From positions 4,021-68,020 of IMG/VR virus record IMGVR_UViG_3300033073_001660: 64,000 nucleotides of DNA; one strand, 5' to 3'. This document shows positions 1 through 64,000 of this stretch, one piece after another; within the stretch, counting starts at the first letter, position 1; each line of letters opens with the position of its first letter. Both the position numbers and the translations under genes were made by a program. The DNA is from a virus (lineage: Duplodnaviria; Caudoviricetes). The notes under the pieces were generated by a model, which saw only the letters and a program-made list of their open reading frames with translations, made no database searches and had not been told where the DNA came from.

Positions 1-23
1 TGACTGAATGGGGATCTTTCTTT

Positions 24-1079
24 ATGAATCGTTATGGAATGGGCCAAAATATTTATGATGTTGATCTATATGACACTGATACCGCAGCGTATGTTGCATA
101 TACCGACCCTCTGCAAAATCATCCTAAGAAGAGATATTGGGGTCTTGGTGAAAATGACACACCAATCACTCTAAAAGATTTTAGAGATATTGAATTAGGT
201 TCACTCTATTGGATGCGAATCAATAGTCTTGTTCACGTTGATGATTTTGAAGCAGGATTCTATTTCTATACGCCTACTGCTGGCGATACGATTACGATAT
301 CGCTATTCACAGCATATACGATTCCTTCATTTATTGATTTAGACGATCTATGTGCTACACTAAATGCAAGTACTCACCCAGGAATAAGTCTATTCACATA
401 CTCAGTATTAAATGGAACAGATATCCATGCTCAAGCAAGATTCCTAAGTAAGGAATTATATCATACTATCGAGTATTCTGGAGCTACCATTACTGGAGAT
501 AAGTACACATACTTCACTCCTAAACGAGTATTTTCAACTCAGCTTATTGATTATCTAAACACAAATTATCCATCATTTAATGAGGAGACTATGTTCTTAT
601 TCGCTAAGACTAGTGATGTTCTTGACGGGTCTGTACAAGATCCGAACTTTTGGGTAGACGATTACTGGTATTTTGATAACGATACACAATATGGATTCCT
701 TCCAACCACCATCGATCAAAACGTTTTTAACGTAAACGATATCAAGTTATTTAAAGGGACCTTTGCTTTTCCAGAAAATGGAATTGCCTTTTTCGTCATC
801 AATAATTTAGATGGAAAGAACGATTTTATTTGGACACTAACCAATACCATTACTGGAGAAGAGATCATTCGAGTAAAATCAGTTCCTTTCTTTGTTTGGA
901 AGTTTAAAGATATTGGTAATTTTTCTCTTAAAGTAACAGTGATCGATAATCGTGAAACAAATTATGAAAATTCAGTACAAAACTTTATTCGAGTTCTAAA
1001 TAAGAGTCAATATTCCCTTGAGACAGAAGAACGTCTCAACACTAGGAAAAATTACTTAATAAAGAACTATACTGCTTAA
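24..1079 (+). CDS. Putative virion structural protein, 5'-truncated; possible PKD/Ig-like C-terminal segment
   Basis: The frame is open from position 3 (TEWGSFF before the ATG at 24), so the gene likely starts before the window. The C-terminus FFVWKFKDIGNFSLKVTVID resembles a PKD-like strand pattern. It lies in the structural module. Confidence 0.5.
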   Translation: MNRYGMGQNIYDVDLYDTDTAAYVAYTDPLQNHPKKRYWGLGENDTPITLKDFRDIELGSLYWMRINSLVHVDDFEAGFYFYTPTAGDTITISLFTAYTIPSFIDLDDLCATLNASTHPGISLFTYSVLNGTDIHAQARFLSKELYHTIEYSGATITGDKYTYFTPKRVFSTQLIDYLNTNYPSFNEETMFLFAKTSDVLDGSVQDPNFWVDDYWYFDNDTQYGFLPTTIDQNVFNVNDIKLFKGTFAFPENGIAFFVINNLDGKNDFIWTLTNTITGEEIIRVKSVPFFVWKFKDIGNFSLKVTVIDNRETNYENSVQNFIRVLNKSQYSLETEERLNTRKNYLIKNYTA

Positions 1080-1081
1080 TA

Positions 1082-1088
1082 ATAAATA
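1082..1088 (+). promoter_or_regulatory. T4-like late promoter core ATAAATA
   Basis: ATAAATA about 20 nt upstream of ATG 1109. The same motif precedes at least 17 structural genes in the window. Confidence 0.55.
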
Positions 1089-1108
1089 ACTAAAATAATT
1101 AACTAATT

Positions 1109-2062
1109 ATGCCATTTACGCCGATCTCATTACCGATTCAGCAGATCCTAATGACTAACTTTGTTACAGACATTGCGACTATAACAAATGCAAATACTTT
1201 GCTTCTTCAAGCTAAGCTTGAAGATCTAATCAATGATCTAGAAATAGATATTGCAGGTACTTCAATCGGTACAACAACTCCAATAAACTATTTAAAGGCA
1301 CAGAACGTCATCTTACAAGATAGTGGCTTGATTTATCAAGCAGGGTCACCTTCACCGACGGTAATTGCAACTTTAGCTAAGAATATTAGTAATGAGTCAA
1401 TCTTAACAGTCGATCACATTGTGACCAATATGACGGCTGGATTTGATACGATCACTACAAGTGACTTCACAGTTAACACAACGGCTACTTTTGATGGTAC
1501 TGCTGAATTTAATGCACCTGTCACAATCAATTCTAGCGTAATCGAGTCAAAGGAACTTGTACAAGCAGATCTTCTCTGGACAGGTACGATCGGTACTCCT
1601 GCAGAGGCAACTATTACATTGAGTAATACCTCTAGACAAAACATATTCCTTACTTTAAAAGCGTCAACTGCGCCAGATCCAACTCCAGTATACGATGGTT
1701 CAACTGCAATCGATTCAAATATTACATCTTTTAATATTAATATTGATTTTGATGCAACTAATCCTCCAGCGGAAAATACTAAATTCACAATTTACTTAGT
1801 CGATGTGATTGATTCAGTTGCATTATCTACGATCGTTGCTCCATATGTTCAAACATGGGCGAGTCCAATTGAGTTTATTGCAGGTACCAACTTAAATACA
1901 ACTAACGCAATCCTATTACATGATGATATTAATTCAGTCGGAATAGCAGATACTACTACATATAATCCATATGGAGCAAGCGTTACGTTCAACTATATTA
2001 TCGATTCAAATAATGATGACCGTCTATTGGCTACTAGCCTAGTTGGAACATCAGTATTCTAA
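1109..2062 (+). CDS. Hypothetical virion structural protein
   Basis: 317 aa ORF rich in Thr/Ile/Asp beta-strand-like sequence, with a late-promoter motif upstream. Confidence 0.5.
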   Translation: MPFTPISLPIQQILMTNFVTDIATITNANTLLLQAKLEDLINDLEIDIAGTSIGTTTPINYLKAQNVILQDSGLIYQAGSPSPTVIATLAKNISNESILTVDHIVTNMTAGFDTITTSDFTVNTTATFDGTAEFNAPVTINSSVIESKELVQADLLWTGTIGTPAEATITLSNTSRQNIFLTLKASTAPDPTPVYDGSTAIDSNITSFNINIDFDATNPPAENTKFTIYLVDVIDSVALSTIVAPYVQTWASPIEFIAGTNLNTTNAILLHDDINSVGIADTTTYNPYGASVTFNYIIDSNNDDRLLATSLVGTSVF

Positions 2063-2081
2063 TAAAAAAAGAAAAAATTAA

Positions 2082-4199
2082 ATGGCAGTAACTCCTTTAA
2101 TTAAGCCAGTTCAGGACAAGAAGGGGATATTTTATAACTTTCAAAGTGCTCTTGAAGACATAAATATCACTCTTGCGAACAGTGAGAACTCTGTTCGTTT
2201 CTCAAAGTTTGCGCTTCTCAGAATACCTGAAATTGGGACGCCAAACACGCTAGCAACAGATAATAAAATACAGTTTGGTGCAGCTGGTGAATCTCCAATA
2301 ATTGAAGGATTGAATCCAGATAATAACGTAAATTTAGCTGAGAGCTTTCAAAATTATGCTCTTAACCTAGAATCCCTGCTATTAAGTCGACCTACATATA
2401 AAAAAAATGAAAGGCTTACTGTTTCTGAAAGAGTATTTTGGAAATGGTTAAAAGAGGTAGGTGCAATCAGATTTCAAGATGCAAATGCTCTTGAGAAAAA
2501 CACAGCTAACTTACCAGTCGATCTAGTAAATCACACAGAATATCGATTTGTTGAAAAGCCAGAAACTAACTCTACATATAATCGAGTTGTAAAATATATT
2601 GGTGATATCGATGTAGTAAACACTCTTTCATCTAGTGAAAATTCATACACTGAAGTTTATATTCACGTTCCTACAAATGTCGGTACCACTCCACACGTCC
2701 TGTTTAAGTCAGTAAAAGACGATAACTATAAACCTGGAATGACTATCGCAAATACTTTAGCTGCTCCATTAGATATCGAATATCTTTCTGGTAGACACTA
2801 TAACGATTCTCATCCATTTGGATTATCTTTAAAGGCATTCTATGATTTAGACGATGCTAGCGTAACTGCTCAAATAAAGAATACACTAGCTGGATCATAT
2901 TCCCCTGGTAATTGGTTTAATGGGACGATCAATAATGCATACTATACAGATAATAACGGATCAAACGAATACTATGTAGCTTCTGATCAATTTATTAGAA
3001 AAACATTAGGTCTAACTACTGTCGAATACCAACGATCTACTCTTGATGGTATCTCAATCGATTTTGATTTAGCTAACTATAAATTAGCTAGTGAGAATCC
3101 AGAAATTAAAGTATTTTCTCAATTCAATGATTACGTAGCCAATCGTGATTTTGAATTCAATGCTATCCTAGTTTATTACGATACATATGATCCAAATAAT
3201 TTAGATTCTACTGGAAATCCTATCGATTTTAGAACTAACTTATATGGTGTACTGTTCTTAGATAAGATCCAACAAAGCGGCTTGGAATTCGCTATTCCAC
3301 CGATTTCAAAATATAAACCAGACCCATTAAGTAAAACCAATGGAAATGCGTTCTCATTCAAATTAAATCTTAAATTAGATACTTCAATCGAGGATGCAAA
3401 AGTAGAAAAGTCAATCAATGATTATTCTACATTCTCACTAGAATTATTTACTGACGTTTTAACCAAGTTTACTCAACTTCAAACCAGTTTTTCAAATAAA
3501 CTACTTGAACTAGAGGCTCTTCAACAGCAAGTAAATTCTATAAAGGATCTGCTTATAAATTCAGTGGATTCTAGCGAAATTCTAACTAGAGTATCTAATT
3601 TGGAAACATCTCTAATCGCAAATCAAGCCATCTTTAGTAATACTGGTGAACTTGTTGCAATGATTGATAATACTAATTCTAAAATAAATTCAATCATTGC
3701 CGGCGACACAAATATCGTCGTATCGTATGATCTTGATGGAATCAGACCAGGCGAAGGAATCTTAATTGATCGTAGTACTCCAAACAGAGTGAGAGTAGTA
3801 AACGCAAATCAACAATATAATATTGCAAACGGTTCACTAACTAATATTGTTACTGGAAATACACTTACTCTTGGAACGTTTACAAATTATTTTGTTCACC
3901 AAAATTCAGGAGTCCCAACGATATTAACCTCTGATCTATCTCTTTATATTGATGATACTACGATTACTTGGAAAAAAGGTCAAGTTCTTCGACTAGTAAT
4001 CGAGGATGAGATCATTCCAGGAATCTTTGATTTTAAAATATACACTGATGCTCTAAATAGAAATAATACTGGAACATATGGCGTTGCGATCGGATTATTT
4101 AATGATTTAGATTTCACACCATCTCTAAACAAACCAATATTTGATATTATATGTTTAGATGATACTAATTTTACATTTAGAGTAGACAAAATAAGATAA
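2082..4199 (+). CDS. Hypothetical virion structural protein with short coiled coil
   Basis: 705 aa ORF with heptad segment LLELEALQQQVNSIKDLL, inside the structural operon. Confidence 0.5.
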   Translation: MAVTPLIKPVQDKKGIFYNFQSALEDINITLANSENSVRFSKFALLRIPEIGTPNTLATDNKIQFGAAGESPIIEGLNPDNNVNLAESFQNYALNLESLLLSRPTYKKNERLTVSERVFWKWLKEVGAIRFQDANALEKNTANLPVDLVNHTEYRFVEKPETNSTYNRVVKYIGDIDVVNTLSSSENSYTEVYIHVPTNVGTTPHVLFKSVKDDNYKPGMTIANTLAAPLDIEYLSGRHYNDSHPFGLSLKAFYDLDDASVTAQIKNTLAGSYSPGNWFNGTINNAYYTDNNGSNEYYVASDQFIRKTLGLTTVEYQRSTLDGISIDFDLANYKLASENPEIKVFSQFNDYVANRDFEFNAILVYYDTYDPNNLDSTGNPIDFRTNLYGVLFLDKIQQSGLEFAIPPISKYKPDPLSKTNGNAFSFKLNLKLDTSIEDAKVEKSINDYSTFSLELFTDVLTKFTQLQTSFSNKLLELEALQQQVNSIKDLLINSVDSSEILTRVSNLETSLIANQAIFSNTGELVAMIDNTNSKINSIIAGDTNIVVSYDLDGIRPGEGILIDRSTPNRVRVVNANQQYNIANGSLTNIVTGNTLTLGTFTNYFVHQNSGVPTILTSDLSLYIDDTTITWKKGQVLRLVIEDEIIPGIFDFKIYTDALNRNNTGTYGVAIGLFNDLDFTPSLNKPIFDIICLDDTNFTFRVDKIR

Positions 4200-4208
4200 A
4201 CCACATAC

Positions 4209-7200
4209 ATGGAAACAAAACACACACTATCTGACGTTCTAAAGAGACTTGTTGTTGATATTGATAACATGAATAGCTTTCTATTCAGTTTACAAAATAT
4301 TTTAGAATCTAGTTCTGAAAACGTCACAGTGTCTCAAACTAAAGTTGATGGGACTGCTACTAATATTACAGTACCTTCATTTGGATATCTAAAAGGTAAG
4401 ATTGAAGACATTAATACTAAATTTGATACTCTAATTTCAGCAAATAGTGATGTTATTGGCATAAAATCTTCAAATGGAGATATTCGTAAGTTTGAATTAA
4501 AAAAGACATCACAGTTAATTAAAGATCTTGAAAACGTTCAAAATTCCACATTTACTGTGCCTAGCTCATTTAAAGTAAAAAACAACTGGTTCTTTGAATC
4601 ATTCTTAAATCCTTTGCTTTATGTAAGTTTAGATATTTCCTCTGTGCTAACTGATGATATCGATCAATTCGTAGTTAAAAGAATTATTGTTAACTCAGTA
4701 AATAACGATGATGTTGCTACATTCTTTGATGATAATTATAAAGGTCAAAACGACCTAGTGTATTCTGACTTAGTCCAAGAACTTAATGATAATGGAATAG
4801 ATTTTTTCGAAGACGATAATATCGTTGATATGGAAGTATCAGTTAACCGATATCAAGGTTCATTTGATGTAGTTAAAATATTGGAAGAGACTGGTAATCA
4901 GACTCTTACTAGCGGCGCTACTGTTTCTACATTACGTCGTCGATATAAATTAAGCACACTAGTTTATACCGATGTCCTATCTGGTATACAAAATAGTAAG
5001 ACTCTAGCCGAGGGCGATCTTTTAATCACAGCTAACGATACTGAATATCGAATAGTTTCGATAAACTCTACCGATACTGAGGTTGTGCTTGAAAGAATAT
5101 TTGGAAATGATCCAATAACGATTGGTGCAGATGTCCTTAAATTAAAACCAGTACCATACCGTCGACCTGAATTACAAGTAAACGTAGGATTCAATGAAAG
5201 AGAAGTAATTTTTATCAAGCCAGTAAGTAAAGCTAAAAACTTGACAATCAGTGATTTTTCAAAAGGTATTGCCCTATACACAAATGAATTGACAATTCCT
5301 TTACAAGATGAATCTACTTCTACTCTTGCTGATTACTACAATAATTTTGTATCGGATTTTGGGTTGATCTTATTGAATCTTGCAAAAGAAAAGACATTGC
5401 CGTCAATCTTAGCGATTACTCCAGATGCTCCAGTATTAGATGAAGCCAGTTTTAAAGTATATCAAATTGACCAACACATTCAAAATGATAAGAGCTTAAC
5501 TGACTTAAATAATAACGTTAAGGAGAAAGCGTCTCTTCAACAGGAGGTTGAAGAATTAAACAAGAAGATTGATTCAATTAAAGCGAATATTACAACTGTT
5601 TCTAAAACACCAAAGGAGGCAAAGAGATTACAGAAACAACTGACTGAGTCTCTTACTGCTAGAAATGAAAAAACCGCTGCATTATCATCGCTTGTAACAA
5701 ATATCACAACTCTACTTTCTACTACTCCACAGTTTGTGACAAATAGAAAATATGAGATTCGTGGATTTTGGCATATACCTAATCCTAAATTAGATAAGTA
5801 TGGAACTCAAAATGTTGTTCAATTCAAATATCGTTATCGTTATTTGAGTTCTACTGGAACCCAGCCTAATGCTCAACAACAGAGTTATGTTGACGTTGAT
5901 GGAACGACGAAGTCTGCTACTTTTTCTCCATGGACAGAAGTATTAACTAAACCTAGAACAAAGGTATTAAACACAACTACTGGATTATATGAATGGGCTG
6001 AAGAGACCCTTACTGATTCTGACGTAGTTAACACAAATCAATTAAATATTCCAATTAGAAAAGGAGAACTTGTTGAGATTCAAATCAAGTCTCTTTCTGA
6101 AGCAGGTTGGCCAAGCAATGCTGCTGAATCAGTATGGTCAAACGTAGTTCAAGTTAAATTTCCAGAGGAGATCCAATCTCAAGAAGAAGGAGTAATCACT
6201 TCACAGAAGTCATTTGCTGAAAAGGCTAGACTTGATTTTGAAAACAGTTTAAATTCAAAAGGTTTAGATAACCACCTAGCTCATCAATTTACTTCAGGTG
6301 ATAAGTTTTATAGCCATGTTGCAGAAGACATATCAAGTGGATTTTTTACTAGCGAAGGTAACGTGATCGATCTTTACCAAAAGTTAAAAGGATTACAGAC
6401 TACTTTGGACGCAATTCAACAGTCAATTAATCTTGACCGTGGAGTAATTAAAGTAAGTATTATTGATTCTGCTGGTAACTCACTAGATGTCTCAAATGGT
6501 GATACGATTGATCTATTTGCAGGATATTATAAAGATCTAATTAAAGACACAACTGGTGGAACTGTAATATATAATGAGGGAGCAATCATCACTAAACAAT
6601 ATGCAATCTCCATTCAAAATACTTCAGCTACTAATCTTGAACTAGTTTCTCTATTGTTTGGAGGAATTGGTCAAATCGCTACTTCATCTGATCCTACTGC
6701 TTATCCAGACGATGACTATCATGTAAATAGAAGATATGATATTGTTCCGATTGGAGTAAACTCAAATCCTACTCCATTGATTAGCAATTTTAAACAAAAA
6801 GCGAGCACACAATCTGGACAAGTAAAAAGTCAATTTATTCACTCTAGAGTAAGAGAATATGGATTATCCGAAGAAATTTATTCACCAAGCGTACCTTTAA
6901 CTGATTATGCTACGTATTACACTCAAGCATATGCGTATGGCGGAACTACTGTCGGTACGACAACATACGTTCCTGGAAACTGGGGACACTACTTACCATT
7001 CAATCCTCAACTTGCTATTCCTGGAACATCAACTGATAGTAGAGTATGGAATGGAACAACAACTGCTGCTGCACCAACTGTTACTGCAAATGGTGGAGGT
7101 AGACTAACTGAATTCTGTATAAGTAAAGATCACCCAGACATACCTACACTGTGTGGAGCCTCTTTTGCAATAGGAAATATCGCTGAAGCCTTTAGACCAG

Positions 7201-7796
7201 ACTTTAACTCAGTAGTATCGATCACAGATGCTGATTCTCAAAAATACTTACCTTTTGCACATGCTCTACATTTTGAGACTTCTGTTTCAGAAGGAACCAA
7301 TGCATATGGAGTATCTTATTATAAACAGGCAAGTAGAATAACTCCATTGACTCCTACTGCAAATAATACATCCGCTGGTAAGAATGATACGCACTATCCA
7401 ATCAAATTAGGATTTACTAACAATGATGAATATTTAATTGGGAAATATACGTGCGGTGCATATCTATACTTATATCCAACAACTTATGAATCAGCTTCAG
7501 TTGAAGGAAATTTTCCAGCAAGATCAACAAAAACTGTTAAGTTTGGTTCAGAGAATGCATTGAATATCCCAGTATTATTTCAATTTAGAGCATCAGATAG
7601 GCTAGGCTATATCGGTGGATATAGAACCAGTGGTACTTTGACTAATATAAAATATTCAAAGAAACTAGGAATAGACATTATCCTAAAAGACGATGCTCCA
7701 TTCTCATTTGATTTAAACGTGAGTGCACAATATATTAAAGAGACTACTCTTGACGCTCCTCTAGTTCAAAGCAAAGGAAATATTTCAAGTTTCTAA
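4209..7796 (+). CDS. Large hypothetical virion protein with central coiled coil
   Basis: 1195 aa ORF with coiled coil DLNNNVKEKASLQQEVEELNKKIDSIK, in the same operon. Confidence 0.5.
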   Translation: METKHTLSDVLKRLVVDIDNMNSFLFSLQNILESSSENVTVSQTKVDGTATNITVPSFGYLKGKIEDINTKFDTLISANSDVIGIKSSNGDIRKFELKKTSQLIKDLENVQNSTFTVPSSFKVKNNWFFESFLNPLLYVSLDISSVLTDDIDQFVVKRIIVNSVNNDDVATFFDDNYKGQNDLVYSDLVQELNDNGIDFFEDDNIVDMEVSVNRYQGSFDVVKILEETGNQTLTSGATVSTLRRRYKLSTLVYTDVLSGIQNSKTLAEGDLLITANDTEYRIVSINSTDTEVVLERIFGNDPITIGADVLKLKPVPYRRPELQVNVGFNEREVIFIKPVSKAKNLTISDFSKGIALYTNELTIPLQDESTSTLADYYNNFVSDFGLILLNLAKEKTLPSILAITPDAPVLDEASFKVYQIDQHIQNDKSLTDLNNNVKEKASLQQEVEELNKKIDSIKANITTVSKTPKEAKRLQKQLTESLTARNEKTAALSSLVTNITTLLSTTPQFVTNRKYEIRGFWHIPNPKLDKYGTQNVVQFKYRYRYLSSTGTQPNAQQQSYVDVDGTTKSATFSPWTEVLTKPRTKVLNTTTGLYEWAEETLTDSDVVNTNQLNIPIRKGELVEIQIKSLSEAGWPSNAAESVWSNVVQVKFPEEIQSQEEGVITSQKSFAEKARLDFENSLNSKGLDNHLAHQFTSGDKFYSHVAEDISSGFFTSEGNVIDLYQKLKGLQTTLDAIQQSINLDRGVIKVSIIDSAGNSLDVSNGDTIDLFAGYYKDLIKDTTGGTVIYNEGAIITKQYAISIQNTSATNLELVSLLFGGIGQIATSSDPTAYPDDDYHVNRRYDIVPIGVNSNPTPLISNFKQKASTQSGQVKSQFIHSRVREYGLSEEIYSPSVPLTDYATYYTQAYAYGGTTVGTTTYVPGNWGHYLPFNPQLAIPGTSTDSRVWNGTTTAAAPTVTANGGGRLTEFCISKDHPDIPTLCGASFAIGNIAEAFRPDFNSVVSITDADSQKYLPFAHALHFETSVSEGTNAYGVSYYKQASRITPLTPTANNTSAGKNDTHYPIKLGFTNNDEYLIGKYTCGAYLYLYPTTYESASVEGNFPARSTKTVKFGSENALNIPVLFQFRASDRLGYIGGYRTSGTLTNIKYSKKLGIDIILKDDAPFSFDLNVSAQYIKETTLDAPLVQSKGNISSF

Positions 7797-7819
7797 TAAA
7801 AAAATGAGCGCACGCTAAT

Positions 7820-10800
7820 ATGAGTAATCGAGACATATCGTATGTTCCATTATTAACCGAAGATAGTAGTTTCCAGTTAGTTAGAACAAATCCTAAATTA
7901 ACTGGAAATATTAAGATCGCAATAAGTGAGGGAGGCGGAATGTGGTTAGAATCAATCAAAGCTAATCCGGAATTATCTAAAGATCTCTATTCAAAGGTTC
8001 CAATAGATATTAAACAATCCCACCCAGCAAACATATTTAGATTCTTAAATAGTGGATCTACTCCAAATGAGATCACATTTGATTTAACTGAACAAGTAGA
8101 TTCAACTAAGACTTCAAAAAACTTTAAAGATCAATACGATTTTTCTCACTACTTTAGTGGAGTAAAATACTTAGCATCAAATAAGTATACTGAAAGAATG
8201 TCTTATTTTGCACCTCTATATCTTAAGAAAGACGTGCCCGACTATTTTATAATCTTTAAGATTGAGGATCCTGCGAATTTTCCATTAGATCAAGTAAAAC
8301 AGCTATATGAATCAGGTGAAACTAAAACAGATTATCTAATCGATCTATTTAGTAAAGCGTCAATCATAAAAACCTTTGATCTTAGAGCAGAAACAGTTCC
8401 AGGAAAATATTTACGTGATTATTTGAATAATCCTAATTTTCCAGCAAGTCCTCTTACTGTAGCATATGATGAAAACGATTTTACTACATGGAATGGTATC
8501 TTAATCAATGAGGGAACCTTTGGAAGTAGAGGTGAGCTATTATATGATCTTTATTCAAGCTCACAACCTTTAAAATTCTTTGAGGAAAATATTACAAATG
8601 GCTTTTCAAGAAATGGGATACTTTTTCCAAACATCTTAAATCTTGAATTTGTATTTAATGATGATTCTTCTGCAAAATACGATTTTAATAGATATTTAGG
8701 AGTATACGTAAACGCTATCGAGCTTACTAAACTCGATATCGATTTAGATCGAGCATACTTGACTCGTGGAACTTGGGAAAACACTCCTCATTTTAGAAAA
8801 AGATTCTTGGAAACTGATGAAGTCAATCTTCCTCAAAGTAATCCTAATGGAGTCATTGTACCTTTTAAGAATTCAACAGTAAATGTTTCAGAGTTTACTA
8901 CAACTTTTACTGATTCGGATAATCTTTTTATCAACTATCTTAGTGATAAGGACAATAATCTCTATATGCCTAACCTTACTCAGCCATTTGAGATTGAGTA
9001 TACTGCTGAACACTTAGTTAATTTATCACTAACTGAATTTAAAAAAGTAAACGAATTAAACTTAACATTCGCTGGTACAGGATATACTACACTAAATAAT
9101 TTGACAACTACCGCAACTTTAGGTTCAGGTACAGGATTAATTGTTAATATCATAGATGATGGAGCGGGTGGAGTATCAAATGTAACTATCGTAGCCGGCG
9201 GAACCAATTATGAAATAGGCGATACTTCTATAATAAATAGTGGAAATAATGATGCAATATTAGAGATCACTAATGTATTTAATGGCAATATTATTAATGC
9301 CACTCTGACCTCTCATGGGTATTTGACAGATAATTTAATAGTAATCTCATCAAGCGATTCTGAATACTCTGGTGAATTCCTAATAACTAAGATCGATGAC
9401 GATAATTTTGAGTACAGTACGACTATCTCACCAACTAATCCTAATGCAATTGGAACTTCTAAAAAAGAATTATCTACTGGTCAATTTAGGTTTGCAAATA
9501 CTAATATTGATCTGGGACTTTTCTTCGGTCAAAGTAGAAATCTATTTTTACAAGATCTCGGAGAATCAACTAATACTGGAGGCCATTCGTATGGAGTAAT
9601 TACAATTAATTCTGAGTTAAACAATTATGATGAACTTAGGCTATATCATCCAAATGGTACTCAAATAGATGCTATTGGCAAACATGATTTAATTATTGCT
9701 ACTCAAGCTTACGTCCTAATTCCAAACGCAGGAGATTATTATGTGTACAACGATTACGATAACATCCTAGGATACGATGAATTTTATATGAATGGTTCAG
9801 GTACTCCTACTCAAATAGCTAGTGCTTTAGCTGGATGCATAAATGGAATTAGAAATTCTGCGTTTACTGCATATCAATATGATAACCGAGTATTCGTAAA
9901 ACTTCGACCTGCTGGAGATTTTGATGATCTTCATAAATTGTCGTTAATCTCGCCAACTGCCGACTATTCAGTACTTACCTTTAATGATCTCTATACTGGC
10001 TCACAATTAGTGGGTGCACAATTTTCATTTCTTGGTGGATCTAAAGAGACGGGAAATCGACTAATCCTTGATGCGGGTCACCTTGATAAAATCAATCAAA
10101 ATTTTGATTCAATTTTAATAAAATCTTCAGATAGTTGGTCAAAAATTAGAAAGGTATCACAATACATTGACGAGATCACTGAAACTAATTCAACAACTCA
10201 AGCATTACGAACAAAGACAATCGAAAGATATCAAAATAAGATTGTTGTCGTACTTGATGAGAATGAAAAGCCTACTATCTCAAATAAGGAGTTTGTGATG
10301 AAACCTAAATTTAGACCGTCGTTTGGATTACTTTCATTCTACTTAATTAAAGATATTGACTTTGATTTTTATTCAAGTACATATACTAATTTTCCTAATA
10401 TTGACCTATACGAACACTACTTTATTCCAGAAGGAGTTAATTTATTAGAGCCTTTAATTGACTATATTGTATATAACGGAACGATAAATGTAGATGATGG
10501 TACCCTTACTGGAGTAGACTATGTCGATGGTTCAATATTTACAGTTCCTTTCCAAACATCATATTCAATAGTAAACGGCAATCCATTAGTTACATATGAT
10601 CCTAACACAACAAGCAATATTATTCCAATTAATGATGTTGATAGAGAACTTAAAGAATTTGGAGGATTCTCGATACTTAAGGATCCAAGTAAAGTAGTTC
10701 CTCAAAATACAAGTAATGAGTATGAACTAAAGACTAAATACTTAAATGGTCTTACTGATACTGAATATGACTTCTATAAAGAGAATGAAAGTTTAGATTT

Positions 10801-13297
10801 TGCTCTTCGTTCTAAGATAATTCCATATATCACTAAATGGGGAATCAAAAATGGTAAGGATACTCGAGATAATCCATATCGTTTAAATACTGAACTTGTA
10901 TTTGGTAGAAATAATTTTTCACCAGACCACGAAGACAGAACTCAAAATCCTGTGAATTTTACACATGAATGGTTTTATATAGAAAGTAAATTTAGTTACA
11001 TTAATGATGAATCTACTATTTCACAAAATAATAATTACTTTGAAATAAGCTTAGATGATACTGCATTAGTCAATGATCCAGATTATTTTATTAATTATTT
11101 TACGTACACTCCGACTACTCTTGCTGGCAAAGAAGTGGCCGATACTCAATTTAGATATTCATCACTATTTAAAAATAGTGCTGGCCAATATGAAGCTTTC
11201 TTTAAAGGCTTTAAAATAACTTTTAAAGATGTGACGGACCCTACTGTTTTTGGAGAAGACGGTAAACCGGTAGCAAAGGAAAACAGTACACGATTTGAAG
11301 GTTATAAATTTAGCTGTATATTAAAACCGATTAAGGAAGATATCAATGACCAGACGCAACCACCAGTATCATATAAAATAATTGAGCACCGAGATAATAA
11401 ATTCATATTAATCGTGATCGAAGTAGTTTTAGGTGATTCAGATGACTTAAGTATTGATCCTTATTGGAAGAGCGGATCGAATCCTATATTAGATACTGAT
11501 AATTTTAATGATACTACTCTATTTACCCCAGTTAATCCAGCAGAACAGTATCCTTTTGCTACAATTAATGGAGACTATCGAATTACCTTTGATGCAAACT
11601 CAGTATCTAATGTGACTCACACGCTACTATATTCACTTAAGAATAAAAAATATAATAATTTAGCTGGAGCATATTCAAATATTAAAATGGCCTCTAAATT
11701 AGATTTCTCAGGAGGAGTTGACATCGCTGATAATACTATAAAGAGACTAGCAAATCCGAATATTCCAGAATATCCAGCTATTTTACCAGAAGACATCATC
11801 AAGCCCACTGTTAAAACTCCAATTTTTATTAAAGATCTTTCTACTGGATTTGATTTATTCCTAGTTGAAGTACAAAGTTTTATTCCTAGCCAAAATCCAA
11901 TAGTTAATACGATCGATTATTCATTAGATCAATTTGTTCACTATGATGGAACATACCAGACAGGCTTAATTATTCCAACTTATCCAAGCGTCAGTCTATA
12001 TAGCATTCTACCAGCTGGTGTAACTGCAATAATTAATAACTATTATGCCTTTAAAGTATTGACTGGTGGAGAAAATTATTATGAGAGACTTCTTGAAAAA
12101 ATATCTTTTGCCAAGTTTAAAAAGTACATAAATGATCTAAATCCAATCATTCAATATTATTCGTATACTGGCTCAGGAGTTCTTGCAGCTGACCCTAATT
12201 TTTATATTGAAATACCCGATATTTCAAACATTGAAAAAGTCAATCAAGTAATAGCTAATTATACTGAAAGTATTCCAATTCAGTTTGCAGGACAAGTTGA
12301 TATCGGTACTGCATATGAGGTTGCTAATCTTTCTAGAAGATATGAACTTAATAGATACAAAGGAGAGTACGAACCTATAATTCAAAATTACTCAATATAC
12401 CAGTCTAATTATAAATTCAAAAAGAATCAAATTAATGATCTCTCTTTAAGTAATACTCGATTAAACTCAGATGTGACTAAGCTCTTGACAATTCAAAATT
12501 TTAACCATATCAAAGTAGCAGATAGTCAAATCCTAGTACTTGAGTCAGACGAATCATATTTGCCAATATATCCTAAAATCAATGAAGTAGCAATCGGTAG
12601 AAGCGACTATTTCTTACTTAGAGGAAATTGGGATTGGGGATTCCATCACAGATACTTAAATAAGGAGACTCATGTTCCAGTATCTGGTGCTTTACGCGTA
12701 GAGGAAGACGATTCATTCTTAGCTAAACTAATTACTCTACCTGAATTTATTGAGCTTACTGATTTCAAGATCGAATATATTGATCCTACTCAAGAATTCA
12801 ATACAGTTGACATATCAAAAATCGAGATAGTTGCTAAAGAGACTCCTCTTGCAGTAGAGGGAGTAATTAATGTAAATAATGTCTTGACTCGTTACTTAAT
12901 TGAGGACGGAATTGATGCTAAATTCAATGAATATCTAATAAATTCAAATGAGTTTATTGGAAACTTTAATAGCATCTCTGATCCAAACATCCTAGTTTCA
13001 TCATATGTTAGAGAATACATAAAACTTAATATTTTAAAGTTGTATGATATTGATACTAATGAGTTCTATTCAAAGCAAAATTCGACACTAGTTTCAACTA
13101 ATCAGCAAGCAGGTTCAAATCCTAACTCTATTGAGTTCGTTTTCTTGAATGACCAACAACGCTTTGCTCAAGGTTATAATATACTAAAGTCATTACAAAT
13201 AAATAAAAAAGATAAGTTGATACTTAAATTTAGTTTCGCTAAGAAACAGGGTTCAGGATTATCAATAAGTCCAAAGATAAAAATTAAATTCATCTAA
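7820..13297 (+). CDS. Very large hypothetical virion (baseplate/tail-associated) protein
   Basis: 1825 aa ORF containing a GTGY...GSGTG...VTIVAGGTNYEIGD segment typical of phage tail/baseplate beta-rich repeats. It lies directly upstream of the fibre gene. Confidence 0.5.
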   Translation: MSNRDISYVPLLTEDSSFQLVRTNPKLTGNIKIAISEGGGMWLESIKANPELSKDLYSKVPIDIKQSHPANIFRFLNSGSTPNEITFDLTEQVDSTKTSKNFKDQYDFSHYFSGVKYLASNKYTERMSYFAPLYLKKDVPDYFIIFKIEDPANFPLDQVKQLYESGETKTDYLIDLFSKASIIKTFDLRAETVPGKYLRDYLNNPNFPASPLTVAYDENDFTTWNGILINEGTFGSRGELLYDLYSSSQPLKFFEENITNGFSRNGILFPNILNLEFVFNDDSSAKYDFNRYLGVYVNAIELTKLDIDLDRAYLTRGTWENTPHFRKRFLETDEVNLPQSNPNGVIVPFKNSTVNVSEFTTTFTDSDNLFINYLSDKDNNLYMPNLTQPFEIEYTAEHLVNLSLTEFKKVNELNLTFAGTGYTTLNNLTTTATLGSGTGLIVNIIDDGAGGVSNVTIVAGGTNYEIGDTSIINSGNNDAILEITNVFNGNIINATLTSHGYLTDNLIVISSSDSEYSGEFLITKIDDDNFEYSTTISPTNPNAIGTSKKELSTGQFRFANTNIDLGLFFGQSRNLFLQDLGESTNTGGHSYGVITINSELNNYDELRLYHPNGTQIDAIGKHDLIIATQAYVLIPNAGDYYVYNDYDNILGYDEFYMNGSGTPTQIASALAGCINGIRNSAFTAYQYDNRVFVKLRPAGDFDDLHKLSLISPTADYSVLTFNDLYTGSQLVGAQFSFLGGSKETGNRLILDAGHLDKINQNFDSILIKSSDSWSKIRKVSQYIDEITETNSTTQALRTKTIERYQNKIVVVLDENEKPTISNKEFVMKPKFRPSFGLLSFYLIKDIDFDFYSSTYTNFPNIDLYEHYFIPEGVNLLEPLIDYIVYNGTINVDDGTLTGVDYVDGSIFTVPFQTSYSIVNGNPLVTYDPNTTSNIIPINDVDRELKEFGGFSILKDPSKVVPQNTSNEYELKTKYLNGLTDTEYDFYKENESLDFALRSKIIPYITKWGIKNGKDTRDNPYRLNTELVFGRNNFSPDHEDRTQNPVNFTHEWFYIESKFSYINDESTISQNNNYFEISLDDTALVNDPDYFINYFTYTPTTLAGKEVADTQFRYSSLFKNSAGQYEAFFKGFKITFKDVTDPTVFGEDGKPVAKENSTRFEGYKFSCILKPIKEDINDQTQPPVSYKIIEHRDNKFILIVIEVVLGDSDDLSIDPYWKSGSNPILDTDNFNDTTLFTPVNPAEQYPFATINGDYRITFDANSVSNVTHTLLYSLKNKKYNNLAGAYSNIKMASKLDFSGGVDIADNTIKRLANPNIPEYPAILPEDIIKPTVKTPIFIKDLSTGFDLFLVEVQSFIPSQNPIVNTIDYSLDQFVHYDGTYQTGLIIPTYPSVSLYSILPAGVTAIINNYYAFKVLTGGENYYERLLEKISFAKFKKYINDLNPIIQYYSYTGSGVLAADPNFYIEIPDISNIEKVNQVIANYTESIPIQFAGQVDIGTAYEVANLSRRYELNRYKGEYEPIIQNYSIYQSNYKFKKNQINDLSLSNTRLNSDVTKLLTIQNFNHIKVADSQILVLESDESYLPIYPKINEVAIGRSDYFLLRGNWDWGFHHRYLNKETHVPVSGALRVEEDDSFLAKLITLPEFIELTDFKIEYIDPTQEFNTVDISKIEIVAKETPLAVEGVINVNNVLTRYLIEDGIDAKFNEYLINSNEFIGNFNSISDPNILVSSYVREYIKLNILKLYDIDTNEFYSKQNSTLVSTNQQAGSNPNSIEFVFLNDQQRFAQGYNILKSLQINKKDKLILKFSFAKKQGSGLSISPKIKIKFI

Positions 13298-13298
13298 T

Positions 13299-16200
13299 AT
13301 GCCAATTAGAGTAAACCTAAAAGAAATATTTCCTTCTGATCCTCAGGAAATAAATGTTGAAAAATTAAACTTCAACTTTAATAAGCTTCTTGAGCTAGGA
13401 GTAGGTTCACCAGGACCAATCGGATTAACTGGACCACAGGGCCCAGCTGGCCCAATTGGATTAGTCGGTCCACAGGGAGACCGTGGAGCAACATGGTGGG
13501 TAGACGCAGGAGATCCGAATACTATTACTTTTAGTGAGCCTCTAATGGATGGAGACATGTATCTTGATCAAACATCAAATGTTTTTCAAATATATCAGTA
13601 TGATGCTCTAACCAGTACTTGGAACACAGTGGTCAGTATTGCAGCAGTCGTAAATGCTTATCTTTCAACTGCCTCTCCATCACCATTTGAAATTTCACAA
13701 ATCAATGTTCCCCTTCCTTCAAGTTTAAGTGTTAGTGATCAATTTGTAGTATTTAAAAACAGATCCAACACTTCTCTTGATGTAGCTAGAGGGGTTTCAA
13801 ACGTTTCAAATAATAATATTCTTTTTTTAAATAACTTTGACGAAACTCTAATTACTGAGCCAAATATTAACAGTTATCCTGGGTTTGGCCAAAACCAGTA
13901 TAACTCGTTGCTTGGTATATTCGCTGCACATAACGATGGACAACTATCAGTTAATGCGGAAGTTGGTAGGTACCATATAGAACTAGGATCAGTTTATAAC
14001 AATGGAACTACATCAATTTTTAGTGAACTTAAACATAATCTAAAAGGAAAATTCTATAAAAGATATTTGACCTCTCCTGAATTGGCTGCAACAAATGAAT
14101 GGATCAATACTGCTAAATTTTCGTTATCTGTACCTGAACCATTTATTGCACCAGATGTTGATCAAAATGGAGAATTTGAATTCGTTGTGCCTAAATATAA
14201 TAATGAAGGAACACCAGTTAACGAAGAAGTTTATATCCGACTTGGTTCGGCTGAAGCCTTTGAGGAACACACAAATAAAGCAGTTATCTTAGCTGATGGT
14301 ATCGCAATCACAAACGATCAAGTAGGTCGATCAATGGTGGTAGGACTTAGGGAAGACCTAGGTGCAGTATTAAATTTGCCATATTCTACTTCTAACTTTG
14401 CTCTTTTTGATGTCTCAGATGATGTGGATGGTCTATTTTTTAATAAGACATTAATTCAGACTGGTGGAAATTTTGAACAAATTCACACTCTTCCAGTATT
14501 CTTAAACAATAAATCTAGTGCAATTACTTCTAGTGGAAATGATAATAAAAATTACACTTCCATCTTTTCAAATGGTGATATACTGATCTATACTCAAGCT
14601 GGAGATAATAGTGTCTTAACCCAAGATACTGACTCTTCTGGATCCATTGCAATATATCAATTTAATTCGAATTTAGATAAGAGCTTTATTTATGCAGATA
14701 CGAATCCATCGAACTATCTTGCAGATTCACCAGCATATGATAATCATGGCCATCCTATCTATGATAAATTTGATCCTAAATATTTTCCATTAACTAATGT
14801 GACGTCAGTTGATTTTGTTGGAAAATACATGTATTTAACTAGAATTAAACCACAGGATGTACTTTACACATATCCACAAGTCTCTATATTAGATACTTTT
14901 ATTATCTCTGAGCTTGATTCAAATGGATATGGTGGACTCGCGATCGGTATGACCGGTGAGTCTGATCCAGAGCTACATAGTTTAACTAAAGTAAAAGTAA
15001 TCGGCAACACTGCCTACTTACTACGAAAAAGATTAACTACTTCTGATTGGACACAGACTACCTCTGCACTAATTTCTATGGACGTAACTGATCCTACCGC
15101 TCCAACGACTCTTGATATCGCTGCATCATCAAATAAAGAGACATACTTTGATGTAGATTTTTATGGCGAACGAGCATATATCATTAAACATAGGGATTTA
15201 ACTGGATTCCTTCCTACTCATCTATCCATTAGACGTATTGATATTTCAAATCCATCTTCTCTTGTTCAAGCAACTGATACTACGATTATTACTGGAAACT
15301 CATCAAGTTTAGATACGGCAACCATAAAAGTAGACGGAGATCGAATTTACGTCACCCATAAAAGTAAATTATACGTATATTCAAATACCGAAAAAAATTC
15401 AATAGCATTAAGTGCAATAATTTCAGGCGGATTTGAAATAGATCCAAACTTGACAATAACTGACCATATCATAAATGGAAGATATTTATACGCGTTGGGC
15501 GAAGATTCAAGTACCGGATACGGTAGTATTGTTACTATTGATATTTCAGATATTTCATCACCATTAATTGTTGCAACCGAGTCTAACTTGAAAATTACTG
15601 CTCCAGGTAAAATGGTATTAGTTGGAAATAAGATCTTTGTTTCTACTTCAAATGGAACTGGAGGTCTTTCTAGTGAGCTTCCTGGATTATCTGAATATGA
15701 AATAGATGGAATCGTTTCGCCTGCTGCAAATGTATCAAGTGTGCAATCTTCCAATATTGATGTCTCAAATAACTTAAATGTTGGAAAATCATTAAGAGTC
15801 GGTCGATCAGTTAATGTTGGAGCTGGCGGAATCGTAACAGATGGAGTCATTGTAGGTACATCAGTTAATGCTATTTCACATACTGCAATCAAAGTTACAA
15901 ATAATGCAGTTGACCAGGTAATTACGTCAAATTTAGTGACAACTTATACTGCTCAATTTAGTACGATTGAATATGATAATCTAGAAGAGTTTGATAATTC
16001 AACATACAAATTTACCGCTAAAGAATCAGGGTATTACCAGTTTAATTTTCATGGAGCCTTGAAAAACGTTGCCTCTTCGTATATTGCAATAATCGGTTCA
16101 GTTTTATTATATGATTCAAATTCAAATGAAACTAGATTGAGTATCATTTATAATGGAGCCGGTACATCAGAATCACTATCAGAATATGTATTAGATGGAT

Positions 16201-16352
16201 CTAGGCCAGATATGAGCGGTTCTGCAATAATATATGTTGCAGCTGGTGATTGGGTACAAGTAAAATATAACTGTTATGCATTAGATCAGACTTCTACTCC
16301 AATAAACATGAGCATGTATCTTCAAGAATTAACAATAAATAAAATCGTATAA
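13299..16352 (+). CDS. Tail fibre/spike: collagen-like G-X-Y segment, LVIVD-like beta-propeller repeats, C-terminal C1q/TNF-like domain
   Basis: Ten G-X-Y triplets; LVIVD-like repeats (VKVIGNTAYL, DVTDPTAP, IDISNPSS, IDISDISSP); C1q-like motif FSTIEYDNLEEFDNSTYKFTAKESGYYQFNF. It is followed by a chaperone-like ORF. Confidence 0.7.
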   Translation: MPIRVNLKEIFPSDPQEINVEKLNFNFNKLLELGVGSPGPIGLTGPQGPAGPIGLVGPQGDRGATWWVDAGDPNTITFSEPLMDGDMYLDQTSNVFQIYQYDALTSTWNTVVSIAAVVNAYLSTASPSPFEISQINVPLPSSLSVSDQFVVFKNRSNTSLDVARGVSNVSNNNILFLNNFDETLITEPNINSYPGFGQNQYNSLLGIFAAHNDGQLSVNAEVGRYHIELGSVYNNGTTSIFSELKHNLKGKFYKRYLTSPELAATNEWINTAKFSLSVPEPFIAPDVDQNGEFEFVVPKYNNEGTPVNEEVYIRLGSAEAFEEHTNKAVILADGIAITNDQVGRSMVVGLREDLGAVLNLPYSTSNFALFDVSDDVDGLFFNKTLIQTGGNFEQIHTLPVFLNNKSSAITSSGNDNKNYTSIFSNGDILIYTQAGDNSVLTQDTDSSGSIAIYQFNSNLDKSFIYADTNPSNYLADSPAYDNHGHPIYDKFDPKYFPLTNVTSVDFVGKYMYLTRIKPQDVLYTYPQVSILDTFIISELDSNGYGGLAIGMTGESDPELHSLTKVKVIGNTAYLLRKRLTTSDWTQTTSALISMDVTDPTAPTTLDIAASSNKETYFDVDFYGERAYIIKHRDLTGFLPTHLSIRRIDISNPSSLVQATDTTIITGNSSSLDTATIKVDGDRIYVTHKSKLYVYSNTEKNSIALSAIISGGFEIDPNLTITDHIINGRYLYALGEDSSTGYGSIVTIDISDISSPLIVATESNLKITAPGKMVLVGNKIFVSTSNGTGGLSSELPGLSEYEIDGIVSPAANVSSVQSSNIDVSNNLNVGKSLRVGRSVNVGAGGIVTDGVIVGTSVNAISHTAIKVTNNAVDQVITSNLVTTYTAQFSTIEYDNLEEFDNSTYKFTAKESGYYQFNFHGALKNVASSYIAIIGSVLLYDSNSNETRLSIIYNGAGTSESLSEYVLDGSRPDMSGSAIIYVAAGDWVQVKYNCYALDQTSTPINMSMYLQELTINKIV
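13404..13493 (+). repeat. Collagen-like (Gly-X-Y)x10 coding repeat
   Basis: Encodes GSP GPI GLT GPQ GPA GPI GLV GPQ GDR GAT. Confidence 0.9.
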
Positions 16353-16353
16353 T

Positions 16354-16665
16354 ATGAATATTTATAAAAAATTATGTCCAACTGCCGTACTTATCGAAGA
16401 CGTGTTAATTGAAAAGGGCGAGTCGAATTATATCATTGTCAAATGGGATGAAGATAAATTAGGGCCAGTTCCAACTGAACAGACATTATTAGATCTTTTT
16501 AATGAAGTCAACCTTTATTATGCGGAATATGCTGTGAATCGACGTAGAGAATACCCACCGATTGAAGATTATATTGATGGTATAGTTAAAGGTGATCAAG
16601 CTCAAGTGCAAGCGTATATTGATGCATGCTTAGCAGTCAAAGCCCAATATCCAAAACCTTTTTAA
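16354..16665 (+). CDS. Tail fibre assembly chaperone-like protein
   Basis: C-terminal motif YAVNRRREYPPIEDYIDGIVKG...CLAVKAQYPKP, typical of small ORFs that follow fibre genes in aquatic phages. Confidence 0.6.
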   Translation: MNIYKKLCPTAVLIEDVLIEKGESNYIIVKWDEDKLGPVPTEQTLLDLFNEVNLYYAEYAVNRRREYPPIEDYIDGIVKGDQAQVQAYIDACLAVKAQYPKPF

Positions 16666-17462
16666 TCGATCCACTGATTAAGGGTAAACGGCATAAGTCT
16701 CTCCATAATTAGGAGACCTTGAAGTTCATTAATAATTGTCGGTTCAAACTTGATTCCTTTTGCAATTCCTTTATTTAAGAGGATAGTATCCTTAAGAACG
16801 TTTGCTACCATTTTTTCAGGAGGTCCCTCTAAGACAGCGAAGCATACATTCTTATGTTCCTTCATATTCACTAATTCAGGATCCTGGAGTTTATCTAGTT
16901 CTTCCCGAAGAGCGTTTTCTTTTACTTCTGGAATATTTACAGATTTTATCTTTTTAAAAGAGTAACCAAAATCTTTTTTCTTATCGATGGAGATCTTCCA
17001 AATAGAATATTTTTTGCTGCCAATTGAGTTAATAACTAGAAATATTTCAGACTGCTCGTGTAGCATATCATTCATGTAGAAGAAATCAACATTGTCTAAT
17101 ACATCTAATTGGATATCCATGTAATCCAAGATTAAGTTTAAGAAGACATAATTTGCATTTCGAAATATCTCAACTACTTCCGCTTTTTTCGTATAGATCT
17201 GCTTAAGTTCAGTAGTGATCACTTTTATACGATCACTCTTCCAGACTTGGTGCATCTTAAAATCACGAAGGTTTCCTTCAACGGCTAATGTATTTAGATT
17301 TAAGCTATGAAAAAAGATCTCATAAAAATGGTCTAGTGAACCTTCCTCCAAATCAAGTCGATACTTTTGACTTGCAGCCAAAAGGACATAATTAAAGTAT
17401 TCGGGATCTAAATAATTCCCTTTAGTTATCCATAAAGGATCTAATATCTGTTTCTTTTTCAA
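16662..17462 (-). CDS. Hypothetical phage protein (TTG start)
   Basis: 266 aa ORF filling the gap between plus-strand genes, with a minus-strand ATAAATA 20 nt upstream. Confidence 0.6.
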   Translation of the reverse strand: MKKKQILDPLWITKGNYLDPEYFNYVLLAASQKYRLDLEEGSLDHFYEIFFHSLNLNTLAVEGNLRDFKMHQVWKSDRIKVITTELKQIYTKKAEVVEIFRNANYVFLNLILDYMDIQLDVLDNVDFFYMNDMLHEQSEIFLVINSIGSKKYSIWKISIDKKKDFGYSFKKIKSVNIPEVKENALREELDKLQDPELVNMKEHKNVCFAVLEGPPEKMVANVLKDTILLNKGIAKGIKFEPTIINELQGLLIMERLMPFTLNQWID

Positions 17463-17481
17463 GAGGCCTGCTCTTTTTTAT

Positions 17482-17488
17482 TATTTAT
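17482..17488 (-). promoter_or_regulatory. Late promoter core ATAAATA
   Basis: TATTTAT on the plus strand, upstream of minus-strand start 17462. Confidence 0.5.
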
Positions 17489-17528
17489 TTTACTCAAAAG
17501 AAGATACTAGTTTAGGTAAAAAATTAAA

Positions 17529-17535
17529 ATAAATA
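17529..17535 (+). promoter_or_regulatory. Late promoter core ATAAATA
   Basis: Upstream of ATG 17558 and divergent from the motif at 17482. Confidence 0.5.
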
Positions 17536-17557
17536 AACTAAATAAGCATTTGCTTCA

Positions 17558-19702
17558 ATGGTTAAAACAACTGTCAAACTACTAATTGATCCTCAGAATA
17601 ATTCTTTAACATTCAGTAAGAACTTTAGAATATTCTCCACGAGTGAACCCGTCACAGGGATCATTGAGTTTACTGACTTTATCGAAGATTTAATAATCGC
17701 TGTGCCTAATACGCTAGACCTCGATAATCTTACCCGAAAGTTTAGATATTCTAGAAATAGATTGGATTGGTCACTATGGTATGAAGTTGAGCCTGGAAAT
17801 TTAGGAGATGCCGCTAGTATTTTTTTAGATGAACTCGATGAATTCTATTTTGAAGTAAAATATGAATATGATGATGGGACTCCAAATCAACTCTTAACAC
17901 CAATTGAGATCAATGAAATAAAATTAAGATTTAGACAGGCTGCTCAAGTAGCAAACGTATATACTCCACAGACTTTATGTAGTGATGAAGTATGTACTTC
18001 AATCATACAAAATAGGGATCCTAGTTTTAGACCCTATAATGTGGATAGCGCAATTGGAATGTTTCAAGAGCTCTCATTCTTTACAAATCAATTATATGGT
18101 CATCAGGTAGTATACTTTAGGACTCTTCCGGAATCAGACAGCGGTGACTATGTTTTTAAAGAATGGACTCTTTATAAAAATATCGATCGTAAATGTATCA
18201 AAGTAATGGTAAAAGATAATGCTTTTCCAGATAACGTGCCAAAGTTTACTGAATTTGGAATAGACTTTCAATTACCGTTTGAAGTAGAACTTGATCACAA
18301 ATACTTTCAATCTATTTTTGGTGTGAACTCTGAACCTAGAAAGAGAGATTTTTTATATTTCCCTCTTCTAAACAGAATGTTTGAGATCCAGGGATCATAT
18401 TTACACCGAGGATTCATGATGGCTCCTACTTTTTGGAAAATTCAACTTAAAAAGTATAATCCAAATATTGATATGCTACTCACGGATGATACTAGAACTT
18501 TCTTGGATAATGTTATTACTAATGCTGAACAGTTATTTGGGGAAGAGGTTAAGAAAGACATTAAGGATGCAACTATGCCAGAACAGTATCAAAAGATCAC
18601 TACGACCTTTGACTCTGCTAGAAAAGCTCTACATCCAGACTTAATACAACGTCCTTTAAAATATACATATAACTTTGCACCCCTAATCGAAAATTACTAT
18701 GATCTTGGTGCAATTTTACCAACTGATTTGACCGCCACTCTAACAAATGATTCACCAGTCGTATCGACGACTCAACAAGTCTTTCTTCTTCCTAGCATAG
18801 AGAATGGACCGGCATATCCATATGACGTTATATTAGCTTATCAAGATAGCGACCTATATCTTACTTGGAAAAATGGAGGGCTTCTCACTAACGATAAAAA
18901 TATTAAGGCTCTTAATACTCGATACATTAGAGTAAGAGGACCATTTGATTCTATTGAAAATCATATTGGAACTAGTGATGAAGGTAGATATATCAGAATC
19001 GAAGCATACCGAGATATTAGCTTAACTAGTCAAAAAAATATTATGTATAATTCGACTGGACCAGTTGATACTGCTCAATTTAAAATTAGAGATACTGCAG
19101 TCGTTTATAACGCTCAACCTAAATTTAATGCAACAACTGAGAAGAACCTATCATTTACGTGTCTATTCAATGTACCAAGTTTATCGGACACTATAAATTT
19201 CATTAATGGATACGATAACTTGACTTCAAGTGGAATTCGAATAACTGCAACCTTCAATCGATACTCTTCTACTCTACCTGAAGGAGATTTTGTTTTAACT
19301 GTGAAGGTAAATACACTAGTTAAGACTTACACAATAAATAATTTTGTGAGTGATGCCTGGCATGCAATGGTAGTTTCCATGTCAAATGAGTTTTTACAGA
19401 TTGGTGCATATGTGTATAAGATCAAGGAGGATCCTAGTGATCTAATTAACCACAATGACTTTGTTCAAATACTTTCTAATACTTCATCGTTTTCTCAGCA
19501 GACCTTTGATATTACTCAAAACTATACTTTGCCTAGTTCTAAGTTATTGATAACTAATATTAGAGTATTTAACACTATGTTGAGAGAGGAAGAGCACGAT
19601 TTTATCCTAAGCCAACAGTTCTTAAAAGATGAATCGATGCTAGTCTTAATTGATAATTGCCGACCTCAAACTAACCTGCCATACATCGCTAAAAACAGAT
19701 AA
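17558..19702 (+). CDS. T4 gp14-like neck/head-completion protein with extra N-terminal and LamG-like C-terminal domains
   Basis: Central VVYFR...FGIDFQLPFEVELDHKYFQSIFG...PRKRDFLYFPLLNRMFEI resembles the gp14 core. C-terminal WHAMVVSM...ITNIRVFNTML is LamG-like. It sits next to a gp15-like gene. Confidence 0.55.
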   Translation: MVKTTVKLLIDPQNNSLTFSKNFRIFSTSEPVTGIIEFTDFIEDLIIAVPNTLDLDNLTRKFRYSRNRLDWSLWYEVEPGNLGDAASIFLDELDEFYFEVKYEYDDGTPNQLLTPIEINEIKLRFRQAAQVANVYTPQTLCSDEVCTSIIQNRDPSFRPYNVDSAIGMFQELSFFTNQLYGHQVVYFRTLPESDSGDYVFKEWTLYKNIDRKCIKVMVKDNAFPDNVPKFTEFGIDFQLPFEVELDHKYFQSIFGVNSEPRKRDFLYFPLLNRMFEIQGSYLHRGFMMAPTFWKIQLKKYNPNIDMLLTDDTRTFLDNVITNAEQLFGEEVKKDIKDATMPEQYQKITTTFDSARKALHPDLIQRPLKYTYNFAPLIENYYDLGAILPTDLTATLTNDSPVVSTTQQVFLLPSIENGPAYPYDVILAYQDSDLYLTWKNGGLLTNDKNIKALNTRYIRVRGPFDSIENHIGTSDEGRYIRIEAYRDISLTSQKNIMYNSTGPVDTAQFKIRDTAVVYNAQPKFNATTEKNLSFTCLFNVPSLSDTINFINGYDNLTSSGIRITATFNRYSSTLPEGDFVLTVKVNTLVKTYTINNFVSDAWHAMVVSMSNEFLQIGAYVYKIKEDPSDLINHNDFVQILSNTSSFSQQTFDITQNYTLPSSKLLITNIRVFNTMLREEEHDFILSQQFLKDESMLVLIDNCRPQTNLPYIAKNR

Positions 19703-19706
19703 CATT

Positions 19707-20492
19707 ATGAAAATAACACATACTGAAAACATACGAAATGAGAACGTTCAAGACATATTTCTTAGAAACGCGACCCTATCTATGTTAGATCTATTAAATC
19801 GTCAAGTTGTTATTCAACTAAAAAGAGCTGGAAAGATCGAAGATCACGAAATACCTTTCTTTTATAACTTTGGTGGAGACGAGGGATTTATGAAAGACTT
19901 TTTCCTTGAATTACCGACTGACTGTTATTATCCTAACCATGCTGAGGGTAATTATGAACAATTACCTAGGGGAATCCTAACTCTATCATCATTTACAATT
20001 AAGCCTAGCGATAATACTAATAAATTTGTTAGGGGTAGTTTTAACGAAGAGACTAGAGATGAAAACGATCAAAAAGTAATAAAGGCCTTTTCCTCTCGAC
20101 TATTTACACTACCGATGGTATTAACATATAATGTGAAGATTGAAAGCGATAACATCAATAAGACTTTTAAGATAATGGAAAAAATCTTTGATTTCTATTA
20201 TAAAAATCAAGTTAGATACTTTCAATTTAGAGGAGTCAGAGTACCTGCACAAATCACTTTTCCAGACACTGCACAATTTACTAAAAGCTATAGCTTTGTA
20301 TATAGTGATGCGAACACAGTCTCAATCTCATTGGACATAAATATGGAGACATATTTCCCTAGTTTTGACGATCATTCTAAGATGTATAAAGGAAATACGA
20401 TCAAACAGTTTAACGTTCGAGAAGTCACAGGAGATGACGGCACTACTCTTAGTGACAGTTGGGTCGATCAGGATTATCCGCCAGCTGAATAA
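19707..20492 (+). CDS. T4 gp15-like tail terminator/sheath stabilizer
   Basis: Motifs LPRGILTLSSF and LPMVLTYNVKIESDNINKTFKIMEKIFDFY match gp15-like patterns. The ATG at 19707 is preferred over the track start at 19650. Confidence 0.55.
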   Translation: MKITHTENIRNENVQDIFLRNATLSMLDLLNRQVVIQLKRAGKIEDHEIPFFYNFGGDEGFMKDFFLELPTDCYYPNHAEGNYEQLPRGILTLSSFTIKPSDNTNKFVRGSFNEETRDENDQKVIKAFSSRLFTLPMVLTYNVKIESDNINKTFKIMEKIFDFYYKNQVRYFQFRGVRVPAQITFPDTAQFTKSYSFVYSDANTVSISLDINMETYFPSFDDHSKMYKGNTIKQFNVREVTGDDGTTLSDSWVDQDYPPAE

Positions 20493-20495
20493 ATA
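20489..20495 (+). promoter_or_regulatory. Late promoter core ATAAATA
   Basis: Overlaps the stop of the gp15-like gene, upstream of ATG 20502. Confidence 0.45.
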
Positions 20496-20501
20496 ATTAA
20501 T

Positions 20502-21074
20502 ATGGAGACGCGAATAAAAAGTTTTAGTCAGTTTATTGGAGAAGGTGAGATATCTGAGAATCTTAGATATCACATCGATCATGATTATAGTATAACGGAG
20601 TCAGTATTTAGGCCTGGTTCCCAAGCGCATATCACAATGTTATGCGAAGCAAGGGAAAGATTTTATGATGGACTTCTTGAACTAGGTCAACTTGATAAAC
20701 ACCTTTTTGAGAACACTGATCTTGGGCTAGCTGGAATATATCAAGGAGAAGTAGTCCCATTAGATCTACCATTGGAGAATATTGATCTCAATGAGGAGAA
20801 AAATCCTAAGTTAAACCATCCTATGCGAGGAGGAGCTAAGAAATACCATGTATATGTTAGAAATCCTCGAAGTGGAAGAATCATGAAAATCGCATTTGGT
20901 GATGTTCACGGTGGACTTACTGCAAAGGTTTCAAATCCAAAGGCTAGAAAATCTTTTGCGGCTCGACATAATTGCGCTGAAAAGAAAGATAGAACTAAAG
21001 CTGGTTATTGGGCTTGTCGAATCAATCGATATGCTCATCTTTGGGGCGGAAAAACTTATCCTGGTTTCTGGTAA
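20502..21074 (+). CDS. Conserved phage protein (DUF6321-like C-terminus) with N-terminal capsid-targeting-like motif
   Basis: C-terminal KIAFGD...NPKARKSFAARHNC...KTKAGYWAC pattern; N-terminal IKSFSQFIGE. Confidence 0.55.
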   Translation: METRIKSFSQFIGEGEISENLRYHIDHDYSITESVFRPGSQAHITMLCEARERFYDGLLELGQLDKHLFENTDLGLAGIYQGEVVPLDLPLENIDLNEEKNPKLNHPMRGGAKKYHVYVRNPRSGRIMKIAFGDVHGGLTAKVSNPKARKSFAARHNCAEKKDRTKAGYWACRINRYAHLWGGKTYPGFW

Positions 21075-21343
21075 TGATTTATACTGATATTGACATAGAA
21101 GAAGGAGTGATTAGAACATTCAATGATTCAATCGATCCAATTGAATTAAAGTGGCATCGTGATGACGAAGATAGAGCGATCGTTGCAATAGAAGAAACAG
21201 ACTGGCAAGTTCAGCTTGAAAATAGATTACCGCAAAGCCTAAATTCAGTAGTTTTTATTGAACGTGGGCAATGGCATAGGGTGATAAAAGGAACTGGTAC
21301 ATTGAAAGTTAAAATAGCAAAGGGTGATGGATTCAATAAATGA
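21074..21343 (+). CDS. Small cupin-like hypothetical protein
   Basis: ATG overlaps the previous TAA (TAATG). LKWHRDDEDR...WQVQLE...FIERGQWHRVIKG has cupin-like His spacing. Confidence 0.55.
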   Translation: MIYTDIDIEEGVIRTFNDSIDPIELKWHRDDEDRAIVAIEETDWQVQLENRLPQSLNSVVFIERGQWHRVIKGTGTLKVKIAKGDGFNK

Positions 21344-21344
21344 A

Positions 21345-21749
21345 ATGATAGAAAAATCCGGAAATGTCTGGAAAGTATTCTCAAAAAAGAAAGTAAACGG
21401 AAAACGCAAGCTTTTAGGAACACATAAGACTAGAGAGAAAGCAGTTGACCAGTTACAAGCGATCGAGGCTTCTAAAGCCCGAGCTGCACATGAATCTCAA
21501 ATTTTAACATATTCTCAATTCGTAAACGAAAGAAAAAAGGAAAAAGTCAATCCAGCATATTTAACTAAGGACGCTGCTGAGATGAAGAGCGAGATCAGAA
21601 AAAATGCTAAAAAGTCAGACGACGATCCTACTGCTTATACTAGTGATCCAAAGGGTGGTTGGAAAGCAGATTATTCTAAATCTGGAAAAAGATATGGGAC
21701 TCAACCTAGCAAATATACTAAGGCCTTTGCAAAAAAATTCGGTAAATAA
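21345..21749 (+). CDS. Basic hypothetical protein with internal capsid-targeting-like motif
   Basis: The in-frame ATG at 21345 follows the previous stop. It contains internal ILTYSQFVNE and a Lys-rich C-terminus SKYTKAFAKKFGK. Confidence 0.55.
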   Translation: MIEKSGNVWKVFSKKKVNGKRKLLGTHKTREKAVDQLQAIEASKARAAHESQILTYSQFVNERKKEKVNPAYLTKDAAEMKSEIRKNAKKSDDDPTAYTSDPKGGWKADYSKSGKRYGTQPSKYTKAFAKKFGK

Positions 21750-22448
21750 ATGAAAAACATCTTAAAATTTAATCAATACTTAATTTTAGAGCAGGGATCT
21801 GAGTCTTGTCCAATTGCAACTCAGAACTTAGAATTAAACACTAAAAATAGAGATTTTACAAGAGAGAAATATAACTACGGTCCAGCTAATCCAAATGAGC
21901 CGAGTGAAGAATATTGGGAAGAAGCAGCAAAAAAATGGCCTAACACTACAGTAGAAGAAGCAAAAACAATGCTTTGTGGTAACTGTGTAGCATTTGATGT
22001 CTCACCAAGAATGAAGGGTTGTATGACAGTAATTGATGAAGATATTAAGGGACCTGGAGAATTTGGTTATTGTTGGATGCATAATTTTAAGTGTCACTCT
22101 CGTAGAACATGTAGTACTTGGGCTGCGGGCGGACCTATCACTAAAGATTCAGTTTCAGCAGACTGGCAGTCTAAAAACGAGGACAAAGTAGACGAAAAAC
22201 GTAAAACTAAAAATTCTCCAGATTGGCATGATTCTGATGCTCCTGATGCTAAAGGCAAGTTCAAGGAACTTGGAATTAAGGATCTTGCTGCATGGCTGAT
22301 CCGAACTAGGGGTGGAAACATGCAAAAGATCACAGGAAGTCTAAACCAGCAGATAGTCTTTAATCGTAATGATAATCCTTCCTATGCTAAAAAGATGGAA
22401 AAAGTCAGAGAGGAAGTAAAAAGACAATTAGCAAAAAGAAAAAAGTAA
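21750..22448 (+). CDS. Cys-rich (HiPIP-like cysteine pattern) hypothetical protein
   Basis: CGNCVAF...GYCWMHNFKCHSRRTCSTW; N-terminal MKNILKFNQYLILE. Confidence 0.5.
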   Translation: MKNILKFNQYLILEQGSESCPIATQNLELNTKNRDFTREKYNYGPANPNEPSEEYWEEAAKKWPNTTVEEAKTMLCGNCVAFDVSPRMKGCMTVIDEDIKGPGEFGYCWMHNFKCHSRRTCSTWAAGGPITKDSVSADWQSKNEDKVDEKRKTKNSPDWHDSDAPDAKGKFKELGIKDLAAWLIRTRGGNMQKITGSLNQQIVFNRNDNPSYAKKMEKVREEVKRQLAKRKK

Positions 22449-22454
22449 AATAGG

Positions 22455-22727
22455 ATGTTAAACTTTAATCAATGGCTAAATAGCATAAATGAATCATCGG
22501 AAGTCGCGCTTAAAAATAAGGCAAAGGCTAGTAAAATTCCTTTGGGAATCCTAAGAAGCGTTTACAATAAAGGAATGGCTGCGTGGAGGACTGGACATCG
22601 TCCTGGGGTAACCCAGCAACAGTGGGCCATGGCAAGGGTAAATTCATTTATCATGGGAGGAAAGACCACCAAGAAGGCTGATAAATCACTCTGGGAAAGA
22701 GCTAAAAAAGCTAAAAAGAAGAAATAA
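22455..22727 (+). CDS. DUF5824-like small basic viral protein
   Basis: [34 protein letters not shown] motif; N-terminal [13 protein letters not shown]. Confidence 0.6.
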
Positions 22728-22729
22728 GC

Positions 22730-23278
22730 ATGTTATTAAACGTAAGACAGAATGGATTTATATTCAATTTTCCACCAGATTTCTTTGCACCTGAAATCAA
22801 GGAAAAATACAAGAAGTATTATCAGAGTTTGATACTTCCATATGACACAATCGACGAGTTTATGTCAGCTACAATACAGTCAGTCGATTTTCCAGGATGG
22901 ACGATGGATCCAGTAACACAGACTCGCCTGTTTGGTAAGAAACAAGAGTATAAAAACTCTACTCAAGTAGTTGATTTATTTACTAGAGAGTTTACGCTAA
23001 CTTTTAAATTAACTGATGCGTATCTAAACTATTTTATCTTTTTAGAGAACTCTCTAAAATATTTGGATTTTTCAAATAAGTCTCAAACTTTTTCTCCAAT
23101 GAGACTCTCACTATTAGATAATGAAGGATATTTAGTATCTTCAGTTATTTTCAAACGACCTATTCTTAAAAGCCAAGACGGCTTTAAGCTTTCGTATAGT
23201 TCAGCAACTCCTGAATTTGCAACATTTACTGCAAAGTTTGTGTACTTCGATTTTGACATTGAACTAGATTTTAACTAA
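22730..23278 (+). CDS. Tail tube-fold protein (gp3/gp19-like)
   Basis: [10 protein letters not shown] and [15 protein letters not shown] resemble T4 gp3/tube-fold motifs. The size (182 aa) fits. Confidence 0.5.
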
Positions 23279-23306
23279 GAACCTTCAGGTAACACCAGAG
23301 TATATT
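23279..23306 (+). promoter_or_regulatory. Putative non-late promoter GAAC-N17-GTATATT
   Basis: Lies upstream of the cysC cluster. The same bipartite pattern is found at five other sites. Confidence 0.4.
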
Positions 23307-23327
23307 ATATCAAAATAATCAAGTATT

Positions 23328-23771
23328 TTGATCATAAACATTACTGGCCAAGCAGGCTCTGGTAAAACTACAATTGCTAGGGAACTAGAAAAGATCATTA
23401 AGAAACCTATTGTGATCGATGGCGATGAACTTAGAGAGATCTTTGTAAACAAAGATTATAGTGAAGAAGGACGTCGCAAAAATATTACTAATGCTTATAA
23501 TATCGCTAGATTTTTAGAAGCTAAAGGTTTTATTCCAATTATTGCACTAATAAGTCCGTATCAAGATCTTAGGGAAGATCTTAAAAGCCAATCAACTGTT
23601 TCTGAAATCTACTTAACTACTTCACAAGTTAGAGGTAGAGAACACTTTTTTGCACAAGGATATGTTCCACCAAAGGAAGATTTTCTTCCTGTAAATACAG
23701 ATCTTCCTCTAGATGACTGTGTTCAACAAATATTAATTTATACTATCGAGAAGAATGGGAAAAAAGGTTAA
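23328..23771 (+). CDS. cysC: Adenylyl-sulfate (APS) kinase
   Basis: P-loop ITGQAGSGKTT, then IDGDELR, DYSEEGRRKN and ALISPY, all canonical CysC motifs. TTG start. Confidence 0.9.
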   Translation: MIINITGQAGSGKTTIARELEKIIKKPIVIDGDELREIFVNKDYSEEGRRKNITNAYNIARFLEAKGFIPIIALISPYQDLREDLKSQSTVSEIYLTTSQVRGREHFFAQGYVPPKEDFLPVNTDLPLDDCVQQILIYTIEKNGKKG

Positions 23772-24207
23772 GATTAGATATAATCATGATGCTGGTGAAA
23801 GCCCTCTAAAATGGAGAGTAGTAATTGATGGAAAGGAGCACCTTGCCACAAACGTCGATGTCCTTGTTCCAAGTGTTACGACTGATGACGTTATTGAAGG
23901 AGTTGGAAAGAAATTCCATATTAGCTGTGAGCCTGATCTAATCGTTTGGGAAGGGGATAAACTTGTCCTAAAAGATAGCGCTAAATGGATAAGTCATAAA
24001 AGACATCTATTAAAATCATTAACTTATAGGCTTTATTCTTCATGTATCACAGCTTTAATCGCTTCACTTATTTTAGGAAATACTAAGATCGGTTTCTCAA
24101 TTGGAATCGCTGATTTTCTAATCAAAATCTTTACCTACTATGTTCATGAAAGAATTTGGTATCACATTCCATTTGGGATTCAAAAAGTAAAAAAAGAGAG
24201 ACTATGA
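23755..24207 (+). CDS. DUF2061-like membrane domain fused to an unknown N-terminal domain
   Basis: C-terminal RHLLKSLTYRL...FLIKIFTYYVHERIWYHIPFG is the DUF2061 signature. This domain is commonly found next to cysC. Confidence 0.7.
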   Translation: MGKKVKIRYNHDAGESPLKWRVVIDGKEHLATNVDVLVPSVTTDDVIEGVGKKFHISCEPDLIVWEGDKLVLKDSAKWISHKRHLLKSLTYRLYSSCITALIASLILGNTKIGFSIGIADFLIKIFTYYVHERIWYHIPFGIQKVKKERL

Positions 24208-24629
24208 CATACAATCTATTCATCGGTAGATATCAATCTCCGCATAAAGGTCACATGACTATTTTTAATGAATACTTAGAAAAGGGTATGCCTGTTCTAA
24301 TTGCAATTAGAGATATTGAACCTGACGAAAATAATCCGCTTACTGCAGACGAGGTAAAATTCATTTGGGATACCATCTATCTAGACAATCCTTTAGTAGA
24401 GACAATAATTATTCCAGATATTGCTAGTGTTAATTATGGCAGAGGAGTCGGATATGAAGTCAAGGAGATCCAAGTAGAGTCAACTATCGCAAATATCTCA
24501 GCGACTGAAATTAGACGTCAAATTAGAAGTGGAGAAGACGCTTGGAAAGAACTAGTTGACCATAAAGGACATGAAGTATTATCCATGTTATTAAAAAATA
24601 AACAAATCAATGGCAAAGAAACAAACTAA
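24204..24629 (+). CDS. HxGH-family nucleotidyltransferase (cytidylyltransferase-like)
   Basis: FIGRYQSPHKGH and ISATEIR motifs. The ATG at 24204 overlaps the upstream TGA (ATGA). Confidence 0.8.
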   Translation: MTYNLFIGRYQSPHKGHMTIFNEYLEKGMPVLIAIRDIEPDENNPLTADEVKFIWDTIYLDNPLVETIIIPDIASVNYGRGVGYEVKEIQVESTIANISATEIRRQIRSGEDAWKELVDHKGHEVLSMLLKNKQINGKETN

Positions 24630-25500
24630 TAAATTTTCAGTATTTCACCTAGAAGGTGGTTTAGGCAAGCATATCGCAGCGACAGCTGTTGCTAAATGTA
24701 TTAAAAATAATCATCCTGATCGTGAACTAATTATTGTTTGTGCATATCCTGAAATTTTCTTAAATCTTCCATTCGTGGATCGAGTTTATCGAATTGGGAA
24801 TACTCCATACTTCTATAAAGATTTTATAGAAGGCAAAGACAGCTTAATTTTTAAACACGAACCTTATTTTACGACCGAACACATTCATAAAGAGTTGCCT
24901 TTAATTGAAAATTGGTGTAAGCTGTATAATCTTGATTTTTCAGGAGAATCACCAGAGTTAATATTCAATATTCGTCAACAACAATATGGATTTAAGAAAT
25001 GGAATAGAGATAAACCGATTGCTGTGATCCAAACAAACGGGGGTCCTCTAACTGAACAACCGTATCTCTATTCATGGACTAGAGATATTCCTTCATATGT
25101 CTCACACGATTTAGTAAAATATCTTAGTCAAAACCACCACGTCATTCAAATATGTAGGTCTCCAGAGCAAGCTATTCCTGGAGCAGAGGCTATTTTTGAA
25201 CCAATGTCAAACATGGAACTATTATCAGTTCTTCTCTTCTCAGAAAAGAGAATCTTAATTGATTCAAGCATTCAACATGCGGCAGCTGCTTTAAATCTAA
25301 AATCAACCGTATTGTGGATAGGGACTTCACCTAAAACCTTTGGATACGACTTACATAATAATATTGTAGCTCAACTTCCAAACGATGTCAAATTACCAGA
25401 TAGTTATCTATTTGACTATAACTTCCATGGAGCAAATCACGAGTGTCCTATTCTAGATCTAAATATATTCGATCAGACTGAAATTTTAAATTCAATCTAA
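24610..25500 (+). CDS. Glycosyltransferase, GT9 (heptosyltransferase)-like
   Basis: GGLGKHIAATAVAKCIK...HPDRELIIV and IDSSIQHAAAAL...VLWIGTSP. Confidence 0.75.
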   Translation: MAKKQTNKFSVFHLEGGLGKHIAATAVAKCIKNNHPDRELIIVCAYPEIFLNLPFVDRVYRIGNTPYFYKDFIEGKDSLIFKHEPYFTTEHIHKELPLIENWCKLYNLDFSGESPELIFNIRQQQYGFKKWNRDKPIAVIQTNGGPLTEQPYLYSWTRDIPSYVSHDLVKYLSQNHHVIQICRSPEQAIPGAEAIFEPMSNMELLSVLLFSEKRILIDSSIQHAAAALNLKSTVLWIGTSPKTFGYDLHNNIVAQLPNDVKLPDSYLFDYNFHGANHECPILDLNIFDQTEILNSI

Positions 25501-26135
25501 TGGATTTTACGTATCGTCCAGTAAATATTAATGAGTATTTTGATAAGATACTCTATATCAACATGGATAAAGACGTTTCTCGTAATCATGGAATGATCAA
25601 GCAATTTGAAAAATTTGGAATCACAAACTTTCAAAGGATTGTAGGAAGCGACCTAACATCTCTATCTCAACCTATAAGCTATCGTAATTTCATAAAGACT
25701 GATGAAAAATATATTAGAGGTCAGCTTGGTTGTAGGAGGGCTCACCTTAATGCTATCAAGTATGCTAAGAATCAAGGATATCGACGCGTCTTGATACTTG
25801 AGGATGACGTTGAGTTCCTGATCGACCCTAGTGAATTACTCACAATAAACCAAGAGATCCTCAATGATTGGGACATGCTTTATTTCGGCGGACTAATTGA
25901 GCCGTTCTTTAGAAATCAAATAGTCTGTGCCCATGCATATGGGGTCTCTGCAAACTTATATGACGATATCCTAGAGATGGGAGAACATTCAGGTATGGAA
26001 ATAGACAATTTTTATGCAAAGGTGATTCAACACATGAGTTACAATCATACTAGCATAGGAAAGTACCGAATCCGAATCATTCAACCATTTAATCAAATAG
26101 TGCAAAATAAAAATTACCAATCTAATATAGTATGA
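25500..26135 (+). CDS. Glycosyltransferase family 25
   Basis: ILYINMDKDVSR, GQLGCRRAHL, VLILEDDV. Confidence 0.85.
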   Translation: MDFTYRPVNINEYFDKILYINMDKDVSRNHGMIKQFEKFGITNFQRIVGSDLTSLSQPISYRNFIKTDEKYIRGQLGCRRAHLNAIKYAKNQGYRRVLILEDDVEFLIDPSELLTINQEILNDWDMLYFGGLIEPFFRNQIVCAHAYGVSANLYDDILEMGEHSGMEIDNFYAKVIQHMSYNHTSIGKYRIRIIQPFNQIVQNKNYQSNIV

Positions 26136-26947
26136 AAAAGATATTTTTTCAATCTTCATTACCTAGAGCAGGTTCAACTCTTCTACAAAATATCATCGGT
26201 CAAAATCCAGACTTCTATGTTACTCCTACTTCAGGTGTCCTAGAGTTAGTCTACGCTGCCAGAAACAATTACACTAATTCACCAGAGTTTAAAGCACAGG
26301 ACTCATCCCTAATGCGATCTGGTTTTACTCGATTTTGCCATGATGGAGTACTTGGATTCTTTAATGGAGTAACTGATAAACCGTATGTTTTAGATAAGAG
26401 TAGAGGATGGGGAATACATTATGGATTCTTAAATTCATTTTATCCTGAGCCCAAGATTATTTGTATGGTTCGTGACCTTCGCGGTATCTTTGCATCCATG
26501 GAGAAAAACTTTCGTAAAAATCAGCACCTAGATTCTGGAATCGTTAATCATTCAAACATGACAGGTACGACTACCGAAAAAAGGATCGATATTTGGGCAG
26601 CTGGGCAACCTGTTGGATTAGCTATTGAGAGACTTCATCAAATATTTAAAGAAGGAGTCAATCAAAAAATGCTTTTTATTAAATATGAAGACCTAGCTAA
26701 GAATCCTATTCCAGAAATGGAAAAAATATACGATTATTTGGAACTACCTTATTTTGAGCATGACTTTGATAACATCGAGCAGATTACACAAGAAGATGAT
26801 GCAGTATACGGCATCTATGGAGATCACCAGATTCGCAAAAAACTTTCACCATTGAAGGTCGACTATAAGGAAATCTTAGGACAAGGCGCCTGCACATGGA
26901 TCAAGACCAACTATAAATGGTTCTACGATGAGTTTAAATATTATTAA
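26132..26947 (+). CDS. PAPS-dependent sulfotransferase
   Basis: 5'-PSB motif SLPRAGSTLL, then DKSRGW, 3'-PB-like IICMVRDLRGIFAS, and IKYEDL. Confidence 0.88.
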   Translation: MKKIFFQSSLPRAGSTLLQNIIGQNPDFYVTPTSGVLELVYAARNNYTNSPEFKAQDSSLMRSGFTRFCHDGVLGFFNGVTDKPYVLDKSRGWGIHYGFLNSFYPEPKIICMVRDLRGIFASMEKNFRKNQHLDSGIVNHSNMTGTTTEKRIDIWAAGQPVGLAIERLHQIFKEGVNQKMLFIKYEDLAKNPIPEMEKIYDYLELPYFEHDFDNIEQITQEDDAVYGIYGDHQIRKKLSPLKVDYKEILGQGACTWIKTNYKWFYDEFKYY

Positions 26948-27321
26948 ACTCCAGTAGCAGCTGAATCAACTGCTGATATAAAGCTAGTTACCTCACTTTG
27001 AAATGATTCAGAAACATCAGTGAATGGAATCTTAATTAATAAATTAGTCTTAGCTGATCGAAGAGGAAATACTGGTTGAGCTAGACTTCGGCCTGCACTC
27101 TTGATAGTAATAGAATCCGAATATATTTGTACAAATGTTGGGATCACTGCTTCTTTTCCTTTACTTAGATAATTTGTAATGCTGTCAACCATCGTTCTAT
27201 ATGATTCCAGACGACTACTATTATAATTAAAATTAATTGACCTTGACTTAGATACGTATTTTGTGGTACCCTGTCCGTTTGGAATTACTACTAAATAGTC
27301 AAATGTTGGGATCTCTGGCAT
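26944..27321 (-). CDS. Hypothetical protein (last gene of the minus-strand fibre operon)
   Basis: 125 aa ORF whose stop overlaps the sulfotransferase stop. Confidence 0.55.
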   Translation of the reverse strand: MPEIPTFDYLVVIPNGQGTTKYVSKSRSINFNYNSSRLESYRTMVDSITNYLSKGKEAVIPTFVQIYSDSITIKSAGRSLAQPVFPLRSAKTNLLIKIPFTDVSESFQSEVTSFISAVDSAATGV

Positions 27322-27340
27322 CTATAATTTAATTTTTTTA

Positions 27341-28558
27341 TTAAGGCACTATACAAATAGCTCCTCCACTGCTCCATAACATGCCTGAACAAAGTCCAGC
27401 AGCACTAGTTGGAATGTTTTTAATTGATAATTTATTCACAAATGTCGTGCATTCAGAATCTGCTGTGATATTATTTCCGACAACCATTGCGCAATTATAA
27501 GTAATAATATTACACATACCGCCTAAAACAGCTGAACCTGTTCCTGAAACTTGATTAAAATATCCGCCGGCTGCTGTTCCATATGGCCCACTGACAGTAT
27601 TGCCAAATCCTCCGCCAATTGCTTGCCATTGTCCACAGCACGTATAATTATTACATCCACCAGTAATAGTTGCACCATTTGAGTTTGCTTGATTTCTTTC
27701 ACCTCCGCCAATAGTAGTCCAATCACAAATAGCAGAGTTAGAGTTACCTCCAGCAATAGTCGAATATCTTCCACTTGCCGTGTTGCAATACCCTCCACCT
27801 ATCGTTGCGCCATAATATCCACTAGCTGTATTATATGCACCTCCAGAAACAGTTGAACAGCTTCCAGAAGCATTATTATTTGAACCGCCACCGATTGTTT
27901 CATACCCATAATATGAACTTGCTGTATTCTTATATCCTCCAGCAATGGTCGAATATCCATAATAAGAACTTATCGTATTGTTAGATCCTCCACCAATAAA
28001 AGAAAAATAAGAACTGTTCGTATTATTTACTCCACCAACAACTGTTGATCCTGAGTTAGTTGCTGAATTTAGGTATCCGCCACTAACCGTTGCTGCAATG
28101 CCAAACGCAGTATTACTATATCCTCCAGAAACAGTCGAATAATCAGTCTCTGCTGAATTATATGCTCCTCCAGCAACAGTCGTATAGTAACTAGAAGCCG
28201 TGTTGCAATACCCTCCACCTACAGAGTTAAGGTCGCCGATCGCGCCAGCCGAATTATAATATCCACCAGCGATAGTCGATGCATATCCACTTGCAGTATT
28301 ACTATAACCTCCAGAAACAGTTGAATAGTCTCCATCTGCAGCATTTCCAACATCTATTCTATATGTTGAATATGCTCCTGAACCAGTAGTCAATATGCCG
28401 GCTCCTTCAATTATAGTGATTGTTCCAGATGAATCCATCTTAGAAAGAATTCCGGCATCATCTAAATTAAACCCAATAAAGTAACTGCCTGCAGCAATTT
28501 GAGTGTAATCAATCCCCGCGAAAGATACTTGTGGTATTTCTATTCCCGATCCGTACAT
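27341..28558 (-). CDS. Gly/Ser/Cys-rich repeat fibre/adhesin-like protein (S-T-V-x-G-G-x-x-N-x-A repeats)
   Basis: About 20 tandem ~14-aa repeats (e.g. YSTVSGGYSNTASG) resembling trimeric adhesin head repeats; C-terminal NIPTSAAGLCSGMLW motif. Confidence 0.7.
   Translation of the reverse strand: MYGSGIEIPQVSFAGIDYTQIAAGSYFIGFNLDDAGILSKMDSSGTITIIEGAGILTTGSGAYSTYRIDVGNAADGDYSTVSGGYSNTASGYASTIAGGYYNSAGAIGDLNSVGGGYCNTASSYYTTVAGGAYNSAETDYSTVSGGYSNTAFGIAATVSGGYLNSATNSGSTVVGGVNNTNSSYFSFIGGGSNNTISSYYGYSTIAGGYKNTASSYYGYETIGGGSNNNASGSCSTVSGGAYNTASGYYGATIGGGYCNTASGRYSTIAGGNSNSAICDWTTIGGGERNQANSNGATITGGCNNYTCCGQWQAIGGGFGNTVSGPYGTAAGGYFNQVSGTGSAVLGGMCNIITYNCAMVVGNNITADSECTTFVNKLSIKNIPTSAAGLCSGMLWSSGGAICIVP
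27777..28221. repeat. 25-nt exact direct repeat (27777-27801 and 28197-28221)
   Basis: gccgtgttgcaataccctccaccta occurs twice, 420 nt apart (ten 42-nt units). Confidence 0.9.
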
Positions 28559-28574
28559 TTATTCTCTTTATTTT

Positions 28575-28581
28575 TATTTAT
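28575..28581 (-). promoter_or_regulatory. Late promoter GATAAATA
   Basis: Upstream of minus-strand ATG 28558. Confidence 0.55.
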
Positions 28582-28583
28582 CT

Positions 28584-30014
28584 TTAAACTATCTTTAGTA
28601 CACATGAGTCACTCCAAACTAGTCCAGGAATTCCTGGATTTGACGTAGGTATATTCATAAGAGCTAAACAGTTTACATGGAATGTACATGAAGCAATTGC
28701 AGTGATATTACAGCCATATATTCCTGAATAGTCACAGCCTGCAGTATTATTTAATCCGCCAAGAATTGCTGAACTAATTCCTGTTGCCGAATTATTTGCT
28801 CCTCCACCGATTGTTGAATAGGAACCAGATGCAATATTACTTGCCCCTCCGCCTACTGTTGATCTATTACCTGAAGCAGTGATTCCGACACCGCCGCCAA
28901 CCGTTGAATATATGTTAGATGCAGTATTCGATCGACCTCCACCAATTACTGAACACCCTGATGAAACCGTGTTTGAATAACCTCCACTAATAGTAGAAGC
29001 TGTTGTGTTTATATAGTTGCACAACCCTCCACCGACTGTTGAATATGCAAGTACCACAGAATTACGACAACCTCCAGCCACAGTTGAATAGTTTGAAGTT
29101 GCACCGTTATATTGTCCTCCACCGACTGTTGAATATGAACCGCAGCTATTTGCCGTGTTATTTGCTCCACCTGAAACAGTTGAGCCTATTCCACATGCAA
29201 AGTTTGCATTTCCTCCAGAGATAATTGAATACGTCCCACTTGCAGTATTTGAAGTACCTCCACTAATTACTGAGTAATTTCCTTGGGAATAATTATTTTG
29301 TCCACCAGCAACGACTGATGAGTTACATATTGCATTATTACAGAATCCTCCACTAACAACTGAAAGCAGAGCAGTTGTACGGTTACAGTATCCGCCAGCA
29401 ATAATTGAAGTACCGCCAGTTGCAATATTACTTAATCCACCAGTTATGCTTGAATAATTTCCACTTGCTGTGTTTCCTCGACCGCCGCCGACCGTTGCCT
29501 CACATCCACTCGCAGTATTACTAACACCACCAGCGACGGTTGAACATGTCGAGTTTACAGTATTTCCAAATCCTCCACCGATTGTTGACCAGTTACTATT
29601 CGCAGCGTTATTACATCCTCCAGCAACAGTTGATCCTGAGTTATTTGCAGTATTACCGCGTCCTCCACCGATTGTCGAAGAGAATCCAACGGTGTTCCCG
29701 CAACCTCCGCCAATTGTTGCATATTGACTATAAGTAGAAGCAGTATTATTATATCCAAATACAGTAGAGCAATTTGCATCGGCGGTATTGCTATTACCTG
29801 TTCTATATGTTGAGCATGCTCCTCCGCCTACATCAATAATACTTCCGCCAGTAGCTCCTCCAACACTGCGTTCGCAGCCAGTGTCATCTAAATAATACCA
29901 ACAGCCATCTGACTTAGGATATAACTTACTATATCCAGACTCTGGGGTCTCTGGAGTAGATCCAACTGTTTTTTGTTGAGCTATACTATGATTTTTCTTT
30001 CCTGAATATGCCAT
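28584..30014 (-). CDS. Gly/Ser/Cys-rich repeat fibre/adhesin-like protein, paralog of 27341-28558
   Basis: More than 25 S-x-V-x-G-G-x-x-N-x-A repeats; C-terminal NIPTSNPGIPGLVW homologous to the paralog. Confidence 0.7.
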   Translation of the reverse strand: MAYSGKKNHSIAQQKTVGSTPETPESGYSKLYPKSDGCWYYLDDTGCERSVGGATGGSIIDVGGGACSTYRTGNSNTADANCSTVFGYNNTASTYSQYATIGGGCGNTVGFSSTIGGGRGNTANNSGSTVAGGCNNAANSNWSTIGGGFGNTVNSTCSTVAGGVSNTASGCEATVGGGRGNTASGNYSSITGGLSNIATGGTSIIAGGYCNRTTALLSVVSGGFCNNAICNSSVVAGGQNNYSQGNYSVISGGTSNTASGTYSIISGGNANFACGIGSTVSGGANNTANSCGSYSTVGGGQYNGATSNYSTVAGGCRNSVVLAYSTVGGGLCNYINTTASTISGGYSNTVSSGCSVIGGGRSNTASNIYSTVGGGVGITASGNRSTVGGGASNIASGSYSTIGGGANNSATGISSAILGGLNNTAGCDYSGIYGCNITAIASCTFHVNCLALMNIPTSNPGIPGLVWSDSCVLKIV

Positions 30015-30020
30015 CTCTTA

Positions 30021-30914
30021 TTATATTTTTGCTTGAATTACAATCGTACCATTTACGATTGCACCAGTTGACGTGAGGCTAATTGAATTATTATTAAGGT
30101 GTACGATATCAACTTCAATAATATTATTTCCTTCCCGAACACTGTATACAAAGTCTCGAGTATTTAATCCATGTGTAATAGTTAATGGTACGCCGGCCGA
30201 TGCTGTGAAGTTCAGAATTACTACCTGGACACTTGAGCCAGTCGCTAAATTGACAATTTTAGTCAGACCAGATCCAAGATTATTTACTTGTCCTCCTGGA
30301 ATAACATTTAATATTCCATTCATAATTACAAGCTCACCATAATTATCAACTACTCCTTCTACTGTAAAATCACCATAGACTAAATATTGATAATTTGCTT
30401 GGATCGTTAGAATTTCAGTTAGTTCAATATATTTCTTATGACCTCCGTCTCCTCCAGATGACCCGTATCCTCCAGTCAAACTTACCCATCCTCTATCTTG
30501 GAAATAGCCAATCAGGTCTTCTCCAAACAGTGGATCAGTACCTGCTACTCCAGTATAAACGATCTCTCCAGGAACACCTGGAGTGGGATACGTTGGAAAA
30601 TCAGTAAATCTCTGACGTTGAGTCTCTGCAACTTCTACTAATATCGATTTACCTACTGCATTTCCAGAAGAAGCAATAGTAAATGTTGGAATACTACTTT
30701 GAGAAATCGTTAATTGATTTGTGATCTCTACCAGATCAAAGGTACCTGAATAGAGAGCCATCGAATTAGTCACTTCATCGTAACTAATATTATTTAAGAA
30801 TTCTAAATTTGCATCCGATAGACTCTTAAAATTCAAGTTAGTCACATCAATCAGTGAAGTTAAACTTGCGTTAGTTAAGCGACGGATTGACCCTAGGTTT
30901 TTATAGACAGCCAT
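30021..30914 (-). CDS. Hypothetical virion/fibre-associated protein
   Basis: 297 aa; C-terminal ITHGLNTRDFVYSVR resembles 'HNL' fibre-type motifs. It heads the minus-strand fibre operon. Confidence 0.5.
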   Translation of the reverse strand: MAVYKNLGSIRRLTNASLTSLIDVTNLNFKSLSDANLEFLNNISYDEVTNSMALYSGTFDLVEITNQLTISQSSIPTFTIASSGNAVGKSILVEVAETQRQRFTDFPTYPTPGVPGEIVYTGVAGTDPLFGEDLIGYFQDRGWVSLTGGYGSSGGDGGHKKYIELTEILTIQANYQYLVYGDFTVEGVVDNYGELVIMNGILNVIPGGQVNNLGSGLTKIVNLATGSSVQVVILNFTASAGVPLTITHGLNTRDFVYSVREGNNIIEVDIVHLNNNSISLTSTGAIVNGTIVIQAKI

Positions 30915-30936
30915 CCTATAATTAGTTTATTTTTGT

Positions 30937-30943
30937 TATTTAT
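30937..30943 (-). promoter_or_regulatory. Late promoter GATAAATA
   Basis: Upstream of minus-strand ATG 30914. Confidence 0.55.
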
Positions 30944-30987
30944 CTGTTTGAATAAATAAGAAGACCGTCCTTTGAGTATCTTGTGAG

Positions 30988-32307
30988 TTACTTGTTTATG
31001 ATTTTAGTCGAACTATCGATCTCTGAATTTAGAGTAAATTTTCCTCTATTCACCAGGCACTCAGTCAAGTTTGCATTAATTGTTTTTGCATCCGGATTAT
31101 CTAGGAAACTTGAGGTGATCTCGTTAGACTCACCTAAATAATCACAATCAATCAATTTAGAAAATTTCACCGAGTTGTTTGAAAAAATCGAGCATCCTTC
31201 TAATTTAGAATTTCGGATAATACAGTTTTCAAACAGACAGTTATTAACGTCTCCTTCAATCTCACAATTAAAAAATTCGACCCCTTCTAGAAGAATACTT
31301 CTCTTAAGTTTAGCATTTTTTATCTGAAGTCTTGCTCGTTTAGTATCATAATTCACAGTAGCCTCAGATATTCCGCCGCCTATTATTAGTCGAAAGAGTT
31401 TTTCTCTTACTCTTGGGTATACTGATTCAAGAAGATGTGGAGCCTGATTCAAATCAACATAGAAATCTATTTCTGGAAAGGCTGATCTGAATCCTAATAG
31501 TGATCGAGTAGCATCAATTGCCTGCCTAAAATCTTTGACCATGCTCGAGATCTTAATCTTTTCCTGATTAGAATAAGAATAATTTTCAGTAAGAGTAGTA
31601 TAGAGATGCTCAATAATTATGTTTAGAGTCTCAACTGCTTCTTTCTTTTTTCGGGTGTAATTCTTACCTGAAATGTAATTCACATTGAGTTTACCGCTAG
31701 CTAACTGAGAAAAATCAGTTGCGAAGAAATCAGATTGTGGGAAATTTAACTCGATAGAATCTCCTCGTTCAACTAGTGATTCAGTCAATACCATGTCATA
31801 CAGTCTCTTAGGTTGTACGTATTGGAAATGATTTTGATAAATCAGTCGATTTTCATTTTCTGGCTGAGGCCATAGTTCAAACAGTCTCTTCTCATCTAAG
31901 CTTATTAGATATTTCAATCGATTTAGTTTATTTACATGAGTAGGTAACTGAAGCGCGTTCTCATTAAGTTTAATCGTCGTTTGTACTCTACATCGTTCAG
32001 TCGTAAATCCAATTGCTTCGATTATGTTTGATACCTTCAAATACATGTGAACTGCCTCTTGATAAGGCATCATTCCTGTGCTAAGTTGCATCTCCTTGTA
32101 TCCATTAGAATAAGTCGGAGAAAGTTTAAATGTCTCATTAGTTGGATTAAAGTCATTCTTTACTTCACTAAACCACTTTATCTTTTTTCCCAATGCTCTA
32201 GAAATCTTTGCAGCAGCATCCATTTTTCTCATAGGTGAAAAGAATTCAAAACAAAATGAAATCTGAGAGTTATCGTATATGCTTTTCTTATCTAATGATT
32301 TAAACAT
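30988..32307 (-). CDS. Degenerate amidoligase (COOH-NH2 ligase)-fold protein with C-terminal beta-helix
   Basis: FCFEFF, GFTTERCRVQTTI and LNVNYISGKNY sit at positions of GFEFE, T..CS.H and EFRYIGG in phage amidoligases (recalled pattern). The C-terminus has pentapeptide-like repeats (CEIEG, CLFEN, CIIRN). Confidence 0.5.
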   Translation of the reverse strand: MFKSLDKKSIYDNSQISFCFEFFSPMRKMDAAAKISRALGKKIKWFSEVKNDFNPTNETFKLSPTYSNGYKEMQLSTGMMPYQEAVHMYLKVSNIIEAIGFTTERCRVQTTIKLNENALQLPTHVNKLNRLKYLISLDEKRLFELWPQPENENRLIYQNHFQYVQPKRLYDMVLTESLVERGDSIELNFPQSDFFATDFSQLASGKLNVNYISGKNYTRKKKEAVETLNIIIEHLYTTLTENYSYSNQEKIKISSMVKDFRQAIDATRSLLGFRSAFPEIDFYVDLNQAPHLLESVYPRVREKLFRLIIGGGISEATVNYDTKRARLQIKNAKLKRSILLEGVEFFNCEIEGDVNNCLFENCIIRNSKLEGCSIFSNNSVKFSKLIDCDYLGESNEITSSFLDNPDAKTINANLTECLVNRGKFTLNSEIDSSTKIINK

Positions 32308-32327
32308 TATCTAGTTTTTCTTTATTC

Positions 32328-32334
32328 TATTTAT
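32328..32334 (-). promoter_or_regulatory. Late promoter GATAAATA
   Basis: Upstream of minus-strand ATG 32307. Confidence 0.55.
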
Positions 32335-32397
32335 CTTATCGGATCCTTTTGGGAAACGTAAGTATTAAAACAATAGGCTGAAAGGGGAGATAAATGA

Positions 32398-32413
32398 ATA
32401 AATAAAATAAATA
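32398..32413 (+). promoter_or_regulatory. Tandem late promoter cores ATAAATA
   Basis: Two copies (32398-32404 and 32407-32413) upstream of ATG 32424. Confidence 0.5.
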
Positions 32414-32423
32414 AAGTTGCTAC

Positions 32424-34088
32424 ATGGCAAAAGTCACAGACGATTTTAAAGTATTTACTAAACTTAGCATATATGTTGAAGATCTATTGTCACAAACAAT
32501 AAATTACTTGACGACTAAGTTTAATCAGAGTAGAGCGGTCTTTACGTCCGCCTCCCCGTTCGGTCAGCTTCTTCTAGTTGTTGAAAACCTAACGCAGCTA
32601 GTATTCTATTATATTGAAGATTCAATCACCGAGTTAAACATTAATGAGGCTACTCGATTAACATCAGTATACTCGTTAGCTACACTAGCAGGTCACAATC
32701 CGAGTCGAGCCGTATCCGCATCTGGCGAAATAAGTCTATCCACTATTGCTGGTGCTGGTGAACCGCCTACTGATTTTGTAATCATACCTAATTTAACCAG
32801 AATTCGTTGTAAAAACAATGGATTAACTTATGTATTAGACCTTCCTCAAGATGAGATCAAGTTTTCTTTTAATGGTACAAATAACGGTCTTCGATTAGGT
32901 ATTCGACAAGGAATAATTGAATCACAAACGGTGACGGCTAAGGGCGAGCCAATTGAAAGCTTCGGAATAGGCAGTCCACAAAATTATTATATCGATAACT
33001 TCATGGTTAACGTACACGTAAATGGAGAAAAATGGACAAAATACGATTCAATGATCGACATGCCAAGGGGAGAAAAAGCATATATGATTAAAACAGGAAT
33101 CACTAGCGGAGTTGATCTCTATTTCGGTAACGGAAATTATGGTAAGATACCTACACGTGGTGCAGATATTCTAGTTGAGTATTTGGTAACTGAAGGTTCA
33201 AATGGAAATATCCGAAGCAATGATTTAGGCAGCATTAAATTTGAATTCGTTGACACTGGGTTTAGTATCCTAGGAGATGAGATCGATCTAAACGAATATA
33301 TTGAGATCACTACTTCGAATGCACCTTTCTTTGGAACGAATGCTGAGGATTCTAAATTGACTCGATTGCTTGCTCCAAAACAGTCTAAAAGTTTTGCATT
33401 AGTTAACGTAGATCACTATGAAAACGTATTGAGAAAACTTAAGCTTTTCTCTATCATTAATGTTGCTTTAGATGAAGTAGACCCTAGAATGGTGAATCTT
33501 TTCCTTATTCCAGACATTAGAAAGACATTTAGCGTTGCTCAAGATTATTTTAGTGCAAGCCTAGATCGATTTGTAATGAATGACTATCAAAAGAATCAAC
33601 TTTTACAATATATCGAAAAATCTGGAAGCAAGCTTATTTCAACTGATGTTCAGATAATAGACCCTATTCCTAGTGAGTACGTCATAAATACTTCAATCAT
33701 AGTATTCGATGATGTTTCAACAGACATCATTAAAAGGGATATCCTAAATAATTTAGGTGAATACTTTATTCAAAACACTAGATTCACCAGAATACCTAAG
33801 AGTGACTTAATTAAGATAATTGAAGAGGTAAATGGAGTCGATTCAGTTTCAATTAATATTATCTCGAAAAAGAACGAGATCTCAAAGATTCAAAACCCAT
33901 CAGCATCCGATATTGGAATCGATGAGTTTAATGATATTATCGTTTCATATCAAGAGCTTCCTATAATTAGAGGAGGATTTACCGACCGATACGGAAACGT
34001 TTACTCTACTGGAATAACACCTGATTCGTTAGGTCCAGTAAATATTCAAATTAAAGAGATCGTTCCTAGACCAAAAAAGATTAGCTAA
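32424..34088 (+). CDS. Baseplate wedge subunit (T4 gp6-like)
   Basis: GQLLLVVENL...YYIEDSITELNINEATRLTSVYSLATLAGHNPSRAVSASG and LYFGNGNYGKIPTRGADILVEYLVTEGSNGN are typical gp6/baseplate-J motifs. Confidence 0.8.
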   Translation: MAKVTDDFKVFTKLSIYVEDLLSQTINYLTTKFNQSRAVFTSASPFGQLLLVVENLTQLVFYYIEDSITELNINEATRLTSVYSLATLAGHNPSRAVSASGEISLSTIAGAGEPPTDFVIIPNLTRIRCKNNGLTYVLDLPQDEIKFSFNGTNNGLRLGIRQGIIESQTVTAKGEPIESFGIGSPQNYYIDNFMVNVHVNGEKWTKYDSMIDMPRGEKAYMIKTGITSGVDLYFGNGNYGKIPTRGADILVEYLVTEGSNGNIRSNDLGSIKFEFVDTGFSILGDEIDLNEYIEITTSNAPFFGTNAEDSKLTRLLAPKQSKSFALVNVDHYENVLRKLKLFSIINVALDEVDPRMVNLFLIPDIRKTFSVAQDYFSASLDRFVMNDYQKNQLLQYIEKSGSKLISTDVQIIDPIPSEYVINTSIIVFDDVSTDIIKRDILNNLGEYFIQNTRFTRIPKSDLIKIIEEVNGVDSVSINIISKKNEISKIQNPSASDIGIDEFNDIIVSYQELPIIRGGFTDRYGNVYSTGITPDSLGPVNIQIKEIVPRPKKIS

Positions 34089-34089
34089 C

Positions 34090-34335
34090 ATGGTAAAAAA
34101 TAGCATATATCGTCCCATATTTAATCGTAGAGAAAAACGACTAAATACTGGATTTGATTATAAAGGACAGATCCTAAAAAAGACTCTTTCTTCCCAAATG
34201 TTTGGTGCACATCCTCTACTTGATTATTTACTACAACAGGTAGAAAGCATCGTATACGAATGGGTGGAAGCAGTAAAACAGATTAAGATAAACACCAATC
34301 CAGCATTGGATAAGTACGAAAATAAGATTAGATAA
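34090..34335 (+). CDS. Hypothetical protein (baseplate-associated by position)
   Basis: 81 aa ORF between the gp6-like gene and the terminase genes. Confidence 0.5.
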   Translation: MVKNSIYRPIFNRREKRLNTGFDYKGQILKKTLSSQMFGAHPLLDYLLQQVESIVYEWVEAVKQIKINTNPALDKYENKIR

Positions 34336-35070
34336 ATGGGTAGCAATAAATCGGGAATGAGCCGCGAGAATCGTGCTCACCTCAGAGACGAAATACAATC
34401 GTTATTGGGATCAATTGGAACAGAATCCCATGATGACATGGTGATCGATAACGAGATCTCAGAAAAAACCAGACCTGAGAGTCCATATGATTTTGAGGAA
34501 ATGAGTAATCAGTTTACAGTAAAAGCCAGAGAGATCACAGACTCGCTATTTAAAAACTTCGTTGATATTGGAATTTTTGAGAAGAACGATTATGCTCGCC
34601 ATAAGAAGGAGCTCGATACTATCAATATTTCCAACTTATTTTTTCAATTAAAGACCATTAAGATCACTATCATTAAGGTGATGGAAGAGATAACCTCAGG
34701 TAACACTCATCCTCGATTGATTGAGGTTATGGGACAGTTACAAGATAAAATGGCATCCATTACAAAGATGCAAGCAAACTATGTGCTATTTCTTGAAGAT
34801 ACATATCGTCAGTTAAATTCAGCGGCGCCAATGAATCCAGATTCAGAAGTAGTCGGGTCAGATTCAAAAGAGGGCCAGTTCTTTATTACGGTCGGTACTA
34901 AAAATTTAATCAATAGTTTGCCTGATGATAATAAGACTGGCGAGATTAAAGTTCCAACTGGAAGCCTAATCGATCCTTCTAAAAAGTCAGATTTAATGCG
35001 AGAACGCAATATCCAAATAACTGATGATGAGTCGGGAGACGACTTTATGGATATCACTGAAATAATTTAA
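34336..35070 (+). CDS. terS: Terminase small subunit (T4 gp16-like)
   Basis: HPRLIEVMGQLQDKM matches the gp16 PRxxEVxGQL motif. It lies immediately upstream of terL. Confidence 0.65.
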   Translation: MGSNKSGMSRENRAHLRDEIQSLLGSIGTESHDDMVIDNEISEKTRPESPYDFEEMSNQFTVKAREITDSLFKNFVDIGIFEKNDYARHKKELDTINISNLFFQLKTIKITIIKVMEEITSGNTHPRLIEVMGQLQDKMASITKMQANYVLFLEDTYRQLNSAAPMNPDSEVVGSDSKEGQFFITVGTKNLINSLPDDNKTGEIKVPTGSLIDPSKKSDLMRERNIQITDDESGDDFMDITEII

Positions 35071-35074
35071 TACG

Positions 35075-37054
35075 ATGAAAGACGTCATGACAAATGGTGG
35101 CGCTTTCAGCCATCGAAAACTATCAAACTTGTCTGGTTCATCAGACGACACCAATACTTCGATATGGACAACTGTTCGTATCAATCGATTACTTGATGAC
35201 ATTGAAAACGATGGATTCGATATTAAAGGGTTACATAATTCCCCATTCAAAGATAATGATATTAACTTAAAGAGAGGGAACTTGCCCTTTGAATATACTC
35301 CGGAAGAGTGGGAAGAACTTAAAAAATGTAAAGCTGACATACTCTATTTTGCAGTAAACTATTGTAAGATCCAAACGGGTGACGGTATTCAATTGATTAG
35401 GGACACTGCTGGACTTAGAGATTTTCAGGAAGAGATCCTTCTTTCATTCAAAGGAAACAAATTTAATATCCTAATGGCGAGTCGCCAGACTGGAAAATCC
35501 GTGACTTCCGCTATCTATATCCTATGGTACCTACTATTTAATTCAGATAAGACTGCACTAATCGTTGCAGATAACTTTACGACCACTCGAGAATTATTGG
35601 ATAAGTTTAGAATATGTTTAGATGGACTTCCATTTTTTATGAAGCCTGGAATCAAGCATATCAATTCAGGAAATATTAAGTTTGATAACGATAGTCGTGT
35701 TGTAGGTAGAACGACTACTAAAAAATCTGGTATCGGTCTCTCAGTAAACGTTCTATACATTGATGAGTTTGCCCATATCGATGAAGCAAAACTAGATGAG
35801 TTCTATCGAGCGATCTTGCCTACGATCACAGCCGATCCAAATGCCAAAGTAATTATCACGTCTACGCCAAACGGTAAGAATAAATTCTATGAGATTTGGG
35901 TGGATGCTGTTGCTGGTAAGAGTGATTATGTTCCACTTAGAGTTGACTGGTGGCAAGTTAAAGGTCGTGACGAGGCATGGAAACAGGCAGTTATTGCTAA
36001 TATGGGATCAGTAGAAGACTTTAACCAGGAGTATGGTCTACAGTTTTTCTCTTCTGATCAGTTATTATTAAACTCAAACGAATTAAAGAGACTTTATAAT
36101 ATCAAAGCTGATTATGTAAATACTACCTTTGCACTAAGTGAAGATAGACAATGGATCAACGACTGTCTTACCGTTCATCCAAATTATGCAAAGAGAACAA
36201 TGTCAGACTATAAGTTAGATAAAGCAAAATATGTGTTCTCTATAGATACGGCAGATGGTACTGGCGGTGACTATTCTGTGCTAAATATTTATAAAGTAGC
36301 CTGCTTGCCAATTAATGAACTCTTAAAAAAGAAAGAGGCTATTCGTGGAGAAATCGATACGACTTCTCTAGTACAAGTTGCAACATTTAGGACGAACGAA
36401 TATGATATTAACGAATTTGCAGCCGGTGTAGAATTCATAACATATACCTTATTCAATTCTGAAAACGTTAGAATCGTTCTTGAAATGAATCACAAAGGGG
36501 AGATAATAAAAAATAGATTGGAGAGTAACGATGATTATTGGCCTTCTCAACTAGTGCATACTAAGCATACTGAAATGGCTGTAACTACCAAGCCTGGACT
36601 TAGACTTGGACCAACTAATAAGATACGATATTGTGAAAAGTTCAAGTATTTTGTAGAGGTAAAGAAAATCATACCTAATGATTTTATGACAGTAATGGAA
36701 CTAATGGCATTTGGTAAGACGAAGGGTGGCTCATATCGTGGACAAAATGGAAACGACGACCTTGCTATGACTTGTGTTAACTTAGCACCAGCTCTCGAGT
36801 CAAATCAACTATGGGAGCTTTCGATCGAAACGTATGAAGCGTCTTCACAAGAATATCGAAAGGAAGTAGAAGAAAAGATCTTTAGTCTATTTAGATCTAA
36901 TTTAAACAAACCTGCATTTGACTACGACACACTGAGAGAAGTAAATGCTCCATCGAATAAGGCTGAAAAGGGATTAGAACCTCGTAACCATGTATTTGAT
37001 ATTCAATCACTACAACAAATGCAAAAAATTAAGAATAAATTTTTTAAAAGCTAA
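35075..37054 (+). CDS. terL: Terminase large subunit (T4 gp17-like)
   Basis: Walker A MASRQTGKS, Walker B LYIDEFAHI, motif III IITSTPNG, nuclease SIDTADGTGGDYS and NDDLAMT. Confidence 0.95.
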   Translation: MKDVMTNGGAFSHRKLSNLSGSSDDTNTSIWTTVRINRLLDDIENDGFDIKGLHNSPFKDNDINLKRGNLPFEYTPEEWEELKKCKADILYFAVNYCKIQTGDGIQLIRDTAGLRDFQEEILLSFKGNKFNILMASRQTGKSVTSAIYILWYLLFNSDKTALIVADNFTTTRELLDKFRICLDGLPFFMKPGIKHINSGNIKFDNDSRVVGRTTTKKSGIGLSVNVLYIDEFAHIDEAKLDEFYRAILPTITADPNAKVIITSTPNGKNKFYEIWVDAVAGKSDYVPLRVDWWQVKGRDEAWKQAVIANMGSVEDFNQEYGLQFFSSDQLLLNSNELKRLYNIKADYVNTTFALSEDRQWINDCLTVHPNYAKRTMSDYKLDKAKYVFSIDTADGTGGDYSVLNIYKVACLPINELLKKKEAIRGEIDTTSLVQVATFRTNEYDINEFAAGVEFITYTLFNSENVRIVLEMNHKGEIIKNRLESNDDYWPSQLVHTKHTEMAVTTKPGLRLGPTNKIRYCEKFKYFVEVKKIIPNDFMTVMELMAFGKTKGGSYRGQNGNDDLAMTCVNLAPALESNQLWELSIETYEASSQEYRKEVEEKIFSLFRSNLNKPAFDYDTLREVNAPSNKAEKGLEPRNHVFDIQSLQQMQKIKNKFFKS

Positions 37055-37078
37055 ACTCTTTTTAGTATAATAGTATAG
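37053..37078 (+). promoter_or_regulatory. Putative non-late promoter AAAC-N16-GTATAG (also contains TATAAT at 37066)
   Basis: Heads the operon that contains the phage sigma factor. Confidence 0.45.
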
Positions 37079-37103
37079 AAATTACTGTTTAAACTCTAGA
37101 AGT

Positions 37104-37412
37104 ATGAAGATTCTTAAATTCCAAGGCGATATCGGGCTCGATGAAGTGTTCAATCGACATAAAATAGAGATTTACGACAATCTCTTACACTCTATAAAAA
37201 CTCATTATTTAGATGAAGATCATTCTGAAGTGACAGTAATAAAAATTTCAATAAATGAATCGGAGTATACGATCAATTTATCTAGAGATAAGTTTATAAG
37301 CGGTCTAGAAGGAGCTATCTCGTTTTATGAGATTCATGAAGAATACGAAAAATGTGCTGAATGTTTAAAAATCATTAATGCACTTAAAAAAAATAACATC
37401 CTGGAGGCATAA
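37104..37412 (+). CDS. Hypothetical protein with UVR-like C-terminal helix pair
   Basis: [18 protein letters not shown] resembles the UvrB/C (UVR) motif. Confidence 0.45.
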
Positions 37413-37417
37413 CAATT

Positions 37418-38044
37418 ATGGGGTACGAATCAACTAACACAAAAATCAATGAAAGAATTCAGGAAATATCTGAAAAGCTACTTAAAAAGCAAAACACCGA
37501 GAGAGAAAAAAATGAACTAGCTCAACTAATCTATCCAAAACTCAAATATTACATTTGGAAATTCTGTAAAAACGAGATCGATACTGAAGAGGCTTTACAA
37601 TTCACACTAAAGAAAATTTTTAAGAATATCGCACAATTCGATTTTGAAAAAGGTCGTTTTACCACGTGGATCTATACGATAGCTCGCAATGAGACGTTAT
37701 TTTACTTGTATCAATTAAAAAAGCATTCTCACTACGATATTGATACTATGTATGGTAAAATAGATCGACCTGATGATTTAACTGATGAAGTTAATGGGTT
37801 TACAGACATCGATGATATTTACCAAACGACGGTCGATGAGATATTCCTAATTGAGGATCCTCTGCTTAAAAACATCGCAATCGATAAAATGATCAAAAAT
37901 AAGAAGGTGAAACAAATAGCACTAGATTACGAGATCAATGAGAATACTGTGAAGACTAAACTTCGCAAAATTAGGTCAGATATTAAATTCTCAGTCCTAA
38001 AAAAGAATCCTCAGTTTGAGGAAAAAATAAAAATGATACTATGA
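37418..38044 (+). CDS. RNA polymerase sigma factor, ECF/sigma70 family
   Basis: Region 2 [19 protein letters not shown]; region 4 [26 protein letters not shown]. Confidence 0.88.
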
Positions 38045-38502
38045 TACTTGATTATATTTCCCCTATTCGGGTATACAGGAGACTCTCAACTCACATACAA
38101 GAGTTGTTAAATTACAGAACCTTTAAAAAAATTGTGTTCGAATTAAATTCAACAGGTAAACTTGATGAAATAGGAATTAAGTCAGACTCTTCTTCCAACA
38201 TGTACATTGGGATAGACCTTAATCCGGAACTTTTACTCTATTCTGATGCTTCACAAGAATCAGTCGAATTAAGACTGATCTCAGAAAAAATGAATAAGTA
38301 TAACGATTTTTTGACAACTGAGGGAATACTTGATTCAATTAAAGTGGATTACGAAAGAGTCCAAACTGATGTCTATTACGGATACATATTACAAATTAGT
38401 TTTAACTTTAAGAAATATAAGAAGCGAGATTTTATCTATACGATATCCTATTTCTCAGCAATTGCTATTGGAATGATTGTTAGCTTATTATTGCTTCTTT
38501 AA
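38041..38502 (+). CDS. Hypothetical protein with C-terminal transmembrane helix
   Basis: C-terminal [23 protein letters not shown]; ATGA overlap with the sigma gene. Confidence 0.6.
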
Positions 38503-38508
38503 TAAATA
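38502..38508 (+). promoter_or_regulatory. Late promoter core ATAAATA
   Basis: Upstream of ATG 38523. Confidence 0.5.
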
Positions 38509-38522
38509 AAAAAATAAATCCT

Positions 38523-38813
38523 ATGAAAAAATTAAATGCATTTATAACAGCACACTATCCTAAAGTATTATTGATCTTAAGCATCCTTATCTTCTTTAAT
38601 ACTTGTGGAAATCCAAACAAGTCACTTACTAAAAAGGTAGATACTTTGTCTCAAAAAATTGATTCATTAGAGTCAATTACAGTTACTCAAAAAGATTTAA
38701 AGATTGAAGGTCTCAAGTCTGAAAAAAGAATGATTCAATCGACTGATCGTAAAATACTGGACGTAAATCGTCAGTCTCAGATCGATAAGGAAATCAACGA
38801 GTTAGAAAAATAA
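38523..38813 (+). CDS. Membrane-anchored coiled-coil protein (possible lipoprotein/spanin component)
   Basis: Hydrophobic VLLILSILIFFNTC followed by a heptad coiled coil. Confidence 0.45.
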   Translation: MKKLNAFITAHYPKVLLILSILIFFNTCGNPNKSLTKKVDTLSQKIDSLESITVTQKDLKIEGLKSEKRMIQSTDRKILDVNRQSQIDKEINELEK

Positions 38814-38822
38814 TTAGCATAT

Positions 38823-39653
38823 ATGCTTAATTGGATAAATCGAAATAAAGAATCAATAATTAGAATGGCATTTCTTGTGCCGATTCTATCAGTTGCAATA
38901 ATCTCAATCTCTCACGTGGTACGATGGTATGATCTAGCTAATCCTATCAGTTGGGCGATATACTTATCAATAGCTGTTGAGATTGCGGCTTTATCTTCAA
39001 TCGCAGCATCATCAGTTCGAGTAAAAGGTTTCTCAGTATGGTTTGTTTTTATAATTGTGACCCTGATTCAATTCATTGGAAATATTTACTTTAGTTATAC
39101 TGAGATCAATGTTACATCAAAGGAATTTAAAGATTGGGCTGAACTTACAGGTCCTCTTTTTGAATCATTTAGTGATATCGAAGATGCGGTTGCACAACGT
39201 CGACTTCTTGCAATATTAGAGGGAGGTCTTCTTCCATTAATCTCATTGACTTGTCTACATTTCTTTATTAAATATGGAGATCGAGATCTTGAGCAGCCTG
39301 TAGTATATCCAGAACAGCCTGACCTTGATGAGATCGAAGAAAAGATTGAAGAATATGAAAGCTCCAATCTATCTGATGAAGCTGATCGAGTTTGGGAAAA
39401 AGTTAAGGAATTAAGAGAAGAAGGAAAACTTCCTATTCCTACTGAAGAAGATCTTGTGGATGAACCAAGTGCGCTAGCCAACTCTCAATATAGATTAGAA
39501 GAAATAGATCAAACTCCTTCTATTGAAGACACAGTAAAATTCATCAGTGGCACAGAATCTAATCGAGATAAGTCAGAATTAAATGCAGTAAAACCTGGAG
39601 CGTCTTTAACTAAGAGGCCAATTGGTGGTGGCAATAAATTAAGACGTCAGTAA
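38823..39653 (+). CDS. Multi-pass membrane protein with acidic C-terminal tail
   Basis: Four hydrophobic segments in the N-terminal 150 aa and a Glu-rich tail. Confidence 0.6.
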   Translation: MLNWINRNKESIIRMAFLVPILSVAIISISHVVRWYDLANPISWAIYLSIAVEIAALSSIAASSVRVKGFSVWFVFIIVTLIQFIGNIYFSYTEINVTSKEFKDWAELTGPLFESFSDIEDAVAQRRLLAILEGGLLPLISLTCLHFFIKYGDRDLEQPVVYPEQPDLDEIEEKIEEYESSNLSDEADRVWEKVKELREEGKLPIPTEEDLVDEPSALANSQYRLEEIDQTPSIEDTVKFISGTESNRDKSELNAVKPGASLTKRPIGGGNKLRRQ

Positions 39654-39654
39654 A

Positions 39655-39661
39655 ATAAATA
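39655..39661 (+). promoter_or_regulatory. Late promoter core ATAAATA
   Basis: Upstream of ATG 39679. Confidence 0.5.
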
Positions 39662-39678
39662 ATAAAAAATACTGGCGA

Positions 39679-40206
39679 ATGATACCTAATTTAAACGAGA
39701 TATGCGACTGTTGTGGTGGTTATGAAAATCAACCAATGCTTCAACTGTTTGATAACAAGTGCTTCGGTATCGTTGATGGCAAGGAAATAACAGAAGACTT
39801 TTGCATAAAAGATTTTGCCTTTCCGACCGATGGTTATTCATGTGTAGGAATCACAGTTCAAGAGGACGGTGGAACCACTACACTATTCGATAATCAATTA
39901 CCAGTACCGATGGTATCATTAGAAAGCGGAAAGGCTTACGCTAGAGGTATCTTGTTAAAGATCACATATCCGACAAATGACCTAAATTCAGAAGAAATTC
40001 TGATCTCATCAAAAAACGTGATATTGACTATCGAAACTTATGATGGAATATCGACTGATTATCCACTATATAATTTCTTCTCGATCTTTACTAATCCTAA
40101 ATCAAACGATCCATCTCAAATAATAAATAAAATAGAGATAACTAATCCTAATGTTGATTATCCAATTAGAATATCAGCGTTAATTTTATTTGGAAATGCT
40201 CTGTAA
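39679..40206 (+). CDS. Hypothetical protein (late, likely structural)
   Basis: 175 aa ORF with N-terminal CDCCGG, following a late motif. Confidence 0.5.
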   Translation: MIPNLNEICDCCGGYENQPMLQLFDNKCFGIVDGKEITEDFCIKDFAFPTDGYSCVGITVQEDGGTTTLFDNQLPVPMVSLESGKAYARGILLKITYPTNDLNSEEILISSKNVILTIETYDGISTDYPLYNFFSIFTNPKSNDPSQIINKIEITNPNVDYPIRISALILFGNAL

Positions 40207-40220
40207 AAAACTTTAACGAA

Positions 40221-40628
40221 ATGACTAATTATGCGACTGAAATAATTGAAATTAATGCTGGTGTAAACTACGAGCCGACTTTTGTCAGAACAGATAAGAG
40301 ACTACCTGCAAATGTTCCAAGTTCACTAGGTTATTATCAGATTGGTGAGCTTCAGCAATATGGAAATGCAAGAGGCCCTATCTTTAAAGTTGAATTTGCA
40401 GATACTTCATCGATTGCTACTGCTTCACATGTTAAAATTTGGGGATTAGATAACGATGATACTAACGCTCCACTATATCCAATTGCATATCTTCAAACCT
40501 GGAGACCTATCTTAGACATATACGTGAAGAAATTTATCTTTTGTGACTCTTCTGGAGTAGAAGTGGACGAGGAAGGTAATTACACTGTGATTGGATACAA
40601 GAAAAAAACTCTACCTACCGTATACTAA
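40221..40628 (+). CDS. Hypothetical protein
   Basis: 135 aa ORF in the same operon. Confidence 0.5.
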   Translation: MTNYATEIIEINAGVNYEPTFVRTDKRLPANVPSSLGYYQIGELQQYGNARGPIFKVEFADTSSIATASHVKIWGLDNDDTNAPLYPIAYLQTWRPILDIYVKKFIFCDSSGVEVDEEGNYTVIGYKKKTLPTVY

Positions 40629-41095
40629 TGGAAAGAATTGACGAGTTTCATAGTGGGGCAGGAATGCCTTCAAAAGATTTTGGTCGAGGACTACCTTTTT
40701 ATGGAACAAAGGGAGATTTTAACTTTACAGTAGGTCGTAGTCAATTTACACCTGGAGTATCAATAAAGCAGACTCCCCTTACTGATATGTCAATTAAAGG
40801 GGATCCTGGATTATCTCCATTCGATTTGGAAATAAGTAAACTAAGATTCTATTATAAGCCCGGAGATAGGGTCAGAGGAACCATTGTTAACTCTCAAATA
40901 ACTTCAGAAAACGGTCGAGTTATCGTAGGCAAGTTAGATAAAATCGTTCCCAACTATTCCACTAACACGATTAGAGCATGGGTAAAAAACCCATCTACTC
41001 TTGAATCGACTGAGATTTATGTAGATTCAATAGAACGAATCTATGAAAGTGTATCTAGTCGAGCGTTGAGTTTTTCCCAATTCATTAATTCTTAA
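40628..41095 (+). CDS. Hypothetical protein with SH3/KOW-like segment and C-terminal capsid-targeting-like motif
   Basis: YKPGDRVRG...IVGKLDKIV; ends in ALSFSQFINS. Confidence 0.5.
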   Translation: MERIDEFHSGAGMPSKDFGRGLPFYGTKGDFNFTVGRSQFTPGVSIKQTPLTDMSIKGDPGLSPFDLEISKLRFYYKPGDRVRGTIVNSQITSENGRVIVGKLDKIVPNYSTNTIRAWVKNPSTLESTEIYVDSIERIYESVSSRALSFSQFINS

Positions 41096-41113
41096 GCAAA
41101 TTCTACTTTACTA

Positions 41114-41140
41114 GAACCAATTACTGTTTTTTGTATATAA
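41114..41140 (+). promoter_or_regulatory. Putative non-late promoter GAAC-N15-GTATATAA
   Basis: Upstream of ATG 41159. Confidence 0.4.
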
Positions 41141-41158
41141 AATAAAAAACTATTTTTT

Positions 41159-42151
41159 ATGCAATCACCTGGAATTGACGATGAAGAAGCAGCTCGTTTC
41201 TTAGAAGAACAAGACAGATTACACGGGATAAACACGATCAAGGTCGAAGAGACTGTTGATGAGCCTGTACAAAAGAGTCTTGGTCAAATCAAAGGATATA
41301 CTGAATCTCCTGAATTATCAGCAGCATCTGAATCTTCTTGGAAACTTTTAGATTTAAGATCACTGCCTTCGCAAGGATTATTTTATCCAGAAGGAACTGA
41401 ACTCTTATTAAGATCAGCTAAAACTAAAGAGATCCGTCACTGGTCTACGATCGATGAAAATGATCCTCTGGATGTCAGAGAAAAAATCAACTTTGTTCTA
41501 AATGCATGTACTAAAATTAGAGTAGTCGGTGGACGTCCTCTAAATTTTAATGATTTTCTAGAGATCGATCGATATCATATCCTATTTAGACTATATGAAT
41601 TGACTTTCCCGAATCAAGAGAATAAGCTCTGGGCCAATATTAAATGTGACCACGATTCTTACATAAACCGAACTCAAGTATTGAGTGCTAACTTAAGAGG
41701 GTTCGAATATCCAGCAGAATTAATGAAATGGTATTCTGAGGAGGATCGTTGTTTTAAAATAGTTTCAGAAAAACTCAATGAGACGTTTTATCTATATTTG
41801 CCTACGATTGGGGTAGAGAATAAGTTTAGATTAAAGAGACAAGACGATGTCAACAAAGGCGTAGAAATAGATGAAGCCTTCTATGAGTTCGGTCCATACT
41901 TAATTAAAGACTGGCGAGCGGTTTCTAATAACTCTCTTACTGATTTGAAGTTTAATTCAAACTCTTGGCAAGACAATAAATTCGTCTTCATATATAAGTT
42001 CACCAAGCAATTAAAAGAGGCAAGTCTAAATAAAGTATTAAGCATTTGTGAAAAATGTAAGAATACGACGGAGAGCCACATTTTTTTGGAAGGAAGCTTC
42101 ACTGTCAAAGATATTTTCATTATTTCAGCTGGACTTGATGAACTTATTTAA
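41159..42151 (+). CDS. Baseplate hub assembly protein (T4 gp26-like)
   Basis: LPSQGLFYP...LRSAKTKEIR...EIDRYHILFRLYELTF; Cys motifs CDHD and CEKC. Confidence 0.65.
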   Translation: MQSPGIDDEEAARFLEEQDRLHGINTIKVEETVDEPVQKSLGQIKGYTESPELSAASESSWKLLDLRSLPSQGLFYPEGTELLLRSAKTKEIRHWSTIDENDPLDVREKINFVLNACTKIRVVGGRPLNFNDFLEIDRYHILFRLYELTFPNQENKLWANIKCDHDSYINRTQVLSANLRGFEYPAELMKWYSEEDRCFKIVSEKLNETFYLYLPTIGVENKFRLKRQDDVNKGVEIDEAFYEFGPYLIKDWRAVSNNSLTDLKFNSNSWQDNKFVFIYKFTKQLKEASLNKVLSICEKCKNTTESHIFLEGSFTVKDIFIISAGLDELI

Positions 42152-42356
42152 GCTTAATAAAGACTTGGCAGTGAAGCTTAATCAATCGTTTGATACCTTA
42201 TATGAACTAGAATACATGGAATACTCTCTACTCTTAAATATCGTCAACGATGAGATAGAGAAAAAGAATAATCCAGATGACGTGTTTACTAATATTATGA
42301 GCAGTAACAATCAGCCATTGAAGGTTAATCTTCCAGATAACCTAAAACTTAAATAA
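42138..42356 (+). CDS. Baseplate hub assembly catalyst (T4 gp51-like)
   Basis: MNLFKLNKDLAVKLNQSFDTLYELEYMEYSLLLNIVNDEIEKKN resembles gp51. It follows the gp26-like gene as in T4; ATG at 42138. Confidence 0.55.
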   Translation: MNLFKLNKDLAVKLNQSFDTLYELEYMEYSLLLNIVNDEIEKKNNPDDVFTNIMSSNNQPLKVNLPDNLKLK

Positions 42357-42359
42357 ATA
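42353..42359 (+). promoter_or_regulatory. Late promoter core ATAAATA
   Basis: Upstream of TTG 42379. Confidence 0.5.
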
Positions 42360-42378
42360 ATAAAAATAATATCTTGAG

Positions 42379-44184
42379 TTGGGTAAAAAGATAAAGGAGT
42401 CAGAAAGACCTGCTGAATTTTCAAGAATTCGTGACATAGTATTTAAGGGTGCTGGCGTAAGATATGTTAGCGGAAACACAGTAGACGATGAAATATATCG
42501 TCGTGCTCTTAGAAGATTTGGACTCGTTGATGATTCAATGAAATTTCAATATCCTGACGCAATCGGAGGATATGATTTTAAATCAGAAGAGGGCATTACC
42601 AGTTTTATGGCACAGGCGGCCAAGGAGTATGCTGAAATCGATAGAGGAATAACAGCTGATCCTGCATCAATGAAACATGATTTGTGGCCTCTATTTACAG
42701 TTGAGCACAATCCTAAATACCAACCATTTGTCGATGGTGAATTAGCTTCAATTAAAATGAACTATTCACAACTAAGTCAAATACTTAAAGCTGGCGAGAC
42801 AGATATTGCAAAAGCGAGAGCAGCAGCGAAGGGGACTAGTTTAGAAGGGACAGTCGGCAGTCCATTTGATCTTGCTGAAAGCCTGATGTATACTATCAAT
42901 CTGCGATATATTCAAAGCTTCGGATATAAGTTACAGGGATTTAAAGATAAGGGAGCAGCAACTGCTTTATTTGATGAAGTTCAAAGAAATCTAGCAGACG
43001 GGGCTCCATTTAAGCTAAGTAAAGAGGAACAAAATGCTCGAGAAATGGCTGAACTTAAAAGCCTGTCTGAATCAAATAAGTCTCCAGTAAATTCTTCAGG
43101 TCCTCGTGCAACACCGACTAGTGAAGGATCTGCTGCACCTTCTATAAATTCTACTGAGCCTGAAGCTAAACCTACTAAAGCTGCCTCGAATAGTACTATA
43201 AACCCAGCGGCAGCCAAGTCTTCTGAAACGACTGCTGTTACTAATTCAGAAGGGGGAGTAACGTCTAAGACCGGTGAACTTCAAGCTGAAAAAGTAGTAG
43301 AGACTACTCCTAGTCAAGCGGTAAACATTAATCTTGAAACTAAACAAGCTAATCCTGCATCTGCTGAACCTGCTGCAAATTCGACTACTGTATTAAATAC
43401 TTCAAGTGCAACTACAATAAATGATACATCTGCTCCATCTTCCGTAACAAATAATTCAGCTTCTTCATCAAGTTCAGTTGGAGCAACTAGTGATAAGAAG
43501 GTACTTAATGTTGAGAATACAAATAATCAGTCTTCATCAAGTACAGTAAATGAATCCAATAAAGAAAAAGAAAAGGGAGGATTCTTATCGAAAGTAGGTA
43601 ATTTTGCAAAGAAAGCAGGTGCAGCTTTAAACTTACCGTCAATTGCTGAAATAGGCGGACAGGCTAAGGGTTTATTTGGGGCAACTACTGCAAATATTAA
43701 TTCAAGAATATCTGAAGTAAAAGAATCATTTACGAAAAATTCAAAGGATCAAATAAATCCGTTTTCTGCTAAGACTGAAACAAGCACGACTAATAATTCT
43801 TCAAATACTACTTCTTCAGCTAATCCGACATCTACCTCAAATTCAAATGAAATTATTAAGACTAATAATCAGACTACTATGAACGTTGAGCAGAGTAAAC
43901 CTAGCATGACAGAAGCTACGCCTGCCTCTACTACAAATCAACAGACGTCGACTAGTGCATCGAACACCGTCTTAAATACAAATACACAATCGGTAGCTAG
44001 TACACCACAATCAACTTCGACTACTGCACAATCTACTCAACCGGCTCCTTCCCAAACAGGTCAGCCTGCTGCAGGTGCACCTGGCGTAAATGTAAATACT
44101 GATTTATCGCAACTTGCACAATCAATAATGAGACTTGAACGAATATTAATAAGCGGAATCGACGTAACTATAAAAGACACATAA
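42379..44184 (+). CDS. Low-complexity Ser/Thr/Asn-rich tail protein (tape-measure/hub position)
   Basis: 601 aa; the C-terminal ~370 aa are largely low-complexity S/T/N/A. It follows the gp26/gp51-like genes. Confidence 0.4.
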   Translation: MGKKIKESERPAEFSRIRDIVFKGAGVRYVSGNTVDDEIYRRALRRFGLVDDSMKFQYPDAIGGYDFKSEEGITSFMAQAAKEYAEIDRGITADPASMKHDLWPLFTVEHNPKYQPFVDGELASIKMNYSQLSQILKAGETDIAKARAAAKGTSLEGTVGSPFDLAESLMYTINLRYIQSFGYKLQGFKDKGAATALFDEVQRNLADGAPFKLSKEEQNAREMAELKSLSESNKSPVNSSGPRATPTSEGSAAPSINSTEPEAKPTKAASNSTINPAAAKSSETTAVTNSEGGVTSKTGELQAEKVVETTPSQAVNINLETKQANPASAEPAANSTTVLNTSSATTINDTSAPSSVTNNSASSSSSVGATSDKKVLNVENTNNQSSSSTVNESNKEKEKGGFLSKVGNFAKKAGAALNLPSIAEIGGQAKGLFGATTANINSRISEVKESFTKNSKDQINPFSAKTETSTTNNSSNTTSSANPTSTSNSNEIIKTNNQTTMNVEQSKPSMTEATPASTTNQQTSTSASNTVLNTNTQSVASTPQSTSTTAQSTQPAPSQTGQPAAGAPGVNVNTDLSQLAQSIMRLERILISGIDVTIKDT

Positions 44185-44185
44185 T

Positions 44186-44425
44186 ATGGAAAAGACATTG
44201 ACTGGGCAATTACATAGCCTATACTTAACTTACTCTGCAATAAACTCTCAATTTAATCGAATTGAAAGCGAAGCCGCTCGACTAGAGGAGGAGCGAAAAA
44301 CCGTTAGTGAGATACTTCATAATACTCGAGAACAGGAAAAAGAAGTAATAAATAAACTAGAGAATGTACTAGGTAAAAAGTTAACACCCAATGATATTCT
44401 TGAAATAATTAAACAATATGAATAA
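44186..44425 (+). CDS. Small coiled-coil protein
   Basis: 79 aa with heptad pattern FNRIESEAARLEEERKTVSEIL. Confidence 0.55.
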   Translation: MEKTLTGQLHSLYLTYSAINSQFNRIESEAARLEEERKTVSEILHNTREQEKEVINKLENVLGKKLTPNDILEIIKQYE

Positions 44426-45206
44426 AGATACGATATACCGTGCGCTTGGTGCAATCTTAATAATTATAATTGCATTACTTCTTTTCAAAAACTGTCAACT
44501 TCAAAGGGACACTGACCGTGAAATAAATGATCTTAAAAAATCAATTATTGCGTCTGATAAATTGACAAAAGAAGCAAATGGTCGATATGCTAAGCTTGTA
44601 GATTATTATGCTACTCAAGGTGATCTCATGAAGGATCTGAAAGAATCAAATAAAGATCTTTATAAAACCATTAAGAAACAAGATGAACGCTTATTAAGCA
44701 TAACAAACTCAATAATAACATTAGATCGAAAAGTAGTTCAAGGTTTTGCACAAACTGACCCAGTTGATACAAATAAGTTAAATCTTTCTCTAAAATATCC
44801 TGATGAAAAAGATCCATTTGTATTTTGGGATGGTTGGGTAAATAAGAATACTGCCGCATACAAAGGGACTTTCTCGTTCGGTAAACTTCCAATTCAAGTA
44901 ATCTTAACTGAAGAGTCTAGAGGTTTATGGAAAAGTAGAATCGTTGGTCCTGAATGGTTAAAAGTAGATTCGTTATCAATTAAGAGCATACCGCCAGAAG
45001 AATATGCAGTAGTCAAACCTAAAAATTTACAATGGTTAATCGGTGGGTCATATGTATATAACATGACCAATAGTAGCCAAGGAGTTGGTGTAAATTTTGG
45101 AGTAAATTTATTTGATAAACATAACGTCATATTGGGTGCAAACACTCTAAATCAAGTAAGTCTAGGTTACATGTATAAGATCAAGACGTTTAAAAGAAAA
45201 AAGTAA
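44418..45206 (+). CDS. Membrane-anchored protein with coiled coil and C-terminal amphipathic beta strands (spanin-like)
   Basis: N-terminal ILIIIIALLLFKNC, a coiled coil, and C-terminal WLIGGSYVY...GVGVNFGVNLF...VSLGYMYKI. Confidence 0.45.
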   Translation: MNKDTIYRALGAILIIIIALLLFKNCQLQRDTDREINDLKKSIIASDKLTKEANGRYAKLVDYYATQGDLMKDLKESNKDLYKTIKKQDERLLSITNSIITLDRKVVQGFAQTDPVDTNKLNLSLKYPDEKDPFVFWDGWVNKNTAAYKGTFSFGKLPIQVILTEESRGLWKSRIVGPEWLKVDSLSIKSIPPEEYAVVKPKNLQWLIGGSYVYNMTNSSQGVGVNFGVNLFDKHNVILGANTLNQVSLGYMYKIKTFKRKK

Positions 45207-45209
45207 ATA

Positions 45210-47210
45210 ATGGCACAAAGTAGATTCATAAATTTATCTTCTTACTGTATTGTCGAATATCAGTTTGAACAACTAGGCTCTCTTAATTTCTATAATGAAG
45301 ATTTTACGTTTGTTGAAAATTCTATTACTGGAGAGCATCAGATATTCAATACGGATGCCTCATACAATACGTTAAAGAATATCCAAGACTTATCTGTTAT
45401 CTCAATCGGAAATAATGCGTATGCATATTTAGATAGCGAGAAAGTTCCTAATTATCTTGCATATAATACACAATTGACGTCGACTACGTTATCTGGGTAT
45501 AACGTTGTGATGGATAAAGTAAGGTTTCACTTTGTTGCTGGTTTTGATTTTGATAATTTTAAAGCCTTAATCCTATCCATTAATAATACTGAAAATACTG
45601 GAACAAAGTGTATATTTTCAAATATATTATTGGCACCAGAAACAATTTCTCAGTTAATAATCTTTAACGCAAAACCGCTATTTCTCTCAAATGCAGTATA
45701 CGATCGATATATTGATATCTATGTACCATCAATAAAGAACATTAATAATGATTTTGAAACAGCACCGATTCCTGGAAACACTTTCTCTGCTGCGATTACG
45801 CCAAGTCCAAGCGGACCAGTCGGGTTTATTACAAATGATCCAATATCAATCTCTCTAATTGAGTGTGGTACGAAAAAGACCATTTACACAAATACATCGA
45901 TTTCATACGACTCATATATAGCAACTGACGTATATAATGCAACTGTTTCTCAAACCAATGAATTTGATAATGTTGGTGCATATGTTAATGAATCAGCAGT
46001 CGGTGATTACTTAGAGTTTTATCTTACCTTCAATTCAGCTTTTCCTGGAGAACTAATATCAATCCTAAATAAAAGAAACCCGGCAGATGACTGGATTATC
46101 GTACATCAGTTAAGCGTGTTTGAACAGGTTGGGTCAGCTTTTATCAATACTTCAAGACTAGTCTTTTTCCAAGAAGACTCATATGACGAACCTAATGTAT
46201 TTAGACCAGTCCTTAAATATGCACATGAGGCAATTAGCATGTCGGTAGATTATATTGCACGACTAACCAATCGTCGAAACGGAGAACAAATAATTAGAGA
46301 AGCATCGTTTAACCTAGTTTCTCCAAAAAAATATGGAAGAAACCTAATAAACTTACCGCTATTAGAAAAGCCTCAATCTCAAAAGATCTATAATAAGATC
46401 GTTAAGAATAACTTTGAATCGACTGCTCTATTCATTGAACCTACGCCAGTTGGAAAACAACCAATTATTACACCAGCTGTACCTTCTCAAATAACTGAAG
46501 TTGTTCGTACTGAGTTTATTCCGATCTTTTTTAACAATAATAACATTTCGATATCCAATGTTAATTCAATGGTACAATCATCTGATGCTTCAGATGAGGT
46601 CATTTTTAGTCCAGGAAAACTTAGGTTTATCTTTTCCCCATTCGATAACGTACTTAAATTAAAAGTATTTACCGAAGCTACTCTAGCAAATGCTGAAAAC
46701 CCATTAGTCCCACTAGACTTGAATGTGAACGCTGCAAAATATAGATTAGTATTTGAGACTACTACTGGTAAAATATCAATCGATAACGTAAATGATTCAA
46801 ATCAGGAAAACTTATCAACTGGTCAAATCACATTTAATATCGCTAAAAAAGACAGTGAATCCATCACCGGTTCTTCAAATAGAACAGTATATCTAGTGTC
46901 AGTCTCACAAGACGGTCGAGAGACTCTAATGTACACTGGAGAATGGAGAAAACCTAGTGAGCAGGCTGATGTCGATGCTGCAATTGCTCAAGCAAAAGCC
47001 GACGCTGCTTCAAAGAAGGACATGTCCAAAATACTTACTGGAATCAAGGACAGATTATCACTTATCACTAAATTAGATCTTGCAAATAAAGTTGATTTAA
47101 GGTCTAATGTTAAAACTAAGGGTGAAGCGCCAGTTGTAAATAGATTCGGTGTTGCCGGTTCAAAATCCATACAGACAAATGGATCGAACGCTAAGAACCT
47201 AAATAAGTAA
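45210..47210 (+). CDS. Hypothetical virion structural protein
   Basis: 666 aa beta-rich ORF in the late operon. Confidence 0.5.
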   Translation: MAQSRFINLSSYCIVEYQFEQLGSLNFYNEDFTFVENSITGEHQIFNTDASYNTLKNIQDLSVISIGNNAYAYLDSEKVPNYLAYNTQLTSTTLSGYNVVMDKVRFHFVAGFDFDNFKALILSINNTENTGTKCIFSNILLAPETISQLIIFNAKPLFLSNAVYDRYIDIYVPSIKNINNDFETAPIPGNTFSAAITPSPSGPVGFITNDPISISLIECGTKKTIYTNTSISYDSYIATDVYNATVSQTNEFDNVGAYVNESAVGDYLEFYLTFNSAFPGELISILNKRNPADDWIIVHQLSVFEQVGSAFINTSRLVFFQEDSYDEPNVFRPVLKYAHEAISMSVDYIARLTNRRNGEQIIREASFNLVSPKKYGRNLINLPLLEKPQSQKIYNKIVKNNFESTALFIEPTPVGKQPIITPAVPSQITEVVRTEFIPIFFNNNNISISNVNSMVQSSDASDEVIFSPGKLRFIFSPFDNVLKLKVFTEATLANAENPLVPLDLNVNAAKYRLVFETTTGKISIDNVNDSNQENLSTGQITFNIAKKDSESITGSSNRTVYLVSVSQDGRETLMYTGEWRKPSEQADVDAAIAQAKADAASKKDMSKILTGIKDRLSLITKLDLANKVDLRSNVKTKGEAPVVNRFGVAGSKSIQTNGSNAKNLNK

Positions 47211-47253
47211 TCAAATATAAATCCTAACAATAAATAATTAGCGATTTATTGAG

Positions 47254-47260
47254 ATAAATA
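47254..47260 (+). promoter_or_regulatory. Late promoter GATAAATA
   Basis: Upstream of ATG 47283; a second ATAAATA lies at 47230-47236. Confidence 0.55.
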
Positions 47261-47282
47261 AAAAAAAATAATAAGGCACGAA

Positions 47283-48878
47283 ATGAAAGGCTTCGTAGAC
47301 AAGATATTAACTGAACTTAAGAATAATTCTACTCTTAAATCAGAACCACTTGTAAAACTTTTAACTGAATCTATTGATAAATCCATTTCTTTAGGTGAAT
47401 CTACTCCTTCGATCTATGAGAATTTGAAGAGTGGACTTACTTCAATTAATGCTAAAGTTAAAAGCAAACAATTAAACGCGATCTTAGAACAATTTACTAA
47501 AATCGAAACTACTCCAGAATCTAAAACTTTTGATATCGCAAAGAAAGTAAACCTTTCTGAAAAATTAAAAGCGATTAAAGAATCTAAATCTGGCACAAAC
47601 CCTATAGTTAAAGGCCAAGTAGAAGTCTTTGAATCTTATTTGATTAACGGAACTCCTGATTTTGCACTATGCGAAGGATTCATTCAATTCTTTTCAAATC
47701 ATAAATATGATTCTGCTATCAAAAAACAAGTTGAGAAAGTTCAAAAGTACATCAATGAGAACAAGTCAGAAATATTATTTTTGAACGCGATCTATTCAAT
47801 GGATGCTATGCCAAACGGACAGTATTCAGCAGTTAGTTCAGATCTTAAACGAATGTTGATCGCTGAGTCTTACACTTCAGATATCCTTAAACTTAAATAC
47901 GGAACATCTGTTCCTCTAATCAATCAACTAGTAGGTGAATTAAGATTACTTGAGTCTCAGCAAATGGGATATTTTACATTAGGTGAAGGAGATTCGTTTA
48001 CTACTGTAACTAACCTGATCACTCCTGCGACTAAGGCAAAGGACGGAATGATTCTTTATATGGATAACCGATTCGTTTCAATCCGTGAATCTAGAGGACT
48101 TACTGGTAAAGAGACTAAGGTGCATATCGATGGATCTTTCAAAATCGCAGAAGTTGATCCAAACTATGTTAAAGAGAAGTTTCCTAAATTCTATAGTGTT
48201 GCTGAATCTTTTGCTACTCTAGGATTTACTAAAAACGTTGATGGAACCAGTGTAGATTCTTCAGCGATTAGAAATTTCAACATCAGCTTTAAAACAAATG
48301 AGGAAAGAGAATTAGATCTTTATCTAAATGAGTCTAAAGTTTCTAATCTAGATGAAATCAACTTAATGGAAGCTCTTTCTTTAGAAAGCAATGAGATCAA
48401 AAACCGAGTAATTAATCTTTTTGAAAACTCAAGCAATTTGTTTAACTTTGATTTCATTAAAGAATTGACCAATGATCGTACGTTAAGCGAAGCATTTGTT
48501 CTTAAATTAAATAATGAGTTCTATATTTGTGAAAAATTAAATGCAGCAGATAGAGAATGGAGAAAAGTAGATGAGTACGAAATGTACGACTTCTGTATGA
48601 ACAAATTCAATTATGACATCAGCCCTATCTTTAAAACAAAGATCGATGAGAAAGTTGATGCATATAAGAAGATCGAAGACAGAAAAAACGCAATTTCAGT
48701 CGATATCACTAAACTTGAGGATACTATGGAAAAGCTACAAAAAGCTATTTCAAGTCCTGATCTTGATTCAGAAGCAATTAAGAAACTTACAGGAATTAGA
48801 GAATCAATCGAATCTACGATTACTGCTCTTAAAAATGATTATGTTGGACTAGACCTATTCAAAAAGGATATAAAATGA
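47283..48878 (+). CDS. Putative prohead core/internal head protein
   Basis: 531 aa helical protein with many hydrophobic-x-E(S) sites (LLTES, LGES, IKES, LLES, LNES), resembling T4 gp21 protease substrates; C-terminal coiled coil. Confidence 0.4.
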   Translation: MKGFVDKILTELKNNSTLKSEPLVKLLTESIDKSISLGESTPSIYENLKSGLTSINAKVKSKQLNAILEQFTKIETTPESKTFDIAKKVNLSEKLKAIKESKSGTNPIVKGQVEVFESYLINGTPDFALCEGFIQFFSNHKYDSAIKKQVEKVQKYINENKSEILFLNAIYSMDAMPNGQYSAVSSDLKRMLIAESYTSDILKLKYGTSVPLINQLVGELRLLESQQMGYFTLGEGDSFTTVTNLITPATKAKDGMILYMDNRFVSIRESRGLTGKETKVHIDGSFKIAEVDPNYVKEKFPKFYSVAESFATLGFTKNVDGTSVDSSAIRNFNISFKTNEERELDLYLNESKVSNLDEINLMEALSLESNEIKNRVINLFENSSNLFNFDFIKELTNDRTLSEAFVLKLNNEFYICEKLNAADREWRKVDEYEMYDFCMNKFNYDISPIFKTKIDEKVDAYKKIEDRKNAISVDITKLEDTMEKLQKAISSPDLDSEAIKKLTGIRESIESTITALKNDYVGLDLFKKDIK

Positions 48879-48988
48879 AAATTCTAGTAATAATTATTAT
48901 TCTTTTAAGCTCAGTGGCATGCGCTTCTTCTAAAAAGGGAGGATGTGATGCATATGGCAAAGTTGAAAAAACTGAAAAACCTTCTTGA
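48875..48988 (+). CDS. 37-aa lipoprotein (absent from ORF track)
   Basis: MKILVIIIILLSSVAC-ASSKKGGCDAYGKVEKTEKPS has a signal peptide II and lipobox. It overlaps the upstream gene by ATGA and the downstream gene by TTGA. Confidence 0.75.
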   Translation: MKILVIIIILLSSVACASSKKGGCDAYGKVEKTEKPS

Positions 48989-49236
48989 AAAATATATTAT
49001 CATATTCACAATATACGAGCGACTCCCTAAAAGAGTCGCTTGATCCATATATAGAATCCAAGTTAAAATTTAAAATTGGCGATCAAGTTCAAGTAAAAGA
49101 CAGAATTGGAAAGGTGACTGCATTCAATGGAAAGGAATACTTAGTGATGATCCAAGGAAAAAACGAAAGAGTTCCAGAATCACAAATTGAGAAGATAAAA
49201 CCATTAAAGAAAAAGAAATTAGGCGTTAAAAAATAA
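48985..49236 (+). CDS. Small SH3/KOW-like protein with capsid-targeting-like N-terminus
   Basis: MKNILSYSQY...FKIGDQVQVKDRIGKVTAFNGKEYLV; TTG start. Confidence 0.5.
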   Translation: MKNILSYSQYTSDSLKESLDPYIESKLKFKIGDQVQVKDRIGKVTAFNGKEYLVMIQGKNERVPESQIEKIKPLKKKKLGVKK

Positions 49237-49257
49237 TAATATGATCTTTAAAATAGT

Positions 49258-49284
49258 AAAGGGTGTAAATTTTTACACCCTTTT
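49258..49284 (+). terminator. Intrinsic terminator
   Basis: AAAGGGTGTAAA-tt-TTTACACCCTTT hairpin followed by a T-rich tract, at the end of the late operon. Confidence 0.8.
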
Positions 49285-49306
49285 GTTTTATTTGTAGTTT
49301 TTTCTC

Positions 49307-49314
49307 AGTATAAT
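49307..49314 (+). promoter_or_regulatory. Putative -10 element AGTATAAT
   Basis: Lies just after the terminator, 19 nt upstream of ATG 49333. No RAAC upstream element is seen here. Confidence 0.45.
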
Positions 49315-49332
49315 ATCTAAAAATTTCTATAT

Positions 49333-49608
49333 ATGAAAAATTCAATTGTAATCGGTCCTATTCAAAAGGCCAAGCCCATGACTCAAAGAGCGTCGATTTT
49401 AGATCAACGTTTAGCTAAAATGAAAGTTGGAAACTTCTTCGAAGTTACAGGTCTTTCAAACAAAAATGACGTCTCTAATTTTAGAGCATCAATCCAATAT
49501 TTCTCAAAAAAGAGAGATGTTAAGGTTTCTACTTCAATGGTAAACGGTGTTCTTAAAGTTGAAAGAGTAAAATCTAGTAAAACTAAAGAGGTATCCAAAG
49601 TAAAATAA
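49333..49608 (+). CDS. Small basic hypothetical protein (possible nucleic-acid binding)
   Basis: 91 aa, Lys/Arg-rich; LAKMKVGNFFEV...KVERVK pattern. Confidence 0.5.
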   Translation: MKNSIVIGPIQKAKPMTQRASILDQRLAKMKVGNFFEVTGLSNKNDVSNFRASIQYFSKKRDVKVSTSMVNGVLKVERVKSSKTKEVSKVK

Positions 49609-49625
49609 TAAATAAAAACTTTTAA

Positions 49626-50426
49626 ATGGATACTCGAATAGATTTTAACACTGCCAAAAAGTTTGATCAGCTTGAATTGATTGATTGGAAAACCAAATAC
49701 GGCGATTTCCAATTCTACATCCGTAAAGGATTAAATGAAATAAAATACAACGTAGGTACAAACGTTTCAAAAAGTCCAAAAAGCGGCGAATACATCAAAC
49801 CCTTGACTTCTGCTGCATACGGACCTGAAATGGATGTAAACGGAGTTTTCAATCAAGAGGACACGTGGTTAGACATAGGTGGACACATCGGTCTCTTCGC
49901 AATTCGCATGGCTCGACAGTTTCCTAAAATAAAAGAAGTTGTTTCGTACGAGGCTCTACCTCACAACGCTTCTTTTGCATTGGAAAATATTAAAGTCAAT
50001 GGAGTAGAGTCTGAATGCAAGGTTGTCCAAAAAGCAATCGTTCCTGGAAATGAAGAGACTATTGATTTTTTTATCTCAAATGATTCAGGAAAGCATTCAA
50101 TTCTTCCAATCAGAGGTCGTGAAATACTTCATGTTCCGGCAATCAATATTAATGATGCAATTGCCAACCATGGAGCTACTGCAATCAAGATGGACGTCGA
50201 AGGCGCAGAATACGAATTGATCAAAGCAGTCACTGATTGGTCTAAGGTCAGAGTAATCATCATTGAGTATCATTTTATGTACAAGCCTCTTAAGACTAAT
50301 CGCGTTCAAAAATTCCAAGAGATTGTTTCTATTCTTGAAGAGAATTTCGATGTCGTTCGTAAGATTGAAGCAGTTGAGTACGGTAAGAATTTTATCACTC
50401 ATATTGTTGCTCTTAAGAATGATTAA
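49626..50426 (+). CDS. FkbM-family SAM-dependent methyltransferase
   Basis: WLDIGGHIGLF, VVSYEALPHN, IKMDVEGAEYELI. Confidence 0.88.
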   Translation: MDTRIDFNTAKKFDQLELIDWKTKYGDFQFYIRKGLNEIKYNVGTNVSKSPKSGEYIKPLTSAAYGPEMDVNGVFNQEDTWLDIGGHIGLFAIRMARQFPKIKEVVSYEALPHNASFALENIKVNGVESECKVVQKAIVPGNEETIDFFISNDSGKHSILPIRGREILHVPAININDAIANHGATAIKMDVEGAEYELIKAVTDWSKVRVIIIEYHFMYKPLKTNRVQKFQEIVSILEENFDVVRKIEAVEYGKNFITHIVALKND

Positions 50427-50844
50427 ACAGGAGAGTCCATATTTACTTCTACAGGAAATATACAACGAGCACCCATGGCGGATGCTCGTTTGTTGTATCA
50501 TGTTGAATTGTACCTCTAGAAAGCAGGTTGATCAAATAAGAGAAGAATTTTTTAGGAGATATCCTGACCCGTTTGAAGCAGAAAGAGCAGATCCAATTGA
50601 AATGGCTGAACTTATCGCCCCACTTGGATTTAAGAATCGGCGCACAAAGACGATACAACGATTCTCAAGCGACTGGCTCACACTCGATTGGCAAGAACCT
50701 AAGGAACTACATGGAATAGGCAAATATGCCCAGGACTCATGGGATATCTTCTATAAAGGTGATCTGACCGTTGAACCTACTGATGGAGTATTAGGGAAAT
50801 ATTTAGCTTGGGCAAGAACTCAGCCTGAAAATCCAGTAAAATAA
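50419..50844 (+). CDS. MBD4-like HhH-GPD DNA glycosylase
   Basis: SPYLLLQE..NEHPWRMLVCCIMLNCTS, PLGFKNRRTKTIQRFS, HhH KELHGIGKYAQDSWDIF and PTDGVL (catalytic Asp position) align with the MBD4 glycosylase domain as recalled. ATG at 50419. Confidence 0.85.
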   Translation: MIKQESPYLLLQEIYNEHPWRMLVCCIMLNCTSRKQVDQIREEFFRRYPDPFEAERADPIEMAELIAPLGFKNRRTKTIQRFSSDWLTLDWQEPKELHGIGKYAQDSWDIFYKGDLTVEPTDGVLGKYLAWARTQPENPVK

Positions 50845-50847
50845 TTT

Positions 50848-51903
50848 ATGAAAAGTTTATACGCATATTTTGGTCTACTTGACCTACATGACATTGATTC
50901 TCCAGGACATTCTCTTTATCAAATAGGTCTTGTCGATTCTTTGAGAGAATCATTTGGAGAAGAAAAATTTGATTTCTATTCATACTATCCAGAAGAAGTA
51001 ATTAAATCAGCGAGTCTTCAAGCATTTCCAGAAAATGAACTAGGTCAACTCTTTCACAAGTATAGAAGCGAATTATTTGATCAGCCTATTCATGATATCG
51101 AACAATTACTTAGTCTAATAAAAGAAAAAAAATATTCAAAACTTTATTTAAAGGCAAGATTCAGAAACCTTTCAACTCTTTCTAAAAAGTGGAAAGACGC
51201 TCGAGATTTTGATCAAATAATTCAGTGTGCGATTGATGCAGGTTACTCAAAAGATAAAATAATCATACTTGATACAGATCTTTCTCTTTCTGAAAAGTTT
51301 ATTGAGCAGACTAAAGACTTTGTGACTATCTTGATTCCATCGATCGATTTTCCAGGAATATCTAACATGTTCCTAGTAGATTGTGTGAATCTAAATCTTT
51401 CAAAGAATAAAAAAGGAGTAAGCAGTGTATTTTACGGAAACATTGATACTTCAAAATATAAAAGCGGAAACTCAAAAAGCGAGATCTTATCTGAAGCAAT
51501 CGATTGGATAAATCGTAATCATTGGTCGAAAGACGAAGATTTTTACCTAGTATGTAAAAAGAATGATTTTGATTCAGTGCCAGATAAATTGTCATCTATC
51601 CACCACATAGATAGACGAGATAGAGTTAAGATTTGGGAAACATTAGAGTCTTCTAGAATCATGGTAAATATTACAAAGGAGAAGTATAATGATCGTAAAT
51701 TTATTCCAGCAAGAATATATGAAGCGATGATCTTTGGAATGATTCCAGTTTCATATAAGTTTGACTTCTTATGTTCAGCTTTTTCGTTTGATAACCTTGA
51801 AGATTTGACAGAAATTTATGTATACTTATCGGAGTGTGATGATGCTGGCTTAGAACAAGCATATCGACACTTCATCAATTGCTATCTAGATAGTTTAAAG
51901 TAA
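50848..51903 (+). CDS. GT-B glycosyltransferase resembling T4 DNA beta-glucosyltransferase
   Basis: 351 aa; IIILDTDLSL, SVFYGNI and KYNDRKFIPARIYEAM correspond to T4 BGT YYLFTDIRL, VIYGGS and NYNDNFITLRVWETM (recalled). Confidence 0.65.
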   Translation: MKSLYAYFGLLDLHDIDSPGHSLYQIGLVDSLRESFGEEKFDFYSYYPEEVIKSASLQAFPENELGQLFHKYRSELFDQPIHDIEQLLSLIKEKKYSKLYLKARFRNLSTLSKKWKDARDFDQIIQCAIDAGYSKDKIIILDTDLSLSEKFIEQTKDFVTILIPSIDFPGISNMFLVDCVNLNLSKNKKGVSSVFYGNIDTSKYKSGNSKSEILSEAIDWINRNHWSKDEDFYLVCKKNDFDSVPDKLSSIHHIDRRDRVKIWETLESSRIMVNITKEKYNDRKFIPARIYEAMIFGMIPVSYKFDFLCSAFSFDNLEDLTEIYVYLSECDDAGLEQAYRHFINCYLDSLK

Positions 51904-51910
51904 AAATATA

Positions 51911-51947
51911 ATAGGTCGATAAATAAAATAAAGATTTATCGACCTAT
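51911..51947 (+). promoter_or_regulatory. Perfect 14-bp inverted repeat containing a late promoter and covering the start codon
   Basis: ATAGGTCGATAAAT (51911-51924), a 9-nt loop, then ATTTATCGACCTAT (51934-51947). GATAAATA lies at 51918-51925 and the ATG at 51946. Confidence 0.85.
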
Positions 51948-53226
51948 GAAAAAAATATTACTTTTCTTCATTTTTAGTTCTGCGATATTCGTAGAACTCT
52001 TATCACAGTGTAATAACTATCAAGTATACGAAAGTTTTGGTACTACTACTTTACCTACTCAGGGTGGAACATGGGCACACAACTCAGCAATTACTGTAAC
52101 TACTCCAGTCAGAACTGGTGCCAGAGCAATGGGTTTTAACGGGACTGGAGATTGGATTAGAACACCTCAAATCTCTTCTCCTGGAATATTCTCTTTCTGG
52201 TATAGAAGAAGTGCCAATACAACTGCCTGGAGCTGTGTTATTGAGACTTCTCCGGATGCTATTACTTGGACTAATCGAGGGACTCTATCTGCAATAACTG
52301 CAACATATCAACAATATAATTTAAACCTTGGGTCACTTGGCCTAACTAATGTGTATGTTAGAATTAGAGATACTCGTGCATCTGGAGCTCATGAAAGATA
52401 TATTGATGATTTATCTTGGACTTCAACTACTGTTTCGAATAATACATTGGTCCCATTCTTAGGAAACTGTTCACAAACAGTAAGCCTTCCTCTAACACTA
52501 GTTGATCCTGGAAGTTATGCGGAAACTTATAATAATAATCTTTCACAAACAATAACGTTTACGCCAGCTAATTCTGGTGATAAATTAGCTCTAGATATTT
52601 CTTTATTAGCGATTGAGTCAACATATGATTACTTGTACATATATGATGGTCCATCAACTAGTGATCCTTTAATTGCAACCTTGACAGGAAATTCAATAAA
52701 CCTCTCATATGTTTCGACAGGATCGACCGGTTCTCTTACTATTAGGTTTACGACTGACATCTCAAATGTTGGTTCATGGGAAGGTTTTCAAGCCACGATT
52801 TCCCAAATCACTCCTCTTCCAATTGAACTATTATATTTTGAAGGTAAGTCGATGGGTAGTAGTAATCTACTAACTTGGGCAACAGCTAGTGAAAATAATA
52901 GTTCTTATTTTGATATTTTGAAAAGTACTGATGGTTTCTCATGGATATCGATTGGGCACGTGACTTCAGCTATTAATTCAACTGCTCTTTTAACCTATTC
53001 AACAATTGATGATTTACCGAGACCGGTCGTTAATTATTATAAACTTAATCAATATGATCTTGATGGAAAGAATAAGGAATATGGTCCAATTTCGATCGAT
53101 AACCGTATACAATTAAAAAAGATAATTCGAGTAGTCAATCTTTTGGGTCAAAATATATCTAGCGAAGAAACAGGTATCTTAATTGAAATATATGAAGACG
53201 GTACAATGAAAAGAGTATATAGATAA
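51946..53226 (+). CDS. Secreted CUB-domain protein with Bacteroidota T9SS-type C-terminal region
   Basis: Signal peptide MKKILLFFIFSSAIFVELLSQ; CUB motif ESTYDYLYIYDGPSTSDPLIATLTG...LTIRFTTD; PLPIELLYF Ig-like domain; C-terminal KIIRVVNLLGQ...IEIYEDGT. Confidence 0.8.
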   Translation: MKKILLFFIFSSAIFVELLSQCNNYQVYESFGTTTLPTQGGTWAHNSAITVTTPVRTGARAMGFNGTGDWIRTPQISSPGIFSFWYRRSANTTAWSCVIETSPDAITWTNRGTLSAITATYQQYNLNLGSLGLTNVYVRIRDTRASGAHERYIDDLSWTSTTVSNNTLVPFLGNCSQTVSLPLTLVDPGSYAETYNNNLSQTITFTPANSGDKLALDISLLAIESTYDYLYIYDGPSTSDPLIATLTGNSINLSYVSTGSTGSLTIRFTTDISNVGSWEGFQATISQITPLPIELLYFEGKSMGSSNLLTWATASENNSSYFDILKSTDGFSWISIGHVTSAINSTALLTYSTIDDLPRPVVNYYKLNQYDLDGKNKEYGPISIDNRIQLKKIIRVVNLLGQNISSEETGILIEIYEDGTMKRVYR

Positions 53227-53227
53227 G

Positions 53228-53234
53228 ATAAATA
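53228..53234 (+). promoter_or_regulatory. Late promoter GATAAATA
   Basis: Upstream of ATG 53253. Confidence 0.55.
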
Positions 53235-53252
53235 ATAAGAAAGACTTAGTTT

Positions 53253-55112
53253 ATGTCGAGTTTAACACTAAACGAGAGTCAGATTCAGCAATTAGATGCA
53301 TTAAACTCAGTGTTTGAGGCAGCTGAACCTAGACTTTCTAAAATTCTTACTTTTGATAACTTTGTAAATGAAGCGTATGCCTTAAAGGTAATTGAATCGA
53401 ATATTCCAGATAGCTTACGTATCGATCTTCACCTAGACATGATATTTGGTGAAAGCACATATACTCTAACTGAGTATTACAAATCTATGTCGTCTGGCAC
53501 AAACCGTATTTTAGAAGCAGCTCGAAAAATATTTCCGGATTCTCCTGCAATAACTGAATCTATTGAAAGTTTTAAGGAATACTTAGGGTCTTTACTAAAT
53601 GAAGAGTCACTAGCCTTAAGCATGCCAACAGTTAACCCTGCAGCTAGTATAGATACCGCACTTAACGGTGGGGCACTTCAGCCTAGAACAAGCGACGGTT
53701 TTTGGGGAACTCTTAAAAAGCTATGGAATGCATTAACTGAAGGAGGTTCAGTTTTTGGAGTAATACACCTTATTCTTGATATAATTGGAGTAGTCGGTGA
53801 CTGGATCATTCCTGGAGTAGGCATAGTTGCAGATATTATCAATGCCATAATTTACGCGTGTAGGGGAGAATGGATAATGGCTGCCATTTCTTTGATCGCT
53901 GGAATAATTATTGGCGGCGGAGATGCTCTAAAACTTCTTAAAGGCTCAGCCAAACCTGCTGGAAAAATATTACCTTTTCTTGTAAAAGAAGGAGGTGCTA
54001 AAGGGGCAGCAGAAGCTCTATCAAAAATACCGGCCAAAGAAAGGGGAGGAGTTTTAAAACTTCTTACTGGAATATTTGGAAATCTTGGTGGAGCTCTAGG
54101 CAAAGCTACATCACTATTTGGTCAATTTGTTAAAGGTTTCGGTAAAGTTACAAGCTATATTCCAGGATTAGGTGGAGCGCTAAAATGGGTATTTGATGGA
54201 CTTGGGACTACTTTAACTAAGTTTGGAGAAAAGATGACATTAGCTGGCGCTAATTTTAAACTTGCTACGAAGGTCGCTAAAAAAGAGGCAGCTGAAGTTA
54301 TCGACAAGGCAGCAAAGGCTGGTGGTGGAGATTTTATATTCGATGGTCCATGGGTAAAAGTAATTAATAAAGAAGGTAAACAGGTCGGTAAATATCCAGC
54401 AAGCCAAATTGATAAGATCATGGGAAAATCGATAGGTGAAATCGCTAGCAAAAAAGCAGGTTCAGAAGCTGGCGCCAAAATCTTATATAAAAATGGTGAT
54501 GACGTTGCTAAAGTGACTAGGACTCTAGAAAATCCTAAGGTGCAGGAGAGTATGAGAAAGCGAGCATATGAGTTTTTTGAAAAAAGAATAAAGGCAGGAG
54601 CTAAGAGAACATTTAATATAAAAAATCTTTCATGGTTTATCGGTAAGCAGATTTATAAGTTAATCCATAAAACAGATTGGGTAGACGGAGCAAATAATAA
54701 ATGGTCAAGACGAGAAGTTGAAGGCCATGGAAACGGAGCCATGAATCATTGGATCGACGGTCGAATAAAGGATGAAATGGATAAGACTGGTGCAGTATAT
54801 GTGCCTGCACTGGAGCTAGACTCACAAGATCAGGAAGTAGTGAATAAAGTAACTGATTATCAAAATCATTATGCTAAATTATACGGTCAGCCTGAAATAA
54901 TACAAGTAGTCACTAAACAATACGATAAAAACGGCCCAGGTGCAGAATTTGCAGATTTCTTCGATGAAGTAGCAAAAGGTAATGTAAAAAGAGGAGGTAA
55001 AGGAGATATGATAGATCATACGTTATCTGATGAAACAAACGTCAAATCCAAACTTACTGAAAGTAAAAAATCAGTAATTAAAACAATATCTAATTTTTCA
55101 GATTTTAAATGA
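53253..55112 (+). CDS. Protein with pre-toxin TG-like hydrophobic hairpin and capsid-targeting-like motifs
   Basis: HLILDIIGVVGDWIIPGVGIVADIINAIIYACRGEWIMAAISL matches the PT-TG pattern. ILTFDNFVNE lies near the N-terminus and ISNFSDFK at the C-terminus. Confidence 0.6.
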   Translation: MSSLTLNESQIQQLDALNSVFEAAEPRLSKILTFDNFVNEAYALKVIESNIPDSLRIDLHLDMIFGESTYTLTEYYKSMSSGTNRILEAARKIFPDSPAITESIESFKEYLGSLLNEESLALSMPTVNPAASIDTALNGGALQPRTSDGFWGTLKKLWNALTEGGSVFGVIHLILDIIGVVGDWIIPGVGIVADIINAIIYACRGEWIMAAISLIAGIIIGGGDALKLLKGSAKPAGKILPFLVKEGGAKGAAEALSKIPAKERGGVLKLLTGIFGNLGGALGKATSLFGQFVKGFGKVTSYIPGLGGALKWVFDGLGTTLTKFGEKMTLAGANFKLATKVAKKEAAEVIDKAAKAGGGDFIFDGPWVKVINKEGKQVGKYPASQIDKIMGKSIGEIASKKAGSEAGAKILYKNGDDVAKVTRTLENPKVQESMRKRAYEFFEKRIKAGAKRTFNIKNLSWFIGKQIYKLIHKTDWVDGANNKWSRREVEGHGNGAMNHWIDGRIKDEMDKTGAVYVPALELDSQDQEVVNKVTDYQNHYAKLYGQPEIIQVVTKQYDKNGPGAEFADFFDEVAKGNVKRGGKGDMIDHTLSDETNVKSKLTESKKSVIKTISNFSDFK

Positions 55113-55957
55113 AATTAAAGAATTTTAAAAGTTATTCAAATCACTATTCAAAGGATCCTAAAAACTTTGAAAAAAAGATTGCTCTTGCTTCAACTACTGG
55201 AGAGTCTCCGTTATTTGAGAACTTTTCTACTTTCGATGATGCACTAAATGCAAACAAATCGGTTCCAGTAATAATTTGGGGAAATTTTAAGTTTTCAAAT
55301 ATCAATGAAAACTTTTGCAGCGTAGTGTATAACCAAGGAAACATTCCAAGTAAGGAAGAATTATCTTCTGCCTTTCGGGAAGAAGATTTTATTCCACGAA
55401 TAATTAAGGATAGGTCTTCTCTGAAAAAAGCAAAATTTCCAATTGTCGGTATTTCAGGAGAAGAAGAGGAAGAATTTAAAACATACGGACAATTTAAAAA
55501 ATCAGAGAAATTTTTTAATCATTTTAAAGAGAAACTTACTCCTACTTCTAGGTTTGAGATATTAACTGTTGATGGAAAACCCATTCATGCTCAAAAGAAG
55601 ATCGTCAATACTTCATTTGATATTGATCTAAATCGATGGAAACATTTGGGTGAAGCTGAGTCTATTTGTAAAAAGATTCACTCTAAGTATTCTCCAGAAT
55701 TTTATATAGTCAGTGTGCTTGAGTGTAATAGTAAACTTTATCTTGATTCTATCACTAGAAATATAAATCTTACTCCATCACAGGGTGTAAAACTATACGA
55801 ATCAGCGTATCGAAAGTATTATGAAACTGAACTCCCTTCATGGTTTAGAAAAAAGATCTTTGAAGATCATGTGAAACCATATTATGTTAAAAAATATTAT
55901 GATTCACTATTATTCAAACCTACTGGAGTGATTGATTATAAAAAATATTTAGATTAA
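55109..55957 (+). CDS. Degenerate RimK-like ATP-grasp protein
   Basis: FIPRI, KFPIVG, FKEKL...RFEILTVDGK and FYIVSVLECNSKLYLDSI follow the ATP-grasp layout but lack the usual K, D and E-x-N residues. Confidence 0.45.
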   Translation: MKLKNFKSYSNHYSKDPKNFEKKIALASTTGESPLFENFSTFDDALNANKSVPVIIWGNFKFSNINENFCSVVYNQGNIPSKEELSSAFREEDFIPRIIKDRSSLKKAKFPIVGISGEEEEEFKTYGQFKKSEKFFNHFKEKLTPTSRFEILTVDGKPIHAQKKIVNTSFDIDLNRWKHLGEAESICKKIHSKYSPEFYIVSVLECNSKLYLDSITRNINLTPSQGVKLYESAYRKYYETELPSWFRKKIFEDHVKPYYVKKYYDSLLFKPTGVIDYKKYLD

Positions 55958-56139
55958 TGATTATAATCAATTGTAAAGGTAAACGTATCGAATGGGTACT
56001 TAAAACATATCGTCAAAAGGTTGATAAGACTCGACAGCTTGACGAACTTAAGTCTAGGAAAGAATTTGAAAAGCCTAGTGTTAAGAAGAGAAGAATTAAA
56101 CAACGAGCTCAATATAAACAGAATAATGTTAAATTTTAA
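55957..56139 (+). CDS. rpsU: 30S ribosomal protein bS21
   Basis: IEWVLKTYRQKVDKTRQLDELKSRKEFEKPSVKKR has the bS21 signature. Starts at a TAATG overlap. Confidence 0.9.
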   Translation: MIIINCKGKRIEWVLKTYRQKVDKTRQLDELKSRKEFEKPSVKKRRIKQRAQYKQNNVKF

Positions 56140-56620
56140 TGATTTTTTAAATGAAAGATGGGGGGAGGACGTTCAAATAAAAGATCGTCGTGCTGCGGGT
56201 GTTGCAGTAATTTGGAATAATAAAATACTCCTAATTCACCCAACTAATTCATCATGGAAAAAATCCACTTGTGGAATACCTAAAGGCAAACTTGAACCTG
56301 GAGAAGACCCGATTGCTGGGGCTCTTAGAGAACTTGAAGAAGAGACTGGCATAATATTAGACTCTTCTCAATTAGATCCTGAAATGCACAAAGTAGATTT
56401 CTATAATCACAAGAATGAAGTAGATGGTCACCTAATTTATTTTGTTTGCAAAATATTAGACCTCTCAGAAATAGGCTTAGAATCAGACAGGTTACCTAAA
56501 GGTCAACTTCAATTAGAAGAAGTTGATTGGGGAAAATTCGTCAGTGCTGAAGAAGCATATCCCATTATTACTAGAAATCAAATGATTATCTTAGATAGGC
56601 ATCTTCGCCTAAATAAATAA
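56126..56620 (+). CDS. Nudix hydrolase with capsid-targeting-like N-terminus
   Basis: Nudix box GKLEPGEDPIAGALRELEEETGI; ATG at 56126 gives MLNFNDFLNE. Confidence 0.9.
   Translation: MLNFNDFLNERWGEDVQIKDRRAAGVAVIWNNKILLIHPTNSSWKKSTCGIPKGKLEPGEDPIAGALRELEEETGIILDSSQLDPEMHKVDFYNHKNEVDGHLIYFVCKILDLSEIGLESDRLPKGQLQLEEVDWGKFVSAEEAYPIITRNQMIILDRHLRLNK
56613..56619 (+). promoter_or_regulatory. Late promoter core ATAAATA
   Basis: Upstream of GTG 56640. Confidence 0.5.
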
Positions 56621-56639
56621 CTAAAATATTTCTATTTTT

Positions 56640-57977
56640 GTGAGTCTATTTAATTTCAATACTTGGCACAGCTTAAATGAAGCAGTTGCATTCGATAAAA
56701 ATGCAAATTACGCGGATAAGACATTTGGATATCCAGTCGGATCAGTTGATACTACACAAGTTTTTCTAGGAGGTGCAGGTGGAGATTGGGGCGGAAGTAT
56801 GCAACGAGCATTATGGTTTGCTAGGACAGCTGACGATTGGGCAATGGCAAATGGAAAAAACCGAAGTCTTATTAGTTCTCAAAAAAGATCTAGAGTTTTA
56901 ACGGCTTCCGGAAATACATCTGATCACTATAAAGGAAATAACAATGCATATGCCGTAGATATTGCTACATCCGGCGCAGAAGGAGACGCTTTACTTGCAT
57001 ACATAATGGAGAGATTTGGTCATCCTGAATATAAGGGAGGTTCCTGGTTTAATGTCACAATTGATGGATATCGATACCAAGTAGGATGGAAAGTAAAAAA
57101 CCATTTTGATCACATTCATGTTGGTGTAAAGAAGACTACTGGTGAAAAAATTGAGTCGACTGTTAATACAATAAAAGCTAATCTTGGAGAAAAATTAATA
57201 AAACATCCAAAGATTGCTGCGTGGTTAGCAAAAAACATACCAAATACCGTGACTGGTGAGCAATTAGATGGACTTTTAAAATCCGATCCTAAAACATTTG
57301 AATGGTTCAAGAAGACTTTTGGTTTAAATGATGCCGGCGATCCGATTGATGCATCAACTTCTAGTACTATGACTGGTACGATCGAGTCTAATTGGATGGA
57401 GGTGACTAAGAAAGTAATCGATAATTTCGAAGGAGGTTATTGGAATTACTGGGAATGTAAGGATCATCCATATTCGGACATGTTTAAAAACTCTGGTGAA
57501 ACGATGTTTGGTTTAGATCGCAAAGCCGGGGCGATTGAAAAAATTAAACCAGAAGGAGAAGAATTCTTTAGGTTAATCGACGCTGAAAAGAAAAAATTAG
57601 GACCGGAATTCTGTAAGAAATGGAAGTGGAATTATCGTGGTGGAGAGTTAGAAGAACAACTTAAAGATCTTGCAGCTAAAATCATGTTCAAATCATATCA
57701 GAAAAACATGTCAAATTACGTAAAGGATCCTGAAACCAAACGTAGAATTGAAAGCAATAAGGGTCTTCTATTACATATGTCATATGCATGTTGGAACGGG
57801 CCAGCTTTCTTCAGAGATTTTGCAAAACAATTAGACGAAGGAGTCAAAGCTGGTAAATCAGACGCTGAGCTATTAAAAATAGCTAAGGATGGAAGAACTG
57901 CAAGATTATCTGGTGCTTGGGCCAAAGCAACAGTCAAAGTAAATACTCTTATCGATAAAGAATCTGGACTAGCTTAA
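56640..57977 (+). CDS. Two-domain peptidoglycan hydrolase: M15/LAS-type Zn peptidase plus GH108-like lysozyme
   Basis: SDHYKGNNNAYAVDI...HFDHIHVG (H, D, HxH Zn motif); VIDNFEGGY...SGETMFGLDRK (GH108-like). Confidence 0.65.
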   Translation: MSLFNFNTWHSLNEAVAFDKNANYADKTFGYPVGSVDTTQVFLGGAGGDWGGSMQRALWFARTADDWAMANGKNRSLISSQKRSRVLTASGNTSDHYKGNNNAYAVDIATSGAEGDALLAYIMERFGHPEYKGGSWFNVTIDGYRYQVGWKVKNHFDHIHVGVKKTTGEKIESTVNTIKANLGEKLIKHPKIAAWLAKNIPNTVTGEQLDGLLKSDPKTFEWFKKTFGLNDAGDPIDASTSSTMTGTIESNWMEVTKKVIDNFEGGYWNYWECKDHPYSDMFKNSGETMFGLDRKAGAIEKIKPEGEEFFRLIDAEKKKLGPEFCKKWKWNYRGGELEEQLKDLAAKIMFKSYQKNMSNYVKDPETKRRIESNKGLLLHMSYACWNGPAFFRDFAKQLDEGVKAGKSDAELLKIAKDGRTARLSGAWAKATVKVNTLIDKESGLA

Positions 57978-57993
57978 TTTTTTCTAGTAGCTA

Positions 57994-58020
57994 AAACCTG
58001 GGTCAATTCTTTAGTTTAAT
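57994..58020 (+). promoter_or_regulatory. Putative non-late promoter AAAC-N16-GTTTAAT
   Basis: Upstream of ATG 58040. Confidence 0.4.
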
Positions 58021-58039
58021 ACTCTAAAATATTAAACAT

Positions 58040-58531
58040 ATGTCTGAAGAAACACCACACATCGAAGAACAAGAAGTATTAATTGAAGATACTCAATCTG
58101 AAACTATTCCGGAATCTGATGGGTTCATGGAAGAACCACAAGCCGAGCTTAGCGAATTAGATAAAGCGGTTCAAGCTAGAATGGGCCATTTTGCAATCAA
58201 TATTTCACCAGCTGACCTGAAATACGTTAAGAACTTGCTAAATAACAAGATCGAATGGAAAGGTCCAAACGAAGCATATTTAATGCTAATGGCTCTTCTT
58301 TCTATCTCTAGCGAGCTTAAGGAAAGAGACTCATCATCAAACGAAAGAGTACAAGTACAATTGCCTTCTACCACATTAGAATCAATTAACTTTTTCTTGA
58401 ATCGAGTTACAGGCAAAGGTGAAGAATCTGCACATAGACTATTCGCAGTATCAATGTTACTTCGTCCAGCAATGGAAGAAATTAAAAAACTTGACGAGAT
58501 TATCGAAAAGTTGCAATCTGAGGAAAAATAA
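58040..58531 (+). CDS. Hypothetical protein with acidic N-terminus
   Basis: 163 aa ORF. Confidence 0.55.
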   Translation: MSEETPHIEEQEVLIEDTQSETIPESDGFMEEPQAELSELDKAVQARMGHFAINISPADLKYVKNLLNNKIEWKGPNEAYLMLMALLSISSELKERDSSSNERVQVQLPSTTLESINFFLNRVTGKGEESAHRLFAVSMLLRPAMEEIKKLDEIIEKLQSEEK

Positions 58532-58543
58532 ATCTATACTTAG

Positions 58544-58550
58544 ATAAATA
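58544..58550 (+). promoter_or_regulatory. Late promoter GATAAATA
   Basis: Upstream of ATG 58570. Confidence 0.55.
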
Positions 58551-58569
58551 ATAAAAAAGTTTATTAAAG

Positions 58570-58932
58570 ATGAAAGTAAAGAACTTTGCAGGATTTATGA
58601 AAACTCGCAAACTGAATGAAAATGACGGTTGGCAAGAAGAGTCAGACGAATACGGTGATGAAGGATACTCTGACGATTCTGAAGCAGGATTCTATGGAGC
58701 TAATCCAGAAGACGAAGAAGAACCAGCTGAGGGCGAAGAGCCAGAAGAAGGTGCTGAAGAGGGTGAAGAAGAATTAACTCTAGAAGATCTTAAAGCAATG
58801 GTGGATGACCTTACTGAAAGAGTTAAAAAGCTTGAACCAGAAGAGGAAGAAGAGCCAGCTGAAGGTGAAGAAGGAGAAGAACCTGCCGAAGGTGAAGAGC
58901 CAGCAGAAGGTGAAGCTAAACCTGAAGCATAA
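58570..58932 (+). CDS. Highly acidic protein with EEPAEGEE repeats
   Basis: N-terminal MKVKNFAGF; repeated EEPAEGEE; coiled coil LKAMVDDLTERVKKLE. Confidence 0.7.
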   Translation: MKVKNFAGFMKTRKLNENDGWQEESDEYGDEGYSDDSEAGFYGANPEDEEEPAEGEEPEEGAEEGEEELTLEDLKAMVDDLTERVKKLEPEEEEEPAEGEEGEEPAEGEEPAEGEAKPEA

Positions 58933-58958
58933 TTCATAATCTACTTAATTAAGAAACT

Positions 58959-58985
58959 AAAGCGAATGGAAACATTCGCTTTTTT
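58959..58985 (+). terminator. Intrinsic terminator
   Basis: AAAGCGAATG-GAAA-CATTCGCTTT followed by a T-tract. Confidence 0.85.
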
Positions 58986-58992
58986 AGTTTAG

Positions 58993-58999
58993 ATAAATA
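58993..58999 (+). promoter_or_regulatory. Late promoter GATAAATA
   Basis: Upstream of ATG 59015. Confidence 0.55.
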
Positions 59000-59014
59000 A
59001 TAAAAAATCTTCAG

Positions 59015-59329
59015 ATGAAAATAAAAGATTTTTCCTCTTTCGTCAATCATAAAACTAACGAAAACTCAGATCTTGACTGGAGCGACAAGAATTGGGATGA
59101 AGCTGGACAGGACGGTGAAAATCCACCAAACTCTGGTCTAGAAGGATCTAGCGCGGAACCAATGGACTATATCGCCGGTGATTATGGTGAGACTGGAGAT
59201 GAAGATATTCTACTCGATGATCGAGAATCCAGTAAAGATACTGAAGGTATTGAAAACATTAAAGCCATGATTGATGATCTTACTACTAGAATCATCAAGA
59301 TGGAAAAGAATAAACCTGCTAAGAAATGA
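59015..59329 (+). CDS. Acidic protein, paralog of 58570-58932
   Basis: MKIKDFSSF N-terminus; C-terminal IKAMIDDLTTRIIKME. Confidence 0.65.
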   Translation: MKIKDFSSFVNHKTNENSDLDWSDKNWDEAGQDGENPPNSGLEGSSAEPMDYIAGDYGETGDEDILLDDRESSKDTEGIENIKAMIDDLTTRIIKMEKNKPAKK

Positions 59330-59763
59330 GTCAGTTTACAAGAGATAGAAGAATATTACTATTCGAAGAGCATTGTAGAAAGAACGATATCGACGGTAAG
59401 GAGATAGATGCAGAGATCTCAGGAATTCCATTAAAATTGATTGTTGCTTCAACTCCTCAAAGTCAAATGAAAGGATATAGTGATTCAAAGGCTTCGCCTA
59501 GCGGAAATAACGGCATGCTTTTTATATATGACGACGAACAACCCCTATCCTTTTGGATGAAAGGAGTAAAGTTTGGACTAGATATTATCTTTTTTGATAG
59601 TCAGATGCAATACATCGATCACCATACAATGGAACCTGGACACGAGGTAGATGAGAAGAATCTTCCAAAATATCAGTCTAAGCAACCTGCTAGATTTGCA
59701 GTGGAGCTTCCTTCAGGCTGGTGTGAAAAAAACATGGACTCTGATTGTAAACTTTCCTTTTAA
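59326..59763 (+). CDS. DUF192-family protein
   Basis: VASTPQSQMKG...GMLFIY...SFWMKGVKFGLDIIFFD...ARFAVELPSG. Confidence 0.85.
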   Translation: MSQFTRDRRILLFEEHCRKNDIDGKEIDAEISGIPLKLIVASTPQSQMKGYSDSKASPSGNNGMLFIYDDEQPLSFWMKGVKFGLDIIFFDSQMQYIDHHTMEPGHEVDEKNLPKYQSKQPARFAVELPSGWCEKNMDSDCKLSF

Positions 59764-59774
59764 TTTAGTACATT
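59749..59774 (+). promoter_or_regulatory. Putative non-late promoter AAAC-N15-GTACATT
   Basis: Upstream of the ligase ATG 59793. Confidence 0.4.
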
Positions 59775-59792
59775 AACTAAAAAGGAAAAACT

Positions 59793-61097
59793 ATGCTCCA
59801 TACCCAAGACTTTCGTGAACTTCGCGAGTTTGTTAATGAAATGAACTCCTCAAACTCTACTAATCATAAAGTTGATGTTCTTACCAAATATCAATATCAT
59901 CCATTCATTAAGAGGATCCTATTATATACGTATCACCCGTACTGGAACTTTGGTGTGACTTCTGCAAATCTTAAAAAGCGAGCAGATCTTATTGCTCCTA
60001 CTGGAATATACGATGACTTCTTTATGATGCTTGATGATTTCAATGAACGTAATATGACTGGTCACGCTGCAATTGAAGCTATGAATCGTTTTATCAAAGA
60101 TTACGAAGCGTGGGCTGACCTCATCTATCAAGTGATCGATCGTAACCTTGAGACTAGAGCGACAGTTACCCTAATCAATCGTGTGAATCCTAAGTTTATT
60201 CCGACCTTTGACGTTGCTTTAGCTCACGATGCGGCTAAAGTAAAAGGTGTAGATATTTTCGATGGTACCTGGTTTGTTTCCAGAAAGTTGGATGGAGTCA
60301 GATGTATCTGCTTTGTTCATGGAGAAGATGTTCGATTCTTTTCACGAAACGGTAAGGAATTTTTGACTCTAGGCAAAGTAGCAGAGGAAATCAGACGTCT
60401 GGGGATCACCGACCTTGTTTTAGATGGTGAATTATGTCTCATGAATGAAGATGGCTCAGATGACTTCCAGGGAATCCTGAAACAGATACAACGTAAGGAT
60501 CATACTATCGAAAATCCAAGATACCAGATTTTTGATATTTTGCAAGCTGGAGAATTTGCAGGAGAAGATGAGTCCCCGTTATTCTCTACCCGAATTGAGT
60601 GCAGAGAACAGTGGTTGGGTGACTTAGGCTCTTCAAATATCTTGGAAATGTTGCCGCAGGTCCGAATTAAAGACGAGGATGCTCTTGAGGAACTGAAGGC
60701 TCAATCTAAGGATTCAAACTGGGAAGGACTAATCGCTAGAAAGGACACACCCTATTCTTCAGGCCGATCTAAACATATGCTTAAGATCAAGGAGTTTTTT
60801 GACGACGAGTATATCGTTACTGGTCTGATTATGGGACCCCAACGAGTGATCGTAAACGGCAAAGAAATCGAAGAGGATATGTTAAGCGCTGTCACGATAG
60901 ATCACAAGGGATCTCAAGTTCAAGTTGGAAGTGGATTTACTATTGACCAACGTCGACACTATTATCGAAATATTGGAGAACTTATGGGAGCAACTATTAC
61001 TGTTCAATACTTCGAGGAAACGACCGATCAGCATGGAAACAATTCTTTAAGATTTCCAGTATTTAAAGGGAACCATGGAAAAACTCGGAGTATATAA
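59793..61097 (+). CDS. lig: ATP-dependent DNA ligase
   Basis: Motif I SRKLDGVRC, III VLDGEL, IIIa YQIFDIL, IV WEGLIAR, V MLKIK, and OB-fold GSGF...LRFPVF. Confidence 0.95.
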   Translation: MLHTQDFRELREFVNEMNSSNSTNHKVDVLTKYQYHPFIKRILLYTYHPYWNFGVTSANLKKRADLIAPTGIYDDFFMMLDDFNERNMTGHAAIEAMNRFIKDYEAWADLIYQVIDRNLETRATVTLINRVNPKFIPTFDVALAHDAAKVKGVDIFDGTWFVSRKLDGVRCICFVHGEDVRFFSRNGKEFLTLGKVAEEIRRLGITDLVLDGELCLMNEDGSDDFQGILKQIQRKDHTIENPRYQIFDILQAGEFAGEDESPLFSTRIECREQWLGDLGSSNILEMLPQVRIKDEDALEELKAQSKDSNWEGLIARKDTPYSSGRSKHMLKIKEFFDDEYIVTGLIMGPQRVIVNGKEIEEDMLSAVTIDHKGSQVQVGSGFTIDQRRHYYRNIGELMGATITVQYFEETTDQHGNNSLRFPVFKGNHGKTRSI

Positions 61098-61098
61098 T
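61070..61098 (+). promoter_or_regulatory. Putative non-late promoter GAAC-N16-GTATATAAT
   Basis: Lies within the 3' end of the ligase gene, upstream of ATG 61102. Confidence 0.4.
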
Positions 61099-61101
61099 AG
61101 C

Positions 61102-61401
61102 ATGTCATTCAATAAGAAAAGAATACCTGAACTGGAAGAATTAAAGAGAAAACACGCAGAACTAGGCGATAGTTACCTAGAGCAATTTAGATCTTGTGAT
61201 GCACTAATTGGTCCAGCAGATTCTGGTAAATACTTAGATGATTTCTTTAAATCAAAGGATTTATCGAATGATGTTGCAACTCAGGTGCTTTCTCTTCTTA
61301 CTGAAGCCAAGGAATTACTTCTAAATAGAGCTAGTTCAAAATACATTGAAGATTTTAACGATCTACAAAAACTAATTAATTCAATAACAAATAAACAATA
61401 A
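61102..61401 (+). CDS. Hypothetical protein
   Basis: MSFNKKRIPELEELK...; the ATG at 61102 avoids overlap with the ligase. Confidence 0.55.
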   Translation: MSFNKKRIPELEELKRKHAELGDSYLEQFRSCDALIGPADSGKYLDDFFKSKDLSNDVATQVLSLLTEAKELLLNRASSKYIEDFNDLQKLINSITNKQ

Positions 61402-61404
61402 ATT

Positions 61405-61605
61405 ATGTATTACATCGCAAAAGTAAAGTTTGAGACGATTGATGATCAGACAGGTCGACCTAAAAAGATTTATGAACAATATCTAGTCGATGCTGGCTCG
61501 ATCTCTGAAGCAGAAGAGCTTTTAAAAGAGAGATTCAAAGACTCTATTGCTGAGTTTTCAGTAGTAAGTGTTGTCGAGTCTAAAATCATGGGAGTAGTTA
61601 AGTAA
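61405..61605 (+). CDS. DUF4494-like protein (Bacteroidota-associated family)
   Basis: YYIAKVKFE...KKIYEQYLVDAGSISEAE pattern. Confidence 0.7.
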   Translation: MYYIAKVKFETIDDQTGRPKKIYEQYLVDAGSISEAEELLKERFKDSIAEFSVVSVVESKIMGVVK

Positions 61606-61607
61606 CT

Positions 61608-61895
61608 ATGAAAAAGATGCCTACTAAAACTGCAGAGAAGGTATATGATATACTTTGTAAGTTTGCAGAAGCCAATCCTAGTTATTATGAAAAGGAGACA
61701 TTCGTGTTTCATTTTGGAGTTCTGAGCACCACTCAACCGAATTATAAATTAAATTGTATGGATGATGCTCAAAGAACCTTTATTTGTAATAGCAGCGGAA
61801 GAATGTGGGTTGATGGAACCAACACTGGAAGAGTTAATTCAATCCTAAGAAAAATATCTGAAGAGACTGCCCAAGCAGTAGATAATGAAGTTTAA
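61608..61895 (+). CDS. Hypothetical protein
   Basis: 95 aa ORF in a tight operon. Confidence 0.55.
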   Translation: MKKMPTKTAEKVYDILCKFAEANPSYYEKETFVFHFGVLSTTQPNYKLNCMDDAQRTFICNSSGRMWVDGTNTGRVNSILRKISEETAQAVDNEV

Positions 61896-62310
61896 AGTTC
61901 CAATTGATAAAAACGTAACCTTTGCTCAAGAGTTATTTGCTCTGATTTCAGAACACGTTTCTGATCTATCAATGGAATACGAAAAGCGACCAAATAAGAT
62001 TATTTTTACTGGACCGATTGGAAAGGAAGTATTTGATTTTATTAAGGAGAAAGAGTGGAACTTTAAAGGATTTGATCTTGAGAGCGCTGGCGGTTTGCTA
62101 GACGCTCTCATTTTCAAATATGATGCACCATTTACCCAAACTGAAGACAGGGGAGGAATAATCTTCGATCAAGGATCCATCAATAATAAACAAATCAATG
62201 GAATTCCTGGACCAGAAACAACCCAAAAAATAATCTCTGCATACGCTTCTCCTAGTTTTATCATAGAGAGAACCGTTCGACCAGAAAAAAGAATATTATT
62301 AAGTAGATAA
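61885..62310 (+). CDS. Hypothetical protein
   Basis: 141 aa ORF in a tight operon. Confidence 0.55.
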   Translation: MKFKVPIDKNVTFAQELFALISEHVSDLSMEYEKRPNKIIFTGPIGKEVFDFIKEKEWNFKGFDLESAGGLLDALIFKYDAPFTQTEDRGGIIFDQGSINNKQINGIPGPETTQKIISAYASPSFIIERTVRPEKRILLSR

Positions 62311-62831
62311 TGAGCACAGTTCGATTCATAGCAGATTTACACCTTGGTCATGCAAATATGGCCAAACGACGTAAATTCTCTTCAGTAGAGGAGCACGATG
62401 AATATATTGTAAAACAATGGAATTCTGTCGTGGCCAAGAGAGATTTGACCTATATCTTAGGCGATATCACTATGGAATCTTCTAAACCTTATCCGATATT
62501 GGATCGACTTAATGGTCGTAAGATCGTGATTGGCGGAAATCATGATAAACATGGACACTCTCGAGAACTACTTAAACACGTAGATTCCATTGCTGGAATG
62601 GTACAATACAAGGGAATATTTTTGACCCACTGTCCGGTCCATCCGCGAGAAATGGAATATCGTATCAAACACAATATCCATGGACACATTCACGAAAACT
62701 TCATTGAAAAAGAGTTTCGAGCTCTTGGAGTCAAACTATTTACTCGAGTAGATCGACGATATCACTGTGTTTCATGCGAGCATGTCAATTATACTCCAAA
62801 ATCTCTAAAAGAACTAGGAATAGAACGATGA
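62310..62831 (+). CDS. Calcineurin-like metallophosphoesterase
   Basis: ADLHLGH, LGDI, GNHD, THCP, HGHIH. Confidence 0.92.
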   Translation: MSTVRFIADLHLGHANMAKRRKFSSVEEHDEYIVKQWNSVVAKRDLTYILGDITMESSKPYPILDRLNGRKIVIGGNHDKHGHSRELLKHVDSIAGMVQYKGIFLTHCPVHPREMEYRIKHNIHGHIHENFIEKEFRALGVKLFTRVDRRYHCVSCEHVNYTPKSLKELGIER

Positions 62832-63118
62832 AGATATTAAGATCAATTATAGATTGGGATCTTTGGCAAAAAATTAAGACAAAGGATCACTCAATCAATA
62901 CTGAATACATGTTTAAAAAAGAAAAAAATCAAATGAAGACAATTGAAGTTTGTGTAGGAGTTGGATTAAATCAATTATTTCCAGAATATGTGACGATTGA
63001 GATTCCTCAGGAAAAGAAACCTCGAAAAAAGACTACTCCGAAACCTGAAAAAGAGATTAGTGTAGATTCACAAAAAGTAGTTAAACCTCGTAAAAAATCG
63101 AAGGGTGACACCAAATAA
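62828..63118 (+). CDS. Hypothetical basic protein
   Basis: ATGA overlap at 62828; Lys-rich C-terminus. Confidence 0.5.
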   Translation: MKILRSIIDWDLWQKIKTKDHSINTEYMFKKEKNQMKTIEVCVGVGLNQLFPEYVTIEIPQEKKPRKKTTPKPEKEISVDSQKVVKPRKKSKGDTK

Positions 63119-63290
63119 AACAATCGATCAAGATAAGCTTCCTTGTAATTTTGACCATAATGGGGAATGTCTAATTTGCGATTGTTGGCCGGAGAATTGC
63201 GCTTATGATCGATATATTAACCGAGATTATAAGTGGGAAACTAAAGAAGAACTAAAAGAAATGTTTAAAGACTATGAACAACCTCGATAA
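63105..63290 (+). CDS. Small Cys-rich protein (possible metal binding)
   Basis: CNFDHNGECLICDCWPENC. Confidence 0.45.
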   Translation: MTPNKTIDQDKLPCNFDHNGECLICDCWPENCAYDRYINRDYKWETKEELKEMFKDYEQPR

Positions 63291-64000
63291 ACAATATCAA
63301 ACGCTACTTCAAACGATACTTGATTATGGTATTGTAAAGAGTGATCGAACTGGCACAGGAACCAAATCTATTTTTGGTTATACTATTCGTCACAATATGA
63401 AGGAAGGATTTCCTCTTATTACAACAAAGAAAATGTATTTCAAAGGTATTGTAACAGAATTGTTATGGTTCTTACGTGGTGATACAAACATCAAATATCT
63501 TGTTGATAATGATTGTCATATTTGGGATGGTGACGCTCTGAAAGCATACCATAAACACGAATTAGAAGAAATTAACAAATTCATGAAAGAAAACCCATTT
63601 ACCTTAGTTGATTTTCAATATACAACTATGGAAGAATTCATCAACAAAATAAAAACAGATGATGAGTTTGCTAAGACTTGGGGAGAATTAGGTCCAATTT
63701 ATGGTGCACAATGGAGAGCGTTTGGTGGATATAATAAAGTCCCAAGCGGTTGGACTCACGGGTCAGTAACATCATTTAAAAAAGTTGCTAAATGTGATCA
63801 GCTTGCAAACCTAATTAGTGACCTTAAAACAAATCCAGATTCAAGAAGACTAATGGTCACAGCATGGAATCCTGAAGAATTGGATCAAATGACTTTGCCA
63901 CCTTGTCATTATGGATTTCAAATGTATACAAGAGAGTTAACTTTAAGTGAAAGAACCGAATACAAAAAGAAAAGAGATGGTATTGTGCGTACTTTTGCAC
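63274..64000 (+). CDS. thyA: Thymidylate synthase, 3'-truncated at window end (absent from ORF track)
   Basis: Translated by hand with no stop to 64000: DRTGTGT, GFPLITTKK, ELLWFLRGDTN, LGPIYGAQWR, NPDSRR, AWNP, catalytic LPPCH. Confidence 0.95.
   Translation, partial: MNNLDKQYQTLLQTILDYGIVKSDRTGTGTKSIFGYTIRHNMKEGFPLITTKKMYFKGIVTELLWFLRGDTNIKYLVDNDCHIWDGDALKAYHKHELEEINKFMKENPFTLVDFQYTTMEEFINKIKTDDEFAKTWGELGPIYGAQWRAFGGYNKVPSGWTHGSVTSFKKVAKCDQLANLISDLKTNPDSRRLMVTAWNPEELDQMTLPPCHYGFQMYTRELTLSERTEYKKKRDGIVRTFA

Follow-up and report, generated by a model that had tools for sequence, protein, structure and literature searches.

A candidate phage gene unit for glycosylation of 5-hydroxymethylcytosine in DNA, with FkbM-type methyltransferase and MBD4-like glycosylase partners

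Introduction

In the glucosyl-5-hydroxymethylcytosine (5hmC) system of phage T4, the b-gt gene for the β-glucosyltransferase (BGT) adjoins gene 42, and divergent true BGTs are found in a similar context. More recently, Pyle et al. (bioRxiv 10.1101/2023.12.21.572611) described orphan phage GT-B enzymes from metaviromes by which 5hmC is decorated with hexose, HexNAc or heptose. These enzymes give Foldseek E-values of 1e-5 to 1e-7 to T4 BGT and PglH, and some are ThyS-associated while others are located near structural genes (10.1101/2023.12.21.572611). Cytosine is modified differently in phage XP12, the DNA of which is fully 5-methylcytosine, as cited in PMC8670742.

Here, a locus from a large, uncultured freshwater phage is compared with these systems. 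It encodes an orphan GT-B glycosyltransferase together with an FkbM-family methyltransferase and a DNA glycosylase related to MBD4.

Organisation of the unit

The window analysed is a stretch of 64,000 nucleotides (positions 4,021 to 68,020 of IMG/VR record IMGVR_UViG_3300033073_001660), and the 68 kb contig from which it comes is estimated to represent ~27% of the phage genome. Four tightly packed open reading frames were located on the + strand (49333-51903), and the terminator, promoter-like element and hairpin that had been predicted to delimit them as a discrete unit were all present (Table 1). Pairing in the terminator stem is preserved in relatives via compensatory changes. The DNA upstream of the unit has diverged in 10 relatives, and the sole invariant block in it is the AGTATAATA element (GTAT..TA), which may act as a promoter. 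There are 2 copies of AGTATAATA in the window, each just 5' of a gene (the second at 37064), and by number alone this is not above the 1.5 expected by chance.

The open frame of the glycosylase gene begins at 50263, and the likely ATG at 50419 produces an overlap of 8 nt with the end of the methyltransferase gene. The transferase gene starts 3 nt past the glycosylase stop codon, and the hairpin that lies 3' of the transferase stop overlaps the ATG of the following gene (51946) and may serve as a terminator or a translational switch.

Table 1. Location of the features of the unit in the window
Feature	Coordinates	Strand	Basis or remark
Intrinsic-terminator-like hairpin with T-run	49258..49283	+	Hairpin scan; ends the preceding gene and delimits the unit
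AGTATAATA promoter-like element	49307..49315	+	~18 nt upstream of the g1 start
g1, small basic protein, 91 aa	49333..49608	+	Open reading frame
FkbM-family SAM-dependent methyltransferase, 266 aa	49626..50426	+	Matches to PF05050, TIGR01444 and phrog_8156
MBD4-type HhH-GPD DNA glycosylase domain, 141 aa	50419..50844	+	Match to MBD4 structures
Catalytic Asp codon of the glycosylase	50734-50736	+	
Orphan GT-B glycosyltransferase, 351 aa	50848..51903	+	Candidate DNA hydroxymethylcytosine glycosyltransferase
Perfect 14-bp hairpin	51911..51947	+	Arms 51911-51924 and 51934-51947; direct reading of the sequence

The methyltransferase and g1

FkbM enzymes as a class methylate hydroxyl groups, sugar hydroxyls included. 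The product of the second gene is clearly an FkbM methyltransferase, as originally predicted, with scores above the curated cut-offs of both PF05050 (E 9.4e-12; 45.8 bits, cut-off 22.7) and TIGR01444 (E 7.5e-23; 81.6 bits, cut-off 37.7) and a match to phrog_8156 (E 3e-15). Its atlas neighbours are FkbM proteins without exception, and its relatives include the O-antigen methylase family RfbT. FkbM enzymes had also been said to be known from phage base-modification neighbourhoods, but no support for this was found in the literature, where a search returned no paper tying them to DNA hypermodification.

The g1 protein had no match in Pfam, PHROG or NCBIfam, and g1 was detectable in 20 of 74 related loci. 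The AF2 model (pLDDT 78) has an alpha/beta fold, for which the fold search was uninformative (top structural Z 6.8).

The MBD4-like glycosylase

MBD4 excises T and 5hmU opposite G. The likeness of the third gene product to the MBD4 glycosylase domain, noticed from the sequence, was borne out by a match to the mouse and human domains (4ew4 and 1ngn) with an E-value of 6.8e-28, whereas the next family, endonuclease III, reached only 1.6e-3. Residues 8-136 align to 7-136 of 4ew4, with LHGIGKYAQDS placed on LHGIGKYGNDS of MBD4, and both the HhH sequence ELHGIGKY and the catalytic Asp are retained. In 12 phage sequences, G99, G101, Y103 and D106 do not vary, and the LNxT, PLG, GxGxY..DS and TDG motifs are unchanged across phage lineages.

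The protein consists of the glycosylase domain alone, with neither the N-terminal methyl-CpG-binding domain nor any added domain. An iron-sulfur cluster loop is typical of endonuclease III, MutY and MIG. This loop is missing from the phage protein, which ends 35 residues past the Asp in a stretch free of Cys. No paper combining 'MBD4-like' with 'phage' was found in the literature.

The glycosyltransferase

The AF2 model of the fourth gene product (pLDDT 92.9) has a GT-B fold of two Rossmann domains. Comparison with T4 BGT, which is also 351 aa, gave a TM of 0.54, an E-value of 5e-6 and a Z of 14.1, but the top structural neighbours were the GT4 enzymes PglH, PimA and BshA. By fold, T4 BGT or AGT is no nearer than the GT4 lipid/polysaccharide enzymes, and the comparison of BGT with other glycosyltransferases by AlphaFold and fold search did not favour the original assignment.

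Sequence searches did not link the whole protein to BGT either. No Pfam family scored above cut-off for the transferase, and PF09198 matched neither it, nor 36 family members, nor six-frame translations of G000-G004. Among solved structures, neither phmmer with the single sequence nor a profile run against the PDB retrieved BGT or anything else of relevance, and tblastn found no counterpart in 50,697 cultured phage records. By HMM, the protein falls outside the T4 BGT family (PF09198, CAZy GT63).

What stands of the proposed match to T4 BGT is the length and a local match at the donor motif, whereas the HMM and phmmer searches went against it. Alignment of the transferase family with the BGT family using hhalign gave a probability of 77% (E 2e-5) over 67 columns that include the donor motif, and the family-invariant residues Y280, R289 and E292 fall on Y261, R269 and E272, which are invariant in the BGT family; an R..E motif resembling the donor motif is also present in PF13524. 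The language-model neighbours nearest to the transferase include PF09198 clusters. In the strand-4 region, a hand alignment places Arg104 where BGT has the catalytic base Asp100, part of an invariant Thr-Asp, and the invariant candidate residues in the transferase are His21, Asp117, Asp142 and Asp144. Isoelectric point and net charge did not discriminate between the two families. The transferase family comprises only 54 representative clusters among 1.8 billion proteins, and these are apparently all viral.

A probable source of hydroxymethylcytosine in related phages

A hydroxymethyl-pyrimidine source had been set beforehand as a refutation test of the original prediction, and one was found in the lineage though not on this contig. 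A second TS homologue, with the signature of a T4 gp42-type dCMP hydroxymethylase, is encoded by relatives that share the cassette (G001, G002 and G006-G008, of which G006-G008 are genomes of 252-270 kb that are 93-100% complete). The top solved match of this TS homologue is T4 dCMP hydroxymethylase (1b49; E 1.5e-20), and it has Asp at the ThyA L143 position, retains Asp169 and has Asp at N177. These residues are described in PMC13326640 as the hydroxymethyl-dCMP signature, with D169N in the arabinosyl-5-hydroxycytosine synthases of RB69 and DLP3. As Asp169 is kept in the transferase-linked TS homologues, a hydroxymethyl rather than a hydroxy product is predicted. A dCMP deaminase gene adjoins the second TS homologue, and the transferase gene is far from the hydroxymethylase gene in this lineage.

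A hydroxymethylase was not found on the 68-kb contig, and the window has a single TS homologue, of the dUMP type and cut by the contig end. It was considered as a dUMP hydroxymethylase (IWDGDA for IWDEWA) and rejected, since full-length orthologues keep Leu143, Asp169 and Asn177; as the orthologues resemble canonical ThyA, it was treated as an ordinary dTMP synthase. Neither a C5 DNA methyltransferase (PF00145) nor a TET/JBP protein (PF12851) was found in G000-G004, so that nothing points to a methylase-plus-oxidase route to 5hmC. The window also includes a NUDIX gene (56021-56620) and P-loop kinases, which are candidates for a dCTPase and a dNMP kinase for 5hm-dCMP.

Proposed role of the cassette

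Taking the gene identities and folds observed here together with the joint conservation of the genes, the signature of a hydroxymethylase in related phages and the neighbourhoods of distant homologues described below, the cassette probably puts a sugar, perhaps methylated, on hydroxymethylcytosine in phage DNA and removes the deamination products. Cytosine in the phage genome would be replaced by 5hmC, with 5hm-dCMP for incorporation into DNA supplied by a gp42-like dCMP hydroxymethylase whose gene lies in another part of the genome. The GT-B enzyme would transfer a sugar from a nucleotide-sugar donor to the 5hmC hydroxyl in DNA, like the T4 glucosyltransferases. The FkbM enzyme would be an optional tailoring step, most likely O-methylating the transferred sugar, a role suggested by family chemistry and by position beside the transferase gene. 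Once deaminated, the modified cytosine would escape the host uracil glycosylase, and the MBD4-like enzyme may deal with this damage, excising 5hmU, bare or glycosylated, and T or U opposite G and so starting base excision repair of the phage DNA. The earlier interpretation is partly supported, by the hydroxymethylase homologue in the lineage, the co-conservation of the genes and the neighbourhoods of distant transferase homologues. The match to T4 BGT does not extend to family membership, and the hydroxymethylase homologue is not on this contig.

Co-conservation and gene neighbourhoods

Co-conservation was examined in 74 informative related loci. The methyltransferase gene was found in 70 of them, adjoining the transferase gene, down to 36% transferase identity, and the glycosylase gene in 42, always immediately 5' of the transferase gene. 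As the genomes of the jumbo lineage share one ancestry, co-occurrence within the lineage is not independent evidence.

Distant transferase homologues (26-37% identity) were found in unrelated PolA and PolB phages, within genes for replication and nucleotide metabolism. The order UDG-GT-TS-PolA-dCMP deaminase is seen in L122, L124 and L125, where the transferase homologue immediately precedes a TS homologue bearing the hydroxymethylase signature. A GT-TS pair is present in L121, and in the PolB phage L126 a TS homologue is 2 kb from the transferase homologue. In L025 and one JGI contig, the transferase homologue is flanked by a UDG-family gene and a dUTPase_2 gene; the contigs L024 and L123 were uninformative.

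The slot occupied by the cassette in the jumbo lineage is fixed between conserved large genes that look late or structural, beside a gene for a secreted CUB/T9SS-type protein, and fibre-like genes in the window are accompanied by a further glycan and sulfation cassette, with genes for GT25, a sulfotransferase, APS kinase and a cytidylyltransferase. It is therefore conceivable that the transferase and methyltransferase attach a methylated sugar to a virion protein or to a glycan of the host surface and that the MBD4-like gene is an unrelated insertion, and the GT4 enzymes that head the structural neighbours, the presence of RfbT among the FkbM relatives and the facultative glycosylase are consistent with this. 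However, the distant transferase homologues adjoin dCMP hydroxymethylase-type genes in replication modules and not structural genes, and in each of two unrelated groups of phages the transferase is translationally coupled to a DNA glycosylase, of differing family. Validated DNA GT-B enzymes, moreover, give the same profile in fold searches and can likewise be encoded near structural genes. Such decoration of a virion protein or surface glycan is unlikely.

If the transferase acts on 5hmC DNA, the target of the FkbM enzyme could still differ from the transferred sugar and be the nucleotide-sugar donor, the 5hmC hydroxyl (in competition), a protein or a small molecule. Adjacency is the sole tie of the methyltransferase to DNA, no paper making such a connection was found, and the related PolA phages have no FkbM gene beside the transferase gene. 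Such a target is nevertheless improbable, as the adjacency persists in nearly all of the loci despite transferase divergence and the chemistry of the class, including the overlap with RfbT, extends to sugar hydroxyls. Four loci have the transferase gene without the methyltransferase gene, which fits a methyltransferase acting after the transferase, in a search that was seeded with the transferase and in which loci with the methyltransferase alone cannot show up.

The glycosylase is not essential, because its gene is missing from 32 of the 74 loci, the closest relatives among these. No UDG families were found in five jumbo relatives, and there is therefore no substitute where the MBD4-like gene is missing. 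The active-site residues shared with MBD4, an enzyme specific for the base opposite G, are nonetheless invariant, and both independent phage homes of the gene have known or predicted C5-modified cytosine. These points, with the lack of an added domain, make it very improbable that the enzyme serves in quality control or offence, removing unmodified or wrongly modified pyrimidines or damaging host DNA, even though its scattered distribution points to an accessory function and not a core one, glycosylases are described as weapons in phage-host conflict (PMC11078745) and, in T-modified phages, PolA-UDG fusions clear dU from the DNA in front of the fork (PMC13697223).

Implications

If the favoured reading, glycosylation of 5hmC with removal of its deamination products, is correct, the 54 clusters represent a widespread and now unannotated family of DNA glycosyltransferases, found both in abundant freshwater jumbo phages and in PolA and PolB phages of smaller size. 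A methylated sugar would be the first on DNA, with a bearing on escape from restriction enzymes and defence glycosylases. As a C5-modified base yields T and 5hmU that host uracil repair misses, such phages would be expected to bring an MBD4- or UDG-type enzyme. The stronger statement, that this lineage writes O-methylated glycosyl-5hmC and that C5-modified-cytosine phages (with 5mC in XP12-like phages, and glycosyl-5hmC in this lineage and the PolA phages) generally carry a mismatch glycosylase, MBD4-like or of the UDG superfamily and encoded beside the transferase or synthase, as a deamination-proofreading partner, is put forward tentatively and may well not hold. A gene of the MBD4 type is also present, without annotation, in XP12, the classic 5-methylcytosine phage and one available in culture. 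The enzymes could serve in 5hmC labelling and mismatch detection. In the searchable literature, the three-enzyme unit is undescribed, in line with the original prediction.

Comparison with known systems

The T-modified phages SP-15 and YerA41, in which uracil repair is coupled to replication, set a precedent for phages with modified DNA that bring a glycosylase and a ligase for base excision repair (PMC13697223), and the window likewise encodes an ATP-dependent ligase. However, the glycosylase of those phages is of another family, a UDG fused to the polymerase, and the modification is of thymidine. In the arabinosyl-5-hydroxycytosine pathway of RB69 and DLP3 (Lee et al. 2026, PMC13326640), a TS homologue makes a modified dCMP and DNA glycosyltransferases decorate it, as proposed here, but the synthases there are D169N whereas the transferase-linked enzymes have Asp169.

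The glycosylase resembles mammalian MBD4 (4ew4 and 1ngn) over ~130 residues, with the HhH-GIG, the catalytic Asp and no iron-sulfur cysteines in common, but differs in domain content, in having Cys for the Arg of LNRTS and in being coupled to a transferase. Among phages, an MBD4-like gene (~38% identical) heads the 5-methylcytosine module of XP12-type Bradleyvirinae, which in Xp12 and relatives consists of this gene with genes for a pyrophosphohydrolase, a TS homologue, a dCMP deaminase and DHFR. The product of that module is 5mC, no sugar transferase or FkbM gene is included, and at the L143 position its TS homologue carries Asn in place of Asp.

The fold-search profile of the transferase (BGT E ~5e-6, PglH on top) matches that of the validated metavirome DNA GT-Bs. 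The characterised members of that group need a C5-methyltransferase and a TET-type oxidase, neither of which was found in G000-G004, and an FkbM, O-methyl or glycosylase component does not feature in that paper (10.1101/2023.12.21.572611).

T4 has no methyltransferase or glycosylase partner for its glucosyltransferase, and the transferase described here differs from BGT in lying outside PF09198, in an N-terminal acceptor domain that is unrelated by sequence, in the Asp100 motif, which is not evident, and in its distance from the hydroxymethylase gene within the lineage. The likeness lies in a gp42-type TS homologue with all three signature residues, in a GT-B enzyme of 351 aa with the BGT donor motif Y..F...R..E, and in homologues that elsewhere adjoin the hydroxymethylase gene, as b-gt does gene 42. 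On this reading, the cassette would be a variation on the T4-type modified-cytosine strategy.

Structure and conservation of the cassette

The terminator, promoter-like element, four genes and downstream hairpin of the original prediction were all found at the locus (see table), and the genes are all on the + strand, with 17 nt between g1 and the methyltransferase gene, an overlap of 8 nt between the methyltransferase and glycosylase genes, and 3 nt between the glycosylase and transferase genes. When the upstream region was aligned for ten relatives, conservation was confined to the terminator hairpin and a GTATAATA block, indicating that these boundary elements are under selection, and compensatory changes were seen in the hairpin stem. 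The AGTATAATA nine-mer occurs twice in the window, each time just 5' of a gene, a count that by itself is not above chance. The nine-mer may represent a minor group of promoters that differs from the late ATAAATA motif. An antisense, terminator-like hairpin within the 5' region of the glycosylase gene is probably due to chance or mRNA structure.

Features of the window and of related loci
Feature	Location	Details
Terminator hairpin	49258-49283	with T-run
AGTATAATA element	49307-49315
AGTATAATA, second copy	37064-37072	32 nt upstream of gene at 37104
g1	49333-49608	+ strand
FkbM methyltransferase (MT)	49626-50426	+ strand
MBD4-like glycosylase	50419-50844	+ strand
Antisense hairpin	50464-50490	- strand; 12 bp, GC-rich
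Glycosyltransferase (GT)	50848-51903	+ strand
Hairpin	51911-51947	perfect, 14 bp; spans ATG of next gene
CUB-domain gene	51946-53226
Second sugar cassette	23279-26947	GT25 (25500-26135), sulfotransferase (26132-26947), APS kinase, cytidylyltransferase, glycosyltransferases; fibre-like genes alongside
ATP-dependent ligase	59793-61097
TS homologue	63274-63999	cut by contig end
MBD4-like gene, Xp12	L001:5914-6396	QNN97216.1
MBD4-like gene, Janthinobacterium phage	L130:3914-4384
GT homologue P0149	L122	30% identity to cassette GT; primase ... dUTPase_2, unknown, UDG-superfamily (4238-4873), GT, TS homologue, PolA, methyltransferase, dCMP deaminase, RecA
GT homologue P0157	L124, L125	33% identity; UDG-GT-TS-PolA-deaminase order, as in L122; UDG-superfamily gene L124:7351-8004
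GT homologue P0169	L121	28% identity; TS homologue immediately downstream of GT
GT homologue P0141	L126, L127	37% identity; PolB phage; TS homologue 2 kb off; Pyr_excise (L126:14244-14651) and Exo_endo_phos nuclease (L126:16209-17006)
GT homologues P0161, P0167	L025 (P0161)	26% identity; short contigs; UDG (L025:1364-1951), small gene, GT, dUTPase_2

In the jumbo lineage (the window's phage and large related genomes), the gene order up666-up531-(up83)-(g1)-MT-(MBD4)-GT-dn619, where up and dn denote flanking genes, holds down to 36% transferase identity. The cassette genes are co-conserved, as had been supposed: in 74 loci with the slot fully covered, the methyltransferase is present in 70, the glycosylase in 42 and both in 40, and the glycosylase gene, where present, is always directly upstream of the transferase gene. 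These genomes are of common ancestry, and distant homologues in other phage types are the stronger evidence. The product of g1 is a basic protein of 91 aa, kept in closer relatives, that was assigned to no family and for which the model (pLDDT 78) had no convincing fold relative.

The gene following the cassette, encoding a CUB domain (Pfam 1e-5), is retained in some relatives and diverged or missing in others, indicating that the slot is variable and the flanks are fixed. Together with the closest cultured relatives, which are Flavobacterium phages, this gene points to a Bacteroidota host. The record of 68,020 bases, of which the window takes in bases 4021-68020 (G+C ~34%), is 27% complete (CheckV), and DNA near-identical to the window was found in freshwater and aquatic metagenomes from several studies.

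The transferase represents a separate GT-B family

The fourth gene encodes a 351 aa protein that had been predicted to match T4 beta-glucosyltransferase (BGT). No Pfam family scored above the cut-off (PF13524 at 0.067), and there was no sequence match to solved structures, in single-sequence or profile searches, or to cultured phages. Metagenomes include 280 close homologues, and 54 representative clusters were found among 1.84 billion proteins. An AlphaFold model from 36 family members (pLDDT 92.9, pTM 0.92) has a GT-B fold, for which the top Foldseek TM-scores (0.53-0.54, E about 5e-6) were those of T4 BGT and alpha-glucosyltransferase (AGT). However, LPS heptosyltransferase, WaaG and glycogen synthase gave similar E-values, and VIA-align placed 6eji (Z 17.5), which we take to be PglH, PimA (16.8) and BshA (16.4) first, with T4 AGT sixth (15.1) and T4 BGT sixteenth (14.1). 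As GT4-like enzymes rank above BGT and other GT-B enzymes have comparable E-values, the modelled fold is not BGT-specific and by itself is best described as GT-B, GT4-like.

Nonetheless, sequence profiles indicate that a remote link to BGT is real. Using hhalign, residues 272-302 of the family aligned with BGT 253-282, and comparison with an alignment of 24 BGT-family proteins gave a probability of 77% (E 2e-5, 67 columns). The invariant Y280, F285, R289 and E292 align with BGT Y261, F265, R269 and E272; of these, Y261, R269 and E272 are invariant within the BGT family and hold UDP. A language-model search returned four clusters of PF09198, the BGT family, in the nearest 30 (at 0.94-0.95), and the neighbours were all viral. 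However, PF09198, which models the acceptor domain, matched none of the gene 4 family members, and no counterpart of the invariant BGT Thr99-Asp100 was evident in gene 4. Membership of the BGT family was therefore rejected. The match to BGT is a local one at the donor motif, and gene 4 belongs to a phage GT-B family of its own, the donor half of which resembles that of BGT.

Predicted source of hydroxymethylated cytosine

Neither a C5 DNA methyltransferase nor a TET/JBP gene, both suggested as sources of the modified base, was found in this record and four relatives. Full-length orthologues of the only thymidylate synthase (TS) homologue in the window retain Leu143, Asp169 and Asn177 (ThyA positions), indicating a dUMP-type enzyme. 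These orthologues (L021:1501-2835, L022:1501-2625) are of unusual length (374-444 aa), contain insertions, are extended at the C terminus, carry IWDGDA in place of ThyA IWDEWA and have lost the folate-contact Trp83.

A candidate hydroxymethyl-pyrimidine source was instead located in relatives with the same cassette. The genomes G001 (176 kb; transferase 84% and methyltransferase 95% identical to those in the window), G002 (207 kb) and G006, G007 and G008 (252-270 kb; 93, 94 and 100% complete) each encode an additional, divergent TS homologue (289-301 aa). Its first match among solved structures was the T4 dCMP hydroxymethylase (gp42; 1b49, E 1.5e-20), followed by the CMP hydroxymethylase MilA, with canonical ThyA at 1e-13 or worse. 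In this homologue, the residue three positions ahead of the catalytic Cys (ThyA L143) is Asp, as is residue 177, and Asp169 is retained. As N177D indicates dCMP, L143D/E indicates hydroxymethyl and not methyl transfer, and D169N is found in 5-hydroxy-dCMP synthases (Lee et al. 2026, PMC13326640), this homologue is predicted to be a 5hm-dCMP synthase. A dCMP deaminase gene adjoins it. Phages of this lineage very probably contain 5hmC in their DNA, which for this contig is an extrapolation.

A gp42-like hydroxymethylase gene copy (52% identical) is also present in an uncultured 462 kb phage (LR756500.1; coordinates 151612-152457), which has a distant up666 homologue and no detectable copy of the cassette transferase gene, indicating that the hydroxymethylase also travels without the transferase.

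Genetic context of distant transferase homologues

The TS homologues linked to the transferase all carry the gp42 signature. In T4, b-gt adjoins gene 42, and divergent true BGT genes are arranged either as TS, small gene, BGT, dCMP deaminase or as BGT, dUTPase. The context of the distant homologues is thus that expected of a 5hmC DNA glycosyltransferase, and on this sequence evidence the cassette transferase probably glycosylates DNA.

Modification of a virion or surface glycan by the cassette would suit its slot, which is surrounded by late genes that look structural, and fibre genes lie beside the second sugar cassette with its GT25, sulfotransferase, APS kinase and cytidylyltransferase genes. 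However, a virion-glycan role is hard to square with the gp42-signature neighbours and is considered unlikely. Validated DNA GT-B enzymes have the same fold-search profile, some are encoded in clusters near structural genes, and a DNA heptose pathway uses a cytidylyltransferase and a GT-B enzyme (Pyle et al., bioRxiv 10.1101/2023.12.21.572611). By analogy, DNA could be a target of the second sugar cassette just as the virion could.

The transferase homologue of the PolA-type phages is overlapped at its start by a UDG-superfamily gene, so that a non-homologous glycosylase occupies the place of the MBD4-like one. Ahead of this UDG-superfamily gene there is always an unannotated gene (about 300 aa). 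The association of UDG-superfamily and transferase genes may be partly due to the known PolA-UDG partnership (PMC13697223). In the PolB phage L126, genes for modification and for excision repair are again found together, as its TS homologue has nearby genes for a pyrimidine-dimer glycosylase of the T4 endonuclease V type and for an AP-endonuclease-like nuclease.

The MBD4-like glycosylase

The third gene most likely starts at ATG 50419, and its 141 aa product has the predicted MBD4-type glycosylase domain, matching mouse and human MBD4 structures at E 6.8e-28 and endonuclease III at only 1.6e-3. The HhH-GIG motif and catalytic Asp align with those of MBD4 and do not vary across twelve homologues in phages of three lineages.

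An MBD4-like gene is a rarity among cultured phages, with a total of 16 records, 13 of them XP12-like Bradleyvirinae. In Xp12 and a Janthinobacterium phage, the gene (about 38% identical) heads a module of pyrophosphohydrolase or HAD, TS homologue, dCMP deaminase and DHFR genes, and lies directly upstream of it. It is annotated as 'hypothetical' or 'endonuclease III' in XP12 and relatives. The TS homologue of this module is of the dCMP-methylase type (Asp177 in XP12), and XP12 DNA is described as fully 5-methylcytosine in work cited in PMC8670742. The family is thus found in two unrelated phage groups in which C5-modified cytosine is known or predicted.

MBD4 removes T and 5hmU when these are paired with G; the two bases arise by deamination of 5mC and 5hmC, respectively, and are not substrates of Ung. 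The simplest reading of the sequence, that the glycosylase would repair deamination in a modified genome, is slightly favoured, and the ATP-dependent ligase encoded in the window could perform later repair steps. As the gene is missing from 32 of the 74 loci, including those of the closest relatives, and no UDG replacement was found in five jumbo relatives, the enzyme appears helpful rather than essential. XP12 offers a cultured system in which a role in deamination repair is testable.

The FkbM methyltransferase

The second gene encodes an FkbM-family SAM methyltransferase (PF05050, 45.8 bits; TIGR01444, 81.6 bits), and its Atlas neighbours are FkbM throughout. Adjacency and family chemistry are the sole pointers to its substrate. 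In four loci the transferase is present and the methyltransferase absent, which is consistent with tailoring once the sugar has been transferred. The statement that FkbM enzymes occur in phage base-modification neighbourhoods was not borne out, as no paper linking them to DNA hypermodification was found in the searchable literature. O-methylation of a DNA-linked sugar is put forward tentatively; if true, it would be new chemistry.

Proposed pathway and comparison with known systems

In the proposed pathway, the transferase would add a sugar to 5hmC in phage DNA, derived from the 5hm-dCMP made by the TS homologue, the methyltransferase would O-methylate this sugar after transfer, and the MBD4-like glycosylase would repair deaminated modified cytosine. 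The combination of glycosylation, tailoring and repair is favoured with some reserve. The three-enzyme unit had been thought to be without description, and none of its elements was found described in the searchable literature. That a TS homologue makes C5-hydroxylated or hydroxymethylated cytosine to which phage transferases add sugars is a textbook scheme, and one that is fast being extended; what is new here is a transferase family that has no name, the FkbM enzyme that almost always accompanies it and the coupled MBD4-like glycosylase.
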